64,000 nt of DNA from an uncultured delta proteobacterium (GCA_963745035.1 CAVUVW010000013.1:384001-448000); one strand, 5' to 3'; positions 1-64,000 are shown, counted from the stretch's first letter. Notes: generated by a model from the letters alone, not told the origin. Numbers and translations: made by a program.

Positions 1-272
1 CGCCAAACGCGACAAGAATTTCGCTGTGAAAGTCATGGGCAAGTATTTGCGCACGGCGGATCCGGCGGCGCTCGCGGAGTCCTACGAGATCGACGTGCAA
101 AAATATATGCTGCGCGCCCCGCTCACCACCGCCGCAGGCGATGAAATCGGTGCTCGACGATCTCGCCGCTCGAATTCCCAAGGCCAAAGACGCCGAGCCG
201 CGAAAGTTCTTCGACGATTCCTTCGTGCGCCAGATGCAATCGAGCGGTTTTATCGACGCCCTCTACCGGTGA
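1..272 (+). CDS. ABC transporter substrate-binding protein (NMT1/SsuA-like), 3' part, frameshift near 135
   Basis: KVMGKYLRTADPAALAESYEI... continues after a frameshift as MKSVLDDLAARIPKAKDAEPRKFFDDSFVRQMQSSGFIDALYR*, which resembles the C-termini of the paralogs at 39483 and 47670. Confidence 0.7.
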
Positions 273-366
273 AGCTCGCGTGCATTCGCCTCCTCACTCC
301 CGCGGTTGAATCCGCGCTTCCCCGCTTGTTATAAACGAGCTGGAGCAACACGACGGAGGTACCCAG

Positions 367-1506
367 GTGAGAGTGATTGATGCCGATGGGCATGTCGAAG
401 AAAACCCGGTCACGTTCAGCGACAAGTATTTCGATCCCGCCTTTCGATCCATGCGCCCGCAGGTGGTTCCCGGCAGCGAGGACGGGCTGGCGTACTGGAT
501 GATCGACGAGCAGCTGTTTCCGCGGCGCGTCGGGCCGCGGCTGCAACAATCTCGGGACGCCGACGAGTTATCAGGGGAAACCGGTGCGCCACGCCCAGCG
601 CAAGGTCGACACCCTGGGCAGCATGGAGCTCACGAACTTGAGCGAGCGGCTGCAAAATCATGGATGAAGAAGGCATCTGGCTGCAGGTTCTCTACCCGAC
701 GCTTTTTCTCGCCTATCCGTTGAGCTGCAATCCCGCCTACGTCACCGCCATGTGCGACGCCTACAATCGCTGGCTGGGCGATATTCTCGCGCGGCCACGA
801 GCGTCTCAAGTGGGTCGGCGTCGTCAATCTCGACGATAGCGCCGCCGCCGTGCGGCAAGTAAAGGAAGCGAAAAAACTCGGCGCTGTAGGGATGATGATT
901 CTAGGCACCGCCGGCGATCGCTTGCTCGACGACCCGGGCCTGCTGCCGTTTTACGAAGCGGTCGCCGAAGCGGAGCTGCCCCTCGCCGTCCATGTCGGCT
1001 GGGCCTGCCCGTCGATGAACAATCTCTACACTCATATTTATCCCTCCGGCGTGATCGCTTTTTCCATGCCGGTGCTGATGGGGCTGGTGTCCATGATGAG
1101 CGGCGGTATCCTCGATCGCTTTCCGACCTTGAAGGTGGTCTATCTCGAAGCCGGCTGTCTGTGGGTTCATTTCATACTGGAGCGGCTGCACCATCGCTTC
1201 GAACATTCCGGCAAGAACTTGGCGAACGTGGTTTCCCGCACCGCGCCGATTCAGAAGCTTCAGCCGATGGAATACGTCAAGACGGGCAATCTTTATTTCA
1301 GCGCCGAGATCGAAGACGCGCTTTTGCCTCAGGTTTTGGAATTGGTGGGCGAGGGCCAGATTTTGTTCGGCTCGGATATGCCGCACGGCGACCGCGAGCG
1401 TTTCGCCGAGCGGCTGCTACGCGAGCGCCGGGACATCAGCGAGGCCGCCAAAAGCAAAATCCTGGAGTCCAATCCGGCGCGATTCTATGGACTCTCGGGG
1501 TGCTAG
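367..1506 (+). CDS. Amidohydrolase family protein (amidohydro_2), frameshifted near 536 and 655
   Basis: N-terminal VIDADGH, central LAVHVGW, YLEAGCLW and C-terminal LFGSDMPH motifs spread over ORFs 367-723 and 850-1506. Confidence 0.85.
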
Positions 1507-1525
1507 CCGCCGGCAAAATTTTCAC

Positions 1526-2083
1526 TCAGCGGATCTCGAACAACAGCACCGTGTGATCGTGCACGAAGTCGCCTTTGACGGTTTCGACTTTGTCGGGCAC
1601 CCAGCCTTCGATGGGGTAGTCGTGGGAAACCACTCTGCTGCCGCGGCGCAGCTGGCGGTCGAGGATCGGCCGGAGCTTCGCGTTAAAGTCCGGCAGCATG
1701 TAGAGAGTCACCACCGTCGCCGGCGATATATCGACGGTGAATGCATCCTGAGCGCGAAACTCCACGAGGTGTTCGACCTTTTCGCGAAACGCCAAGTCGC
1801 GCGCTTTGGCGACCAATGCCCGATCGATTTCTATGCCGACGCCTTTGACGCCGTATTTTTTTGCCGCCCGGATGATGATCGCGCCGTCGCCGCTGCCGAT
1901 ATCGTAGATCACGTCGCCGCTTTTCACCCGCGCCATCTCAAGCATCCGGTCGATCACCTCGGGCGTCGATCGCACGAACGGCACTTCGCCGTCGGTCCAA
2001 ACCGCAACCGAAGAGCCACAGGCGCAGAGAAGTATGAGCGCTAGAAGCCATAATAATCCGTTGCCAAAGGTTTGCCGAGTCAT
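1526..2083 (-). CDS. Class I SAM-dependent methyltransferase with a lipoprotein-like N-terminus
   Basis: VPFVRSTPEV...YDIGSGDG motif I, GIEID, and RVVSHDY. Confidence 0.85.
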   Translation of the reverse strand: MTRQTFGNGLLWLLALILLCACGSSVAVWTDGEVPFVRSTPEVIDRMLEMARVKSGDVIYDIGSGDGAIIIRAAKKYGVKGVGIEIDRALVAKARDLAFREKVEHLVEFRAQDAFTVDISPATVVTLYMLPDFNAKLRPILDRQLRRGSRVVSHDYPIEGWVPDKVETVKGDFVHDHTVLLFEIR

Positions 2084-2201
2084 GGGCTGTTTATAGGGAA
2101 GCGCGCGGTGCCCGTCAACGCAATGCGCCGCGCTGCTTGACATCGCCGCCGGGTTGCGCTGAAACAGGCAAAGTTACCAGTCAACGAAAAGGAGAACTAA
2201 A

Positions 2202-2921
2202 ATGGCGACTTGGGACGATACGCTAACGCCGCGCGACAAAGAAGTTTTTGCCCTTTCCGGCTACGGCAAGCGCGCAGGCTTCGGCCAGCGCCCGGCGATC
2301 CTCGTAATCGATGTCAACTACAATTTCGTCGGCGACAAGCCGGAGCCGATTCTCGATTCGGTCAAGCGCTTTCGCAATAGCTGCGGCGCCGAGGGTTGGG
2401 ACGGCGTCCAACACATCCGCGAGCTGCTCGCCGAGGCGCGCAGGAAGCACCTACCGACTTTTTATACCACCGGCCACGATGATCGAACCAACAGCGTAGC
2501 CTTTGGGCGCTGGCAGGCGAAGAACAGCCGCTCGACGGAAGACATGACCGAGACTTGGGACAAGGGCAACGAGATCGTCGCCGAAATCGCGCCGCAAGCC
2601 GGCGATATCGTCGTGCGCAAGCAGAAGCCGAGCGCGTTTTTCGGCACGCCGCTGATGAGCATGCTGAACGAAGTCCACGCCGATAGCGTGCTGGTCACCG
2701 GCACGACCACCAGCGGCTGCGTGCGCGCCAGCGTGATCGATGCTTTTTCTTACAACATGAAAGTTTCTGTGGTGGAGGAGTGCGTTTTCGACCGCGGCCA
2801 GGCATCGCATAAGATCAATTTGTTCGACATGGCGATGAAGTACGCCGACGTGATTTCGCTGAACGAAACCATCGAATATATCCGCGGCTTGCCGGATAAT
2901 CTCTACGCGCCCGCGCTGTAA
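2202..2921 (+). CDS. Isochorismatase family cysteine hydrolase
   Basis: LVIDV, KQKPSAFFGT and TGTTTSGCVRAS give the D-K-C triad; AAGGAG RBS upstream. Confidence 0.9.
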   Translation: MATWDDTLTPRDKEVFALSGYGKRAGFGQRPAILVIDVNYNFVGDKPEPILDSVKRFRNSCGAEGWDGVQHIRELLAEARRKHLPTFYTTGHDDRTNSVAFGRWQAKNSRSTEDMTETWDKGNEIVAEIAPQAGDIVVRKQKPSAFFGTPLMSMLNEVHADSVLVTGTTTSGCVRASVIDAFSYNMKVSVVEECVFDRGQASHKINLFDMAMKYADVISLNETIEYIRGLPDNLYAPAL

Positions 2922-2963
2922 GCAATCCTGACGTCAAAGCCGGGGACGGCATCATGCACCGCC

Positions 2964-3716
2964 TCAAGATTCCTGGGTGAGCGCGCGCAGCAGCAGGGTC
3001 ACGCCGATCAGGGCGAGGAGAATGAGCAGGCCGCGGTTGAAGGTTCGCTGATTAACCCGATCCTGCGCCTTCAAGCCGGCATAGAAGCCCGCCAGGGTGA
3101 ACAGCAAGACCTGCACCGACAACGTGATGGTCTCGCGATTGAATAAATTCCAAGTCGAGATCGCCACCAGTTGGCTCACTTTGGTGGTGACAAAAATCGT
3201 CGCGATCGATTTTACGAAGGTGCGCTTGTCCAGTTTTAGACTATAGAGATAGATCGCCAAAGTCGGGCCGGCGGCGTTGGTGAGCCCGTTCAGAAAACCG
3301 CTGAGAAAACCAAAGCTCGGCGAAAGAAATTTTTCGCGGCGCGGCGAGATCGTGAACTCGAATCGAAGCAGGTTCGAGACAACGAATACGAGCACCATGA
3401 CCGCGAGGCAAAGATTCAAAATCCACAACGGAGTATTGACCAGGGCCATGGTGCCGAGAAACACGCCGATGATCGTCGGCAGGATCAGGCTCGAGAACCG
3501 GCGAAAGACGTCGTAGGGAATACCGTCGCGGATGACCTGCGCCGAATCCATGAAGAGATTCGGCAGGATCAATACCGTAACCGCGGTGCGAATGTCCAAA
3601 AGCAGCGCCACCATCGGCGTGGCGATCAAGGGAAATCCGAGACCGGTCGCGCCTTTGACAAACGCCGCGAGCAGGAGCGCGGCGCCGACAAGAACGTGAG
3701 TGAAATCGAAAGACAT
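2964..3716 (-). CDS. Sulfite exporter TauE/SafE family membrane protein
   Basis: AAFVKGATGLGFPLIATP and GFLNGLTNAAGP repeats; hydrophobic throughout. Confidence 0.85.
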   Translation of the reverse strand: MSFDFTHVLVGAALLLAAFVKGATGLGFPLIATPMVALLLDIRTAVTVLILPNLFMDSAQVIRDGIPYDVFRRFSSLILPTIIGVFLGTMALVNTPLWILNLCLAVMVLVFVVSNLLRFEFTISPRREKFLSPSFGFLSGFLNGLTNAAGPTLAIYLYSLKLDKRTFVKSIATIFVTTKVSQLVAISTWNLFNRETITLSVQVLLFTLAGFYAGLKAQDRVNQRTFNRGLLILLALIGVTLLLRALTQES

Positions 3717-3927
3717 GACGGCGGATGAATCTTGGCTTTGAAAAGTGCTCAGTCAACAACTAGATCGACGCCTTCCGAGGCGCGCTCCGGATTCGACTTT
3801 CTCCGGACGCCACGATTAGAGCCTTGGCCACTCGCAGCGCCGTCTCGCCCGAATGATTCGGGAGAAAGCCGTTCTTGGAGGGAGAGATTTGCCGATCGTC
3901 TTCGTCGAGTTGCGGGTTGTTCCCGTG

Positions 3928-5528
3928 CTAAGTTTTCTTCCGTTGGCCGGTTTGCTTGGTCCCGGTTGCGAAGTACTCTCCGCTCACGGCCAGTGCCGCT
4001 TCTTCTTCGTCCTGCTGCGTCCACGCACCCAGGCTGTAGCCATACCACGGCATTCTTGGCTTGAGCGGCGGGAGCTCGAGTTCTTCCCAAATCTGTTTCG
4101 AGCGCTCCATAAATTCGCTCTTGGGCAGCGACACCGGCGTGTACGGCCACGGCCGCACGGCGTTGATGAGCAGCGCAGATGTCCAAGTCGGTCGCTTTTC
4201 CTCACTTTCCATTCCCGGCGGATAGGTTGACGGATCGAGCCCGGGAGATTTTCCCTTAACGATCGCGACATCTTCGTCGGGCCGCATGTTATAGCAAATC
4301 GCCCAATTGATCATCGCCGGATCGTGAATATCGACGTCTTCATCCACCGCGACGCAAACTTTCGCATAGCTGCCGGTGAACCCCGCGGACGAGTTCAAGG
4401 CGCGCCAGGCATCGGCCTTGCTCCCACTCCGCATTTTGATCACGCAATACGCCTGTCCACTGCCGCTCACTTCATCGTGTATAGCCACGTCGAGCACCGC
4501 TGCGTTGCCGCTGTCGTGGCGCAAAAACTTGTAGATGATTTTTTCCGTCCCCGTGTGTTTGATCTTGCTCGATTCGCTCGGCGGAAACTGGCTCATGAGC
4601 GCCGTGTAGATGGCGTCGCGCCGGTGCGTGATGCAGCTCACTTCGAGAAACGGCGACATGGTGCGATGGCCCATGTAGCCCGGATATTCGCCGAAAGGGC
4701 CCTCGGGCTCGACCACGTCGGTGGGAATGGTGCCTTCGATGATGATCTCGGCAGTCGCCGGCACGAGCAAATCGACGGTCTTGGCCTGCACCACCTCCAC
4801 CGGCGCGCCGGCCAAGCCGCCGGCCAGACGATATTCGTCGAAGTCGTAGGGAATTTTCGCGGTCGCCGCGTAGGCGATGCTCGGCACCACGCCGATCGCG
4901 ATGCACGCCTCGAGGCGCTTGCCTTGGGCTTTGCACTTGCGCCAGTGCTGGCCCATGTGCTGGGAAGTGAACAGGCCGCCGGTGCGAATCGACGATTTGA
5001 TCTGGCTGCGGTAGTTGCCGATATTGTAAATCCCGGTTTCGATGTCCTTGGTAATCCAATTGGCCGATGTGAGATACGGCGCGTTATCGAATCCCGGCGT
5101 CGAGATCGGCACCGGGATCATGTCGAGGCCGTGCCCGCTTAAAAGATCCGTTCCCTGCCATACCACCTCCTGCGCCGGCGCGCTTTCCACTCGAGCCGGC
5201 GCGATGGGATTCATCTGCGCCCGCGTCCAGCGCTCGTGGATTTGCTCCGGCTCGCACATCATGCCGATGGCGTAGATCTCCGTGGTCGCCGCCAGGGTGC
5301 CGACGGTGACCGGCATCGCGTAGCGGCGTCCTTTGGAATCGACGACGTTCTCGAACAGGAACGCCTTGCGCTCGCGCTCGTCCAGGCCGCGAAATTGCCA
5401 GCGCACCAAAGGCATCAGCTCCGTGTCTTTGTTGATCTCCCGCTGGATTCGCAGCAATTTGCCGCGCTCATCTAAGCGCCTTCAGATGAGCCCGAAAATC
5501 TCCGATAGTATTCGCTTGTGCCCGCCAT
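3928..5528 (-). CDS. UbiD family (prFMN-dependent) decarboxylase, 5' end frameshifted near 5470-5500
   Basis: EGPFGEYPGY, YNIGNYR and VAVDEDVD motifs; the N-terminus continues to the ATG at 5528 across indels. Confidence 0.88.
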
Positions 5529-5785
5529 GCAGTGCTCCCGACTTGTTTTTAACCTTTCGTCATCTATCGTCTGCGGCGGGGAGCTTGTCAAGCAGCGGGG
5601 CAGGCGGCGCATCGTAACCAGTTGGGCTGCGACTTTGAAGAGCGTCCTACCGGCGCCCAGAATGTTTCGAGTATTTTCGTCTTTGCCGCCCCCGAATCGT
5701 CCTTGTGTCGCGCGCCGGTGGTTTGCTACACTCGGGCCTCTTTTTTCCGCTGTTCTTTATTTACCAGAACCGAATCGACGCAACC

Positions 5786-8330
5786 GTGAACGACGTGTCA
5801 AAAAACCCTGCCAACGCAGATCAGCGGTCCACGCCCGTCTCGGCTCAATCCCGCCGGCTGCGGTGGTTGACCGTTCCTTTGCTTCTCGTGATCATCTTCA
5901 CGGCCGACTTGTGGCTGCCGGCGGGCATGGCGCTGCCCTTTTGCTACATTGCCGGGCTCGTGCTGGTCGTTGCCCTGCCGAATCACAGGGAAAAAATCGT
6001 GGCGGCGAGCACGTCCACGTTCCTCATGATCATTGCCTACTTTATCTCCTCGACCGTTCCCGATGCGCCGGGCTGGATTTACCTCGTCAATCTTGGTCTT
6101 GCGTTGCTGATGATTTGGATCGTGGCGATCTTGAGTTTGCGCCACCGCCACGCTCAGGAGGTGATGCGCGAAAACGAGCGCGTAGCCACCGAGCGCCTGG
6201 CCCATTTGCAAACCATCTACGCCTCCGCCCCGGTGGGTCTCTGCTTCGTCGACCGCGATCTGCGCTATGTCTCGATCAACAACGCCATGGCGGAAATCAA
6301 CGGTCGCTCGCCGGAGTTTTTTATCGGCAAGACCATCCGCGAAGCGGCGCCCGAGCTTGCCGACAACCTGGAGAGCCATTATCGGCGCGTCATCGATACG
6401 CGGTCAGCCGGTGGTCGATGAGGAAGTCCCAACCGCCGCCCAAGGACACGGCCAGGAACGCCGCATTTGTCTGTGCAGCTACTACCCGGTGCATACCGAG
6501 AGCGGCCAACTCCTTGGCGTCAACGTCGCGGTTCGCGATATCACCCGGCGCAAGCAAGCGGAAGCGGATACGCTTTTTCTCCTGGATCTCGGTGAAGGCA
6601 TTCGCTTTGCGGCCGACGCCGACGAGCTGCTTTGGGCCGTTGCCGTGGCTCTCGGCGAGCATCTCAAGGCGAGCCGCTGCGGCTTTCTCGAAATCGACAC
6701 CGAACATGACCGTCTGGTCATCCAGCGCGATTACCATCCCCACCTGCGCTCGGCGGTAGGCGGTCACCCGCTGAGCGTCCTGGATCCGGCCATCATCAGC
6801 GCGGCGCGCGCGGGGCAGATCATCGCCATCGCCGACGCGCACAGCGACGAACGAACGGCGGCGCTTTACGCATCCCATCGGAACGCCGGCGTCAACGCCT
6901 TGGTGTTCACGCCGCTGCTGCGCGACGGCGCGTTGGTTTCCGCCCTCGTCGTCGCCAGCGCCGAATCCCATGAATGGACCGAACGGGAAATTACCCTGGT
7001 CAATATCGTGGCCGAGCGCACTTGGCTGGCGGTCGAGAGGCTGCGCTTGGACAACGTCTTGCGCGAAAGCGACGCCGCCCTGCGCGACGCCGACCAGCGT
7101 AAAGACGAGTTTCTCGCGACCCTGGCCCATGAGTTGCGCAACCCCTTGTCTTTGATCCGCAATGTCAACACGCTGCAAACGACCCCGAGCACTCCCAGCG
7201 AAGATCCAAGCTGGGGGCACGATATCATCGAGCGGCAAGTGAATTACCTGACCCGCTTGACCGATGATCTGTTCGACGTAAGCCGCATCACCCGCGAAAA
7301 GCTGGTCCTGCACAAGGAGTCGCTGAACTTGGCGGAGATTATTCGTGCCGCGGTGGAGTCGAGCCGGCCGCTGATCGAGCAGCGGCAGCACGAGCTCACG
7401 GTAACCATGTCGCAGAACTCGATTTACGTCGACGCCGACCGGGTGAGACTCACCCAGGTGTTCATGAATCTTTTGAACAACGCCGCTAAATATACGCCGG
7501 ACCCGGGACATATTTGGCTGAATGTCGAGCAGGCCGGCGACACCGTCGTCGTGCGGGTCAAAGATACCGGGGTGGGGATCGCCGCGGAGAATCTGCCGCA
7601 CCTCTTCGAGCTCTTCTATCAGGTCGACCGCTCCTTCACGCGTTCCGAGGGCGGTCTCGGACTCGGTCTCACGCTGGTGCATCGGCTGGTCGAAATGCAC
7701 GCCGGTAAAGTCGAGGTGCGCAGCGACGGCATCAATCGCGGCAGCGAATTTATCGTGCATCTGCCGGTGCTGCCGGTGCAGCCGATTCACGAGCCGGTAG
7801 AAACCAGGGAGGAGACGTACAACCACGCGGCGCGCCGCTGCCGCCGCATCCTGGTGGCCGACGATTTTCCCCAATCCGCCGCGATTCTCGCCCGCTTGTT
7901 GCGCCAGGACGGCAACGAGGTACACGTCGCTCAAGATGGCATCGAAGCCGTCGAAGCGGCCGCGGAATTTCGCCCCGATGTGGCGGTGCTGGATATCGCC
8001 ATGCCGAAGCTCGACGGTTTCGATGTCGCGCGCGTAATCCGCGAGCAGCCGTGGGGAAAGCGCATGTTTCTCATCGCGCTCTCCGGTTGGGGTCAACAGC
8101 TCGATCGCCAGCGCACCAAAGACGCCGGCTTCGACGCCCACCTCACCAAACCCGCCAAATATGAAACTTTAATGGAAATCTTAAATCGCCTGCCGTTGGA
8201 ACAAGCGACCGTCGATCAGCCATCGCGAGCTCTGATCGCGGTCGAGCTCACTAACCGCCAAGACGCCCGCACCAGCGCAAAGTTTGAACTTTCTCGTTGG
8301 CGAGCAGTCGCGCCGCGCGGCGCCGCCTAA
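5786..8330 (+). CDS. Hybrid sensor histidine kinase (TM-PAS-GAF-HisKA-HATPase-REC), frameshift near 6400
   Basis: LAHELRNPL H-box, NLLNNAAKYT, GGLGLGL and receiver LDIAMPKLDG; PAS segment ASAPVGLCFVDRDLRYVSIN. Confidence 0.9.
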
Positions 8331-8482
8331 AATCGTTGTCTCTACGACGGAACATTTGACCCGGCGGCGACTGCGCATTTTCGCGTCTGAGTCGCCAAGC
8401 AACCCGCGCGGAAAATCGCCTTGTGCGCCGCTACATTTTGGAGTAGGTAAGGTCGGAATCAGCGGCCAAAGGGAGACTTTTT

Positions 8483-9368
8483 ACGGCGACGATCGGTTTT
8501 GTCGGGCTCGGCGTCATGGGCAGTCGGATGGCTCGGCGATTACTGGACGCGGGCCATGTCGTTATCGGTTACAACCGCACCAAAGCAAAGGCGCAGTCGT
8601 TGCTGGACGCCGGCATGCAGTGGGGCGAGACGCCGCGCGACGTCGCCGCGGCGGCCGAGATCACGCTTTCGATGGTCACGAACACCGAGGCGCTCGACTC
8701 GGTCACCAGCGGCCCTGACGGCATTCTCGCCGGTCTTTCCCAAGGAAAAATCTACGTTGACATGAGCACGGTCAGTCCGGCGGCGAGCCGTGCGCTGGCG
8801 GAGCAGGTCAAAGCCAAAGGCGCCGCCATGCTCGACGCGCCGGTGTCGGGCAGCGTGATTACTTTGGAAGAAGGCAAGCTGTCGATCATGGCGGCGGGCG
8901 ATCGCACAGCCTTCGAGAAAGCCCTGCCGATTCTCCAGGCGATCGGTCCCAAAGTCACTCACGTCGGCGCCAACGGTCTGGCCGTTTCGATGAAGATCGC
9001 GACCAATCTGAGTCTCGCCGTGCAGATGCTCGCCTTCAGCGAAGGCGTGCTGCTCGCGGAAAAGAGCGGGATCGCCCGCGAAATTGCCGTCGAGGTTTTG
9101 CTCAACAGCGTGATCGCCTCGCCGATGGTCAAGTATCGCGGTCCGTTCGTTTTGAATATGCCCGACGAAGCCTGGTTCGACGTCAACATGATGCAAAAAG
9201 ATTTGCTCCTGGCGTTGGAGCTCGGCCGCCAGCCTCGACGTGCCGCTGCCGACCACGGCGATCACCAATCAAATGCTTACGACCGCCCGTGGCATGGGGC
9301 TGGCGGAAAAAGATTTCGCCGTAGTATTTGAAACGTTGGCGCGAATGGCGGGAATAAAAAATGGGTAA
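8483..9368 (+). CDS. NAD(P)-dependent beta-hydroxyacid dehydrogenase (3-hydroxyisobutyrate/tartronate semialdehyde reductase family), frameshift near 9232
   Basis: IGFVGLGVMG Rossmann motif, LDAPVSG and MKIATN; the start codon reads ACG after GGGAGA. Confidence 0.88.
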
Positions 9369-9443
9369 ATGGAGCACCGGAGTGGAGGAGTGGCGGGTTC
9401 CGAATACCCAGTACTCCATTACTCCAACACTCCATCACTCCAA
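9369..9443. repeat. 9-bp-period inverted array (GGAGT.../...ACTCC)
   Basis: TGGAGCACCGGAGTGGAGGAGTGG ... TACTCCATTACTCCAACACTCCATCACTCCA. Confidence 0.75.
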
Positions 9444-9464
9444 TTGAAAACTGGTTCGAATCAA

Positions 9465-10474
9465 ATGGCCAAACGCAAGTTAACCAGGCCGCGTACCGGC
9501 AAAGCCGAGCCAGCTTCACGACGAGCGCTGGATTCATTTCTACCGCCAGATGCTCAAGATCCGGTTGTTCGAAGAAGAGGTCAACCAACTCTATCTCGGC
9601 GCCAAGATGCCGGGCCTGGCGCATCTCTATATCGGGGAAGAAGCCGTTGCGGTCGGCGTCTGCGAGGCGCTGCGGCGCGACGACTACATCACCAGCACCC
9701 ACCGCGGCCACGGCCATTGCATCGCCAAAGGCGCGGCGCTGGACCGGATGTTTGCCGAGCTGCTCGGCAAGGAAGCCGGCTACTGCCGCGGCAAGGGCGG
9801 CTCCATGCATATCGCCGACCAGGACACCGGCAATTTGGGCGCCAATGCGATCGTCGGCGGCAGCGCGGGCATGGCCACCGGCGCGGCGCATGTCGGCCAA
9901 GATGCGCGGCAGCGATCAGGTGGCCGTCTGTTTTTTCGGCGACGGCGCCCTCGGGCAGGGACTTCTTTACGAATCGATGAACATGGCGTCCCTATGGAAG
10001 CTGCCTGTGATCTACGTCTGCGAGAATAATCAATACAACGAATACACCCACTACAGCGAGACCACCGCCGGCGAAGTGCTGGCGCGGGCGCAGGCTTTCG
10101 GCATTCACGGCGACAGCCTCGACGGCCAAGACGTCCGCGCAGTTCACGCCGCGGCCTTGCGCGGGATCGAGCGTGCCCGCCGCGGCGGCGGTCCGGCCTT
10201 CTTGCTTTGCAACACCTACCGCTTTCACGGCCACCACGTCGGCGACATCGATCGCGCCTACTATCGATCCAAGAAGGAAGAAGAAGAATGGAAGAGCCGG
10301 CGCGATCCGCTAAAGCTGCTGGCGGATTGGCTGGAGAAAAACCGGTTGGCCGCTGCCAAGTTGCTCGCGCAGATCGAAAGCGAAACCGGCAAGGAAATCA
10401 AGGAGGCGGTAAATTTCGCGCTCAACGCGCCCTATCCGCCGGCCGATGAAGTCGATCAGCATGTCTACGCCTGA
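9465..10474 (+). CDS. TPP-dependent 2-oxoacid/acetoin dehydrogenase E1 alpha subunit, frameshifts near 9520 and 9890
   Basis: [25 protein letters not shown] and FFGDGA...ENNQY motifs. Confidence 0.9.
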
Positions 10475-10477
10475 GAC

Positions 10478-10542
10478 ATTTTGGATTTTCGATTTTCGAT
10501 TTTGGATTGGAATTCAAAATCGGGAATGTAAATCTGAAAATT
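10478..10542. repeat. 7-bp-period tandem array with a partial inverted arm
   Basis: ATTTTGG ATTTTCG ATTTTCG ATTTTGG ATT ... TTCAAAATC ... AATCTGAAAAT. Confidence 0.7.
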
Positions 10543-10563
10543 GGCGACCTCTCCCCGAATAAC

Positions 10564-11589
10564 GTGAACACACGAATTCAGCATTCACCATCCAGCCGGA
10601 CGAAGCACGCGCGAAATCACCTTCGGCCAAGCGATCAACGAAGCGCTCGCCGAAGAAATGCGCCGCGATCCGACTGTGTTTATCATCGGTGAGGACGTCG
10701 CCGAGGCGGGAACGCCGTTCAAAGTGCTTGTCCGGATTGGTCAAGGAATTCGGCCCCAAGCGCGTCATCGATTCGCCGATCTCCGAGGCCGGCATCGCCG
10801 GTATCGGCGTCGGCGCCGCCATGACCGGCATGCGGCCGGTCGTCGATATCATGTTCGGTGATTTTCTCACCTTGACGATGGATCAGCTGGTCAATCAAGC
10901 GGCGAAGATCCACTACATGTCGGGCGGCAAGCTCAAAGTGCCGCTGGTTTTGCGTACCACTCTCGGCGCGACGCGCCGTTCGGCCGCGCAGCACAGCCAG
11001 AGTCTGCACGCCTGGGTGAGCCACATTCCCGGCTTGAAAGTCGCGGTTCCCGCCACGCCCTACGACGCCAAGGGTCTGCTCAAAAGCGCTATCCGCGACG
11101 ACAATCCCGTGGTCTTCTTCGAAGACAAGATGATGTACCAGTTGAAAGGGCCGGTGCCGCAGGAGGAATACACGATTCCGCTCGGCGTCGCCGACGTGAA
11201 GCGGGCGGGCAAAGACATCACGCTGGTGGCCACGAGCAGCATGGTGCAAGTCGCGCTGGCGGCGGCGGAATCGCTCGCAGCGAGCGGCATCAGCGCGGAA
11301 GTCGTCGATGTCAGGACAACCGCGCCGCTCGACAAACAGACATTGATCGAATCGGTCAAGAAAACCAGCCGCGCGATCGTCATCGACGAGGGTTACGAAG
11401 GCTACGGCGTCACCGCGGAAATTGCGTCGACGATCGCCGACGGCGCGTTTTATTATCTCGATGCGCCGGTCAAGCGCATGGGCGCGATGGACGTGCCGGT
11501 GCCGTTCTCGCCGGTGCTCGAAGATCAAACCGTGCCGACGCCGGAAAAGGTCGCGGAAATGGCGCGGACAGTTATGCAACAAGAAATAG
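10564..11589 (+). CDS. Dehydrogenase E1 beta subunit, frameshifted
   Basis: [33 protein letters not shown] and [11 protein letters not shown]; probable true stop at 11587-11589 after correcting an indel. Confidence 0.88.
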
Positions 11590-11596
11590 ACGAAGT

Positions 11597-11677
11597 ACGT
11601 TCCAAAAGTTTCAATGGTTCCAATCGTTCTAAGGGAGTTTTCCGATGGAACGTTTGGAACGACTGGAACCTTGGAAC
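11597..11677. repeat. 9-bp-period inverted array (GTTCCA.../...TGGAAC)
   Basis: GTTCCAAAAGTTTCAATGGTTCCAATCGTTC ... TGGAACGTTTGGAACGACTGGAACCTTGGAAC; the 25-mer at 11646-11670 recurs exactly, reverse-complemented, at 50031-50055. Confidence 0.8.
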
Positions 11678-11690
11678 AAGGAGGTAGGCT

Positions 11691-13015
11691 ATGGGCCTGA
11701 AAACCTTCGGCCTGATGGCGGTCGACTGGGAAGAGCGGGTGAATATCGAGCGGCTTGCGCCAGGATCGTTTGAATCGCATTAAAGCCGCGCTCAAAAAGT
11801 CGGAGCTCGGTTCTCTGCTTTGCTTCGACATGAACAACATCCGCTATATCACCGCCACTCATATCGGCACCTGGGCGATGGACAAGCTCGTGCGCTTCTC
11901 GCTTTTGCCGCAAGACGACGAGCCGATTCTTTGGGATTTCGGCTCGGCGGCGCGCCATCATCAGATTTATTGCCCCTGGCTCGGCGAACGCTCGCGCGCC
12001 GGTATCTCGACATTGCGCGGCGCGACTCATCCGGGCTCGGGCATGGCCGAAGACGTTGCCAAGAAGATCAAGCTTGAACTGGAGAAGCGCAAATTGTTGA
12101 ACGAGCCCGTGGGCGTGGACGTGATCGAGTTGCCGGTGCTGTTCGCGCTGCAAGCCCAGGGCATCAAAGTCGTCGACGGCCAGCAGCTCATGCACGAAGT
12201 GCAGAAAAATAAAAACCCAAGACGAGATCACGCTGCTCAATTGCGCGACCATGATGGTCGACGCCGCCTACGACGAGCTTTACCGCTTCATGAAGCCAGG
12301 CGTCAAAGAAAACGAATGCGTCGGCGTCGTCAGCAAAGTGCTCTACGATCTCGGCTCCGAGCACGTCGAAGGAGTGAACGCGATCTCCGGCGAGCGCTGC
12401 AGCCCGCATCCGCATGTCTACACCGACCGGGTGCTTCGCCCCGGCGATCCCGCGTTTTTCGATATCCTGCACAGCTACAACGGCTACCGCACCTGCTACT
12501 ACCGCACCTTCGCCGTCGGCAGCGCTTCGCCGGCGATGGTCGATGCCTATAAACGGAGCCGCGACTACATGGACGCCGCCATCAGCATCGTCAAACCGGG
12601 GATCACCACCGCCGATGTCGTGAAGCTCTGGCCTAAAGCCGAAGAGTTTGGCTTTGCCAATGAAGAAGCCGCTTTCGCTTTGCAATACGGCCATGGCGTC
12701 GGCTTGTCGATCTGGGAAAAGCCGATCTTCAGCCGCCTGGTGTCGCTCGATCACCCCGAAGTCATCGAAGAAGGAATGGTGTTCGCGCTCGAAACCTATT
12801 GGCCGGCTTCCGACGGCTGGTCCGCGGCGCGGCTTGAAGAAGAAGTCGTCGTCACCAAGGACGGCTGCGAAGTGATCACGCGCTTTCCGTCAGAAAAACT
12901 ACTCGTAGCCGGCACCCACTATTTTACCACCGGCGGCGAACTGCCGACGACGCGCGAGACGCAATCGAATCTCAACAATCCAGGAGCATTGGATCGCGTG
13001 AAAGGTAATTCGTAG
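11691..13015 (+). CDS. M24 family (Xaa-Pro peptidase/creatinase fold) hydrolase, frameshifts near 11755 and 12205
   Basis: NNIRYIT N-domain; PAFFDIL, YGHGVGL, FALETY and ARLEEEVVVT motifs. Confidence 0.85.
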
Positions 13016-13038
13016 GGGCGATCGGCCGGTCGCCCTAC
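13012..13038. repeat. GTAG-type REP palindrome supplying the stop codon of the M24 gene
   Basis: GTAGGGGCGATCGGCCGGTCGCCCTAC. Confidence 0.7.
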
Positions 13039-13064
13039 ACCGTGAACCATCTCGGCGCAAGACT

Positions 13065-14338
13065 ATGGCAACCAACGTAATCATGCCCGCCCTCGGCGTG
13101 GCTCAGCAGACCGGCACACTACTCAAGTGGCTCAAGGCAGAAGGGCAATCGGTTTCCAAGGGTGAACCGCTCATGGAGATCGAAACCGATAAGGCAACTG
13201 TTGAGATCGAAGCACCGGGCTCCGGTGTCTTGGCAAATGTGACCGCTTCACCAGGCGATGAGATTCCCGTCGGAAATCGCATCGCGCTAATCCTTGCGCC
13301 GGGTGAAGCAGCGAGCGCGACAGCGTCAGAGAGCCTTCACCCTAGCCCGGTCCGAAAGGGCGAGGGAACGAAGGATGGTCGCGCTGCTCCTCGCGGTAAG
13401 CAAGCAGCTGTAAAGCCCCCTCTCCCCCAGGGAGAGGGCAGGGGTGAGGGCGCATCGACCACGACGCCATCGCTTCACACCAGCCGAGCTGTCTCAATCA
13501 GTTCCAGCCCCGGCCGCTTGCTCGCCTCTCCCGCCGCGAGAAGAATCGCGCGCGAAAAAGGCATCGATCTTACGTCACTCAAGGGTAGCGGTCCGGAGGG
13601 AAGCATACTGGCAGAGGACGTACTGCGCGCTGCGCCGGATGGAGCACCGCAGACTCGCTGCGCAGCGCGCAACAAATCCAGCCGTTGAGCCCGATGCGCC
13701 GCATCGTCGGCGAGCGCATGACTCAAAGCAAACAGAGCGCGCCGCATTTTTACTTAAGCATGGAAATCGACATGAGCGAGGTGAGCAAGCGGCGGACCGA
13801 GTGGAAGGGACGCGGTCAAGATGCGCCATCGATCAATGATTTCATTCTCCACGCCTGCGCGGCGGCCTTGAAAGACTTTCCTTCCGTCAATGCCAGCTTT
13901 ACCGATCAAGGCATCGAGCGTTCATGCGCGAGATCAATCTCGGCATGGCCGTAGCTCTGGAAGAGGGTTTGGTCGTGCCGGTCATCCGCAACGCCGACCG
14001 CTTGAGTTTGATGGAGCTCGCTTCCCAGACTCGAGAGCTCATCGACAAGGCGCAGAAAAAGAAACTCTTTCCCCTCGATTATGAAGGCGGCACGTTCACG
14101 GTATCGAATCTCGGCATGCTCGGCGTCGATAGCTTCATCGCGATCATCAATCCGCCGCAGTGCGCGATCCTCGCCGTAGGCCAGGTCGCGCCGCGGGTCG
14201 TCGCCGACGATGGCATGTTTGCGATCAAACCTATGATGACGGCGACCTTGTCGGCCGATCATCGGGTCGATCGACGGCGCCATCGGCGCGCGGTTTCTCA
14301 AGCAGATCAAAGAAGTTTTGGAACGAGGGGAGTTCTAG
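13065..14338 (+). CDS. Dihydrolipoamide acyltransferase E2, frameshifts near 13660, 13920 and 14270
   Basis: Lipoyl motif EIETDKATVEI, PSBD ASPAARRIA, catalytic GGTFTVSNLG and LSADHRV. Confidence 0.9.
13334..13450. repeat. Inverted pair of CCCTCACCC...CTCTCCC...GGGAGAGGG palindromic elements inserted in frame in the E2 linker
   Basis: Two 34-bp inverted units (13334-13367 and 13417-13450); total span 117 nt = 39 codons. Confidence 0.75.
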
Positions 14339-14372
14339 AGGCAAACTTGTGATCGAAACAAAGGAGGCTCGC

Positions 14373-15355
14373 ATGAAAAGGATGATGTGGCTGGCAACGG
14401 CGGTTTTTATCTTTTCCAGTATTTCTCCGGTCGTACAGCCAGAAAGTCGAGCGGGTTAATTTCGTCGGCGGCCCGCCGGCTGGAGTTTTCGGGATTTTCG
14501 CCACCGGCATTGGGACTTATTTATCGAGAAGCGTACCGAACCTCGATGTCAGCGTTACCGCAACCGGAGGCTCGGTGGAGAATATTCGCCGCGTAAATGC
14601 CGGCGAAGCCGAGATGGGACTGTCGTTCGCTTCGGACGTGCATGAAGCTTTCTTCGGCCAGGAACAATTCAAAGGGAAAGCATTGACGAATTTTCGCGCC
14701 GTTGGTCTGGTCTTCGTCGGCGTGGCGCACGCGATTACGTTTGCCGACAGCGGTATCCGCACGGTGGAAGATCTCGCCGGCAAGCGGGTAGCGGTCGGTA
14801 CTCCCGGCTCGGGCACCTTCGCGAGCGCCGAACGGGTTTTCCGATCGCTCGGTGTTTGGGACAAAATCAATCGTATTCCGCTTTTGGGCGCGCAAGCTGG
14901 CGAGGCGATGAGCGACGGCAAAGCCGATGCCTTTTTCTGGACCGGGCCCTGAGCCGGACCGAGTTACGATGGAAGCGGCGACGAAGAAGCCCGTTCGCGC
15001 CATCGACATTTACACGCCGGCGACCAAGACCGACTTTTTCAAGCAATATCCATATTTCGCCCGCTACGTCTTCCCGGCAAATTCGTACAAGGGAATTGCC
15101 GAAGATACATCGACTGTCGGCATTCCGGTAATCTGGTACGTGCAGAAAGACCTGGCAGCGCCGTTGGTGCAAAAGATGGCCGAAGCCGCTTACAACAAAG
15201 ACGGCAATGCGCACATGCTGAAAGTTCACGCCGGATCGAAAGACATGGTGCCGCAGCGCGCGCTGCAAGGCGTGACGTTTCCGCTTCACAAGGGCGCCGA
15301 GGATCACTGGCGCGCCGCCGGGCTGCAGATTCCGGACGCTCTTCGCGCGAAGTAA
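14373..15355 (+). CDS. TAXI family TRAP transporter solute-binding subunit, frameshifts near 14435 and 14950
   Basis: Signal peptide, GGPPAGVF, ATGGSVENI, VAVGTPGSG and PLHKGA motifs. Confidence 0.88.
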
Positions 15356-15376
15356 GCTCGGGAGCAGCCGCGGACC

Positions 15377-17281
15377 GTGGCCGAAACACCAAGCAAAACC
15401 CGCACACTCTCGGGTTCCTGGGACGTCGCCGTCAAGATCATGATGGGCGCGACCGCGCTCTATTATGTCTGGGCATCCACGGTGGGTGTGGTCTCGCTGC
15501 AGTACTACCGCGGCATCGCCGTGCTCTACAGCCTGGTTGTGCCGCTGCTTCTTTATAAGGGTTGGAAGCGCGGCCGGGAAGATCGGCCAACGATCATCGA
15601 CTTGCTGCTCGCGCTCGGCGCGACCGCAAGCGTGGTCTATTGGATGGTCGAACATGAAGCGATGGCCTACCGCGCCGGCGACTACACTGCGCTCGACGTC
15701 GGCATGGGAGTGATCGCGACGGTCGTCGCCATCGAGGCAGCGCGGCGGGTACTTGGATTGGACATGGCACTCTGCGCCATCGTGCCGATTCTCTATGCTT
15801 TATTCGGCAATTATTTGCCGTACATCGTCGGTCACCGCGGCTACTCACCGCGCCGAATTGTCGAGTACGTCTATCTCACATCGGATGGAATCTTCGGGAT
15901 TATGGCGCAGGTGCTGGCCGAGTTCATTATTCCCTTCGTCGCCTTCGGCGCCTTTCTGGAGCGCGCCGGAGTGGCAAAATTCTTCGTCGACATCTCCCTT
16001 GCAAGCCTCGGCCGGATCGCCGGCGGACCCGCCCAAGCTTCTGTCGTTTCGAGCGCGCTCATGGGCACCATCAGCGGCAGCCCGATCGCGGAAACCGTCA
16101 CGAAAGGGCCGATTACCATTCCGCTCATGAAGCGCGCCGGTTTTCCGCCGCACATCGCGGGAGCAGTCGAAGCCGCCGCTTCCACCGGCGCAGCGATTAT
16201 GCCGCCGGTCATGGGCGCCGGGGCATTCGTCATGTCGGAGATGACGGGTATTCCCTATCTCGAAATCATCAAGGTCGCGGCCATTCCGGGCATTCTCTAT
16301 TTCGTGTCCGTGGGAGTCATGGTCTACTTCGAGTCGCGCAAACTCGGCTTGCGCGGATTACCGGCGGAGGAGCTGCCGCGCACTCGCGAAGTCTGGGGGC
16401 GCGGCTGGTATCTGTTTTTGCCGATCGCCGTTTTGATCGGCGCGCTGATGATCGGCTATTCACCGCAAGTCGCGGCGCTCTACGGCATGTTGTCGACCAT
16501 CGGTGTCAGTTGGATTCGCCAGGAAACCCGCATGGGTGTGCCACAGATCTGGCAGGCGTTGGTTGATGCGGGAAAGAACTGTCTGTTCGTCGCGGCTCTC
16601 ACCGGTTGCGTCGGCGTCCTGATCGGTGTCTTATCGCTCACCGGGATCGTGATTCGCTTTCCTTACATGCTGGTCGAGCTCGCCGGTCAGAGCGTGCTCA
16701 TCACCATCGCGCTGATCGCCTGCGCGACGCTCGTGCTTGGTTTGCCATTGCCGATTACCGCGACGTATTTAATCGTCGCGGTCGTTGCGGTGCCCGCGTT
16801 GATCAAGCTCGGCGTGCCGATGCTCCCGGCTCATTTGTTGATTTTTTGGCTGAGCCTCGATTCCAATATCACACCACCGGTGGCTCTCGGGCCTTTCGCA
16901 GCCGCCGCCATCGCACAGTCCGATCCGATGAAGACCGGCTGGACCTGCTTTAGATTTGCCAAAATCATTTACGTTATGCCGCTGCTGTTCGCCTACACGC
17001 ATATTTTGTTGACCGGGACGCCGGCACAAAATATCGGCGCGATCGCTTCGGCAACGCTTGGCACCGTGCTATTTTCCATCATGAGCACGGGCTTTTTTTA
17101 TCTCAAAACTAAATTTTTGGAGTGGTCGCTCTTGGCGGTCGCCACGGTGTTGGCGTTTATACCAACGATTACTACCGGAATAACAGCGGTGGCGTTATTT
17201 GCCGCGGTATTCCTTTGGCAGCGCCGCCGCGCCGCGGCGTTGATTCCCGCAAATCAACCCGCGGAGATCGCTGTCAAATGA
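15377..17281 (+). CDS. TRAP transporter 4TM/12TM fused permease
   Basis: GGPAQASVVSS, AVEAAASTG and ITPPVAL motifs; intact 634 aa. Confidence 0.92.
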   Translation: MAETPSKTRTLSGSWDVAVKIMMGATALYYVWASTVGVVSLQYYRGIAVLYSLVVPLLLYKGWKRGREDRPTIIDLLLALGATASVVYWMVEHEAMAYRAGDYTALDVGMGVIATVVAIEAARRVLGLDMALCAIVPILYALFGNYLPYIVGHRGYSPRRIVEYVYLTSDGIFGIMAQVLAEFIIPFVAFGAFLERAGVAKFFVDISLASLGRIAGGPAQASVVSSALMGTISGSPIAETVTKGPITIPLMKRAGFPPHIAGAVEAAASTGAAIMPPVMGAGAFVMSEMTGIPYLEIIKVAAIPGILYFVSVGVMVYFESRKLGLRGLPAEELPRTREVWGRGWYLFLPIAVLIGALMIGYSPQVAALYGMLSTIGVSWIRQETRMGVPQIWQALVDAGKNCLFVAALTGCVGVLIGVLSLTGIVIRFPYMLVELAGQSVLITIALIACATLVLGLPLPITATYLIVAVVAVPALIKLGVPMLPAHLLIFWLSLDSNITPPVALGPFAAAAIAQSDPMKTGWTCFRFAKIIYVMPLLFAYTHILLTGTPAQNIGAIASATLGTVLFSIMSTGFFYLKTKFLEWSLLAVATVLAFIPTITTGITAVALFAAVFLWQRRRAAALIPANQPAEIAVK

Positions 17282-17568
17282 ATCCGCCTGATCTTCCCGG
17301 CGAAGAGCCCATAGTCTTGCCGATCGAGGATAGACTCGACCTTCATGCTTTTCAGCCCAAGGACGTAGCCAGCGTTGTCGAGGAATATTTAGACGAGTGC
17401 CGGCGAGCGGGGTTTTCGAAAGTACGCTTGATTCACGGCAAAGGCAAAGGCGTGCAGCGCAACATCATTCGCGCGCTGCTGGAAAAACATGCCAACGTCG
17501 AGTCTTTTCAGGATGCGCCGCTCGAAGCCGGCGGTTGGGGCGCGACCGTGGTAATTCTGAAAGCCTGA
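17278..17568 (+). CDS. Stand-alone Smr domain protein
   Basis: LDLHAF, LIHGKGKG and GGWGATVV motifs; ATGA overlap with the permease gene. Confidence 0.88.
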   Translation: MNPPDLPGEEPIVLPIEDRLDLHAFQPKDVASVVEEYLDECRRAGFSKVRLIHGKGKGVQRNIIRALLEKHANVESFQDAPLEAGGWGATVVILKA

Positions 17569-17577
17569 AGCACAGCG

Positions 17578-18387
17578 TCATTGGGTTGTCGGCGCTGCCT
17601 GTAACTTCAAATATTCAACCAGCGGTTTCCAGGCCCGCGGTTCGCTATCGATGTTGCGATGTTCGGCGCAAAATCCGCTGTACGGTCCGATCGGATCGGG
17701 AACCGCAATATTGATGACCCGCGTCACACGCTCATCTTCCGCTTTGATCGCGTTTAATCCCGGACAAACAGCGAAAGATATCGGCACGTAGAAATTGAAA
17801 GCTTGGCGCACGTTGGCGGGTATCACGCCGCTCGACCAAAAGCTTTCAATGTACGCGACCATTTCCACGGGGATCGATTTCTTGGCGAGATCGCGCGCGA
17901 CCTCGCCAATGACGCGTCCGCCAAAGCTATGGCCGGTGAGAAAGAGCCGGTCGCCGCGCACGTAGATCAAGTCGATAGTGTCGCTGACGACGTTGCTATC
18001 GCCCTGAATCATCAGTGTCAGGTTGTTGGGAAAAAGCTTGCCGATATGGAGCGCAACCACGTGCATCAAGGAATCGTGGTAGGCGATACGATTGAGTTCC
18101 GTCTCGTTCTTAAGATCGATGGCGCGGTAGGGCGGCCACATTTGGGGATCAAACCAAGCGGCGTTTTCCCAAGGCGGCAGACTGCCGCCATAGACGCCGA
18201 TGAAGATAACTTTAGGTTGTTTGACGGCGTCGATGAGCGGCTGAATTTGGCGTTCGAAATCCGCCGGGCTGCGCACCCGTTTTAACTCCGGCGCGCGCCA
18301 TGGCTTAACCGATTCGCTATTAAAGTTAAGGCCTTGGCACCCAGCTAGGAGAACCAACGCGAGCAACGGCCAGCCGCGCCAAGGCAT
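17578..18387 (-). CDS. Putative lipoprotein with alpha/beta-hydrolase-like motif
   Basis: Lipobox LAGC; nucleophile elbow GHSFG; C-terminal EHRNID. Confidence 0.6.
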   Translation of the reverse strand: MPWRGWPLLALVLLAGCQGLNFNSESVKPWRAPELKRVRSPADFERQIQPLIDAVKQPKVIFIGVYGGSLPPWENAAWFDPQMWPPYRAIDLKNETELNRIAYHDSLMHVVALHIGKLFPNNLTLMIQGDSNVVSDTIDLIYVRGDRLFLTGHSFGGRVIGEVARDLAKKSIPVEMVAYIESFWSSGVIPANVRQAFNFYVPISFAVCPGLNAIKAEDERVTRVINIAVPDPIGPYSGFCAEHRNIDSEPRAWKPLVEYLKLQAAPTTQ

Positions 18388-18406
18388 GTCGAGCACTTTT
18401 CCAATG

Positions 18407-18904
18407 CTATTTTCGCGCGAACGGATCGTCGCCTTCATGCTTGTAAAGAAAGAAAAGCATAATTCCGACGCCGATCGTGATGAAGCTATCGGCGACGTTG
18501 AATGCCGGCCAGTGGTAGTTCGACCAGTACACGTCGAGAAAATCGATGACCTCGCCGTAAATCACCCGGTCGATCAGATTACCGATGGCGCCGCCGAGAA
18601 TAAACGCTAGCGCCGTGGCAAGGCCCGACTCTCCGGCGCGCAACCGCTTCAGCATGACGACAATGAAGCCGATGGCCAGAATGGAAACTCCGATCAAGAA
18701 CGGCAAGCGAAAAACTTCCTGGGCACCGGAAAAAATGCCGAAGGCAGCGCCGGTGTTGCGGATGTAGGTGAGATTAAAGAAACCGTCGATGAGCGGAATC
18801 GAATCGTGCAGCGACATCGTCCGGTCGACGATCGCCTTGGTGAGCTGATCGGCGACAACGATTACCGTTATCCAAATGGAAACGATCTTCCATTTGGCGC
18901 TCAC
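18407..18904 (-). CDS. lspA: Lipoprotein signal peptidase II
   Basis: [17 protein letters not shown] and WPAFNVADS; GTGA overlap with ileS. Confidence 0.95.
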
Positions 18905-21726
18905 GCCGCCGCTCCGGCCTTCAGCACCGCCGCGCAACGCGCGCAAACCGTAGGATGGTCTTTATTCTCGCCAACCGCGGTATCGTACTTCCAGCAGCGC
19001 TCGCACTTCCCGCCCTCTGCTTTGCTGACGACGATCCGGCACTGCAAAAGGTCGGAGTCGTAGCCTGAGCCGGCGTCTGCTGTATTCGCTATCGCGCCCA
19101 CTTGCGACACGATGAGCAGGTCCTGCAATCGTAGCCGATCGTTTCTGCTCAGTTCCATCAGAATGGAACCGCGGTCGCCGTTGCGCGGCGAGAAGGTTGT
19201 CTTTGCATCAAGCGAATGGCCGATGATTCCGGCAGTGCGGGCTTGTTCCAGAGCCTTTAGCACCTCGCCGCGCTCGCGGAAGATACGATCCCACTTCTCC
19301 GCCAACCGGGCGTCTGCGAAACTGCTGTCAGAATCCGGCATGCGCGAGAGAAAAACGCTGGCGGGCCGGCGGTCTTTGTCCGGCATGTAGCCCCAGATCT
19401 CCTCGGCGGTAAACGACACGATCGGCGCCATCAAGTGAACCAACGTATCGAGGATTCGATGAAGCGTAGTTTGCGCGGCGCGCCGCGTGGTCGATTTCGT
19501 CCCCTCGCAGTAGAGCCGGTCTTTGACGATGTCCAGGTACTGAGCGCTCAGCTCGACGCTGCAGAAATTGTTGAGCGTGTGATAGACCGCATGAAATTCA
19601 TAATCATCATAAGCTTCGCGGCAGCGGCTGAGCACACTCTGCGTACGCTGCAAGATCCAACGGTCCATTTCGTCGAGCTCGTTTGTCGCGATCGAATCCT
19701 TCTCCGGATCGAAGTCGTAGAGATTGCTGATCAAAAACCGCGCAGTGTTTCGCAGTCGGCGATAGGCCTCGATTAACCGGTTGAGAATTTCATCCGAAAT
19801 GCGCACGTCCTCGCGAAAATCTTCCGCGGCGACCCAGAGGCGCAGAATCTCGGCGCCCGACTTTTTGATGATCTCCTGCGGCGCGATCACATTGCCCAAG
19901 GACTTGGACATCTTGCGACCCTTGCCGTCCAAGGTGAAACCGTGCGTCAAGACGCTCTCGTACGGCGCGCGCTCGCGCGTCGCCAAAGAGGTGAGCAACG
20001 CTGTGTGAAACCAGCCGCGGTGCTGGTCGCTGCCCTCGAGATAAAGATCGGCCCGGCCACCCAAGCGCGGATCGCGCTCGACGACCGACGCCCAGCTCAC
20101 TCCGGAGTCGAACCAGACGTCGAGAATATCTTCCTCGCGGGTAAAATCTTTTCCACCGCACTGCGGACACTTGAAATCTTTCGGCAGCAATTCCTCGACG
20201 GGTCGGATATACCACGCGTCAGAACCCTCTTTTTCGAAAATGCCGGCGACGTGCTCGCACAGAGTTTGATTCAGGACCGCTTCGTTGCAACTTTTGCAAT
20301 AGACGGCCGGAATCGGCACGCCCCAGGAGCGCTGGCGCGAGATACACCAGTCCGGCCGGCTTTCGAGCATGCCGTGAATGCGGTCCTTGCCCCAGGGCGG
20401 AATCCAGCGAACCTGATGGATGGCGCTAAGTGCGTGCCGGCGAAGTTCTTCTTTCTCCATCGAGATAAACCATTGTTCCGTCGCGCGGAAAATGACCGGC
20501 TTCTTGCAGCGCCAGCAATGCGGATAGCTGTGAACCAGTTTATCTTCCTTGAGCAGCGTGCCGGCGTCGCGCAATTTCTGGATGATTCGAGCGTCGGCCT
20601 TGAAAACCGATTCGCCCTTGAGATCCCCGGCTTCGGCGGTGAATTTGCCCTCGGGATCCACCGGCGCCATTACGGGCAGCGCATAGCGCATGCCGACCTC
20701 GTAGTCTTCCTGCCCATGGCCGGGCGCGATGTGAACGGCACCGGTGCCTTGATCCTGGGTGACGAATTCGCCGAGAATGACTTTCGAATCGCGATCGAGC
20801 CAGGGATGGCGGCAAACGATGCCTTCGAGGTCGGCCCCGGCCCATGCGCCATCGGTCACCTGGTAGTCAGTCGATTCAAATCCCAGAGCCTTCATCACGC
20901 TCGGGATCAGCTCTTGATTTAGGATCAGTTCGCCTTTCGGAGTCTTGACATGCCGGTACATGAACTTGGGATGTACGGCGATGGCCTGGTTGGCCGGCAG
21001 TGTCCAAGGCGTAGTGGTCCAGATGACAAAGAAAGGTCCACTCGTTGAATCGACAGGAAACTTGCCTTTTGGATCTTTGACCGAGAACTTTACGTAGATC
21101 GACGCCGAGGTATGGTCTTCGTATTCGACTTCCGCCTCGGCTAGAGCGGTCACACACGATGCACACCAGTAGACCGGCTTCTTTTGACGATAGAGCGCGC
21201 CTGATTCTACGATCTTGCCGAGCTCGCGGATTTCCTGCGCCTCATAGGCGGGATCAAGCGTGCGGTATGGATGTTCCCAATCACCAAATACGCCCAGGCG
21301 CTTGAACTCTTCGCGCTGCACCGAAATATATTTTTCAGCGTACTCCCTACACAGCCGGCGGATCTCCGCTTTGCTCATGGCGAGTTTCTTCGCCCGGCCG
21401 AGATTTTTCTCAACTTGGAGTTCGATGGGCAAGCCATGGCAGTCCCAACCGGGGACGTACGGCGCACGATGACCGGTCATCGACCTGTACTTGACGATAA
21501 TGTCCTTCAGAATCTTGTTGAGCGCATGGCCGATGTGGATATTGCCGTTGGCGTACGGCGGTCCGTCGTGAAGGATGAACTTCGGTTCTCCACGGTTGGC
21601 TTCGAGAACCTTGAAGTAAGTCTCTTCTCCATCCCATCTTTCTACCTGCTTGGGCTCGTTCTGCGGCAGATTTGCCCGCATCGGAAACGCAGTCTTCGGC
21701 AGATTCAATGTGTCTTTATAATCCAT
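18901..21726 (-). CDS. ileS: Isoleucine--tRNA ligase
   Basis: [18 protein letters not shown] and C-terminal CERCW zinc motif. Confidence 0.97.
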
Positions 21727-21771
21727 CGCTCGACGTGAGAGGGGGAAGCTATAAGATAACGGCGGTTACGA

Positions 21772-22149
21772 CTATCTGTGATGGTTCACACCGCGGACCA
21801 TGCGCGATGCAAATATGTCGGCCTTGTTCTCCGCGTCGGCCCAAAAAACGTAATGTCCCATCTCATGATAAACCGTGCTGATCCAGCGCCGTTCGGAATT
21901 GTACTTCCGGCCCTTTTTCCAATTCTCCGGATGCACTAAATAGATTTGGCCGTTTTCATAAGTTTTTCCAGCGGTCTTGCCCCAGTCGATGTACTCAAAC
22001 CATTCAACTTTGGGATTTCTCAGGTGATAGAAGCGGCAGAGCGCGCCGATCGCTTTGCGGAAATCAGTCGCTCGGTATTGCTGGAAAAACGCTGAGAGCA
22101 GACGGTCGACGACGCGGCGTTCCTTGATCGGCGGCAAGATCATTCTCAT
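21772..22149 (-). CDS. Small HEXXH metallopeptidase-like protein (ImmA/IrrE-like motif)
   Basis: YHEMGH...AENKADIFA. Confidence 0.6.
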   Translation of the reverse strand: MRMILPPIKERRVVDRLLSAFFQQYRATDFRKAIGALCRFYHLRNPKVEWFEYIDWGKTAGKTYENGQIYLVHPENWKKGRKYNSERRWISTVYHEMGHYVFWADAENKADIFASRMVRGVNHHR

Positions 22150-22390
22150 GTTGTTGGACCGGTATCACTTAGTTGAGTGTAATTATCATACTGGCTGGCC
22201 AATAGAAACAGGCGCGCCTTCATTCCAAAACGAAGAAAAACACGTAAATAACTGTATTCATGTAGATTTTTGGACAAAAACCTCGGCCTAAACGCGCTTC
22301 GACCCGCTCTTGCGGCAGTCGAGGAAGTGTCGTAGATTGGCGTACTTCGAGCACTCGATCGGATAAAAATCTGCGGAAACCGCGAATCTG

Positions 22391-23341
22391 ATGGCCGCCT
22401 CGGTGACTGCCAGAGTCTTCTATGTAGCTACCTGGATCGGCATCAAAGCGGGGTGCCTGGCGGTGCGGTTTTTGCCGCGCCGGTGGCTGTTTTGGTTCTC
22501 CGATCTGCTGGCAGATATCGGCTTCTATTGTTGCCGAGACTTCCGGACTCGCTCCACAAAAAATCTTGCTGTGGCATTCGGTGAACGAGCGAGCGGCGCT
22601 AGCATCGACGAAATCGCACGCCGTTCGCTGAGAAATTTCTCGCGCAGTTGCATCGAAATAGGCCTGGCTCTGGAAGCGTCCGACGACGAATTGCGCGGCT
22701 TGATGTCGGTGACCGGAAGCGAGCATCTCGAGGCCGCGCTGGCGAAAGGCGCGGGCGTTATGGTCCTCAGCGCTCATCTGGGAAATTTCTTTCTCCTGGG
22801 ATCACGCCTAGCCGTCGATGGCTACAAAATTTCGGTGCTGGTGAATCCGCCAAAGGACAGCCGATTGGCAGAGCTCATGGACCGATATCGATTGCAGATC
22901 GGCCAGAGAACCATTCGTGCGCGGCCCAAGATGAAAGCGCTGGAAGAGCTTCATCAATCCATGCGCCGTAACGAGGTGGCGGTGCTGATCGCCGACGAAT
23001 ACCGCCGGACCAAGGGGATTGCGGTCTCGCTCTTCGGTAGGACGGTAATCGCGCGCCGCGGGCCGGCTACCGTAGCATTGAGAACTGGCGCGGCGATCGT
23101 CCCGGCGTGCATGATTCGCCAGCTCGATGGAACGCTGAAGCTGATCATCGAGCCCGAGTTGGAACTGGATCGCTCGGGCAAGAGCCGGGCGCAAATCGAG
23201 GCGATTATGGTAGGCATTACTCAATGGCTGGAGCGGACCGTGCGTGCTTATCCTGATCAATGGAACTGGATGAACATCCGCTGGTCGACGGCGCGCGAGC
23301 ACGAGACGGCGGCGCAAGAACCGGCGCATCAAGCACTGTAA
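22391..23341 (+). CDS. Lipid A lauroyl/lysophospholipid acyltransferase family (LpxL/HtrB-like)
   Basis: SAHLGNF and PDQWNWMNIRW motifs. Confidence 0.85.
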   Translation: MAASVTARVFYVATWIGIKAGCLAVRFLPRRWLFWFSDLLADIGFYCCRDFRTRSTKNLAVAFGERASGASIDEIARRSLRNFSRSCIEIGLALEASDDELRGLMSVTGSEHLEAALAKGAGVMVLSAHLGNFFLLGSRLAVDGYKISVLVNPPKDSRLAELMDRYRLQIGQRTIRARPKMKALEELHQSMRRNEVAVLIADEYRRTKGIAVSLFGRTVIARRGPATVALRTGAAIVPACMIRQLDGTLKLIIEPELELDRSGKSRAQIEAIMVGITQWLERTVRAYPDQWNWMNIRWSTAREHETAAQEPAHQAL

Positions 23342-23343
23342 CG

Positions 23344-24114
23344 ATGGAGAGAAAAGGGAGGTTTGAGGTGAAGAATGGCAAGAAAGATCTCGATGAATTG
23401 AAAAAAAAGGTCGCCCTGGGCAACCGCATCATGTTTTTCCAGGGTTTGGCCGATTACCACGGTCACGTGAGCGCGCGCATCCCGGGCACGAGAAAGTTTT
23501 TTATCAAGCCGGTGTTGGCGCCACTCGGCGAAATCGCCCCCAAACATATTATTCTCGTCGACATCGACGAATATATGAAGGTTTGCGAGCAGAATTACGC
23601 CAAGGCGGGCAATAAACGCGCGGTTACCAAGATCCCCACGCCGCCGCGCGAAACCATGATTCACGCGGCGATCTACAATGCCAGGCCGGACGTCAACTCG
23701 GTCGTGCACACGCATCAGACCGTCGCGACGGCATTCTCGGTCGCCGGCACGCCGATTCTACCGATCTACAATCAGGCTGCGGTCTTCGCTCCCGAGACGC
23801 CGATCTTTCCCAGTCCCCGGCTGATTTACACGATTCAGGACGGCAAAGAGATCTGCCAAACTTTGGGCGATCGCACGGCGATGCTGCTCAAAGGCCATGG
23901 CATTGTTGTATGCGGCGATAGCTTGGAATATGCTACGGTTCACGCGATCTACCTGGAGCGCACGGCCTATATGCAGTTCATCGCGAGCTGCGTCGGCAAG
24001 CCCGCGATCATGCCGCAGACGGAAATCGACTACATGAAAGAGAACATGATGTACCGTTCCTACGACGCCTTTGCCTATTTCAAATCGCTCTTGCCGAAGA
24101 GCGCGCGCCTGTAG
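23344..24114 (+). CDS. Class II aldolase/adducin family protein
   Basis: GHVSAR, IHAAIYNARPDVNSVVHTH and LLKGHG. Confidence 0.88.
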   Translation: MERKGRFEVKNGKKDLDELKKKVALGNRIMFFQGLADYHGHVSARIPGTRKFFIKPVLAPLGEIAPKHIILVDIDEYMKVCEQNYAKAGNKRAVTKIPTPPRETMIHAAIYNARPDVNSVVHTHQTVATAFSVAGTPILPIYNQAAVFAPETPIFPSPRLIYTIQDGKEICQTLGDRTAMLLKGHGIVVCGDSLEYATVHAIYLERTAYMQFIASCVGKPAIMPQTEIDYMKENMMYRSYDAFAYFKSLLPKSARL

Positions 24115-24146
24115 AATCGTCAAATCTGCAATCGAAGGAGAAATCC

Positions 24147-25733
24147 ATGGCTAAACGAGAAGAAAAAGCGACCGAATCCAAGGGGCCGATCCAGGATTTG
24201 CGCGAGTGGCTCGACCGCGTCGAAGGACTGGGCGACCTGGTGCGGGTCAAGGAAGCGGTGAGCTGCGAAGAAGAGATGAGCGCCATCGGTTATCTCGTCG
24301 CCAAGCAGAAGCCCTCGCCGGCGATTCTTTTCGACAACATCAAAGGCTTCGAAAAAAGCCCGTACAAGGCGCGCTCGTTGTGGAATATCCTGGGGCCGAG
24401 TATCCCGCGCATCGCTTTGACCATGGAGGAAGCGCCGGACACGCCGACGGTCGAGCTGATCCGCCGCGTCAAAGACAAACTCAAAAATCGCATGGCGCCG
24501 CGCGAGGTGCCGCCGTCCCAGGCCGGCTTTTACCAAAATACTTTGACCGGTGATCAGATCGATCTGACCCAGTTGCCGATCCCGCGCCACTGGCCGTTGG
24601 ACGGCGGCAACTACGCCGGAACGGCGGACTGCGTCATCACCCGTGACCCCGACTCCGGCTATTTGAACGTCGGCACGTATCGGATGATGCTTCAGGGCAA
24701 GCGTGAAACCGGACTCTATTTGTCGCCGGGAAAAGACGCGCGCCTGCATATTACCCGCTCATGGCAGCAAGGAAAGCCGGTGGAAGTGGCCGCCGCCTGG
24801 GGCATTGATCCGTTGTTCATGGTGGTCGGCTCGCAGACTTTTCCGAAGAACGTTTCGGAGTATGAGTTCCTCGGCGGTATCAAGGGCGAGCCGATTCCCG
24901 TGGTCAAGGGCAAGACGACAAATCTATTGCTGCCGGCCAACGCGGAGTTCATGGTCGAAGGCATCATCAAGCCGAACTCGGTGAAGAGTGAAGGCCCATT
25001 CGGCGAATTTCCCGGCTACTATGGCCGGCCCGAGGCTGGCTGCCCGCTGGTCGAAATTACCGCAGTGCATTACCGCACGAATCCCATTTTGACCAATGCC
25101 CTGATGGCGGATTATCCGTCCAACGAGCAAAGCGGCTTTTTCTCGATTATCCGCTCGGCGCGCATCTGGGACGATCTGGAAAAACTCGGCATACCGGGCA
25201 TTCAGGGAGTGTATGCCCATCCCGCCGGCGCGGGCGGCTTCGGCATGACCGTGATCGCTCTCGAGCAGCGCTATGCCGGACATGCGGCGCAATCCTTGGC
25301 TTTGGCGGCTCAAGTCCCCGGCGGCGCTTACTACACGAAATGGATCATCGCCGTCGACGAAGACATCGATCCGACCGACATGGACCAAGTCATCTGGGCG
25401 ATGAGCAGCCGCTGCAATCCAATCGACGATATCGATATCTTGAGAAATACCTGGAGCACATGGCTCGACCCCACGCAGAACCCACCCGAGAAGCGGCCCT
25501 ACGGCTCCAAAGCGCTGATCAACGCGTGCAAGGAGCATCGTTACCTACCGGTCTTCTCAAAGCGTACCGCGCTGCGACGGGAAATGTACGACCAGGTTGC
25601 CGCCCAATGGAAAAGGCTCGGGCTCCCTGGTCAAGTACCGTCGGTGCGAGCTTTCGAAGAGGAAAAGAAGGTTGTCTACCACGAGGTCGGCGGCTTTGAA
25701 CCGGGAAAACAGCCGGGCGAAGAGAAAAAATAA
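24147..25733 (+). CDS. UbiD family decarboxylase
   Basis: LNVGTYR, EGPFGEFPGYY and IAVDEDID; intact 528 aa. Confidence 0.92.
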   Translation: MAKREEKATESKGPIQDLREWLDRVEGLGDLVRVKEAVSCEEEMSAIGYLVAKQKPSPAILFDNIKGFEKSPYKARSLWNILGPSIPRIALTMEEAPDTPTVELIRRVKDKLKNRMAPREVPPSQAGFYQNTLTGDQIDLTQLPIPRHWPLDGGNYAGTADCVITRDPDSGYLNVGTYRMMLQGKRETGLYLSPGKDARLHITRSWQQGKPVEVAAAWGIDPLFMVVGSQTFPKNVSEYEFLGGIKGEPIPVVKGKTTNLLLPANAEFMVEGIIKPNSVKSEGPFGEFPGYYGRPEAGCPLVEITAVHYRTNPILTNALMADYPSNEQSGFFSIIRSARIWDDLEKLGIPGIQGVYAHPAGAGGFGMTVIALEQRYAGHAAQSLALAAQVPGGAYYTKWIIAVDEDIDPTDMDQVIWAMSSRCNPIDDIDILRNTWSTWLDPTQNPPEKRPYGSKALINACKEHRYLPVFSKRTALRREMYDQVAAQWKRLGLPGQVPSVRAFEEEKKVVYHEVGGFEPGKQPGEEKK

Positions 25734-25743
25734 TCCTTTGCAC

Positions 25744-25774
25744 TCAGGGGCGGCGCTTAGCATCGCGCCCCTGA
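25744..25774 (+). terminator. GC-rich hairpin after ubiD (no clear U tract)
   Basis: TCAGGGGCG ... CGCCCCTGA. Confidence 0.45.
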
Positions 25775-25874
25775 AGACCGCTTTATCATCTAGCCGATCC
25801 GCGATACACGCCTTAAACCGGTCGCCCGGCGCGCTCGGCATTAAATCATCTCTGACGGAAGAGTTTTAATCCGC

Positions 25875-25937
25875 AAAATACGGCAAGACCTCAGCGGCTT
25901 GTAATCCAAGCCTCCTGAGGTCTTGCCGGTGTATTTG
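25875..25937 (-). terminator. Long hairpin/terminator downstream of glnB
   Basis: CGGCAAGACCTCAG-CGGCTTG...CAAGCC-TC-CTGAGGTCTTGCCG, followed on the minus strand by TATTTT. Confidence 0.6.
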
Positions 25938-25958
25938 TTAAATCTGAAGGGTAGGCAG

Positions 25959-26312
<354 letters not shown>

Positions 26313-26370
26313 TTAAGCGATGTGGGGCGTGGTCGCTCCGCTGAGCGGCCATCAACAACCAGTTACTTCA

Positions 26371-27783
26371 TCAGATATCGAAATACAGAGCGAACTCCCA
26401 GGGATGGGGTCGAAGCCGGATGGCATCGACCTCATGTTTTCTCTTGTACTCGAGCCAGGTCTCGATCACGTCTTTGGTAAACACATCTCCTTTGAGCAAA
26501 AAGTCATGATCCTTCTCCAATGCATCTAAGGCCTGGTCCAAAGACCCCGGCATCGATTTCACCTTGGCGGCTTCCTCCGGCTCCAACTCGTATAAGTTCT
26601 TGTCGATCGGCTTGGGCGGCTCGATCTTGTTCCGTATTCCGTCGATCCCCGCCATCAGCATGGCGGGAAAGGCAAAGTACGGATTGCAGCTCGGGTCGGG
26701 GGTCCTGAACTCTAACCGCTTGGCCTTCTCGCTGGTGGAGTACATCGGTATCCTGACACAGGCGCTGCGGTTTCGTGCCGAATAAACCAGGTTGATCGGC
26801 GCTTCGTAGCCGGGAACCAGTCTCCGGTATGAATTGGTCGTGGGCGCGATAAAGCCGCACAGCGCATGGGCGTGTTTGATCAATCCGCCGATGTAGTATC
26901 TCGCCGTGTCGCTGATGAGCCCGTAGCCCTTCTTATCATAAAAAAGATTCTTCCCGCCTTTCCATAGACTCTGATGGCAGTGCATGCCGGAGCCGTTGTC
27001 TTGAAACAGTGGCTTGGGCATGACCGTGACGACCTTGCCTCTTTTCCTGGCGGTGTTCTTGACGACGTACTTATAGAGCAAAACCTTGTCGGCCATCTTG
27101 GTCATGGTGTCGAAGCGCATGTCGATCTCGGTCTGGCCGGCGGTGGCGACTTCGTGATGGTGCACCTCGACGGTGATGCCGCATTTCTGTAAATTTAACA
27201 CCATCTCGGATCTTAGATCCTGGTACTGATCGCTGGGGGAGACCGGGAAATAGCCTTCTTTGTAGCGGATCTTGTTGCCTAGGTTAGGCCCTTCTTTGCC
27301 GGAGTTCCAAAACCCTTCTTCGGAGTCGATATGATAGTACCCTTCGTGGTGGTTCTGGTCGAACCGGATACTGTCGAAAATAAAAAACTCGATCTCGGGG
27401 CCCCAGTAACTGATATCGGCCATGCCGCTCGATTTCAGATACTTCTCGGCTTTCTGGGTGACGTAGCGCGGGTCGCGGCTGTAGGGCTCGCGGGTGATGG
27501 CGTCCAAAACATTACAGATAAAGCTGATCGTGGAATGCTCGGTGAACGGATCCATCATCGCCGTCTCCGCGTCCGGCAACAAAATCATGTCGGATTCGTT
27601 GATCGACTGAAACCCTCGGATGCTCGATCCGTCGAATCCCAACCCTTGCTCGAATACCTCGGCCGATAGTTCCGTTGCCGGAATGGAAAAATGCTGCCAC
27701 AACCCGGGCACGTCAATAAACTTCAAATCCACAATCTCCGCTTTATTTTTCTTCGCCATCTCTAAGGCGTCTTTCACGGACAT
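26371..27783 (-). CDS. glnA: Glutamine synthetase type I
   Basis: [29 protein letters not shown] and adenylylation site KNLYEL. Confidence 0.97.
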
Positions 27784-27865
27784 TACTTTGCTCTCCTCTC
27801 CCTTACTGGTTGTTAAATTCTACGCCGCAAAATTGGTTATCACATTCTAAATTGCAGAGCCACTC

Positions 27866-29266
27866 TTATTCGTAGGCCCGCTCGTTATGCTGGCTCAAAT
27901 CCAAGCCCATGCGCTCGTCGTCAAGAGCCACGCGCAGCCCCATGATGGCCTTCACGATTGAAAGCAAGATATAGGTCCCCACAATAGCTAAAACCAGGGT
28001 GGCAACTACCGAGACGAACTGAACCCAAAGCTGTCCCGGGTTGCCGAAGAACAGGCCGTCGTTTCCAGCAGCATTGATCGCCTTTGACGCGAAGAGCCCG
28101 GTCGCAAGCGCTCCCCAGGTGCCGCCGACCCCGTGCACACCCACAACGTCGAGGGAGTCGTCATATCCGAGTTTCGGCTTCAAGCTACAAGCCATCGAGC
28201 AGAGAACACCGCCGACGATGCCGATAATGATCGCCGAGCCGGGGCCGACGAACCCCGCTCCAGGAGTGATCGCAACCAGCCCGGCTACGGCGCCGCTGGC
28301 AGCCCCCAGAACCGTCGGTTTATCGCGGACGATCCAATCCATAGCGAGCCAGGAAAGCGCTGCAGCAGCTGCAGCGAGGTGAGTCGCGACAAAGGCCGAA
28401 GTTGCCAAGCCGTCGGCGGCCAGCGCGCTACCGGCATTAAAGCCAAACCAGCCTACCCACAGTAAGCCGGCGCCAATGACGCTGAACGGAAGATTATGGG
28501 GCGGCATGGCTTCTTGGCCATAGCCGATGCGCTTGCCGCACATGACAGCGGCCACTAATGCAGAAGCGCCGGAGCTGATGTGCACCACCGTGCCGCCGGC
28601 GAAATCCAGCGCGCCCATCTCACGCATCCATCCTTTGACGCCCCAAACCCAATGCGCCAAGGGATCGTAAATAAAGGTCGCCCAGAGCAGGATGAAGACG
28701 AGAAAGGAGCTGAATTTGATGCGCTCGGCGAATGCGCCGGTGATCAATGCCGGGGTAATGATCGCGAACATCATTTGAAAGATCATGAACGCGCCGTGCG
28801 GAATCGTCGCGGCATAATCGGCGTTCGGTTCGGCACCGACGCCCTTCAAACCGAGCCAACTAAAATCGCCGATGATACCGCCCACATCCACGCCAAAGGC
28901 CAGGGTATAGCCCCAGAGCGCCCACTGAATGCTGATGAGACCGACGATGATGAAGCTGTGCATGATGGTGCCGAGCACGTTCTTGCGCCGGACCAACCCG
29001 CCATAGAAGAGAAAAAGCCCGGGAATGGTCATCATCAAAACCAAAGCGGAAGAGGTGAGGATCCACGCGGTATCGCCTTTGTCGATCTTCGGCGGCGTAG
29101 CGGGGGCAGCCGGCGCCGGCGTGGGAGCATCGCTCGGCGCCACCACCGCCGGAGCAGGAACCCCTCCTTGAGGGGTTTCCTGGGCCAACGTAATACGCGG
29201 CGCGAACAACCCAACCAGAAACAAAAGGCATAGGAGCACAGTCCAGCTTCTTTGGCGTGCAGTCAC
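27866..29266 (-). CDS. amtB: Ammonium transporter
   Basis: DFAGGTVVH, WFGFNAGS and DDSLDVVGVHG. Confidence 0.96.
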   Translation of the reverse strand: MTARQRSWTVLLCLLFLVGLFAPRITLAQETPQGGVPAPAVVAPSDAPTPAPAAPATPPKIDKGDTAWILTSSALVLMMTIPGLFLFYGGLVRRKNVLGTIMHSFIIVGLISIQWALWGYTLAFGVDVGGIIGDFSWLGLKGVGAEPNADYAATIPHGAFMIFQMMFAIITPALITGAFAERIKFSSFLVFILLWATFIYDPLAHWVWGVKGWMREMGALDFAGGTVVHISSGASALVAAVMCGKRIGYGQEAMPPHNLPFSVIGAGLLWVGWFGFNAGSALAADGLATSAFVATHLAAAAAALSWLAMDWIVRDKPTVLGAASGAVAGLVAITPGAGFVGPGSAIIIGIVGGVLCSMACSLKPKLGYDDSLDVVGVHGVGGTWGALATGLFASKAINAAGNDGLFFGNPGQLWVQFVSVVATLVLAIVGTYILLSIVKAIMGLRVALDDERMGLDLSQHNERAYE

Positions 29267-29337
29267 GAGCCGATCCTCCTCAAATCTTTGGAGTAAATGA
29301 GCAATGCTCAGCTAACGGCGCAGTCTGGGATTATTTG

Positions 29338-29353
29338 AGCAACCGTTATGCCA
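29338..29353 (-). promoter_or_regulatory. Sigma-54 (-24/-12) promoter of amtB-glnA-glnB
   Basis: Minus strand TGGCATAACGGTTGCT matches TGGC-N7-TTGC. Confidence 0.85.
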
Positions 29354-29380
29354 TCTGCCGCTCGGGAAATATTCACGCAT

Positions 29381-29393
29381 TATCAGTGGTTTA
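29381..29393 (+). promoter_or_regulatory. Putative IHF site
   Basis: TATCAGTGGTTTA matches WATCARNNNNTTR and lies between the enhancer and the sigma54 site. Confidence 0.6.
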
Positions 29394-29425
29394 ATTAGCG
29401 ATGGCCGGCGCGATGCGCATGTCTA

Positions 29426-29461
29426 TGCATAATAAATAAGCAAGCGCCTAAATATAGTGCA
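29426..29461. promoter_or_regulatory. Tandem NtrC-like enhancer boxes
   Basis: TGCATAATAAATAAGCA (29426-29442) and CGCCTAAATATAGTGCA (29445-29461) resemble TGCACCAWWWTGGTGCA. Confidence 0.7.
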
Positions 29462-29555
29462 GATGATTCGGCGCTCGAGTCGCTCGCGAATGGGCGAATG
29501 GTAGTCGCTCTAGGATGAATGGTGGTCTTTTAAGTCAGGAATAGCTGAGCAAACA

Positions 29556-30494
29556 TCAGACAGCTGGCGCTACTTCGGGAGGCAGCGCGAAATGGATATT
29601 TTCTTCGATAAACCCCAAGTGGCCGATCTCGGCGCCCATCTGTTTGAAATATTCCGCTGTTTCCTCCACCAAGTGCTCCGGCACCGACGCTCCAGAGGTG
29701 ATGCCGACGCGCTTCACTCGGCGCAGCCACTCCGGTTCGATCGATCGATGATCGTCGATCAGATAAGCGCTCTTGCCCTGGGCTCGGGCGACATTACAAA
29801 GCTGGTTTGAATTCTCGCTATTGCGCGAGCCGATGACGAGCACCAGATCGACCTCCTTACTGAGTTGCTTCACGGCATCCTGCCGATTTTGGGTGGCGTA
29901 GCAGATATCCTCTTTGGCCGCGGTGATGAGCCTGGGAAATCGCTCTTTCAAAATCTCGATGATTTCACGGGTATCATCAACGCTGAGCGTGGTTTGGGTC
30001 AACGCGACGACCTTTTCCGGATTCTGCACTTGAACGGCGCGCGCATCGTCAGCGTTGCCGACGATGCGAATGCGTGCCGGCGCTTCGCCGCTCGTGCCGA
30101 CGATCTCATCGTGTTTCTCGTGACCGACAAGGATTATCCAGTAACCCTGTGTTGCGAACTTGCGCACCTCGCGATGAACTTTTTCCACCAACGGGCAGGT
30201 CGCGTCGATAATGAGCTGGAGATGCTTTTCCTTGGCTTGGTGCCAAATATCCGGCGCGACGCCATGGGCGCTGAATATCAGGCGCGCGCCGGCGGGCACT
30301 TCCGCGATCGATTGCACGAAGCGGACACCGCGCCTGGAGAAATCGGCGACGACATGCTGGTTATGCACGATTTCATGAAACACGTAGATCGGCGCGCCGT
30401 GGCGCTTGAGCGCGCGCTCGACGGTTTCGATCGCCATCTCGACTCCGGCGCAAAAACCGCGGGGCTTGGCCAGTATGACTTTCTCGATGGGCAT
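29556..30494 (-). CDS. ispH: 4-hydroxy-3-methylbut-2-enyl diphosphate reductase
   Basis: PRGFCAGV, DATCPLV and DICYATQNRQ. Confidence 0.95.
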   Translation of the reverse strand: MPIEKVILAKPRGFCAGVEMAIETVERALKRHGAPIYVFHEIVHNQHVVADFSRRGVRFVQSIAEVPAGARLIFSAHGVAPDIWHQAKEKHLQLIIDATCPLVEKVHREVRKFATQGYWIILVGHEKHDEIVGTSGEAPARIRIVGNADDARAVQVQNPEKVVALTQTTLSVDDTREIIEILKERFPRLITAAKEDICYATQNRQDAVKQLSKEVDLVLVIGSRNSENSNQLCNVARAQGKSAYLIDDHRSIEPEWLRRVKRVGITSGASVPEHLVEETAEYFKQMGAEIGHLGFIEENIHFALPPEVAPAV

Positions 30495-30546
30495 AATCAC
30501 CTGCAAGTCTGGAGGAAACGTCAAACCGTGTCAAATCGCGAGACGC

Positions 30547-31634
30547 CTACTTGGCGCCGTGGTCAAGCAGTCCCAGAAGGTCTTGCGCCGCTTTCTGCGC
30601 GCCGTCGAGTTCGGTGGCTTGCCAATTCCGCTCCTTCTCGAGCAGGCGCCCGAGATACGGTCGCAGGTTGCCGGATCGCAGCGCCTCCTGAGGAATGAAT
30701 TCTGCGGTCGCGAGATCGTTCAACGCTCGCACGAGAAAAGGATATTCCGGAAACTCGCCTCGCTCCGTGTAGAGAATCGGCACATGATGCGCGAGCACAT
30801 CGGCGACAATGCCGTATCCTGGTTTGGTGACGACGACATCGACAGCGCGCAGCAGATCTTCATAGCGCCGCTGCGGGCCCTCTAAGATATGAAAGTTGTC
30901 CTCCGAGACCGGCCCGCGCCGGTTGCCACGAAATGGAACTCGGTCATTTCATGCAGCCGTTTTAGGGGCAACGCATCGAGGCCGATGCCGCCGAAACTCA
31001 GAAGCACGAGCGTACCGGTGCGCGGCAAGCCGAACGCCGCCCGTGCTTGAGACTGCGTCAGGGACGAGCGTCGCGCGATCCAAGGAATCGGTTGGCGACG
31101 GGGAAACATGCTCATGTCGCACGGATAGGGAAGAGTGAGCGCCGTCGTCGCCTTGCCGTAAAATTGCGTCATCTTTTCGATGAGCGGAATGAATTCCGGA
31201 TATGCGCCGGCGTAGGCGCGATAGATCACATCCCAGGTAAAGTTGGTGATCGCCGCTGCCGGAATCTTTGCTCGCGCCGCGATCTCGAAGCAAGCCGGCG
31301 GTATATCACCGACGATCAAGTCGATTTTTTGTGCTTGGACGAAGTCGATTTCCTGCTCTATCAAGAGCGGCAGGCGATGATGAAGATCTCGGCACGCTGC
31401 CAGCGTCGCCGCCAGATCCATGCGCAAACTGTCCGGCTGAATTACCCCGACGTCGGTCGACTGGCAAGTAAACAGGACGGGCCTCGGCAGATTGGAAAAA
31501 AGCCAATCCGGAGCGGAGGTCCGGACATGAATTCGGATATCCGGCGACGCTTCTTGCAGCGCGCGTATCACCTGATGGGAGCGAACCGCGTGGCCATAGC
31601 CATGCCCGCTAATATAGTAGAGAATTGATCTCAA
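30547..31634 (-). CDS. GT-B fold glycosyltransferase-like protein, frameshift near 30900
   Basis: YYISGHGYGHAVR, VGDIPP and SFGG; after the shift VVTKPGYGIV...RGEFPEYPFL. Confidence 0.75.
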
Positions 31635-31722
31635 AGCGGCTTTGATTGTATGAAGACTAGGAAAGTACGCTAGAGAGCGCGCCGGCGAATGTCAACAATC
31701 CGCGGCGCAGAGGAGAAAAACA

Positions 31723-31926
31723 ATGACCGGAACGATCAAAAAAATTGTCCGCCAAAAAGGCTTCGGTTTCATCAAGCCCGATGACGGCAGCGAGGACGTT
31801 TTCTTCCATCGCGGTAGCCTTGCGCCGCGCAATCAGATTGAGGACTTGAACGAGGGCGACACAGTACAGTTTCAGGTGCGAAAAGGGGATAAGGGTCCGG
31901 TCGCCCTGGACTTGAAGATGCGCTAA
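31723..31926 (+). CDS. Cold shock domain protein
   Basis: KGFGFI and DVFFH RNP motifs; GAGGAG RBS. Confidence 0.92.
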   Translation: MTGTIKKIVRQKGFGFIKPDDGSEDVFFHRGSLAPRNQIEDLNEGDTVQFQVRKGDKGPVALDLKMR

Positions 31927-32116
31927 TCTTTTCACGTCGTGTGCCGCGGTCGTTTTCTGTCGCCTTGAGAAGCCGGCTTTTCAGTGCTGCTTCATCCTCG
32001 CTGCCTTATCCGCGCTAATCAAAATTCCCTGATCGTCATTTTATTGCTCCGCCGTTCGTATCGACACCTGCCGGTTTATGTTAGCGTGAAACTAACTATC
32101 GGAAGGCGGACGCGCC

Positions 32117-34183
32117 ATGGAACACAAGCACACCAACCGGCTGAGCCGCGAGACCAGTCCCTATTTGCTGCAGCATGCCCATAACCCCGTCGACTGGTAT
32201 CCGTGGAGCGAAGAAGCTTTCGCGAAGGCCCAGCAGGAAAACAAACCGATTCTTCTGAGCATCGGCTACTCGGCCTGCCACTGGTGTCATGTGATGGAGC
32301 ATGAGTCGTTCGAGAACGAAAAAATCGCCGCGCTCATGAACGAGCTCTTCGTCAATATCAAAGTCGATCGCGAAGAGCGTCCCGATCTGGATGAAATCTA
32401 TATGAACGCCGTGCAGATGCTTACGGGCCGGGGCGGTTGGCCGATGACGATGTTTCTCACCCCCGATCGTAAACCCTTTTACGGCGGCACCTATTTTCCG
32501 CCGGAAGACCGCCAAGGGATGCCGGGTTTTCCGCGTGTTCTGATGGGCGTTTCCCAGGCCTACCGCGACCGCCCCGAGGACGTCGAGAAAAGCGTTACCC
32601 AGATCTTGGCGGCCTTGCAGCGCATGTCGGAATCACAGGAAACGACGAAGGACTTTTCCAAGTCGATCATCGCCGAGGGCGCTGATAAGGTCGCCCGCGC
32701 TTACGACGCCGATAACGGCGGTCTGGGACAGGCGCCCAAATTTCCCAACCCCGGCGTTTACGAGCTCTTTCTACGCCATTATTCGCGCTCCAAAGATGCG
32801 CGCTTTTTGGAAATGGTCGTTCATACGCTCACGAAAATGGCCCAAGGCGGAATATACGATCATCTGGGCGGGGGGTTTCATCGCTATTCAGTCGATGCCA
32901 AATGGCTCGTTCCCCATTTCGAGAAAATGCTCTACGACAACGCCCAACTCGTGCGTATTTACGCTCACGCCTATACGATCACTCGTGAACCGCTCTTCAA
33001 ATCGGTCGTCGATGAAACGGTAGCTTATCTGCTGCGCGAAATGCTTCACCGTGAAGGCGGCTTTTATTCCACTCAAGATGCCGACAGCGAAGGCGAAGAA
33101 GGAAAGTTTTTCGTCTGGACGGAAGATGAAGTTAAGCGGGTGCTCGGTGAAGCAGACGCCGAGATTTTTTGCCGCGTGTACGACGTGGGCGAGCCGGGAA
33201 ATTTCGAAGGTAAGAGCATTCTCCATCCCATTCTCACCGTCGAGCAGGCCAGCAAGCTGTTTCGCAGGGACCCGGCAGAAATCGAAGCGCTTGTTGCTAA
33301 TGCCAAGCGCAAACTCTTCGGAGAGAGAGAAAAGCGCATCAAGCCGTTCCGCGATGAAAAAATTATCACTGCATGGAATGGGCTGATGCTCTCGGGGCTC
33401 GCCGAAGCGATCAAGGTCTCGAACAGTCCTGGGGCGATCGACGCAGCAAAACAGACTGTCGACTTTATTTTCGCGAAAATGTTCCGGGACGGGTTCTTGT
33501 TCCACACCTACAAAGACGGGCAAGCCAAATTTTTCGGCTATCTCGACGATTATTCGTTTCTTGCCATTGGGCTTCTAGATCTCTACGAAGCTGTATTCGA
33601 TCGGGACTATTTGGATCGAGCGGTCCAGCTTGCGGACGTTATGCTCAGCGAGTTTTGGGACGAGCGCGGCGGCGGCTTTTTCTTCACGGGGAAGTCGCAC
33701 GAGCAACTGATTAGCCGCGCCAAGCCCATTTTTGACGCGTCGGTTCCATCTGGGAACGCGATGGCAACCCAGCTCCTGCTTCGTCTGCATCACTTCACCG
33801 GCAAGGAAGTCTATCGTGCCCGCGCCGAGAAAGTTCTGCGATCGTACTATGACGCAATGGAAAGCCAGCCTTTTGGCTTTGCCCACATGCTTTGCGCCGT
33901 GGATTTCTATATTACAGGAGCACAAGAGATCGTGATCGTCGGCAATGCGCCCGAAACGGCTGCGCAGGAATTGATTACGGCAATCCATTCGCTCTATCTA
34001 CCCAACAAAGTCATCCAATTCGCCGCACCGGGTAGTTCCCTCGCTCAAATTTCGCCGCTGCTCGAAAGGAAAACCCAAATCGACGGCAAACCCACTGTTT
34101 ACGTGTGCAGAAATTTCACCTGCTCGGCGCCGGTAACGAACGCCAGTGAAGTGAAGGCCTTGCTGGAAAGTAACGCCTCTTGA
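32117..34183 (+). CDS. Thioredoxin domain-containing protein (YyaL/SSP411, DUF255 family)
   Basis: [21 protein letters not shown] and [13 protein letters not shown]. Confidence 0.93.
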
Positions 34184-34231
34184 AGTGACTGCAGAACAAT
34201 CAGTCTGCTATGGAGTTTTCTCTGCAGCCTG

Positions 34232-35113
34232 CTAAGCACTCATCGGCGTCTTGGTGATGGTTTGAATAATCCGCTCTAGGTCGGCCAAGGCGTAATATTC
34301 GATTTCTATCTTGCCCTTACTTGAGCGCGCCTTCGGGATAAGGCGAACACGTGTTCCTAAAGCGCGCTGCAAATTTTCAACAATAGACTTCAAATCAGGA
34401 TCGATCACGGGCACGCCGCGGCGGCGTTTTCGGCCCACGAGCAGGAGCCGAACCATCTTTTCGGTTTCGCGGGTGGAAAGACCCTTGGCGATTACCTCGC
34501 GGCAAGCGGAAACGATTAAGGCTTCGGTGTGCAGACCGAGCAACGCCCGGGCCTGTCCCGCAGGCAGATTTCCTGCTGTAACTTCCTGCTGCACTTCGGG
34601 GGGCAAAGCGAGCAGGCGGAGCGAGTTAGCGATTGCCGGCCGGCTCTTGCCGACTCGTTCCGCCATCTCTTCTTGGCTCCATTGAAACTCCTCCTGCAGG
34701 CGCCGATACCCGCTCGCTTCTTCGATGGCGTTTAGATCCTCGCGCTGGAGATTTTCGACCAAGGCAAGTTGCAAAGCCTCATGATCGCTCGCGGCGCGCA
34801 CCACGACCGGCACTCGGCTGAGCCCAGCCTTCATGGCGGCGCGCCAACGCCGCTCGCCTGCGATCAACTCAAAGCCGTCGTTCTTGGGTCGGACGACCAG
34901 CGGTTGAATAATGCCTTGATTGCGAATGGACGCGGCCAGCTCTTCGATCTTCGCTTCATCGAAGGTGCGGCGCGGCTGAAACGGGCTCGGCGTAATGCGG
35001 TCGACCGCCACTTCGAGGGTCGCCCGCTGATCGCGACTTTCGTCGCTGGCTTGCGCGGCGCTCGGAATGAGCGCGCTGAGACCTCTACCCAAGCCCTTTT
35101 TCTGCGTCGACAT
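34232..35113 (-). CDS. parB: Chromosome partitioning protein ParB
   Basis: [19 protein letters not shown] and ENLQREDL. Confidence 0.95.
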
Positions 35114-35876
35114 AGTGCTCTCCACGGCTAATCAACTCCTTTGCTAAGTCTCGATAATCTTGCGCCCCGGTAGAGGCGGCATCGTACAGACAAATCGGTT
35201 TGCCGTAGCTCGGGCTCTCGCTCAGGCGCACGTTGCGGCGAATGATCGTGCGAAACAGCTTGTCGGGAAAGTGCGCGCGAATGTCCTCGACCACTTGATG
35301 AGAGATCCGATTACGGCTGTCGAACATCGTGATCACGATCCCTTCGAGCTTGAGTGTGGAATTCATGCCCTGCTGTACCAGCCTCATCGTCTCCAAAATC
35401 GCGCTTAGCCCCTCGAGCGCGTAGTACTCGCTCTGGATCGGAATCAACAGCGAGTCGGCGGCCGTCAGAGCGTTGAGAGTGAGCAACCCCAGCGACGGCG
35501 GGCAATCGAGCAAGACATAGTCATAATGAGCGCCAACGCCCGCCAGCGCTTCTTTGAGGCGATATTCTCTCCGGTCGGCACTCACCAACTCGACTTCGAC
35601 GCCGACGAGATCTTTGCTCGCCGGGATCAACATCAACTGGGGCAGCTCCGTCTGACGAAGCACTTCACCGAGAAAGCGGGTACCGTCCAACACTTGGTAG
35701 AGGCTATCCGCCAATTGCCGCTCAACGCCCAATCCCGTCGTCGTGTTGCCCTGAGGATCGAGGTCCACGAGCAAAGTTCGTTTCGCTTCCGAGGCGAGCG
35801 AGGCTGCCAGATTGATCGCTGTCGTAGTCTTGCCAACACCACCCTTTTGGTTCGCAATCGCAATGGTCCTATGCAC
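35085..35876 (-). CDS. parA: Chromosome partitioning ATPase ParA/Soj
   Basis: [18 protein letters not shown] and DCPPSLG. Confidence 0.95.
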
Positions 35877-35966
35877 AAAAATCTCTGTAAAATCAGATAG
35901 TTATAAAGTTTAGGCCACTGCCGTAATAGATACCACAGTCGCAGCGGAATTGAAAGCAAAATAAAC

Positions 35967-35982
35967 CGTTTCACGTGAAACG
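35967..35982. other. parS site
   Basis: Perfect palindrome CGTTTCACGTGAAACG. Confidence 0.92.
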
Positions 35983-36079
35983 TGGTAGCCTAGGTGCGTG
36001 CTGCGATCGGAGATTGCCCGGACTTGGGGCCCGAGAGATCGCGCGTTCGATAGACGTAAGAACCCTAGAACCGAGCAGC

Positions 36080-37948
36080 TCAAGCGCTTTTTGCCTTGAT
36101 ATAAAACGAAAGGAGTGAAATGGCCGCCGGGGTGATTCCCGGGATACGCGCTGCTTGACCGAGCGAGCGCGGCTTGATCCTAGTCAGCTTCTCACAGACC
36201 TCACGGGAGAGTCCGCTGATGCGTGCGTAGTCGGTATTCTCCGGCAAACGTGCATGCTCCATCTTCTGGAAGCGTTCGACGATTTCCTGCTGTCGGGTTA
36301 CGTATCCCTGATATTTGATCTGGATTTCGACTTGAGCATCGACGTCCACCGGAAAACTCGGGATATCAGAGCGAAGGATTCTGAGTTGAGCGAGGGAGAG
36401 TTCCGGCCGTCGAAGTAGCTGTGCTAATGAGACTTGATTCCGCAGCGGCGCAGAGGGAAACGACTCGAGCAGCGAATTCGTTTCAGAGCTCGGCACAGCT
36501 TGGCTTCGCTCCAAATAGGAGGCTAACTCGAGAACAGCGCTCTGTTTGAGATCAACTCTCGCGAAGCTCTCATGACTAGCTAAACCGATCCTATGACCGA
36601 GCGAAGTCAGACGGAGATCGGCATTGTCTTCACGCAATAATAATCGGTATTCGGCTCGGGACGTGAACATGCGATAAGGCTCATCGTCGGTTCCTTTCGT
36701 GACCAAATCGTCGATCAACACACCGATATAAGCTTGCTCGCGCGACAATACCAAAGGTTCTTCGCCGCGCAGGCTAAGCACCGCATTGATTCCAGCTATA
36801 AGTCCCTGAGCCGCCGCTTCCTCGTAGCCCGTTGTGCCATTGATCTGACCGGCATGATAAAGACCGCGAACCGCCTTGGTCTCCAACGTCGGCTGAAGCT
36901 GGGTCGGCTCGAAAAAATCGTATTCGATGGCGTAGCCCGGCCGCATGATCTCCGCGGACTCGAGACCTTCGATCGAGCGCACCATTTCAATCTGCACGTC
37001 GAGAGGCAGACTCGTCGAGAGCCCGTTGGGATAGATCTCAACGGTGTCCAATCCCTCGGGCTCAAGAAATATCTGATGCCGCTCCTTGTCGGCGAAGCGA
37101 TGAATCTTGTCCTCAATGGAAGGACAATACCTTGGTCCGCGGCTCTTGATCACACCGGAATACATTGGCGAGCGATGGATGGCCTTCCGAATGATGTCAT
37201 GGGTCTTCTTGTTGGTATATGTAATATGGCAAGGAACCTGGCTCTGGGTAATCGTCGAGTTCGAAAACGAGAACGGCACCGGGCTTTCATCACCGGGCTG
37301 TTCGGTGAGCTTGGCGAAATCGATCGTGCGCGCATCGAGTCTTGGGCAGGTTCCGGTCTTGAGCCTGCCGACTTTGAACCCAAGCTTGACCAACGACTCG
37401 CTGAGACCATGGACGGCGAAATCCCCCGCACGGCCCGCAGAATAGTTCTTGTCGCCGATATGAATGAGCCCCTTCAGAAATGTTCCCGTCGTCAGAATCA
37501 CCCTACGACCAAAAAACTTTTCGCCGATCTGCGTCTCGACTCCCTTGACCTCGCCGTCCTCGACAACAAGGCTTTCAACGCTGCCTTGGCGCAGAGTCAG
37601 ACCAGCGGTATTTTCCAAAACGCGCTTCATCCGCTGACGATAAAGAGCCTTATCCGCCTGGGCTCGAGATGCACGCACCGCCGGCCCCTTCTTTGTGTTA
37701 AGGACGCGGAACTGAATTCCCGTGTCGTCGATTGCCCGACCCATCTCGCCGCCCAGCGCATCGATCTCCTTTACGAGATGCCCCTTGCCGATTCCGCCGA
37801 TCGCGGGGTTGCAGGACATTTGGCCGATGTGGTCTAGATTCAACGTCAACATCAACGTCGAACAGCCCATCCGGGCCGAGGCCAAACAAGCCTCGATACC
37901 GCCATGCCCAGCACCGACGACGATCACATCGAAAACTTTGTCGCTCAT
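36080..37948 (-). CDS. mnmG: tRNA U34 carboxymethylaminomethyl modification enzyme MnmG (GidA)
   Basis: [27 protein letters not shown] and [14 protein letters not shown]. Confidence 0.97.
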
Positions 37949-37964
37949 AGTTTCACGTGAAACA
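37949..37964. other. parS site abutting the mnmG start codon
   Basis: AGTTTCACGTGAAACA. Confidence 0.9.
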
Positions 37965-38021
37965 TTTCTGTTAAATCAATTTCAATTGCTTATTATTATA
38001 TGTATGATATTTATTATAAGA

Positions 38022-39399
38022 CTATTTTCCAATACAAAATTCTGCAAAAATACGTTCTAAAATATCATCGTTCTGAATTACTCCAGTGATTTCTTCGAGC
38101 GCAGCGCGGGCCTCGTTCAGATCCATCGCAACAAACTCAGGCGCATAGCCTTCCCCGAGCGAAGTCGCGGCGCGGCTTAGCGCAAACTGGCTTCGCTCAA
38201 GAGCGCTCCGATGTCGCAAATTGGTGATCACAACAGGCGTCTCCATTTCCGCATCTAGAGACGAGATCGCGCAAGCTTTGTTTGAGCGCAGCGATTCCTT
38301 CGCCGGTCTTTGCTGATACGGAGCGCACGTTGCGCCCGCCTACGAGCCGCCCAAGCTCGTTTACAGCGAGGCGCGTTGGCAAGTCCGCTTTGTTGATCAC
38401 GACAAGAATTTTTTTCGACGCCACCTGATCGAGTAACGACTTGTCATCCGTCGCCAGGGGCTGTGAGCCATCGAGAACCACGAGAACTGCATCGGCCTTG
38501 CTCACATGATGACGGCTGAGATCCACCCCGATACGCTCGATCTGATCCTCGCTCTCACGGATGCCGGCAGTATCCCAGAGCCGCGCAGGCAAACCATCGA
38601 GGCTGATCGCTTCTTCGATGACATCGCGGGTCGTCCCCGCTATCGGCGTTACGATCGCCCGGTCTTCGCCAAGCAAAGCATTCAGCAAACTCGATTTGCC
38701 GACGTTCGGGCGGCCGCAAATGCACACCGCAGCACCTTCCCGAAACAGCCTTCCCCAATCATAAGTATTTGAAATATCGTTAATTTTTCGGCTCAGGGCC
38801 GTGATCCTGTCGATCAGTTCGGAGCGCCGCAGGAGCTCGATTTCTTCTTCCGGAAAATCGATAGCCGCTTCGACCTGAACCAAAATGTCCAGAAGCCTTT
38901 CGCGCAACTCCACCACCCACTGCGACAGAACGCCATTGACTTGATCGAGCGCCATCCCCGCGCTCTTGTCAGTGCGCGCGCGGATGAGATCGAGCACCGC
39001 CTCAGCCTGAGCAAGATCCAGCCGTCCGTTGAGAAACGCGCGTTTGGTAAATTCCCCGGGCTCCGCTTGCCGAGCGCCCTGCCTGAGCGCGAGTCCCAAG
39101 ACCTCTCGCACAACATACGCGCCGCCATGGCAGTGAATCTCGACAACGTCCTCGCCGGTGTAGCTGCGCGGTTTGCGCATAATCGTCAGCAGCACTTCAT
39201 CGAGAATGCGTTCGTTTTGTGGATCGCGGATTTTGCCGTAGTGAAGGGTGTGCGACTTGAGCCTGCCGTTCTTACTACTAGGGCGAGTAAAGATCCGCTC
39301 CGCGATCGCTCCGGCATCAACGCCGCTGATCCGAATGATTGCGACACCGCCTTCGCCGGGCGGTGTTGCGATCGCTGCAATGGTATCTTCGCGGTACAT
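38022..39399 (-). CDS. mnmE: tRNA modification GTPase MnmE (TrmE), frameshift near 38250
   Basis: DTIAAIATPPG, GRPNVGKSS, DTAG, NKAD and C-terminal FCIGK. Confidence 0.95.
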
Positions 39400-39482
39400 G
39401 GAAAAGCCGCATCATCTTAACAACTCCGCGGCTTTAGGCAACGCTCGCGAAAATGAACGCAGAACCGGATGAAGACGAGTGG

Positions 39483-40466
39483 CTAGTTACCGTACAACTT
39501 CTTCACGAAGCCGCTGTCTTCGATTTCTTTCAAGATCGAAGCATCGATAAAATCCTGCGGCTTCAAACCCTTGGCTTCCGGCCGGGTCTTGGCGAGATGA
39601 TCGATTATGGTTTGAATGCCGGGTGCGGTCGGATAGGGCACCGCCGGTATGAGTCTCTGAGCATAGTCGTCGTAGGTATCGTTCATCAGCGATACATCGC
39701 TCATGCGCGCGTATTTCTTGAGGGTATTGAGCGCAAGTTCTTTCTTCGTCTTGAACGCGTGAATCGCTTCGACGTATGCTCTCATAAATCGCACGACGAT
39801 CTCGCGCCGGTCGCGAATGTAGCTTTTCCGTGTACCGATACCGTGTAGTGTGTAAGGAGCATTCAACCGGCTGAGATCGGCGACAACGCTGAATCCCTCG
39901 CGCTGTGCGATCGTAGTGAACGGCTCCGAGATGGTCGCGGCATCCACCCCCTTGTTCTGCAGCGCCATCAAAGCTTCGCCCTCGCCGCCGACCTGGAGGA
40001 TGCCCACATCCTTATCCGGCACCAGCCCCCAACGGTCGAGAGCGTAACGCAGAGAGAAATCGCTGGCGCCGCCTAAACGCGAAATAGAGACACGTTTCCC
40101 CTTGAGCTGGCTCGGATCTTTGATACCCGGCTGGCCGATAATCTTGAAAACGAACGTGCTGATCGTCGAGGTGATCCCGACGAAATCGCCGCCTGCCATA
40201 TTGGCATTGATATTAGCCACTCCCCCGCTCGTCATGAACTGAATTTCGCCGGCCAGCGCCGCTTGAACCGCCCGCGAGCTAACCGGAATCATTAGGACTT
40301 CCGCGTCGAGACCATGTTTTCGCGGCAGATCCAAATCTTTCATCATGTAGACCGGCGTCATTTGAATGTTGATCGAGGTGTAGCCCATGCGGACTTTTGG
40401 CAACCCTTGCGCGCACACAAAAGAAGGCCAACCAAGAACTAATACCAAAAAGAAAAGTCTCTTCAT
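39483..40466 (-). CDS. ABC transporter substrate-binding protein (NMT1/SsuA-like)
   Basis: Signal peptide; LKGKRVSISRLGGASD; FIDASILKEIEDSGF. Confidence 0.85.
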   Translation of the reverse strand: MKRLFFLVLVLGWPSFVCAQGLPKVRMGYTSINIQMTPVYMMKDLDLPRKHGLDAEVLMIPVSSRAVQAALAGEIQFMTSGGVANINANMAGGDFVGITSTISTFVFKIIGQPGIKDPSQLKGKRVSISRLGGASDFSLRYALDRWGLVPDKDVGILQVGGEGEALMALQNKGVDAATISEPFTTIAQREGFSVVADLSRLNAPYTLHGIGTRKSYIRDRREIVVRFMRAYVEAIHAFKTKKELALNTLKKYARMSDVSLMNDTYDDYAQRLIPAVPYPTAPGIQTIIDHLAKTRPEAKGLKPQDFIDASILKEIEDSGFVKKLYGN

Positions 40467-40600
40467 GACTGTGTCTCCCAATATCAGAACGCCAAAGCGT
40501 CCACTTGCTGGCGCTCCGTTTCATAACACAGGATGGTCTTCTGAGGGAACTTAGTCACCATGTTGTGTCGTGAGGAACGCCGGAGATTATTGCGCCAAAT

Positions 40601-40640
40601 AAAAAAGCCACGTCCGGTGCGACCCGAACGTGGCTTTTTA
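40601..40640 (-). terminator. Intrinsic terminator, potentially bidirectional
   Basis: AAAAAAGCCACGT ... ACGTGGCTTTTT. Confidence 0.8.
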
Positions 40641-40655
40641 GCAGGAAAGAAGACC

Positions 40656-42319
40656 TTACCTTCTGACCATCGTCAACGTCGCGCTCTTCGTGACGCCGCC
40701 GCACGACGCGCTGATGGTCGCATTGATCTTCTTGTTGGTCGCCGTCGTAGGAATGTTGAAAGCCACCGAGCTCGCGCCCGCCGGAACCGTCACGCTGGCC
40801 GCAACAATGGCTTTCGTCGGCTTCGTGCTCGAAAGAGTAACGAGCACGGGACTCGACGTTATTTTGTTGAGAGCGACCGTCCCAACTGAAGTCGTCCCGC
40901 CGACCACGGTCTTAGGATTCAACGTTAGAGAAGAGAGCACAGCAGGTGCAATGGGCGCAGGAGCAGTGACCGTCACTGTTACCGACTTGGTTACACCGGC
41001 ATAGGTGGCGGTAATGTTGCCGGCCGTCGTAGAACTCACAGCGGAGGTAGTTACAGTAAAGTTTGCCGCCGACGCAGCCTCGGGAATAGTAACGGAATTC
41101 GGTACCGCCGCTGCGGGATTGGCGCTCGCTAAACTTACCACCGCACCACCCGTCGGCGCTGAACCCGAGAGAGTCACTGTCCCGGTTGTTGATTGACCCC
41201 CGGCAACGCTTGACGGGCTGACACTTACCGACGTTAACGCTGCGGCAGGGGCAGTCGAAGGATTGTAGCCGAGTTGGATGACTTCGAAGTCGCTTGCCGT
41301 AAGATTTCTAAAGGCCGGATTCAGAATATCATTGTTCCAGCGCGTGTCGTGGGTGCCGCGTAATGTACATGTCCGAGCCATTGTCCGCCACGATCAAGCC
41401 GTACGCTCTGCATCGCGCGAAAGATTTTTTGCATGTTTGGATCGCTGGTTCGCTGCGTCACATCGACGCTTGCCTTCAGGCGCAAGCGCGCGCCCATGGG
41501 CAGTGCGCCCGATGTCGAACCGGCCCGATGCGAAGCCGGATAGACGTAACCATTGGTCGCCCGCACCGTCACCCGAAAAGCATGGCGAATCTCTGTCACG
41601 TTCGGATCGTAGACTTCCTCGTAGCGAACCAGGCCGGGGAGAATTGCCAGTCCGGCGGCGTCCGCGGACGTCCAGGTATCCGGCCGGCGATTGTTGGTGT
41701 TCATGTCGAAGAACGCGCCCGAGCCGGCGTACCATTTTCCTAGAGTGGAATTGTAGTAGACATTGTAAAGCTCGTAGAGATGATTGCGATCCTTATCGAC
41801 GATCAGCAGGTGGCGGTCCTGGCTGCTGCGCAGATCGACGTTGCCCGGATCGCCGCCCTCGACCCATGACGGCTGAGTGATCGCTTCCGGCGGAATCGGG
41901 TAAAACGGAAAACTCGTGTTGGTCGCGTGATCGACGCCGTCACTCTCTCTCGAATATTGAAACTGCACCGCCTTGAGATCCGCATTGGTGACATTGGTCA
42001 CGGTAGCGTACGGCATGCCGTAGATCGCATTTCCGGTGCCCGCGTTGCCGCCGAAGTCGGGATGCAATCGCCGTGTGCCGCCGTTGTTGATGAAGGAAAT
42101 GAAACTCGCTGAATTCGCGTCCACCGGCCAGTTGCTGATATCCAAGTTCCACCAGTTGTCCGGCGGAAAGAGCGGCAGCGGCTGTGGCAAGGCGCCGCCA
42201 CGCGCGGAATCCATCGCCAACGCCGGAACCGTCGAGCCGGCCAGGAAGGTCACCACCGTCAGCAGCGCCACCATGGATTGCCACTTGCGCGACAAAAAAC
42301 GAAACAGAAGTCTTTTCAC
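40656..42319 (-). CDS. Secreted protein: conserved uncharacterised N-domain plus two Ser/Thr-rich Ig-like repeats, frameshift near 41400
   Basis: Signal peptide; WTSADAAGL, DRHLLIVD and PMGARLRLK; repeats ALTSVSVSPSSVAGG and VLSSLTLNPKTVVGG. Confidence 0.7.
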
Positions 42320-42358
42320 GCCAGCCTCCTCGAAGCAAAAATTGTCTCCGGGATCGGC

Positions 42359-42373
42359 GCAAGCGACATGCCA
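42359..42373 (-). promoter_or_regulatory. Putative sigma-54 promoter
   Basis: Minus strand TGGCATGTCGCTTGC, 40 bp upstream of the start codon. Confidence 0.65.
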
Positions 42374-42517
42374 CTACGAGGTACGACACACCCTCGCGCA
42401 AACGCTACCAATTATTCCTTAAAGACAACGACAATCGACACCGTCCGACAAGAGCGAGCGGACAGTTTTGCAATCGATGTTGTTGGGCGGGATCGGATCA
42501 GAAACTAGACAAGCTTG

Positions 42518-43675
42518 TCAGGCGGCGCCTAAGGTTTTCTGGCGGATGGCCATTTCTTCGACTCCGGAAAACGCGAACCGGTGGAGCGCTTCTTGATCGA
42601 GCTCGACGCCGAGACCCGGTCGCTCTGGTGGGATGAGATAGCCGCTTCTCGACTTTGAACGGCTCGCGCAATAACTCCTCGCGCAGCGGATTATAGGTGT
42701 AGTCGAGCTCCATGACGATGCAATCCTTCAGCGCCGCAGCGAGATGCACACTTGCGGCCAGCGCCACGCCGTCGCCCCAGGTGTGAAACGAAACTGGAAT
42801 CTTGTGCCGTGCCGCGAGCTCGGTGATGCGCACGGATCTCGGTGATACCGCCCGCGCGGGCGACGTCCGGCTGAATGAAATCCACCGCGCCGCGGAGAAT
42901 GAAATTTTCGAAGGCATAGTAGGTATGCAAATTCTCGCCGACGGCGATCGGCACTTTGGTCTTCTCGCGCAGCGCTGCATGTCCTGCGATATCTTCGACG
43001 AAGAGCGGCTCTTCGAGCCAGAACGCGCCGCAATCGGCAAACGCCGCCGCCGCTTCGAGTCCCACGTCCAGCGTATAACCCTGGTTCGCGTCAGTCATGA
43101 CGACGAAGTCTTTGCCGAGCTCGGCGCGTACCGCGCGCACGATGCGAATATCTTGCTCGAGGTCGAAGCCGACCTTGATCTTGACGCCGTGGAAGCCCTG
43201 GTCGGCAAACGCGCGCGCCCGCGCGGCAACTTTCGTCGGTTCTTCAGGATAAAGAGCCGTGGCATAGACAGGAACTTTGTCCCGGCACTTGCCTCCCAAG
43301 AGCTGATAAACCGGAACACCGCGCACTTTGCCGAGAATATCCCACAGCGCGACATCGATGCCGCTCAGCGCCACGACGCCGATGCCGCGCGTGCCGAACT
43401 CTTTGTGCCCGCCGCGCACGTAGGCCGTATCCCAGATGGCGCCGATGTCTGTGGGGTCCATGCCGAGCGAGCAACGGCTTTAGAATTTTACTGACGATGA
43501 CCTCGATCAGCTCGCCGTTGCCGGAGCAAGAGCCGATGCCGGAGACGCCCTCATTCGTTTCGACCTGGACGAGAGTAGCCGAGCGCGTATTTCTCACGCC
43601 CGAGCGGCTGAAAACCTGACCTTCGGCGGGAATGCTCGCGCGTAGGCGAATCGTCCTGATGTCGGTGATTTTCAC
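42518..43675 (-). CDS. Mandelate racemase/muconate lactonizing enzyme family, frameshifts near 43470, 42830 and 42640
   Basis: GIDVALWDILGK, KIKVG, TDANQ, WLEEP, VGEN and QPDVAR. Confidence 0.88.
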
Positions 43676-43680
43676 GGCTG

Positions 43681-44115
43681 CTATTTCATTTCCCAGAATT
43701 GCCCATCGACGACTTGGCCGTCCACGACTACAAAATCGACTTCTTCATCGGTTCTCTTGTTGCCTTCCGAGTCGACGCGCAAAACTTTCGGCTTGTTGCC
43801 TTTCTTGGCGCTCACCCGAAACAGCGCAAGCGGTTTATCGCCCGTGCTCTGAAAATAGTAGTAATGGTTCTCCGGCAGCATGATACCTTCGCCTTTGTTG
43901 AGCACCGTCGGCTGATGGTCTTTGTTATAGAAAGTCGCCTGGCCGTCCATCACGACAAACGTATGATCTTCGCCTGGATGGGTGTGTAGCTTATTTTTCC
44001 GTCCAGGGATGTAATAGTTGAGCCCGATCGTCATGTGCTCGGTCTTCGCCAGCGGGATATGGCTTCGCCCCCCGTCGATATGCGGCGTTTTCAGTTTGAA
44101 TGTGGAAGCTTCCAT
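43681..44115 (-). CDS. Cupin domain protein
   Basis: LHTHPGEDHTFVVMDG motif. Confidence 0.8.
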   Translation of the reverse strand: MEASTFKLKTPHIDGGRSHIPLAKTEHMTIGLNYYIPGRKNKLHTHPGEDHTFVVMDGQATFYNKDHQPTVLNKGEGIMLPENHYYYFQSTGDKPLALFRVSAKKGNKPKVLRVDSEGNKRTDEEVDFVVVDGQVVDGQFWEMK

Positions 44116-44204
44116 GGTCGTTCCTCCTTTTGCTCTCGTATATCGCAGCCCGGGAAACTTGAAAAGGGCCGGACGGTTGGTCTATTTTGCTCTGATCCGA
44201 CGCA

Positions 44205-44242
44205 TTGAACTGCTTGAACGTCTTAAACGATTTGAACAGGTT
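44205..44242. repeat. 9-bp-period array (TTGAAC)
   Basis: TTGAACTGC TTGAACGTC TTAAACGAT TTGAACAGG. Confidence 0.65.
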
Positions 44243-44253
44243 AAGGAGACATC

Positions 44254-45162
44254 ATGGCCAACATCGGACTCGCCTGGGTCACCGCCGCGCCTCTGACCAA
44301 ACCGGAGAATGTCATCAACTTCGCCAAGCAATGCGAGAAGATGGGCTGTCACTCCATGTGGACCATCGATCGCGTTGCGTACGACAATCTTGAGCCCTTG
44401 ACTATTCTCGCTGCGGCAGCCGGAGCGACGCAGAAAATCCGCCTGGGCACTTCCGTGTTGCTCGCCAATCTGCGTCATCCAAGCCATGTTGCCAAGATCG
44501 TCGCCACCTTGGACTTTATTTCTAATGGCCGCGTCACTCTCGGCCTCGGTTTCGGCAGCCGTGAGAACGATTACAAGGCTGTCGAGGTTCCGTTCGAGCA
44601 CCGCGGCAGCCGGGCGGTAGAGCAGGTGCAGCTTATGAAGCGCCTGTGGACCGAAGACAACGTCACCCACAGGGGCAAATTCTACAACGTCGAGAATCTG
44701 ACCTTGGGACCGCGCCCCATTCAGAAACCTCATCCTCCGATCTGGACCGGCGGCAGCGCCGAGGTCGCGCTCAAACGCGCCGGCACTTGGGCCGATGGTT
44801 TTATCTGCGGCAGCTCGGCGATTCCGGATTTCCCGGCGACCTGGGAAAAGATCAGCGGCTACGCCAAGACTGCCGGACGAGATCCGAACAAAATCACCAA
44901 AGCCGGTCTGACGTTCATGGCGATCAACGATGACCAGGCCAAAGCAGTCAAGACTGTCGAAGACTATGTCATGCGCTACTACGGGCGGCTGCGCGCCGAC
45001 GTCGCCGACACTTCGCTCGTCGGCTCGCCTGCCGCCATCGTCGATCGGATCGGCGCGTTCTTATCTCGCGGCCTCGATACCCTGATTATCGGCGTCGCCG
45101 ATCCCGATCCGCGCCAGCTCGATTTGTTCGGCGAGAAGATATTGCCGCGACTCAAATCGTAA
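44254..45162 (+). CDS. LLM class flavin-dependent oxidoreductase
   Basis: IRLGTSVL, SNGRVTLGLG and PPIWTGG. Confidence 0.9.
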   Translation: MANIGLAWVTAAPLTKPENVINFAKQCEKMGCHSMWTIDRVAYDNLEPLTILAAAAGATQKIRLGTSVLLANLRHPSHVAKIVATLDFISNGRVTLGLGFGSRENDYKAVEVPFEHRGSRAVEQVQLMKRLWTEDNVTHRGKFYNVENLTLGPRPIQKPHPPIWTGGSAEVALKRAGTWADGFICGSSAIPDFPATWEKISGYAKTAGRDPNKITKAGLTFMAINDDQAKAVKTVEDYVMRYYGRLRADVADTSLVGSPAAIVDRIGAFLSRGLDTLIIGVADPDPRQLDLFGEKILPRLKS

Positions 45163-45236
45163 TCATCCGCTCGCGAAACTTGGCGACTAATCGCGGCGTC
45201 GTGCGCAACATGAAGGCCTTAGCTCTCGGCGCTTGT

Positions 45237-45266
45237 TTGACATAATTTCCCGCCGTCGAGTACTCT
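45237..45266 (+). promoter_or_regulatory. Possible sigma-70 promoter of the DAHP synthase gene
   Basis: TTGACA-N18-TACTCT. Confidence 0.4.
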
Positions 45267-45368
45267 GTATGGTGAAATGCGCGATCGCTCTTCCTCGATA
45301 CGCAGCCCATCGGGTTTTCAAAGGACGCTGCTGCGCGATATGAAAAATCTTAGGTTGCAAACCACGCT

Positions 45369-46388
45369 ATGAAAACTGACGATCTTCGTATCGTCAAAAC
45401 CCGGCCGCTCCTCGCGCCCGCCATACTCGCCGAAGAGATTCCCCTCACCGACGCCGCGTCAACGACAGTCTACGAGGCGCGCCGCGCGATCGAGGCGATC
45501 CTCGACTGCAAGAATGACCGGCTTCTCGTCGTTGTCGGGCCTTGCTCGGTGCATGACACCAAAGCCGCTCTGGAATACGCAACCAAGCTCAAACCAATCG
45601 CGGACGCACTATCCGATTCGCTACTCGTGGTCATGCGCGTCTACTTCGAAAAGCCGCGGACAGTCGTCGGCTGGAAGGGCCTCATCAACGACCCGGATCT
45701 CAATGAGTCCTACCACATTAACAAAGGCTTGCGCCTCGCTCGAAGATTGCTGGCTGATATTTTGGAGCTTGGGGTTCCTGCCGGCACTGAGTTTCTCGAT
45801 ACGACTTTTGGTCAGTTCTATGCCGATCTCATCAGTTGGGGCGCGATCGGCGCCCGCACCGCGGAGAGCCAGATACACCGCGAGCTCGCGTCGGGCTTGT
45901 CGATGCCGGTCGGCATAAAAAATCGCACCGACGGTAACGTCCAGGTGGCCGTGGACGCGATACTCGCCGCACGTAGCCGCCACCTCTTCCCATCCCTCAC
46001 CAAGGAAGGCGCGCCCGCCATTCTGGAAACCACCGGCAATCCTTACGCTCATCTCGTGCTCCGTGGCGGAAGTGAGACCGGGCCCAATTTCGATGCCGCC
46101 TCGATTGAAGGCGCGATTCGCCTGCTTCGCGCCGCCCAGCTTCCAGAGATCCTCATGGTGGACTGCAGCCACGGCAATAGCGAAAAGGATGCAGCACGGC
46201 AGATCGATGTGGCGGATGCGATTATACAAACCTTGAAAGATTCACCGATCCGCGCGCTCATGATCGAGAGCCACCTTGTGGCCGGCCGTCAGAATGCCCC
46301 CGTAACGTACGGCCAGAGCATCACCGATGCATGTCTCGGCTTCGAGGAAACGGAAGCCTTACTCTATCGCCTTGCCGGCGCCGTCTAG
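45369..46388 (+). CDS. 3-deoxy-7-phosphoheptulonate (DAHP) synthase, class I-alpha
   Basis: VGPCSVHD, YFEKPRTVVGWKG, IGARTAESQIHRE and DCSHGNS. Confidence 0.93.
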   Translation: MKTDDLRIVKTRPLLAPAILAEEIPLTDAASTTVYEARRAIEAILDCKNDRLLVVVGPCSVHDTKAALEYATKLKPIADALSDSLLVVMRVYFEKPRTVVGWKGLINDPDLNESYHINKGLRLARRLLADILELGVPAGTEFLDTTFGQFYADLISWGAIGARTAESQIHRELASGLSMPVGIKNRTDGNVQVAVDAILAARSRHLFPSLTKEGAPAILETTGNPYAHLVLRGGSETGPNFDAASIEGAIRLLRAAQLPEILMVDCSHGNSEKDAARQIDVADAIIQTLKDSPIRALMIESHLVAGRQNAPVTYGQSITDACLGFEETEALLYRLAGAV

Positions 46389-46436
46389 ACGCGCGCTGTG
46401 GCCTCACGTATTTACTTCCTCCGAATTTTAATTGCC

Positions 46437-46730
46437 ATAGTGCTCGTTCAACCGGATCGTTTGCGCACCCGCATCATCTTGTGGACTGAGGAAGAGACCC
46501 GACTGGGTCATCTTCCGCCGAAATCGGGAAGTGTTCTCGAAGCCGTGCTCTATCGCGGCGAGCTGCCGCGGGGCGACGTAGCCAAGATCTTCGGCACCGG
46601 TGACCGCCAAGCGCGCCGTATTGTTTCGGCGTTAGTCGAGAAGGGAGTTCTTACGTCTGAAGGCCCGCGCGCGCAGCTACGCCTGGCGTTCCCAGCCGCA
46701 CTGGCGCCGCGCTGGATGCCAGGGCCAATG
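46437..46730 (+). pseudogene. C-terminal remnant of a Fic family protein
   Basis: QPDRLRTRIILWTEEE...YRGELPRG...RQARRIVSAL...LRLAFPA...RWMPG resembles, from recollection, a Fic C-terminal wHTH; no Fic motif and no good start codon. Confidence 0.55.
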
Positions 46731-46776
46731 TTTGGGGTTGAACGATTCGAGCGTTCTCATGTAGCCTGATTCCCTC

Positions 46777-47577
46777 ATGCGTCTAGAAGGAAAGACCGCC
46801 GTTGTCATCGGTGCCGGTCAGGGCCCGGGCGAGGGGATGGGCAACGGGCGCGCCACGGTGCTGCGGTTTACGCAGGAAGGCGCCAAAGTCATGGCTGTCG
46901 ATCGCGAGCTCCGATCCGCCGAGGAAACCGTGTCGATGGTCAAGCAGAGCGGTGGCGAATGCGTCGCCTTCGAGGCCGATGTCACCAGGGAATCGACCCT
47001 TGCCGCCGCCCTGGCGGCGGCGGAGCAGCGCTGGGGCCGCATCGATATTCTGCATTACAACGTCGGCGTCAGCATCGCCGGCGGCGATGCGCCGCTGCTC
47101 GAGTTCACCGAGGAGGCCTTCGACCGCATCAGCGCTATCAATCTGCGCGGCGCGATCATGGCCTGCAAGCACGTCATTCCGATCATGCGACAGCAGCGCG
47201 CGGGCGCCATCACCATGATCTCTTCGCTGGCCGCGCTCGAGAACTATCCGTTTGTCGCCTACAAGGCGACCAAGGCGGCGCTGATCGCGTTTACCAAGCA
47301 GGTCGCCATCCAGAACGCCGAGTTTGGTATTCGCGCCAACGTGATCCTGCCCGGCCTGATCGACACGCCCATGGCGGTCGACACGCGCGCCCGCGTGAGC
47401 GGCAAGAGCCGCGCCCAGGTCGCGGCGGAGCGCGACGCCCGCGTACCGCTGCGCCGCAAGATGGGTACGGCTTGGGACGTGGCCAATGCGGCGCTGTTTC
47501 TCGCCTCCGATGAGGCCAACTTCATCACCGGAGTGGCGCTTCTCGTCGACGGTGGCGGCGCGCTCAACGTCGGTTAA
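46777..47577 (+). CDS. SDR family oxidoreductase
   Basis: GAGQGPGEGMGNG variant, YKATK catalytic motif and NFITG. Confidence 0.9.
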   Translation: MRLEGKTAVVIGAGQGPGEGMGNGRATVLRFTQEGAKVMAVDRELRSAEETVSMVKQSGGECVAFEADVTRESTLAAALAAAEQRWGRIDILHYNVGVSIAGGDAPLLEFTEEAFDRISAINLRGAIMACKHVIPIMRQQRAGAITMISSLAALENYPFVAYKATKAALIAFTKQVAIQNAEFGIRANVILPGLIDTPMAVDTRARVSGKSRAQVAAERDARVPLRRKMGTAWDVANAALFLASDEANFITGVALLVDGGGALNVG

Positions 47578-47655
47578 GTTCCTGAAAACAAGAGTTCAAA
47601 GTTGATGGGTCGGAATTCCGTCCTTGAACCTGGAACATTGAACCTTGAACGAACC
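47577..47655. repeat. 7-bp-period inverted array (GTTCAA / TTGAACC)
   Basis: GAGTTCAAAGTT ... CCTTGAACCTGGAACATTGAACCTTGAACGAACC. Confidence 0.65.
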
Positions 47656-47669
47656 GATTGGAGGCGATT

Positions 47670-48659
47670 ATGAAAGCAATGCCTTGCAAAGTTATTGCTC
47701 TTGGCTTTGTCCTGATTTTCGGTCTTCCTGGCGCGTCTCGGGCGCAAAAACTCGTGGTCGGCTATTCCGGAATCACCGCGATACAAGCCCCCTTCTGGAT
47801 CATGAACGATGCCGGCTACTTCAAGCAGGAGGGTTTGGAAGCGAATCTCGTTTATATCGCCGCCTCATCGACTATGGCGCAGGCGATGATGGCCGGGGAA
47901 GTCGCGATCTCTACGGCTAACAGTCAGGCGATCATAGACACCGGCATTCAGGGGGGCGATCTCGTGGCGGTCGGCGCGATTGTTAATTTCGTCGCTCTGT
48001 ACGTGATAGCAGCGCCGGAGATCAAGAGCGTTCAAGATCTCAGAGGCAAGCCTGTGGGAGTTACGCGCTTTGGCGCGACCACGGACTTTGCGATGCAAAT
48101 GTTTCTCAAAAAATACGGTCTGGAGCCGGTCCGCGACGTGCCGATCATCCAGATCGGCGGATTGCCGGAGTTGGCCGCGGGCTTGTCGAATAAATCCATC
48201 TATGCCGCGGCCATGTCCTATCCCATGGGCTTGGTGGCTCAACAGGCCGGGATGAAGATGCTGGCCAATTTAGCCAAGGAGGGGATTCCCTTTGTGCATC
48301 AAGGCCTGACGACCACGGGCAAATTTCTGCGCGAACGCAGGGCCCAGGCCAAAGCGTTCGTGCGCGCTTACGGCAAGGCCGTTCACTTCATGCACACGCG
48401 CAAAGAGGAATCGAAGGCGATTGTTTCCCGCTACACTAAGGTCACGGATCCGGCCATGCTCGCGGGCACCATGCAATACGCCTACGATTTCGTCGAGAAG
48501 ATCCCACTAGTCAAGCGCGAGGCGTTTCAGGTGACCGCCGATGAGATCGGCAAGAAAAATCCCAAGGCCAAGCAAGCAAAGGTGGAGCAGTTCTATGACA
48601 ACAGCTTGGTGCAGGAGTTGATCAACGAGGGCTTTTTCACCTCGCTATGGGGAAAATAA
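47670..48659 (+). CDS. ABC transporter substrate-binding protein (NMT1/SsuA-like)
   Basis: Signal peptide; DLRGKPVGVTRFGATTD; FYDNSLVQELINEGF. Confidence 0.85.
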   Translation: MKAMPCKVIALGFVLIFGLPGASRAQKLVVGYSGITAIQAPFWIMNDAGYFKQEGLEANLVYIAASSTMAQAMMAGEVAISTANSQAIIDTGIQGGDLVAVGAIVNFVALYVIAAPEIKSVQDLRGKPVGVTRFGATTDFAMQMFLKKYGLEPVRDVPIIQIGGLPELAAGLSNKSIYAAAMSYPMGLVAQQAGMKMLANLAKEGIPFVHQGLTTTGKFLRERRAQAKAFVRAYGKAVHFMHTRKEESKAIVSRYTKVTDPAMLAGTMQYAYDFVEKIPLVKREAFQVTADEIGKKNPKAKQAKVEQFYDNSLVQELINEGFFTSLWGK

Positions 48660-48754
48660 GAGCTAAAAGCGGATTTGATCTCTTTTAGTGACTGGCTAAG
48701 CTCGTTGGACCTCGGAGTTGAATTCAAAAACTATGTTCAGAGCAGGAGGGCGTT

Positions 48755-49819
48755 ATGAAAAAACGGACTCTCGCAGGCGAATATTTTCTCCTGCTCCTCG
48801 TCGCTCTAAACGTTGCCTCGGTTTCCCTAGGCCACGCGCAAAGCGAGTCCTTCTATAAGGGAAAGACCCTCAAAGTCGTGGTCGGAACCACTGCAGGTTC
48901 TCTTTATGATATCTGGGCGCGCACGGTTGCCGCCCATTTGCCGAGGCACATCCCCGGCAATCCGGATGCGCTCACTCAGAACATGCCTGGAGCCGGCCAC
49001 AAGATTGCCACCAATTACATGTACAATGTGGCCAAGCCCGACGGCCTGACGATCATCGGATCGATCTTACCGGGAGTGTACATGGACCAGCTCGCGGGGC
49101 GGCCGGAGGTCAAATATGACTGGGCAAAGTTTGTCTGGATTGGCTCACCGGTCAAGAGTGAATCCCAGATGACCATGCGCGCGGACGCGCCCTACAAATC
49201 GATCGACGACATACGCAAGGCCAAAGAGCCGCCGCGCTGCGGCAGCACCGGCACTTCCGGCACAGACTATATGCTGTCGCGGCTTCTCGAAGATATTATG
49301 CCGCCCCTCAAGATCCACTCCGTGCTGGGATATCCGGGCGGGCCGGAGCTCGATCTCGGCATTGAGCGAAACGAGATACAGTGCCGGACCTTTACGATCG
49401 AAACGTTTTTCGCGCGCGAGCCTTATATTACGTGGAAAAAGAAGGGCTTCGTTCGCAATGTCTATCAAACAGGTTTCAAACGCGATCCGCGCTTGGCCGA
49501 TGTGCCGACGCTGTATGAGGTCATGGACGGTTATAAGATACCCGAGGCTGGTCGGCGCCTGGCGAGCGTGATCCTCGCCAACGGCACTCTGGGCAGGCCG
49601 ATATTCACTTCCCCCGGGACGCCACCGGATCGGGTGAAGATGCTGCGCGAAGCCTTTGGAAAGATGGTCAAGGACCCGGCTTTTCTGGAAGATGTCAAGA
49701 AAAACAACTTCGAGCTCGATCCGATCAGCGGCGAAGAGATGGAAGTCATCGTCAAAGAGGTCATGACACAACCGGCGGAGACCATCGCCCGCTTAAAAAA
49801 AATTCTGTTACAACAATGA
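48755..49819 (+). CDS. Tripartite tricarboxylate transporter substrate-binding protein (TctC/Bug-like)
   Basis: FYKGKT, QNMPGAG, AKPDGLT and PGTPPDRV. Confidence 0.85.
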   Translation: MKKRTLAGEYFLLLLVALNVASVSLGHAQSESFYKGKTLKVVVGTTAGSLYDIWARTVAAHLPRHIPGNPDALTQNMPGAGHKIATNYMYNVAKPDGLTIIGSILPGVYMDQLAGRPEVKYDWAKFVWIGSPVKSESQMTMRADAPYKSIDDIRKAKEPPRCGSTGTSGTDYMLSRLLEDIMPPLKIHSVLGYPGGPELDLGIERNEIQCRTFTIETFFAREPYITWKKKGFVRNVYQTGFKRDPRLADVPTLYEVMDGYKIPEAGRRLASVILANGTLGRPIFTSPGTPPDRVKMLREAFGKMVKDPAFLEDVKKNNFELDPISGEEMEVIVKEVMTQPAETIARLKKILLQQ

Positions 49820-50029
49820 AATGGGATGCGCGGTAAAGAGCAAAGCAACATGGTCCAGCAAAGGTGCTATTACCTGTGATTTATGAAGAGCCGCGACGGG
49901 GTTCTGCTATAATAATAATGGTAGACCCTGGTCTCTTTCTCTGGTCTCTGCCCAATCTCTTTCCTTGGTCAGCCATTGAGGGTCACGTCGTGCGGCGATG
50001 CTAATTCCACCCTCCGCCTACGAATCGAC

Positions 50030-50065
50030 TGGTTCCAGTCGTTCCAAACGTTCCACTCGTTTAAG
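50030..50065. repeat. 9-bp-period array, same family as 11597-11677
   Basis: GGTTCCAGTCGTTCCAAACGTTCCACTCGTTTAAG. Confidence 0.8.
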
Positions 50066-50138
50066 AGTCGGACCCTGAATGAGTAGACACTTTCGCGTGT
50101 AAACGCGTGAGCGGAAAGACCACGATAAATCGCCCGGC

Positions 50139-50750
50139 TCATTTTGCCGCGAAGCAGTAAATCGGCCAGCTCCTCCGCGCGGAGCGGCATCGGCGCAGCT
50201 GCCGTTTTCATGCGACGAGTTCCAGATGGCGTATCTGCCGGTCGGGTCGCCCATAGCCCAAGCCGTCGGAATGACCCACCTGAGCCTGGTGGTCTGAAGC
50301 CTCCGATGTCCAAATCGTTGCACGTCCTTCCAGCCATGACCTTACCATCGGCCGTCGAGCCGGTCAGAATGTCGTGCGCGTTGGGTCTCGGTGAATCCGG
50401 CCACTGGCCGGGAACGCGCTGGCCGCGCTCGTCGAGAAACACATCCGCGTCTCCTTTGCGGGCGTGCAGCTCGCCAAGATCCTTGGCGACCACGACGCCT
50501 TTAGCATTTGAACAGGGACCCGTGCCGATGCGGCTGCGCGTCGGTCGGCTTGTTGCCGTTGTCGGGATCTTTCTCCGCACTCAAGTAGGCGCGCCAGGCC
50601 TTGTTGCCGAGACCGACGGCGCTCGCCAGGTCCTGGCAAATCTTATCCGCTCCGCGCAGCCCGCCCAGGTTGGCCGTCTTGCTCCCGGTGCTGGTGACAA
50701 AAAAGCTCATGGCAGGATTGGCCTGGGCGCCTTCAGCGCCGATCGCTAAA
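50139..50750 (-). pseudogene. Endostatin/C-type-lectin-fold ('lectin')-like secreted protein, several frameshifts and unclear start
   Basis: MSFFVTS...NLGGLRGADKICQDLA...WRAYLS, RIGTGP, HDILTGS, TCND and GGAGRF.CFAA* distributed over three frames. Confidence 0.65.
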
Positions 50751-50962
50751 AATTTAGCACGCCTCGATAGCCGCGGAGTTTTCTAGCCGGTCAAAAGCGA
50801 CTGCACGAAACTTAAAAAGTAACGAGAATGGCTGGAAAACACCTCTTCAGAAACCATCTGAGGCACCATTGATTTTTCAAAGACACTTCGCAAGATAGAA
50901 GCTGCCCCACGGGTCGGAAGTCTTTTCACAACTCCGCGCGGGGTCACGCTGCGGCAGTGGGG

Positions 50963-50999
50963 CGTGAGTATTGACTAACTTCCCGCATTTCGCCGGCCA
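50963..50999. repeat. Imperfect direct repeat, copy A
   Basis: CGTGAGTATTGACTAACTTCCCGCATTTCGCCGGCCA; 32 of 37 positions match 51904-51938. Confidence 0.75.
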
Positions 51000-51025
51000 A
51001 GATTTGATGCCGCTACCGATGCCAA

Positions 51026-51733
51026 TCAGTAACTGGGTGAAATCGACCGCATAGAGAGCGCGGCAGCGCTGGTCTTCGTTTCCGTCAAGAGGCCGCCCAA
51101 CTTTCTAAGCTTGTAGTGTGCCGATCCATACACCAATCCCTCGTCTAAGCGGCAACCTAGGCCAACCGTCAACAGCAGTTGGCTGTGATATTCCATATCC
51201 ATCTTGTGCTCGATCTCGACGTGATAGCCGTCGATGAGGCCCGCCGGCGTGCTGAACTGCGACCGTGAAATTCGTTTTACTGAATGGGTCACACGGCCGG
51301 TGCGTTTGAGCTTGCCGGTCTCGATGCTATACATTTTGTACCCCGTCTGGCGCACACCGGCGCCGGCGGCGGCGATCTCGGCCGGCAGCACGTGCAGCGC
51401 CGGTTCGTAGATGACGTAGCTCTTGCTGTTGAACAGATCGAGCCGATCCATAATCAGGGCGCCCGAGCTGCTGCGCAGGGAGATACGCCCGTAATCGCCG
51501 AAGCTGAGCTTCCATCTTTTTTCATCCGTTGGATCAGCCTGAAACGTCAGCGGCACCAGTCTTCCCTGGTCCTTGCCGTCTATAATCTTGAATTCCTTCT
51601 GCGAGCTGGTGAGCGGTATCAGCTTACTGGCGGTAATGTGCTGCGGTAGGGGTAGCTGGGGTGCGATGCCGGCAAGGGTGGCCGTGGAAATCAAAAGCGC
51701 AACAGCGAAAACGATAAGGCGTGCACAATGCAT
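51026..51733 (-). CDS. Hypothetical secreted protein
   Basis: AAGGAG RBS, signal peptide (LIVFAVALLISTATLA) and intact ORF. Confidence 0.65.
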   Translation of the reverse strand: MHCARLIVFAVALLISTATLAGIAPQLPLPQHITASKLIPLTSSQKEFKIIDGKDQGRLVPLTFQADPTDEKRWKLSFGDYGRISLRSSSGALIMDRLDLFNSKSYVIYEPALHVLPAEIAAAGAGVRQTGYKMYSIETGKLKRTGRVTHSVKRISRSQFSTPAGLIDGYHVEIEHKMDMEYHSQLLLTVGLGCRLDEGLVYGSAHYKLRKLGGLLTETKTSAAALSMRSISPSY

Positions 51734-51903
51734 CGGTTGCCGATGCTCCTTCAAATAAAATTACAAAGGCGCTGGAGCAAGAAACAACCGCTTCCGAGTC
51801 ACCGCTGTATCCTTCAGTGTATCGGGATAAAAGCAGAATGGAAGTAGGGGGTCGAGCGGAATGCCCCATGGCGGAACACGAGGGAAGCGACGTGTAGGTC
51901 AGT

Positions 51904-51938
51904 CGTGAGACTGACTAGCTTCCGCATCTCGCCGGCCA
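51904..51938. repeat. Imperfect direct repeat, copy B
   Basis: CGTGAGACTGACTAGCTTCCGCATCTCGCCGGCCA. Confidence 0.75.
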
Positions 51939-52033
51939 GAATCTCATTGACAGCGCCGGATACGGTGGTCCTTTTTCCTCGGCGGTCTTTGCCCAGTCCA
52001 ACTCGAGCCTCAGCTCGTAGATCATAGATTACT

Positions 52034-53872
52034 TTAGCGGGCGGCATTTCGCCCCTTTCGTGGCTTCTTGCGGGCTCGCAGCTTCGAAAGGAACCGCGCT
52101 GAGCGGCCGAAGCTCTTTTGCAGCGATTCATCGCGGACCAGGCGCGCACCCTCGGGGTGGTATTCCAGCACGAGCTTGCGCGTATGAAATGCTTCGAGCT
52201 CGGCGCGGTGGCCCACGCTGATGACGGTGGCTTCAGGGAGCCGCTCCAGCACGAGTTGCATCAACTGTTGCTGGCTCAAGGGATCGAGAGCGGCGGTCGC
52301 CTCGTCCATCACGATCGTTATTGGACGCTGAATGAGGGCACGGGCGAACGCAAGCCGCTGTTTTTCGCCTCCGGAGAGCACATGCTCCCAGCCCGTGTCT
52401 TCATCGAGGCGGTCGAGAAAATGACCCAAGCCGACTTCTTCAACTGTTTTACGGACCAACGCGTCCTCAACGTCTTCAGGCGACAGAGGATAGGTCACCG
52501 CGCGGCGCAGTGTTCCGAGCGGCACGTAGGGCTGCTGCGGCATTAGAAACAATCCTTCGAACTTGATGCGGATCTCTCCCGTACCCCACGGCCACAAGCC
52601 GGCGATCGCCCGCACCAGCGTGCTCTTGCCCGTGCCGGATTCGCCGACGACCAGCACCTTCTCGCCGGGGGTAATCTCGATATCGGCTTCGTTCACCACC
52701 GCGCTACCATCGTCCAAGGTCACCGAAAGGTCGCGCAGCCGCAGCGCTCCATCCTCGGCTGGATTGCGCACGATTCGGCCGGTCGCTTCTTCGCGGTCCG
52801 CCCGCTCTAAACGGTCGAGCGAAACCAACAAGGAGGCAAGCCGGCACGCCGACGCGGTCCAATCGGCAAGCCGTGGATAATTCTCAACCAGCCAATTGAA
52901 GGCGACCTGCACGATCATGAACGCCGAAGCGGCCTGCATGACTTCGCCTAGGGTCATGGTGCCGGCGACGTACTTCGGGGCGCAGAGGAGGATCGGAATG
53001 ACCGGCGCGAGGCCGTAACTGGCCTGTGAGACAACCGTCGTGCGGATGTACTGCATCATCAGCTCGCGCCAACGCTTGCGGACAGTAGTGAATGCCTCAT
53101 CGAGGCCGACGCGCTCTTCAGCCTCGCCGCCGAGCATCGCGATACTCTCGCCATTTTCGCGCAGGCGTGTGAACACGTAGCGGTAATCGGCTTCCGCCTG
53201 GTTTTTATTCTCGGAGACGACGACGAAGCCGCGGGCGATCATGACCATCGATCCGCTGGCCAGCAGCGCGTAGATGAACGCGGCGATCACCAGGAACCCC
53301 GGCAAGCGGAGCACGGTATTTCCAAGCGGAATCGCGAGCTCGCCGCCGATGAACCAAAGCACGCCGATGAAGACGATCGCCGAGCTGACGGCAGAGAAAA
53401 CGCCGATGGCAAATTCCACCGGCGCCTCGACGCCGAGGCGCAGATCCTCCGCTACGCGATATTCCGGATTGCTGTGATCACCCGGAACCAAGTTGAGCTG
53501 ATAGTAGCGTCCGCTGGTGAGCCACTGATCGAGCACGTGCGCGTTGAGCCAATCGCGCCACCTGCGCTGCAGGGTCATTTTCGCGTAGGTCGCCCCCGCG
53601 GCCACGGCGACGACGGCGAAAATCAGAGGGAAAAAGACTACGGTTTGGTACAGCACGCCGCTGCCATCGCGTTGATCGAGCGCATCGAACATGCCGCGGT
53701 GCCATACGTTCAGCCGGTACTGAATGCCGAGATTCACCAGCGCAATGGTGATGACCGTGAAGGTCAGCAACCAGGCCGTCTGCCCGCCGCCTTTGCGCCA
53801 GAAGCCCAGGGCCGCTTCCCAAAAACGCGCGAGCAGGTATTGCCTGGTTTGTTGTTCCTCGTCTTCAGACAT
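52034..53872 (-). CDS. ABC transporter fused permease/ATPase (SbmA/BacA-like, YddA/ABCD type)
   Basis: NPEYRVAED, RLRENGESIA (EAA-like), GESGTGKS and LSGGEKQR. Confidence 0.9.
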   Translation of the reverse strand: MSEDEEQQTRQYLLARFWEAALGFWRKGGGQTAWLLTFTVITIALVNLGIQYRLNVWHRGMFDALDQRDGSGVLYQTVVFFPLIFAVVAVAAGATYAKMTLQRRWRDWLNAHVLDQWLTSGRYYQLNLVPGDHSNPEYRVAEDLRLGVEAPVEFAIGVFSAVSSAIVFIGVLWFIGGELAIPLGNTVLRLPGFLVIAAFIYALLASGSMVMIARGFVVVSENKNQAEADYRYVFTRLRENGESIAMLGGEAEERVGLDEAFTTVRKRWRELMMQYIRTTVVSQASYGLAPVIPILLCAPKYVAGTMTLGEVMQAASAFMIVQVAFNWLVENYPRLADWTASACRLASLLVSLDRLERADREEATGRIVRNPAEDGALRLRDLSVTLDDGSAVVNEADIEITPGEKVLVVGESGTGKSTLVRAIAGLWPWGTGEIRIKFEGLFLMPQQPYVPLGTLRRAVTYPLSPEDVEDALVRKTVEEVGLGHFLDRLDEDTGWEHVLSGGEKQRLAFARALIQRPITIVMDEATAALDPLSQQQLMQLVLERLPEATVISVGHRAELEAFHTRKLVLEYHPEGARLVRDESLQKSFGRSARFLSKLRARKKPRKGRNAAR

Positions 53873-54435
53873 CGTGAAAACTTTTCTTGCCGGCGTATCC
53901 ACGCGCCACATGCACTGGCGCCGGACTAGCGTTGGTAGCCCTCATTCTACATCCTGTCACCTCCGTAGGGCCCTCACCACACATATCCCCGTCAGGGTTC
54001 ACACAAGGTTGGGGAGCATAAGAGCAACGCCCACATCATGCCGATTTCAGATCTGGGACACACGTTCCGACTTCAACCTATGTGAACGATATTCCAATCT
54101 CGAATTTTGAAGGCAAACAGACCCTTGCGGATTTGATCCTGGCAGCGAAAGGCTATGTACGCTGGCATAAACGTTGCCGCCCCGAGATAGTGGAGATGAA
54201 CGGGGCCCGAAGGCCGGCGAAGGGGCGGTGATTCACCACTCTTCCGGCGAAGCAGAATTCGATGGTTCATCGGGAAGCGTCCCACCTCCAAGCAAGGACG
54301 CCGATCGCGATCTGCCATACCCGCAGAAAAAATCTGCTGATTAGGCTCGCCCCTGTATACGTGTTCGTGTAGCGTGGTTGTATTGGTTTCACGGCCACGT
54401 TTGACGAATACGCCTTACTTTCCGTGGGCTAAGCG

Positions 54436-55740
54436 ATGAAGCATGACACCGCCAAAGTTCTGTCGATCAATGGACGCGAAGTCCGGGTAACCAATCCCGA
54501 CAAGCCGTATTTCACCAGGCAGACCAAGCTCTCGAAACTCGATCTCGTACGCTACTATCTTTCAGTCGCGCCGGGTGCCCTCCTAGGAATACGGGACCGT
54601 CCGCTGGTGCTGAAACGGTTCGTCGACGGTGCCGAAGGCGAAGCGTTCTATCAGAAACGCGCGCCGGAGAAGCGGCCGCCCTGGCTGCGAACGGTTACAT
54701 TGTCATTTCCATCGGGGCGCGAAGCAGAAGAGATCGTCGTCGATGACGTAGCCGGGCTTGCGTGGGTCGTTAACTTGGGCTGCATCGAGCTCCATCCCCA
54801 CCCTGTGCGCTCAACTGATCTCGAGTATCCGGACGAGCTGCGCGTCGATCTCGATCCGGGTCCCGGCGTCGCATGGGAGGATGTGCGTCGTGTGGCTCTC
54901 GAGGTGAAATCGTTTCTCGAGGAGATGGGACTTCGCGGCTGGCCCAAGACGAGCGGCTCACGAGGTATGCACGTGAACGTGCGGATCGAGCCGCGCTGGA
55001 CGTTCGTCGAGGTGCGCCGCGCCGCGCTCGCGTTATCACGCGCAGTCGAGCGACGTCTCCCGGAACTGGCAAGCTCGAAGTGGTGGAAGGAGGAACGCCA
55101 CGGGGTGTTCCTCGACTATAACCAGAACGCAAAAGATCGCACGACATGCTCCGCCTATTCCGTGCGCCCACTGCCGGACGCACGCGTCTCCACGCCGCTT
55201 CACTGGGACGATGTTCCCGACTGCGATCCCGCCGATTTCACCGTGCTCACGATTCCGAAACGTTTCGCGGAAATCGGTGATCCGCACGCGGATATGGACT
55301 CCGCGCCGGGTTCTCTCGAAAGACTGCTTGGACTTGCCGCGGAAGACGAAGCAGCGGGCCTCGGCGACGCGCCCTGGCCACCCCACTTTCGCAAGATGGA
55401 AGGTGAAGCGCCGCGCGTGCAGCCTTCGCGCGCCCGCTCCGCGGCGAAGAAATCCCCGACCAAAAGGCCACGGACGAAAATGCCGCTTCTGGTAGTCGCG
55501 AACTCACCGGACAAAGCGGCGGCGCTCGCCGGTCTGGAAAGGTGGAAGAGTAAACATCCCGACGTAGCCGTGCTTCTCGCAGTGGATGACGTGTTGATCG
55601 ACTCCATGCGCGGCAGGTCATCAACCTGGACACGCGTACGAGTCAACCTCAGACACGTGCCCGAAGAGTTGCGCCCCCAACAAGAGACTCCCGACCCGGA
55701 CAACGATCCCACGCGTGAATGGCGCAACCGGCGCGCATAA
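54436..55740 (+). CDS. LigD-type primase-polymerase (Prim-PolC-like) with C-terminal extension
   Basis: TNPDK, FYQKR, RVDLDPGP, KTSGSRGMH, WWKEER and FLDYNQN. Confidence 0.9.
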   Translation: MKHDTAKVLSINGREVRVTNPDKPYFTRQTKLSKLDLVRYYLSVAPGALLGIRDRPLVLKRFVDGAEGEAFYQKRAPEKRPPWLRTVTLSFPSGREAEEIVVDDVAGLAWVVNLGCIELHPHPVRSTDLEYPDELRVDLDPGPGVAWEDVRRVALEVKSFLEEMGLRGWPKTSGSRGMHVNVRIEPRWTFVEVRRAALALSRAVERRLPELASSKWWKEERHGVFLDYNQNAKDRTTCSAYSVRPLPDARVSTPLHWDDVPDCDPADFTVLTIPKRFAEIGDPHADMDSAPGSLERLLGLAAEDEAAGLGDAPWPPHFRKMEGEAPRVQPSRARSAAKKSPTKRPRTKMPLLVVANSPDKAAALAGLERWKSKHPDVAVLLAVDDVLIDSMRGRSSTWTRVRVNLRHVPEELRPQQETPDPDNDPTREWRNRRA

Positions 55741-55921
55741 GGGGCGGACAATTCATGGACGCTGCAGCTAAACCCTAGTTTTATCGAATAAATGATGCAG
55801 ATCTATTGATTGTCTATCAGTGTGGCCTAACGCTGACTTCTTTTGTGAAACTCAACAATGGGGGTTGCTTTTGCATATCAGCGGGCGCTTCAGTATCGAG
55901 AGAACAAGGCTGCGCTCGAAA

Positions 55922-56602
55922 TCACTTCGGCTTTCCACTCCAAGAGAAGCCGCAGGACGGGCACCGATATTGTGGTTCGATGCCTTTTTCGTAGCTCTTG
56001 AGATTCTTTGGCAGGCTCTCCAGCAGAAATGTTTTGACACTGCGGCGCGTAAGCTCCCATTCGCCGGTTCGCGCTTCTGCCATGACCCGCTCGAATTTGT
56101 CCTTCGGCGCCTTGGCGAGACGGCGGCACCATGACGAGAGATTCTTGTCGATTCCGAGCTCGCGAAGCGTAAAACCATTCCTGTTGTCAGGAACGGTTTT
56201 CGATGGCCTGCCGCCCTTGCTCAGCCGTGTCTTTTGAAGCATTTCGCCAAGCTGCGTTTCGCACCTCAATTTTAGCTCGTTGGCCAAGTTGACGAGCTGC
56301 ATGTCCCTCGATGCTCGAACGAGCTGTCGGATTGCGTCCGCCTTGCCCCGAAAAGCCATCAGCTTAACAAGGCTGTCGGCGGCCAGAATTTCACGCTTAG
56401 CGGCGTCGATACGCGCTAGGATATGGTCACGTTGCGATAATTTCACAACCGAATCATCGCCGGCTTTGCAGACGATGGTCCAGCCGGTACCGCCTTCTCT
56501 TGTTAAGGGGTCTGGCGAAATCGCAGGAGTTGAGAGGTCCGGGGTCGGCTCGAAGTCGGGGCCCGTCGCTCCGACCGCGATGATTTGTTTCTTACGATCC
56601 AT
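55922..56602 (-). CDS. Phage-like hypothetical DNA-binding protein with C-terminal CPxCG knuckle
   Basis: ELKLRCETQLGEML...KGGRP...TLRELGIDKNLSSWCRRLA; ends YRCPSCGFSWS. Confidence 0.6.
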   Translation of the reverse strand: MDRKKQIIAVGATGPDFEPTPDLSTPAISPDPLTREGGTGWTIVCKAGDDSVVKLSQRDHILARIDAAKREILAADSLVKLMAFRGKADAIRQLVRASRDMQLVNLANELKLRCETQLGEMLQKTRLSKGGRPSKTVPDNRNGFTLRELGIDKNLSSWCRRLAKAPKDKFERVMAEARTGEWELTRRSVKTFLLESLPKNLKSYEKGIEPQYRCPSCGFSWSGKPK

Positions 56603-56683
56603 AGCCAGCAATTACCAGGGAGGAGTCGCGGCGGTCAACTTTTTTCAGCTGGTTGCGTCACGGAATTACCGCGATTCGTAATC

Positions 56684-56712
56684 ATAGGGGCGGATTTGAA
56701 GCCCGGCCCTAC
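56684..56712. repeat. GTAG-type REP palindrome, degenerate
   Basis: ATAGGGGCGGATTTGAAGCCCGGCCCTAC. Confidence 0.6.
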
Positions 56713-56751
56713 CGGATAGCGGCGATTGCGTCACTTGGCAAGATTCAAAAT

Positions 56752-57840
56752 TCAGCGGCCACCGGCGAAAATCACCGCCAGCTCTTCGGGTGGAACGACT
56801 TCGAGTTGGGCGTAGGTGCACTCCTTCGGCTTCTTGTCCGTGCGCCAGCGGCGAAACTGTGCGGTGTGGCGGAAACGGTCGCCCTGCATGTGGTCGTAAG
56901 CGACTTCGACGACCAACTCGGGACGCAGAGGCTCCCAGGACAAGTCCTTGCCGCCGCTCCAGCGGCTGTGGCCGCCAGGCATGCGATGCGCGGTCTCACC
57001 ATCCCCTGATGCCTGCTCGGCCCAGTCGCTCCAAGGGTGGGCGGCGCGAGCGTTCTTCCGGTAAGGCTCCAAGAATTCCACCAGCTCGCGCCGCTTCTTG
57101 TCTGTGAAGCTCGCGCAGACGCCGACATGCTGCAACGCGCCGTTGTCATCGTAAAGCCCGAGCAGGAGGGAGCCGACGGCGCTCCGCTCGCCCCTCTTGT
57201 GCCAGCGAAACCCGGCGACGACACAATCGCAGTCGCGCTCGTGTTTGACCTTGAGCATCACGCGTTTATTGGGCTCGTAGGTTCCCGCTACCGGTTTGGC
57301 GACAACGCCATCGAGACCGGCGCCCTCGAAGCGGCGAAACCAATCGGTCGCTGTGCTCAATTCGCCGGTTGCCGGCGTCAGGTGAAGCGGGGGCGCCAGA
57401 GATGAGAGAAGAGATTCGAGCATGCGCCGGCGCTCTTGGAACGGCACGCCGCGCAGATCCCGCTCTCCCTCGCCGAGCAGATCGAAAAATACAATGGACG
57501 CCGGGATTTGCTTTGAAAGCAGCTTGATCCGCGAGGCGGCGGGATGAATACGGAGCTGCAAAGCGTCGAAGTCGAGCACGCCGTCCTGCGCAACGACGAT
57601 TTCCCCGTCAAGCACACAGCGGGACGGCAACTGTGAGCGGAGCGGCTCGAGTAGTTCTGGAAAATAGCGGTTCAGTGATTTTTCGTCGCGGCTCTGGATC
57701 AGCATCTCGTCGCGGTCGCGGAAAACCAGCGCACGGAACCCATCCCATTTCGGCTCGAAAATCCACGCTCCGGCTCTCGGCAGTTCGCCGATTCGCTTGG
57801 CGAGCATCGGCAGAACCGGTGGATTCACAGGAAGATGCAT
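56752..57840 (-). CDS. ligC: ATP-dependent DNA ligase (LigC-like)
   Basis: FEPKWDGFR, LDGEIV, AGLDGVVAK, KVKH and VEVAYD. Confidence 0.9.
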   Translation of the reverse strand: MHLPVNPPVLPMLAKRIGELPRAGAWIFEPKWDGFRALVFRDRDEMLIQSRDEKSLNRYFPELLEPLRSQLPSRCVLDGEIVVAQDGVLDFDALQLRIHPAASRIKLLSKQIPASIVFFDLLGEGERDLRGVPFQERRRMLESLLSSLAPPLHLTPATGELSTATDWFRRFEGAGLDGVVAKPVAGTYEPNKRVMLKVKHERDCDCVVAGFRWHKRGERSAVGSLLLGLYDDNGALQHVGVCASFTDKKRRELVEFLEPYRKNARAAHPWSDWAEQASGDGETAHRMPGGHSRWSGGKDLSWEPLRPELVVEVAYDHMQGDRFRHTAQFRRWRTDKKPKECTYAQLEVVPPEELAVIFAGGR

Positions 57841-57965
57841 ACCCCAGTCTACACCGCACCGCGCTCCATATCTACAATGGACGGATTCAGATTCGTTCGA
57901 AACGTTCCACGTTCGGATAATGGCGAGGCGTACCGAAAAAATGCCATCTGCATGGTGCAGAAGCT

Positions 57966-57994
57966 GTAGGGGCCGGTTTGAAACCCGCCCCTAC
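57966..57994. repeat. GTAG-type REP palindrome
   Basis: GTAGGGGCCGGTTTGAAACCCGCCCCTAC. Confidence 0.7.
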
Positions 57995-58040
57995 ATTCCA
58001 GAAGCAAACGATCGCGTAGTGCCCAAGGGCTTCCGCGACA

Positions 58041-59177
58041 TCACTTCGCGCTCTTCAGAAACGGCTTCCAGTTCCATTCGAAGTTCGCATCCGTGTACGC
58101 TTCGGATGGCATAAGCGAAGTCAGGCCGCGTTTGGCGAGCTCTCCTTCGAATTTTTCTCTCACCCACTTGTCCTCGTTGACGTACTCGATCTGATCTTTG
58201 GCGCGATCTTCGACTTTCTCGGCGTGGCCATGGAACTGCATCGGCGGATGTAGCGCGAGATAGCGCGCGGGCTCGCCGCCGGCGTTGAAATGCTGGTGGA
58301 ACCATTTGTTCGGCGGCACGAAGCAGCTCGCTTCGTGCCAGGGCACGACGACTTTGTCTTTTCCTTCTTCCCACATGATCGAGTAACCCTCGCCGACCGG
58401 AATGACGATCACCCGGCCCGGGCCGTGGCGGTGCGCCTTCTTGTATAGCCGTGCGTCGAAGACCGACATATGGCAGGACATTTCGGAATCGGGAAACTGA
58501 ATGTAAACACTCCGGCCGCCGGCGCCCCGCCGCGCGTTGCTGTCGAGCTTGTCCCAGGCGCGCATGTCAGGGAAAAAATTGCCGTACCAGTAGGCGCGCC
58601 GGCCCCAGGATTCGTCGAGATTGGCCTGCGAAACCATCTTGGCCTCGGAGTAGAAATCCATCTCGTTCTGGATATCCGCGCCTTCGTAATTATTGCCGAA
58701 GATGAAATTCACGTCGCGCACGCCGGAGAGAGTGAGCGGCATGTAGTTGTAATGGAGCAAGCGCACCGGCTTGTCGCCCTGCATGTTGGTGAACTGGTGG
58801 GTGTAGTTGTGCGGCACCAAAAACATGCTGTGCTTTTGCCACTCGAAAGTTTTCTTCGGCCGCTTTTCGCCGGCCCAGATAGTCGTGAGGCCGCGCCCTT
58901 CGACGACGTAGACAATCTCGTCGAGCGCGAACTTGAGCGGCGGCAAGGTCTTTCCCGCGGGAATCTCGGTGACCCGCGCTGAGGTGACGCCTTCCTGGCC
59001 GACGAGTTGAATGAAAGCGGAATTGCACTCGCGCGCCTTCCACCAGCCGAGCTCCAGGGTGCGCAAGTCCTCGATGTAATAGCCACGGTGAACGGGTATT
59101 CCCTGCGCCTCCATCCACTCGTCGTAGGTGTAATACTTGCTCCACATTTTCCGCTCGCCTTGCATCGCCTTGGACAT
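58041..59177 (-). CDS. Bicupin protein (gentisate dioxygenase-like fold), paralog 2
   Basis: EIVYVVEGRG; C-domain KKAHRHGPG and WFHQHFN. Confidence 0.85.
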   Translation of the reverse strand: MSKAMQGERKMWSKYYTYDEWMEAQGIPVHRGYYIEDLRTLELGWWKARECNSAFIQLVGQEGVTSARVTEIPAGKTLPPLKFALDEIVYVVEGRGLTTIWAGEKRPKKTFEWQKHSMFLVPHNYTHQFTNMQGDKPVRLLHYNYMPLTLSGVRDVNFIFGNNYEGADIQNEMDFYSEAKMVSQANLDESWGRRAYWYGNFFPDMRAWDKLDSNARRGAGGRSVYIQFPDSEMSCHMSVFDARLYKKAHRHGPGRVIVIPVGEGYSIMWEEGKDKVVVPWHEASCFVPPNKWFHQHFNAGGEPARYLALHPPMQFHGHAEKVEDRAKDQIEYVNEDKWVREKFEGELAKRGLTSLMPSEAYTDANFEWNWKPFLKSAK

Positions 59178-59246
59178 GACGCTCTTCCCTCCCAATGGAC
59201 TTTGGCCATTCATATCACCACCGTAAATTGAAACAAATTGCGGCCG

Positions 59247-60107
59247 CTATTTCGCCAGCACTACGAGGATCGTGCCGACCACCGTCAAGAGCGCGCCGGT
59301 GATGACCCGCAGATTGATCACTTCCAGGTCTCTCAAAAAAATTGCCGTGAAAAGCAACGTCAGCACCGGATTCGAGCTGACCAGCGGCTCGACGATGACC
59401 ACTTTGCCGTGGCTCAGCGCATAGAATACCGAGAGCATCGCCGCGGTGTTGATAAAGCCGGCGGGAAACAGCCAGGCGGCGCTTCGGCGGCTCAGCTTGA
59501 AGGCGACCTTGCCGCCTTGAACCTGCAACAGCGCGAATGAAAAGAGCGCCGCCGAGCCGGCCGTCACCGCTCCCGCCAACACCGGAATGGGGATTTGATC
59601 CAGGCCGGCCTTGCGGAGAATCGCCGAGGCGCCGAACGCCATGGCGCCGACCAACGGATAGATGACATCGAGCTTGCGCCACTCGCCCGTGGCCGGTTTC
59701 GAGAGCGACAGAACCATCGTGCCGCCGATCACGAGTAGGGTGCCGGCGATATTCTGCGGCACCCAAGCCTCGGCGAGAAAAGTCACGGCGAAGATCGACG
59801 CGAAGATCGGCGACGAGTTGGCGATCGGCACCGATCGAGCCACACCGATCTTCTCGATGCCCACGTAGCTCAGAGTGCGGCCGATGCCGGGAGCGAATAT
59901 TCCTGCGATGACGAAGATCAGCACGGCCGGCGACCACAAGGCCGAAAGCGGCGCGAAGAAGGGCACCAAGATCCACAACAGCACGGCGCTCATGGATAGT
60001 GAAATGAACGATCCGGTCATCGCGTTCGATTCGACCAGGCCGCGGCGTATGAGAATATGCGCGATGGAAAAACAGAGCGCGCCCTGAAACGAAAAATAGA
60101 TATCCAT
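59247..60107 (-). CDS. DMT/EamA family transporter
   Basis: Two EamA repeats; GVARSVPIANSSPIF and VEPLVSSNP. Confidence 0.88.
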   Translation of the reverse strand: MDIYFSFQGALCFSIAHILIRRGLVESNAMTGSFISLSMSAVLLWILVPFFAPLSALWSPAVLIFVIAGIFAPGIGRTLSYVGIEKIGVARSVPIANSSPIFASIFAVTFLAEAWVPQNIAGTLLVIGGTMVLSLSKPATGEWRKLDVIYPLVGAMAFGASAILRKAGLDQIPIPVLAGAVTAGSAALFSFALLQVQGGKVAFKLSRRSAAWLFPAGFINTAAMLSVFYALSHGKVVIVEPLVSSNPVLTLLFTAIFLRDLEVINLRVITGALLTVVGTILVVLAK

Positions 60108-60115
60108 GAAGCTGC

Positions 60116-60976
60116 TTACCTCGCTGTGACCACGAGGACCGTGCCCGCGACCGTGAAGAGCGCCCCCAGGATGATGCGCCCGCTGAGCGTTTCAATCTGA
60201 CGGAGAAAAATACTGGTCCAGAGAATGGTCAGTAGCGGATTGCAGGCGACCACCGGCTCGACCCGCACGATCTGGCCGAGGTTGAGGGCGGCGAAGAAAG
60301 ACAGGATCGCTCCGGAATTGAGCACCGCGGCGGCGAACAGCCAGCGGCTGCTCTCTCGATGGAAGCGCAGTGCCGCTGTTCCGCCCCGGCATTGAATGAT
60401 GAACAACAAGGTCACGAACGCCGTGACGAGAGTCACCGCGGCCGCGAGCAGAGGCTCCGGAATTACGGTCAAGCCGGCCTTGCGCAAGTTGGTCGAAATC
60501 CCGAAGACCAGCGCGCCCAGAAGCGGATAGACGAGGTCCTTCTTCTGCCATGCGCGATCTTCCAGCTTGCCGGAGGAAAGAATCACCACGCCGACGATCA
60601 CCAAGAACGTCCCAACGATGTTTTGCAGGACCCAGCGCTCCCCCAGTAACAAAACCGCCAGGATCGAGGAGAAAATCGGCGAGGTATTGACGATCGACGA
60701 GGCGCGCGCGACGCCGAGCCGTTCCATGCCGATATAACCGAGGGTCTGGCCGATGGCCGGGGCGAATACGCCGCCCGCGATGAAATAGCCGACGTTCGGA
60801 TTGAGCAGGGAGGAAAGCGGAACAAAAACGACGAGGAGGAACCAGAAGATGACGGTGCTGGTGCCCAGCGAGATCAACGAGCCGGTGAGCGCATTGGACT
60901 GCAGCAGGCCGCGCCGGACGAATATATGGGTGATCGAAAACAGCAGTGCGGACTGGAGCGAAAAGTATTCGGCCAT
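60116..60976 (-). CDS. DMT/EamA family transporter, tandem paralog
   Basis: GVARASSIVNTSPIF and VEPVVACNP. Confidence 0.88.
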   Translation of the reverse strand: MAEYFSLQSALLFSITHIFVRRGLLQSNALTGSLISLGTSTVIFWFLLVVFVPLSSLLNPNVGYFIAGGVFAPAIGQTLGYIGMERLGVARASSIVNTSPIFSSILAVLLLGERWVLQNIVGTFLVIVGVVILSSGKLEDRAWQKKDLVYPLLGALVFGISTNLRKAGLTVIPEPLLAAAVTLVTAFVTLLFIIQCRGGTAALRFHRESSRWLFAAAVLNSGAILSFFAALNLGQIVRVEPVVACNPLLTILWTSIFLRQIETLSGRIILGALFTVAGTVLVVTAR

Positions 60977-60991
60977 GCGCGTGGTTGCAAC

Positions 60992-61017
60992 AAAAAGGGC
61001 CGCTTCGTCGCGGCCCC
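60992..61017 (-). terminator. Intrinsic terminator after the eutA-like gene
   Basis: Minus strand GGGGCCGCGACGAAGCGGCCCTTTTT. Confidence 0.75.
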
Positions 61018-61065
61018 TATCTGCCGAAATTGCGACCACGCTCGGTTTGCGCGGTCTCTGTTCGG

Positions 61066-62606
61066 TCAGTCCGCCTGGGTCGTGGGAAACATGAGCGACT
61101 TGACGGTGACTGGAATCACTTCCGTAATGCCCAGGCACTCGCCGATATCGATGTAGTCCAAGTCGCCGACTTCGATGCCGTCGATGGCGATGATGTCGCG
61201 CGTCACTTTGAATTCATCCCTCAGCATGCCGCCGAGCGACTTGGCGATGTCGAGGTCGAGGGTCAAATAGAGCGGGCACTTCGGATCGTCGGCGTCTTTG
61301 AGAATCTCGGCGACTCCTTCGGCAATGCGCCGCACCGATTGGTACGTCGGCACGCCGCTCACGTTGAGCGACAGCGCCAGGCCGGCGGTGAACTGGGTCA
61401 AGTCGAACTTGCGCAAGGATTGCTTGAGCGCGTCGCGTGACCGACTCGCCCTCGCGAATGGGCGCCTGAATCACCTTGAGGCCGTGCACCGGCAGGGCCT
61501 TTTCGTTGGAGACGTAGCTCGTGTTGCCGCTCGCCTGAATCGTATATTCGCCGGCGCCGATGACCGTGGCGCGGATGCCTTCGATCGGTTCGCGCAAAAC
61601 GTCCTTGGGCAGCTTCTTCAAATACTCGCGCATGTTCTTGCCGAGCACCGGACCGATGTCGCCATAGGCTTTCGGATCGCGATCGTAGACATGCTCGGAA
61701 ACGCCGCCGGAAAAAACGATGTGCTGCACCTGCTTGAAGCCTTTATAGTTGACGAAAGGCGGCGTGACCATGAGCGAGCTTGCCATCGGCGAGTTGGGTC
61801 CTTCCTCGATGATCTCGAAGAGGATCTTCGCCATGTAGGCGCCGAAGTCTTCTTTCATCTTGTCGTTGATCTGTCTGGCCCAGCTCGACTTTGTAGCCAA
61901 GCTCTTTCATCATCGTCCGCCCCGGATCTTCGATCCGCGTGATCTTGTCTTTTTCGTCGAAAGCGATCAGCCGAGCGCCAACGCTGATCGACGCCGTTTG
62001 GCTCACAACGCCGTCTTCGACCAGAGAAAACTTGGTGGTGCCGCCGCCCATGTCGACGTTGAGCACGGTTTTATGCTCGCTTTTGGACAGATCCACCGCG
62101 CCGCAGCCGTAGGCCGCGAGCAGCGCTTCGTGGTTGTGGCCCGCCGCGGCGCAGATAAATTTGCCGGAGTATTTGGCGAAGTTCTCGACGATCGGTTGGG
62201 CGTTTTCTTTCTTCAGCGCCTCGCCGGTGATGATCACTGCGCCGGTGTCGACGTCTTCGGGGGTTAACCCTGCGTCTTTGTAGGCTCCGTGAATGAAATC
62301 GTTCACCTTATCGGTGTCGATCTTGGTGGCCGAGGTATAAGGCGTCAGCATGATCGGCGAACGATAAAGCACCTCGCGGTTGGTGACTCTAAACTTGCCC
62401 GATAGCGACGCGCCCTCGCGCCGCAACGTAATCAAGGAAAAAATCAGATGCGAGGTCGAAGAGCCGATGTCGATGCCCACGCTCTTGAGCGAGAACATCT
62501 CCAGCCCTTCGATATCGGTGACGATCTCGTCTTCCTTGATGATGAAATTGTCGGGATGGTCGTGATCGTAAATATCGTCGTGCATGGTCTTGCCTCGGTC
62601 CGCCAT
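61066..62606 (-). CDS. EutA-like (ethanolamine ammonia-lyase reactivase family) ASKHA ATPase, frameshifts near 61875 and 61440
   Basis: SVGIDIGSSTSH, TGAVIITGEA, NVDMGGGTT, FSGGV, IRATVIGAG, DYIDIG and VPVTVKSL-like C-terminus. Confidence 0.85.
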
Positions 62607-62622
62607 TTTTTGCTTCCTTTAG

Positions 62623-62658
62623 AAAAAAGGAATCCCCGCTCGCTGGAGCGGGGATTCC
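62623..62658 (-). terminator. Intrinsic terminator between the bicupin and eutA-like genes
   Basis: Minus strand GGAATCCCCGCTC-CAGC-GAGCGGGGATTCC-TTTTTT. Confidence 0.85.
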
Positions 62659-62695
62659 ACAAACGACTTCTGGGAGATTTTCGCCGTTCTGGCTC

Positions 62696-63829
62696 TTACT
62701 GTTTGCCCATCGCTTTGGACCACTCGTAGTCCGGGTTGCTGTAGCACTCGGCCGGCATTTCGCTCTTGATGCCGCGCTTGGCCAGCTCGTCTTCGAACTT
62801 CTTGCGAATAAACGGATCTTCGCGCGGATACTCGATCTGGTCCTTGGCGCGGTCTTCGACCTTCTCCGCGTGGCCGTGAAACTGCATCGGCGGATGGAGC
62901 GCGAGATAGCGCGCCATGTCGCCGCCGGCGTTGAAGTGCTGATGGAACCATTTGTCCGGCGGCGTGATCATGCTGCATTCGTGCCACGGGCAAACGATCT
63001 TTTCCTTCCCCTCTTCCCACATGATCGAATATCCCTCGCCGGCCGGGATGATGATCGCGCGGCCCGGGCCATGGCGGTGCGCCTTCTTATAGGTCTTCGG
63101 CGCGAACACCGACATATGCGCGGTTAGCTCGGAATTCGGGAACTGCATGAACACGCTCTTCCCGCCGGCGCCGCGCCGCTCGTTGGCGTCGAGCTTGTTC
63201 CAGGCGCGCATGTCGGGAAAAAAGTTGCCGTACCAGAAAGCGCGCATGCCCAGGCCTTCATCGGCGTCCTTGGCCTGCACCATCTTGGCTTCGGAGTAGA
63301 AGTCGCCGTCCGCCACCGTGACTTTCGGCTCGTAGGGATTATTGAAATACATGTCCGGCTCCGGCAACGCGGACATCGCCATGGGCATGTAGCTGTAATG
63401 GAATATCCGGAGCGGCTTATCGCCCTGCATGTTGCTAAACACGTGCCAGTGATTGCGCGGCACGAGAAACATCGAATGCTCCTGCCACTCGAAGTTCTTC
63501 TTCGGCTTGCCCTCGCTCGCCCACACGGTGGTGAGACCGCGGCCGGCCAAGACATAAACGATTTCGTCGAGCGCAAATTTCACCGGCGGCAAGGATTTTC
63601 CCGGCGGAATTTCCGACACCCGCGACGCGCTCACGCCTTCCTGCCCGAGGAGCTGGATGAACGCCGATTTGCAGCCGCGCTCCTCCCACCACTCCAGTTC
63701 GATGGTGCGCAGATCTTCGATGAAGTAGCCGCGGTGAATCGGAATCCCTTTCGATTTCATCCAGCGATCGTAGGTAAATTCCTTGCTCCACATCGTGATG
63801 ACAGGTTCTTGTTTGGCGGTCTCGGCCAT
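62696..63829 (-). CDS. Bicupin protein, paralog 1
   Basis: EIVYVLAGRG; KKAHRHGPG and WFHQHFN; AGGAGG RBS. Confidence 0.85.
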   Translation of the reverse strand: MAETAKQEPVITMWSKEFTYDRWMKSKGIPIHRGYFIEDLRTIELEWWEERGCKSAFIQLLGQEGVSASRVSEIPPGKSLPPVKFALDEIVYVLAGRGLTTVWASEGKPKKNFEWQEHSMFLVPRNHWHVFSNMQGDKPLRIFHYSYMPMAMSALPEPDMYFNNPYEPKVTVADGDFYSEAKMVQAKDADEGLGMRAFWYGNFFPDMRAWNKLDANERRGAGGKSVFMQFPNSELTAHMSVFAPKTYKKAHRHGPGRAIIIPAGEGYSIMWEEGKEKIVCPWHECSMITPPDKWFHQHFNAGGDMARYLALHPPMQFHGHAEKVEDRAKDQIEYPREDPFIRKKFEDELAKRGIKSEMPAECYSNPDYEWSKAMGKQ

Positions 63830-63859
63830 AAAGCGTCCTCCTTAACTTTCTGTTCTTTT

Positions 63860-64000
63860 CTATCTTCTTGCTTCCCGGCTGGCAACCTGAAGCCTCGCGG
63901 CCGCTCGGCGCAGCGCCTCTTCGGCCGCCTGCCGCTCCTCATCCTCGTAGTTGGTCGCCGCCAAAGTTTTCTCGGCCTGCTCCTTGGCGTACTGCGACCG
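63860..64000 (-). CDS. atpC: ATP synthase F1 epsilon subunit, 3' end (partial)
   Basis: Manual translation RSQYAKEQAEKTLAATNYEDEERQAAEEALRRAAARLQVASREARR* matches the helical hairpin of the epsilon C-terminus. Confidence 0.7.
   Translation of the reverse strand, partial: RSQYAKEQAEKTLAATNYEDEERQAAEEALRRAAARLQVASREARR

Follow-up and report, generated by a model that had tools for sequence, protein, structure and literature searches.

Which protein does a EutA-family ATPase serve when its gene lies among genes for bicupins and permeases, in a genome that shows none for ethanolamine ammonia-lyase? EutA is the ATP-dependent reactivase of the AdoCbl enzyme EutBC and is not known as a kinase, and a locus of an uncultured delta proteobacterium, found in a 64,000-nt stretch of DNA (hereafter the window), raises this question for a relative of EutA whose neighbours are two proteins with two cupin barrels each.

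Gene organization and genomic setting

ORF calls and Pfam matches place bicupin B, the EutA-family gene, two EamA genes and bicupin A on the minus strand throughout (Table 1), and the coordinates of all five genes bear out the one-strand order given in a preliminary description of this DNA. Its statement that the window lacks ethanolamine lyase, B12 and microcompartment genes also stands, as the 50 ORFs upstream of 58,000 contained no such Pfam family. The five-gene cluster lies directly behind the ATP synthase operon, with 34 nt between the atpC stop and the start of bicupin B. The host is a soil bacterium without a B12 lyase, and several genes of the window are truncated. The arrangement exceeds chance, because the cluster, with an intact EutA-like gene (512–531 aa), recurs in all eight congeneric loci that were fetched.

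Table 1. Features of the bicupin/EutA-like cluster, in window coordinates
Feature	Position	Strand	Remarks
Bicupin B	62696..63829	-	ORF of 377 aa; Pfam Cupin_1/Cupin_2
Terminator-like hairpin 1	62619..62658	-	13-bp stem then U6; spacer between bicupin B and EutA-like gene
EutA-family (PF06277) ASKHA ATPase gene	61066..62606	-	ORFs and Pfam; three frames
Terminator-like hairpin 2	60995..61018	-	9-bp stem, T-rich tail; spacer between EutA-like stop and likely EamA start
EamA/DMT permease 2	60116..61138	-	ORF of 340 aa; Pfam EamA, two stretches
EamA/DMT permease 1	59247..60107	-	286 aa; Pfam EamA, two stretches
Bicupin A	58041..59213	-	ORF of 390 aa; likely start M13 at 59177, giving 378 aa

Each permease carries two EamA (PF00892) repeats (82.6 and 87.3 bits versus a cut-off of 28.2), and the two are tandem paralogues, orthologues of one cross-matching the other window EamA at 50–58%. 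The true start of permease 2 is likely M55 at 60,976, which gives 286 aa, next to orthologues of 286–316 aa (lengths taken from the listed ORFs, with the overlapping calls of locus L012 set aside). The EamA pair, which the preliminary description included in its candidate system, is not supported as a core part: two of the eight congeneric loci (L013 and L014) lack it, and across 80 loci only 6 have EamA genes close to the bicupin and EutA-like genes, TTT, MFS or ABC transporters occupying this position elsewhere. Judged by these sequence comparisons, the EamA pair is an optional, lineage-specific insert, and the permeases probably move the small-molecule substrate or product of the cupin enzyme.

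Integrity of the EutA-like gene

The preliminary description overlooked that the EutA-like gene is interrupted: its PF06277 match is split over three ORFs in three frames (61,743–62,606, 61,214–61,900 and 61,066–61,416), which cover profile positions 3–215, 210–356 and 366–474; the likely start is M8 at 62,585. The three frames result from two 1-nt insertions, at ~61,873 and ~61,437, each missing from all eight congeneric orthologues. The extra letters are also absent in every covering contig of 97–98% identical strains from public runs (contigs from two runs span the first site and contigs from three the second, each run belonging to a different study). Across the 39,397 nt of this assembly's coding DNA that aligned with orthologues, about 13 frame switches were found, 11 of them in other genes. 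Since frame switches are common here and neither the congeners nor the near-identical strains have the two extra bases, these alignments indicate that both frameshifts are most likely assembly errors. Three other bicupin paralogues in the genome are also split.

The gene could instead be a true recent pseudogene, with the bicupins working without it or with paralogous ATPases encoded elsewhere, a reading that we regard as unlikely. It would agree with the position of both insertions outside homopolymer runs, with the intactness of rpoB and rpoC (8 kb), and with the two intact EutA-like paralogues in the genome. Against it stand the frame switches outside this gene, the split bicupin paralogues and truncated window genes, and the near-identical strains; moreover, all three fragments keep their EutA score, no further damage is seen, and the DNA is 81–85% identical to that of the orthologues.

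Family, motifs and N-terminal tail of the ATPase

The three fragments together span positions 3–474 of PF06277, which amounts to a full-length match, and intact orthologues and paralogues score 389–413 bits over positions 2–474. Both ASKHA phosphate motifs noted earlier, GIDIGSST and VDMGGGT, were recovered in the first fragment, and residues G44, G48, D185, G187 and G188 are invariant among 83 EutA-like sequences. The predicted structure (pLDDT 90.6) shows the ASKHA fold and resembles Ppx/GppA (Z 16.6) and FtsA (Z 14.3), so that motifs and modelled fold both assign the protein to the ASKHA ATPase superfamily. Weak Pfam matches to Hydantoinase_A and BcrAD_BadFG (31.1 bits) were also obtained, and none of the cysteines is invariant across the 83 sequences. 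The cut-offs of the NCBIfam EutA equivalogs (598–952) were not reached, the best EutA-like scores being 323–365 bits with 0 of 83 relatives at E 1e-150; the E. coli EutA control scored 1068.7 bits against a cut-off of 799 and only 372.7 bits on NF007992, so this test shows only non-membership in four curated subgroups.

The His/Asp-rich N-terminal addition reported before is likewise real and recurrent. The tail, MHDDIYDHDHPD, belongs to the first fragment, and 46 of 50 bicupin-adjacent homologues carry at least three His in the 40-residue stretch that precedes the first ASKHA motif, three of the 50 having at most one. Such a tail is also carried by eight of ten EutA-like proteins that have no bicupin neighbour.

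Bicupins as putative metal-dependent enzymes

Bicupins A and B share 67% identity. The C-terminal barrel of bicupin B holds the His site KKAHRH...WFHQHFN, and across 77 bicupin sequences H251, H296 and H298 of this barrel are invariant and H253 nearly so; the N-terminal barrel has no HxH motif and reads FALDExVYV. The AlphaFold model of bicupin A (pLDDT 84) matched 3bu7_B (Z 21.0), 2phd_A (Z 20.6) and 2d40_A (Z 19.5). The likeness to gentisate 1,2-dioxygenase 3bu7 extends over 264 aligned residues (rmsd 3.9) and includes a profile match (E 6.7e-8) in which the KAHRH motif aligns, and that to salicylate 1,2-dioxygenase 2phd covers 255 residues (rmsd 3.4), although identity to these enzymes is only 12–17%. 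The bicupins thus have the fold and domain arrangement of the gentisate/salicylate dioxygenase family without its N-terminal 3-His site: in those dioxygenases the catalytic 3-His Fe site lies in the N-terminal barrel, whereas the conserved H251/H253/H296/H298 of the bicupins are C-terminal. On the NCBIfam dioxygenase equivalogs the bicupins scored 17–24 bits against a cut-off of 650, the nearest being 5-aminosalicylate 1,2-dioxygenase (23.9). From sequence and model together we read the bicupin as an uncharacterised, putatively metal-dependent enzyme distantly related to gentisate/salicylate 1,2-dioxygenases. The genome contains many bicupin paralogues (26 matches by one genome search, ~19 distinct loci by tblastn), of which only three adjoin, or share an operon with, a EutA-like gene.

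Recurrence of the pair and absence of B12 clients

Among the 86 EutA-like genes of 80 GTDB species loci, 54 lie no more than 300 bp from a family bicupin gene of the same strand; for seven more the nearest one is up to 5 kb away, 14 lack one despite room on both sides, and 11 at a contig edge lack one. These 80 loci represent Binatota, Chloroflexota, Pseudomonadota, Actinomycetota, Bacillota, Armatimonadota and ANGP1, counted here as at least six phyla. The same genome has a second module in which a EutA-like gene (494 aa) comes after a cupin gene (426 aa), and arrays of two to four bicupins followed by one EutA-like gene occur at L055, L059, L065, L068 and L075. A search for bicupin-EutA fusions found none, and a literature search found no description of the pair. 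Recurrence of the pairing in so many phyla makes the cupin enzyme the probable client of the ATPase.

The spacer between bicupin B and the ATPase gene is consistent with such a role. Hairpin 1 (−27 kcal/mol, z −3.9) is unique in the genome and had no Rfam match; its stem is kept whole in seven of eight orthologous spacers with variable flanks, and in L013 it is kept as far as the stretch reached. This pattern points to a probable attenuator, or to an element stabilising the mRNA end, through which the bicupin would be expressed more strongly than the ATPase, and a conserved terminator hairpin at this place fits a substoichiometric helper.

That a EutA-family ATPase is present here without EutBC, as the preliminary description had it, is upheld at genome scale: EutB (PF06751), EutC (PF05985) and the microcompartment family BMC (PF00936) had no match in the whole genome (92.56% complete), and a search of 31 genomes from the same order found EutB in none and PF06277 in all. 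One of five other carrier genomes encodes EutB, far from the bicupin/EutA-like pair. Recurrent neighbours were defined as 57 clusters present in at least two loci, and the 54 representatives scanned included no EutB, EutC or BMC. The diol dehydratase large subunit was unmatched in the genome as well, a weak absence, as its control also matched nowhere. Metal transporters are rarely encoded nearby (NicO, 2 of 80 loci). Genes of aromatic-catabolism type recur, comprising Rieske LigXa-like proteins (9 loci), dienelactone hydrolase (5), IclR (5) and UbiD (3), and 7 of the 80 loci have a class II aldolase gene close to the pair.

Predicted ATPase-bicupin complex

Besides adjacency, the proposed functional tie between bicupin and ATPase is strengthened by structure prediction, in which the EutA-like/bicupin complex scored 0.65 (runs 0.63–0.67) versus 0.01 for the best of three controls. 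Of 157 solved complexes, 116 reach this mark, as do 2 of 215 mismatched pairs, counts that are rough because our own alignments were used. At least 49% of contacts are common to the runs, and the partner pLDDT is at least 72. The confident part of the predicted interface excludes both the His tail and the C-terminal His site. On the bicupin side, interface residues were compared in 17 paralogues of this genome, of which 15 have no EutA-like gene nearby, and in all 17 they are conserved above background, at 0.38–0.67 (reference copy 1.00) versus 0.24–0.36 overall for the distant paralogues. Since it is conserved also in paralogues without a nearby ATPase, the interface may be the family's own functional face and not a docking site.

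Proposed function and alternative readings

The gene pairing, folds and motifs, together with the positive interaction prediction, lead us to think it an even call that a dedicated EutA-family ATPase binds the bicupin enzyme and acts as an ATP-driven activase or metal-centre chaperone. The two paralogous bicupin copies would constitute a metal-dependent enzyme to which the ASKHA ATPase binds directly, its C-terminal domain docking, according to the model, on the metal-free N-terminal barrel. The ATPase would then maintain a working metal centre, either loading the metal of the C-terminal His site or exchanging or repairing it, in a step modelled on EutA and DdrAB, which force B12 enzymes open so that a dead cofactor can be replaced, with the N-terminal MH[DE]...HxH tail as the likely metal-handling element. 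We infer the ATP-driven activation and the role of the tail from these observations, and any naming of the metal or the substrate would be equally indirect. Several observations count against an activase: the predicted interface without the His tail or C-terminal His site, the many bicupin paralogues without an adjacent ATPase, the His tails without a bicupin neighbour, the low-His adjacent homologues, the rare metal transporters, the lack of a fusion, and the two interruptions of the gene in the window, which may mark a real loss of function. A more far-reaching version is doubtful, namely that EutA-type ASKHA ATPases form a new class of metal-centre chaperones, in which C-terminal docking on the metal-free N-terminal barrel of a widespread bicupin family would let ATP and the MH[DE]...HxH hook insert or exchange metal in the C-terminal four-His site, the Binatia module being wired to the end of the ATP synthase operon. 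If this were true, such wiring would mark the module as housekeeping and not as an occasional catabolic trait.

The ATPase might instead be a catalytic partner, that is, part of a stoichiometric enzyme or of a two-step pathway with ATP spent on the substrate, either as a kinase that precedes or follows an isomerase or lyase of the cupin type, or in ATP-coupled chemistry of the hydantoinase/acetone-carboxylase type. The ASKHA fold is common to many kinases, Hydantoinase_A is weakly matched, in the N-terminal barrel the predicted contact maps to a conserved pocket face, and class II aldolases, encoded near some of the pairs, often follow an isomerase and a kinase. Nevertheless, the homology to EutA, a reactivase and not a kinase, is full-length and includes the C-terminal domain (33% identity), a conserved terminator separates the bicupin and ATPase genes, a single ATPase follows two to four bicupins, and many paralogous bicupins have no nearby ATPase, which together leave this reading improbable. 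Somewhat less probable still is a reactivase that rescues a bicupin dioxygenase by ATP-driven barrel opening without delivering metal, inactivation having come about either by oxidation of Fe(II) to Fe(III) or by a dead-end product that stays tightly bound. The dioxygenase-like fold with its aligned KAHRH motif, the recurrent aromatic-catabolism neighbours and the analogy to cofactor exchange by EutA/DdrAB, including the structural match to DdrA, all speak for it, but it leaves the conserved His tail unexplained, no invariant cysteine is available for an Fe-S electron-transfer cluster, and it overlaps the activase/chaperone reading, from which present data do not separate it.

A true cobalamin-enzyme reactivase, serving another AdoCbl enzyme encoded elsewhere with the bicupin adjacency incidental, would accord with PF06277 membership and with automatic database names. 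It is nonetheless highly improbable in view of the adjacency in at least six phyla, the positive interaction prediction with the bicupin, the unmatched EutB, EutC and (weakly) diol dehydratase large subunit in the genome, and recurrent neighbours that include no B12 enzyme.

Comparison with known systems

E. coli EutA (b2451; PF06277) is 33% identical to the EutA-like protein over 472 residues and shares its ASKHA phosphate motifs and C-terminal domain, but only nine residues, none of them His, precede its first motif, whereas the EutA-like protein adds the MH[DE]...HxH tail of ~35 residues. The partner genes also differ, a bicupin taking the place of eutBC in a genome without microcompartment genes, and 31 relatives likewise showed neither eutBC nor a microcompartment. 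The proposed working resembles that of UreG/UreE, HypB/HypA and CooC/CooJ, in which an NTP-driven helper and a His-rich metal-binding tail are encoded beside a metalloenzyme, and the MH[DE] N-terminus recalls the MHE nickel hook of HypA. UreG, HypB and CooC are, however, P-loop GTPases or ATPases and not ASKHA proteins, and we know of no ASKHA metallochaperone. Among ASKHA ATPases that activate a partner enzyme, the BcrAD-BadFG and 2-hydroxyacyl-CoA dehydratase activators are similar (4eht_A, Z 13.9, besides the BcrAD_BadFG match), but they use a bridging [4Fe-4S] cluster, for which the EutA-like proteins have no invariant cysteine. In DdrAB/GdrAB an Hsp70-like ASKHA ATPase binds its client enzyme and spends ATP to release a dead cofactor. 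Although that client is an AdoCbl enzyme, and although these systems have a second small subunit and no His tail, they match structurally (2d0o_A, DdrA; Z 11.1, rmsd 4.2, 249 aligned residues) and offer the best working analogy for a possible mode of action of the EutA-like protein.

Gene cluster and its setting

Five genes lie within 58041-63829, all on the minus strand, and the cluster starts 34 nt past atpC, the final gene of an F1Fo ATP synthase operon that extends beyond the window end. The genes parA, parB, gidA and trmE are found upstream in the window, indicating that the region is core chromosomal. The two bicupins share 67% identity. The motifs GIDIGSST and VDMGGGT and the N-terminal tail MHDDIYDHDHPD, all reported in the preliminary description, are present within the first fragment of the EutA-like gene, and the absence of ethanolamine-lyase, B12 and microcompartment genes from the window was borne out upstream of 58000, where none of 50 scanned ORFs belonged to these classes. 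Rfam gave no match across 57500-64000, and the signal of a sigma-70 promoter scan was not above that of shuffles. Directly downstream of the cluster, separate, divergent genes for a LigD primase-polymerase domain and an ATP-dependent DNA ligase, with a Pfam-less ORF in between, form a split NHEJ set.

Features of the bicupin/EutA-like cluster and the genes directly downstream of it
Feature	Coordinates	Strand	Length	Remark
Bicupin B	62696-63829	minus	377 aa
Hairpin 1	62619-62658	minus		13-bp GC-rich stem and U6 tail, terminator-like, between bicupin B and the ATPase
EutA-family gene	61066-62606	minus
EamA permease	60116-61138	minus		tandem pair
EamA permease	59247-60107	minus		tandem pair
Bicupin A	58041-59213	minus		start at M13 suggested by orthologues
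ATP-dependent DNA ligase	56752-57840	minus
ORF without Pfam match	55922-56611		229 aa
LigD primase-polymerase domain gene	54436-55740	plus

Interruption of the EutA-like gene

The PF06277 match of the window gene is spread over three ORFs in three frames, so that the EutA-like gene first described here stands as to family, motifs and place but not as a single intact frame. Alignment with the orthologues of eight congeners, at 81-85% DNA identity, shows that it alone carries two extra bases, near 61873 and 61437; both read C on the coding strand and lie outside homopolymer runs. In Logan contigs of strains 97-98% identical, the extra letters are absent wherever the sites are covered, the first by public sequencing runs X1 and X2 and the second by X1, X2 and X5, which come from different studies (run X10 covers neither site, and X5 lacks the first).

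When 166 ORFs taken from the loci of relatives were compared with the source genome, 114 matched at ≥60% identity over 39,397 non-redundant bases, and 14 junction bins, or about 13 distinct frame switches, were counted, two of them in the EutA-like gene and the rest in nine other genes. By comparison with orthologues, switches occur in the window at about 6400-6520, 38259, 42655, 42900 and 43468, and elsewhere on contigs C1 (28500), C14 (502140), C15 (89700-90600) and C13 (1573440); the genes concerned include a histidine kinase, trmE and an enolase-superfamily MR_MLE gene with three switches. Three other bicupin paralogues of the genome are also split, several window genes are truncated, and the indel load of the assembly seems to be about one per 3-4 kb of coding DNA. 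The genes rpoB and rpoC are intact, which is improbable at the observed switch rate, yet possible. We consider both frameshifts probably assembly errors, and a real pseudogene in the window correspondingly unlikely. Because of the frameshifts, the window is not the best exemplar of the pair. The genes for 2-oxoacid dehydrogenase E1 and E2 (9647-14352) also have a fragmented appearance.

Absence of a B12-dependent client

The lack of EutBC first seen in the window extends to the whole source genome (92.56% complete, 5.81% contamination), in which EutB, EutC and BMC shell proteins had no match. Three PF06277 loci were found there, including the one in the window; the second gene is intact (494 aa) and directly follows a 426-aa cupin, and the third is intact (526 aa) and lies among TPR, DUF4175 and MoxR genes. 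Among 31 genomes of the order, PF06277 occurs in all and EutB in none, a tally that includes one unpublished genome (G005). One of five other carrier genomes, that of Paenibacillus thalictri, contains EutB, distant from the pair. Diol dehydratase (PF02286) had no match, but its control likewise matched nowhere, so this absence carries no weight. The database name 'ethanolamine ammonia-lyase reactivating factor EutA' is attached to thousands of such proteins and, since the 31 genomes of this order hold no ethanolamine lyase, is misleading at large scale.

Conservation of the pair

In all eight congeneric loci, an intact EutA-like gene (512-531 aa) comes after bicupin B; bicupin A is next in seven and is absent from the fetched stretch of the eighth (L016). 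In order members farther off, only the bicupin and the EutA-like gene after it are kept. A profile built from 83 EutA-like proteins retrieved 80 species loci with 86 EutA-like genes, drawn from Binatota, Chloroflexota, Alpha- and Betaproteobacteria, Actinomycetota, Bacillota, Armatimonadota and others. The proposed association with bicupins recurs across these genomes, with a same-strand bicupin within 300 bp of 54 of the 86 genes (39 upstream, 15 downstream) and a bicupin within 5 kb of a further 7; no bicupin was seen beside 14 genes with roomy flanks on both sides and 11 at contig edges. In five loci (L055, L059, L065, L068 and L075), a single ATPase gene is preceded by two to four bicupins. 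Cultured carriers, namely Alicyclobacillus herbarius, Paenibacillus thalictri, a Micromonospora and a Polaromonas, make the pair directly testable.

The EamA transporters, originally taken as part of the system, do not hold that place: two EamA genes intervene in five of the eight congeneric loci and none in L013 and L014, and EamA is near the pair in just 6 of the 80 loci, marking it as accessory. Recurrent neighbours comprise transporters (TTT, ABC, MFS, EamA), enzymes (LigXa-like Rieske oxygenases, dienelactone hydrolases, UbiD, class III aminotransferases, class II aldolases), IclR regulators and, in Binatia only, ATP synthase; EutB, EutC and BMC were not among them. The N-terminal part of a neighbouring 783-aa class III aminotransferase had no Pfam match. 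Only 2 of the 80 loci have NicO close to the pair, and the nickel link is weak in this sample. Judging by the neighbour genes, organic or aromatic acids taken up by the cell are candidate substrates of the bicupin. In the window itself, the stretches 3928-5457, 23260-25733 and 43681-45162 contain, among others, two UbiD-family decarboxylases, a class II aldolase, several NMT1/TctC-type binding proteins and a small single cupin adjoining a luciferase-like monooxygenase, gene kinds that recur beside bicupin/EutA-like pairs in other phyla.

The second module of the source genome (C13:1461972-1464658; locus L008, 6799-9662), whose cupin is 30% identical to bicupin B, adjoins genes for a GAF histidine kinase, xanthine-dehydrogenase-type subunits, a glyoxalase-family dioxygenase and a Rieske protein. 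The third PF06277 gene (C13:1683330-1684751; locus L007, 8289-9869, minus strand) encodes a His-rich N-terminal tail and sits, without a cupin, between the TPR and DUF4175 genes, near that for the MoxR AAA ATPase. The same DUF4175-EutA-TPR-Fer4-carboxylase context is repeated in L043, L049, L052 and L053, which implies that EutA-like proteins have at least one further client.

The bicupin family

The bicupin model (pLDDT 84) is nearest to gentisate 1,2-dioxygenase (3bu7_B; Z 21.0, rmsd 3.9, 264 aligned residues), followed by salicylate 1,2-dioxygenase (2phd_A, Z 20.6) and 2d40_A (Z 19.5) in VIA-align, which was more specific than Foldseek, where generic bicupins alone (oxalate decarboxylase, vicilins) appeared at a TM of about 0.45. 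The family profile also matched 3bu7 at E 6.7e-8, with KAHRH aligned. Among 77 bicupins down to 30% identity, Y247, K249, H251, H296 and H298 never vary and H253 hardly does; these conserved residues all lie in the C-terminal barrel, and HxH is absent from the N-terminal barrel. NCBIfam and the ESM Atlas offered no name beyond 'cupin', and sequence searches of solved structures returned nothing useful for either protein and no solved EutA among the matches.

At 90% identity the family falls into 5222 clusters; genomes of the order yield between 5 and more than 60 matches each, the source genome 26. The reverse pairing fails, as most bicupin copies have no adjacent ATPase gene. In a FastTree of 87 rows, the window copies fall in a well-supported, mostly EutA-adjacent clade of 37 rows; its loci were chosen via the ATPase, and the tree therefore does not give the share of EutA-linked bicupins in the family. 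Bicupin-bicupin fusions of about 709 aa occur elsewhere (P0391-P0393), and PF06277 was found on none of seven long bicupin relatives, these double bicupins included.

The ATPase and its N-terminal tail

Over 472 residues, the ATPase is 33% identical to E. coli EutA, and EutA-like proteins keep the ASKHA glycines and aspartates without exception. Its model (pLDDT 90.6) has an ASKHA core at residues 37-356, closest to Ppx/GppA (Z 16.6), FtsA and dehydratase activators, followed by an alpha/beta C-terminal domain; DdrA matches the model at Z 11.1. There is no invariant cysteine, which makes an Fe-S activator role unlikely. Against the EutA equivalogs, the ATPase scores 323-365 bits versus cut-offs of 598-952, with none of 83 relatives near, whereas the E. 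coli EutA control reached 1068.7 against a cut-off of 799, yet 372.7 on NF007992; this places the ATPase outside four curated EutA groups but is not proof that it exceeds the distance of those groups from one another.

Of 50 bicupin-adjacent homologues, 46 carry three or more histidines within the 40-residue stretch preceding the first motif, often in the pattern MH[DE]x(2-12)HxH, and three carry one at most; three or more are also seen in 8 of 10 homologues that are not next to a bicupin. In a set of 116 full-length cluster representatives, histidines number three or more in 54 and zero in 34; the full motif is present in 15 and HxH in 50. E. coli EutA, in contrast, lacks this tail, which we presume to resemble the MHE nickel hook of HypA. 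Long EutA-like proteins (599-831 aa) have Pfam-less N-terminal domains, several with CxxC...H, and none has a cupin; the lack of EutA-bicupin fusions weighs little for or against a link. Four of 679-831 aa (P0372, P0355, P0382 and P0389) are extended at the N terminus by about 200 aa that contain a zinc-ribbon-like CxxC...(H/C)H and have no Pfam match; they are another uncharacterised variant of the family.

Predicted complex and expression

The complex of the EutA-like protein and bicupin, whose modelling had been proposed at the outset, was predicted from a congener's bicupin B (77-row alignment) and its ATPase (83-row alignment). The score was 0.65 (0.63-0.67 over the runs), with the highest of three controls at 0.01. 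Among solved complexes, 116 of 157 attained such a score, as did 2 of 215 mismatched pairs, counts that are rough with custom alignments. The runs had at least 49% of contacts in common, with partner pLDDT of at least 72, and the prediction supports binding of the two proteins. The confident part of the predicted interface involves the C-terminal domain of the ATPase (359-362, 418-424 including Y421, and 451-460 including the near-invariant D452, the predicted contact as a whole reaching to 464) and, on the bicupin, residues 77-79, 97-101, 110-116, 130-136, 180 and 205-206 of the N-terminal barrel; the His tail and the C-terminal His site lie outside it. The bicupin residues concerned are conserved above background in 17 of 17 paralogues examined in the source genome, including ATPase-distant ones, and may thus be the family's own functional face.

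Hairpin 1 folds at -27 kcal/mol (z -3.9) and is unique in the genome; its stem is whole in seven of eight orthologous spacers, with variable flanks, and the L013 stretch ends inside it. A second, weaker hairpin lies 3' of the ATPase gene. This arrangement suggests to us that more bicupin than ATPase is produced. RNA runs X19 and X20 contained only 7% of words.

Possible roles of the ATPase

We give about an even chance to the ATPase serving the gentisate-dioxygenase-like bicupin as its own ATP-driven activase or metal-centre chaperone, in which case it would act on the bicupin as EutA and DdrAB do on their enzymes, and its N-terminal tail would handle metal. An ATP-spending catalytic partner or kinase is unlikely, as the presumed excess of bicupin suits a helper more than a stoichiometric subunit. 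Slightly less probable again is a reactivase that opens the bicupin barrel and delivers no metal, although this overlaps with the activase or chaperone role. An unrelated B12 reactivase appears very improbable.

In full-text searches of literature outside subscription journals, we found no description of the EutA-like/bicupin pair, and the matches concerned the eut microcompartment, an unrelated ectoine EutA and other topics. If the ATPase services a cupin metalloenzyme, the reactivase principle of B12 enzymes would apply to a metal enzyme that does not use B12, the known metallocentre chaperones would gain an ASKHA member, and a handle would be gained on a very large uncharacterised bicupin family. 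Enzyme-specific ATPase helpers are known; what would be new here is the EutA type with a non-B12 cupin client.
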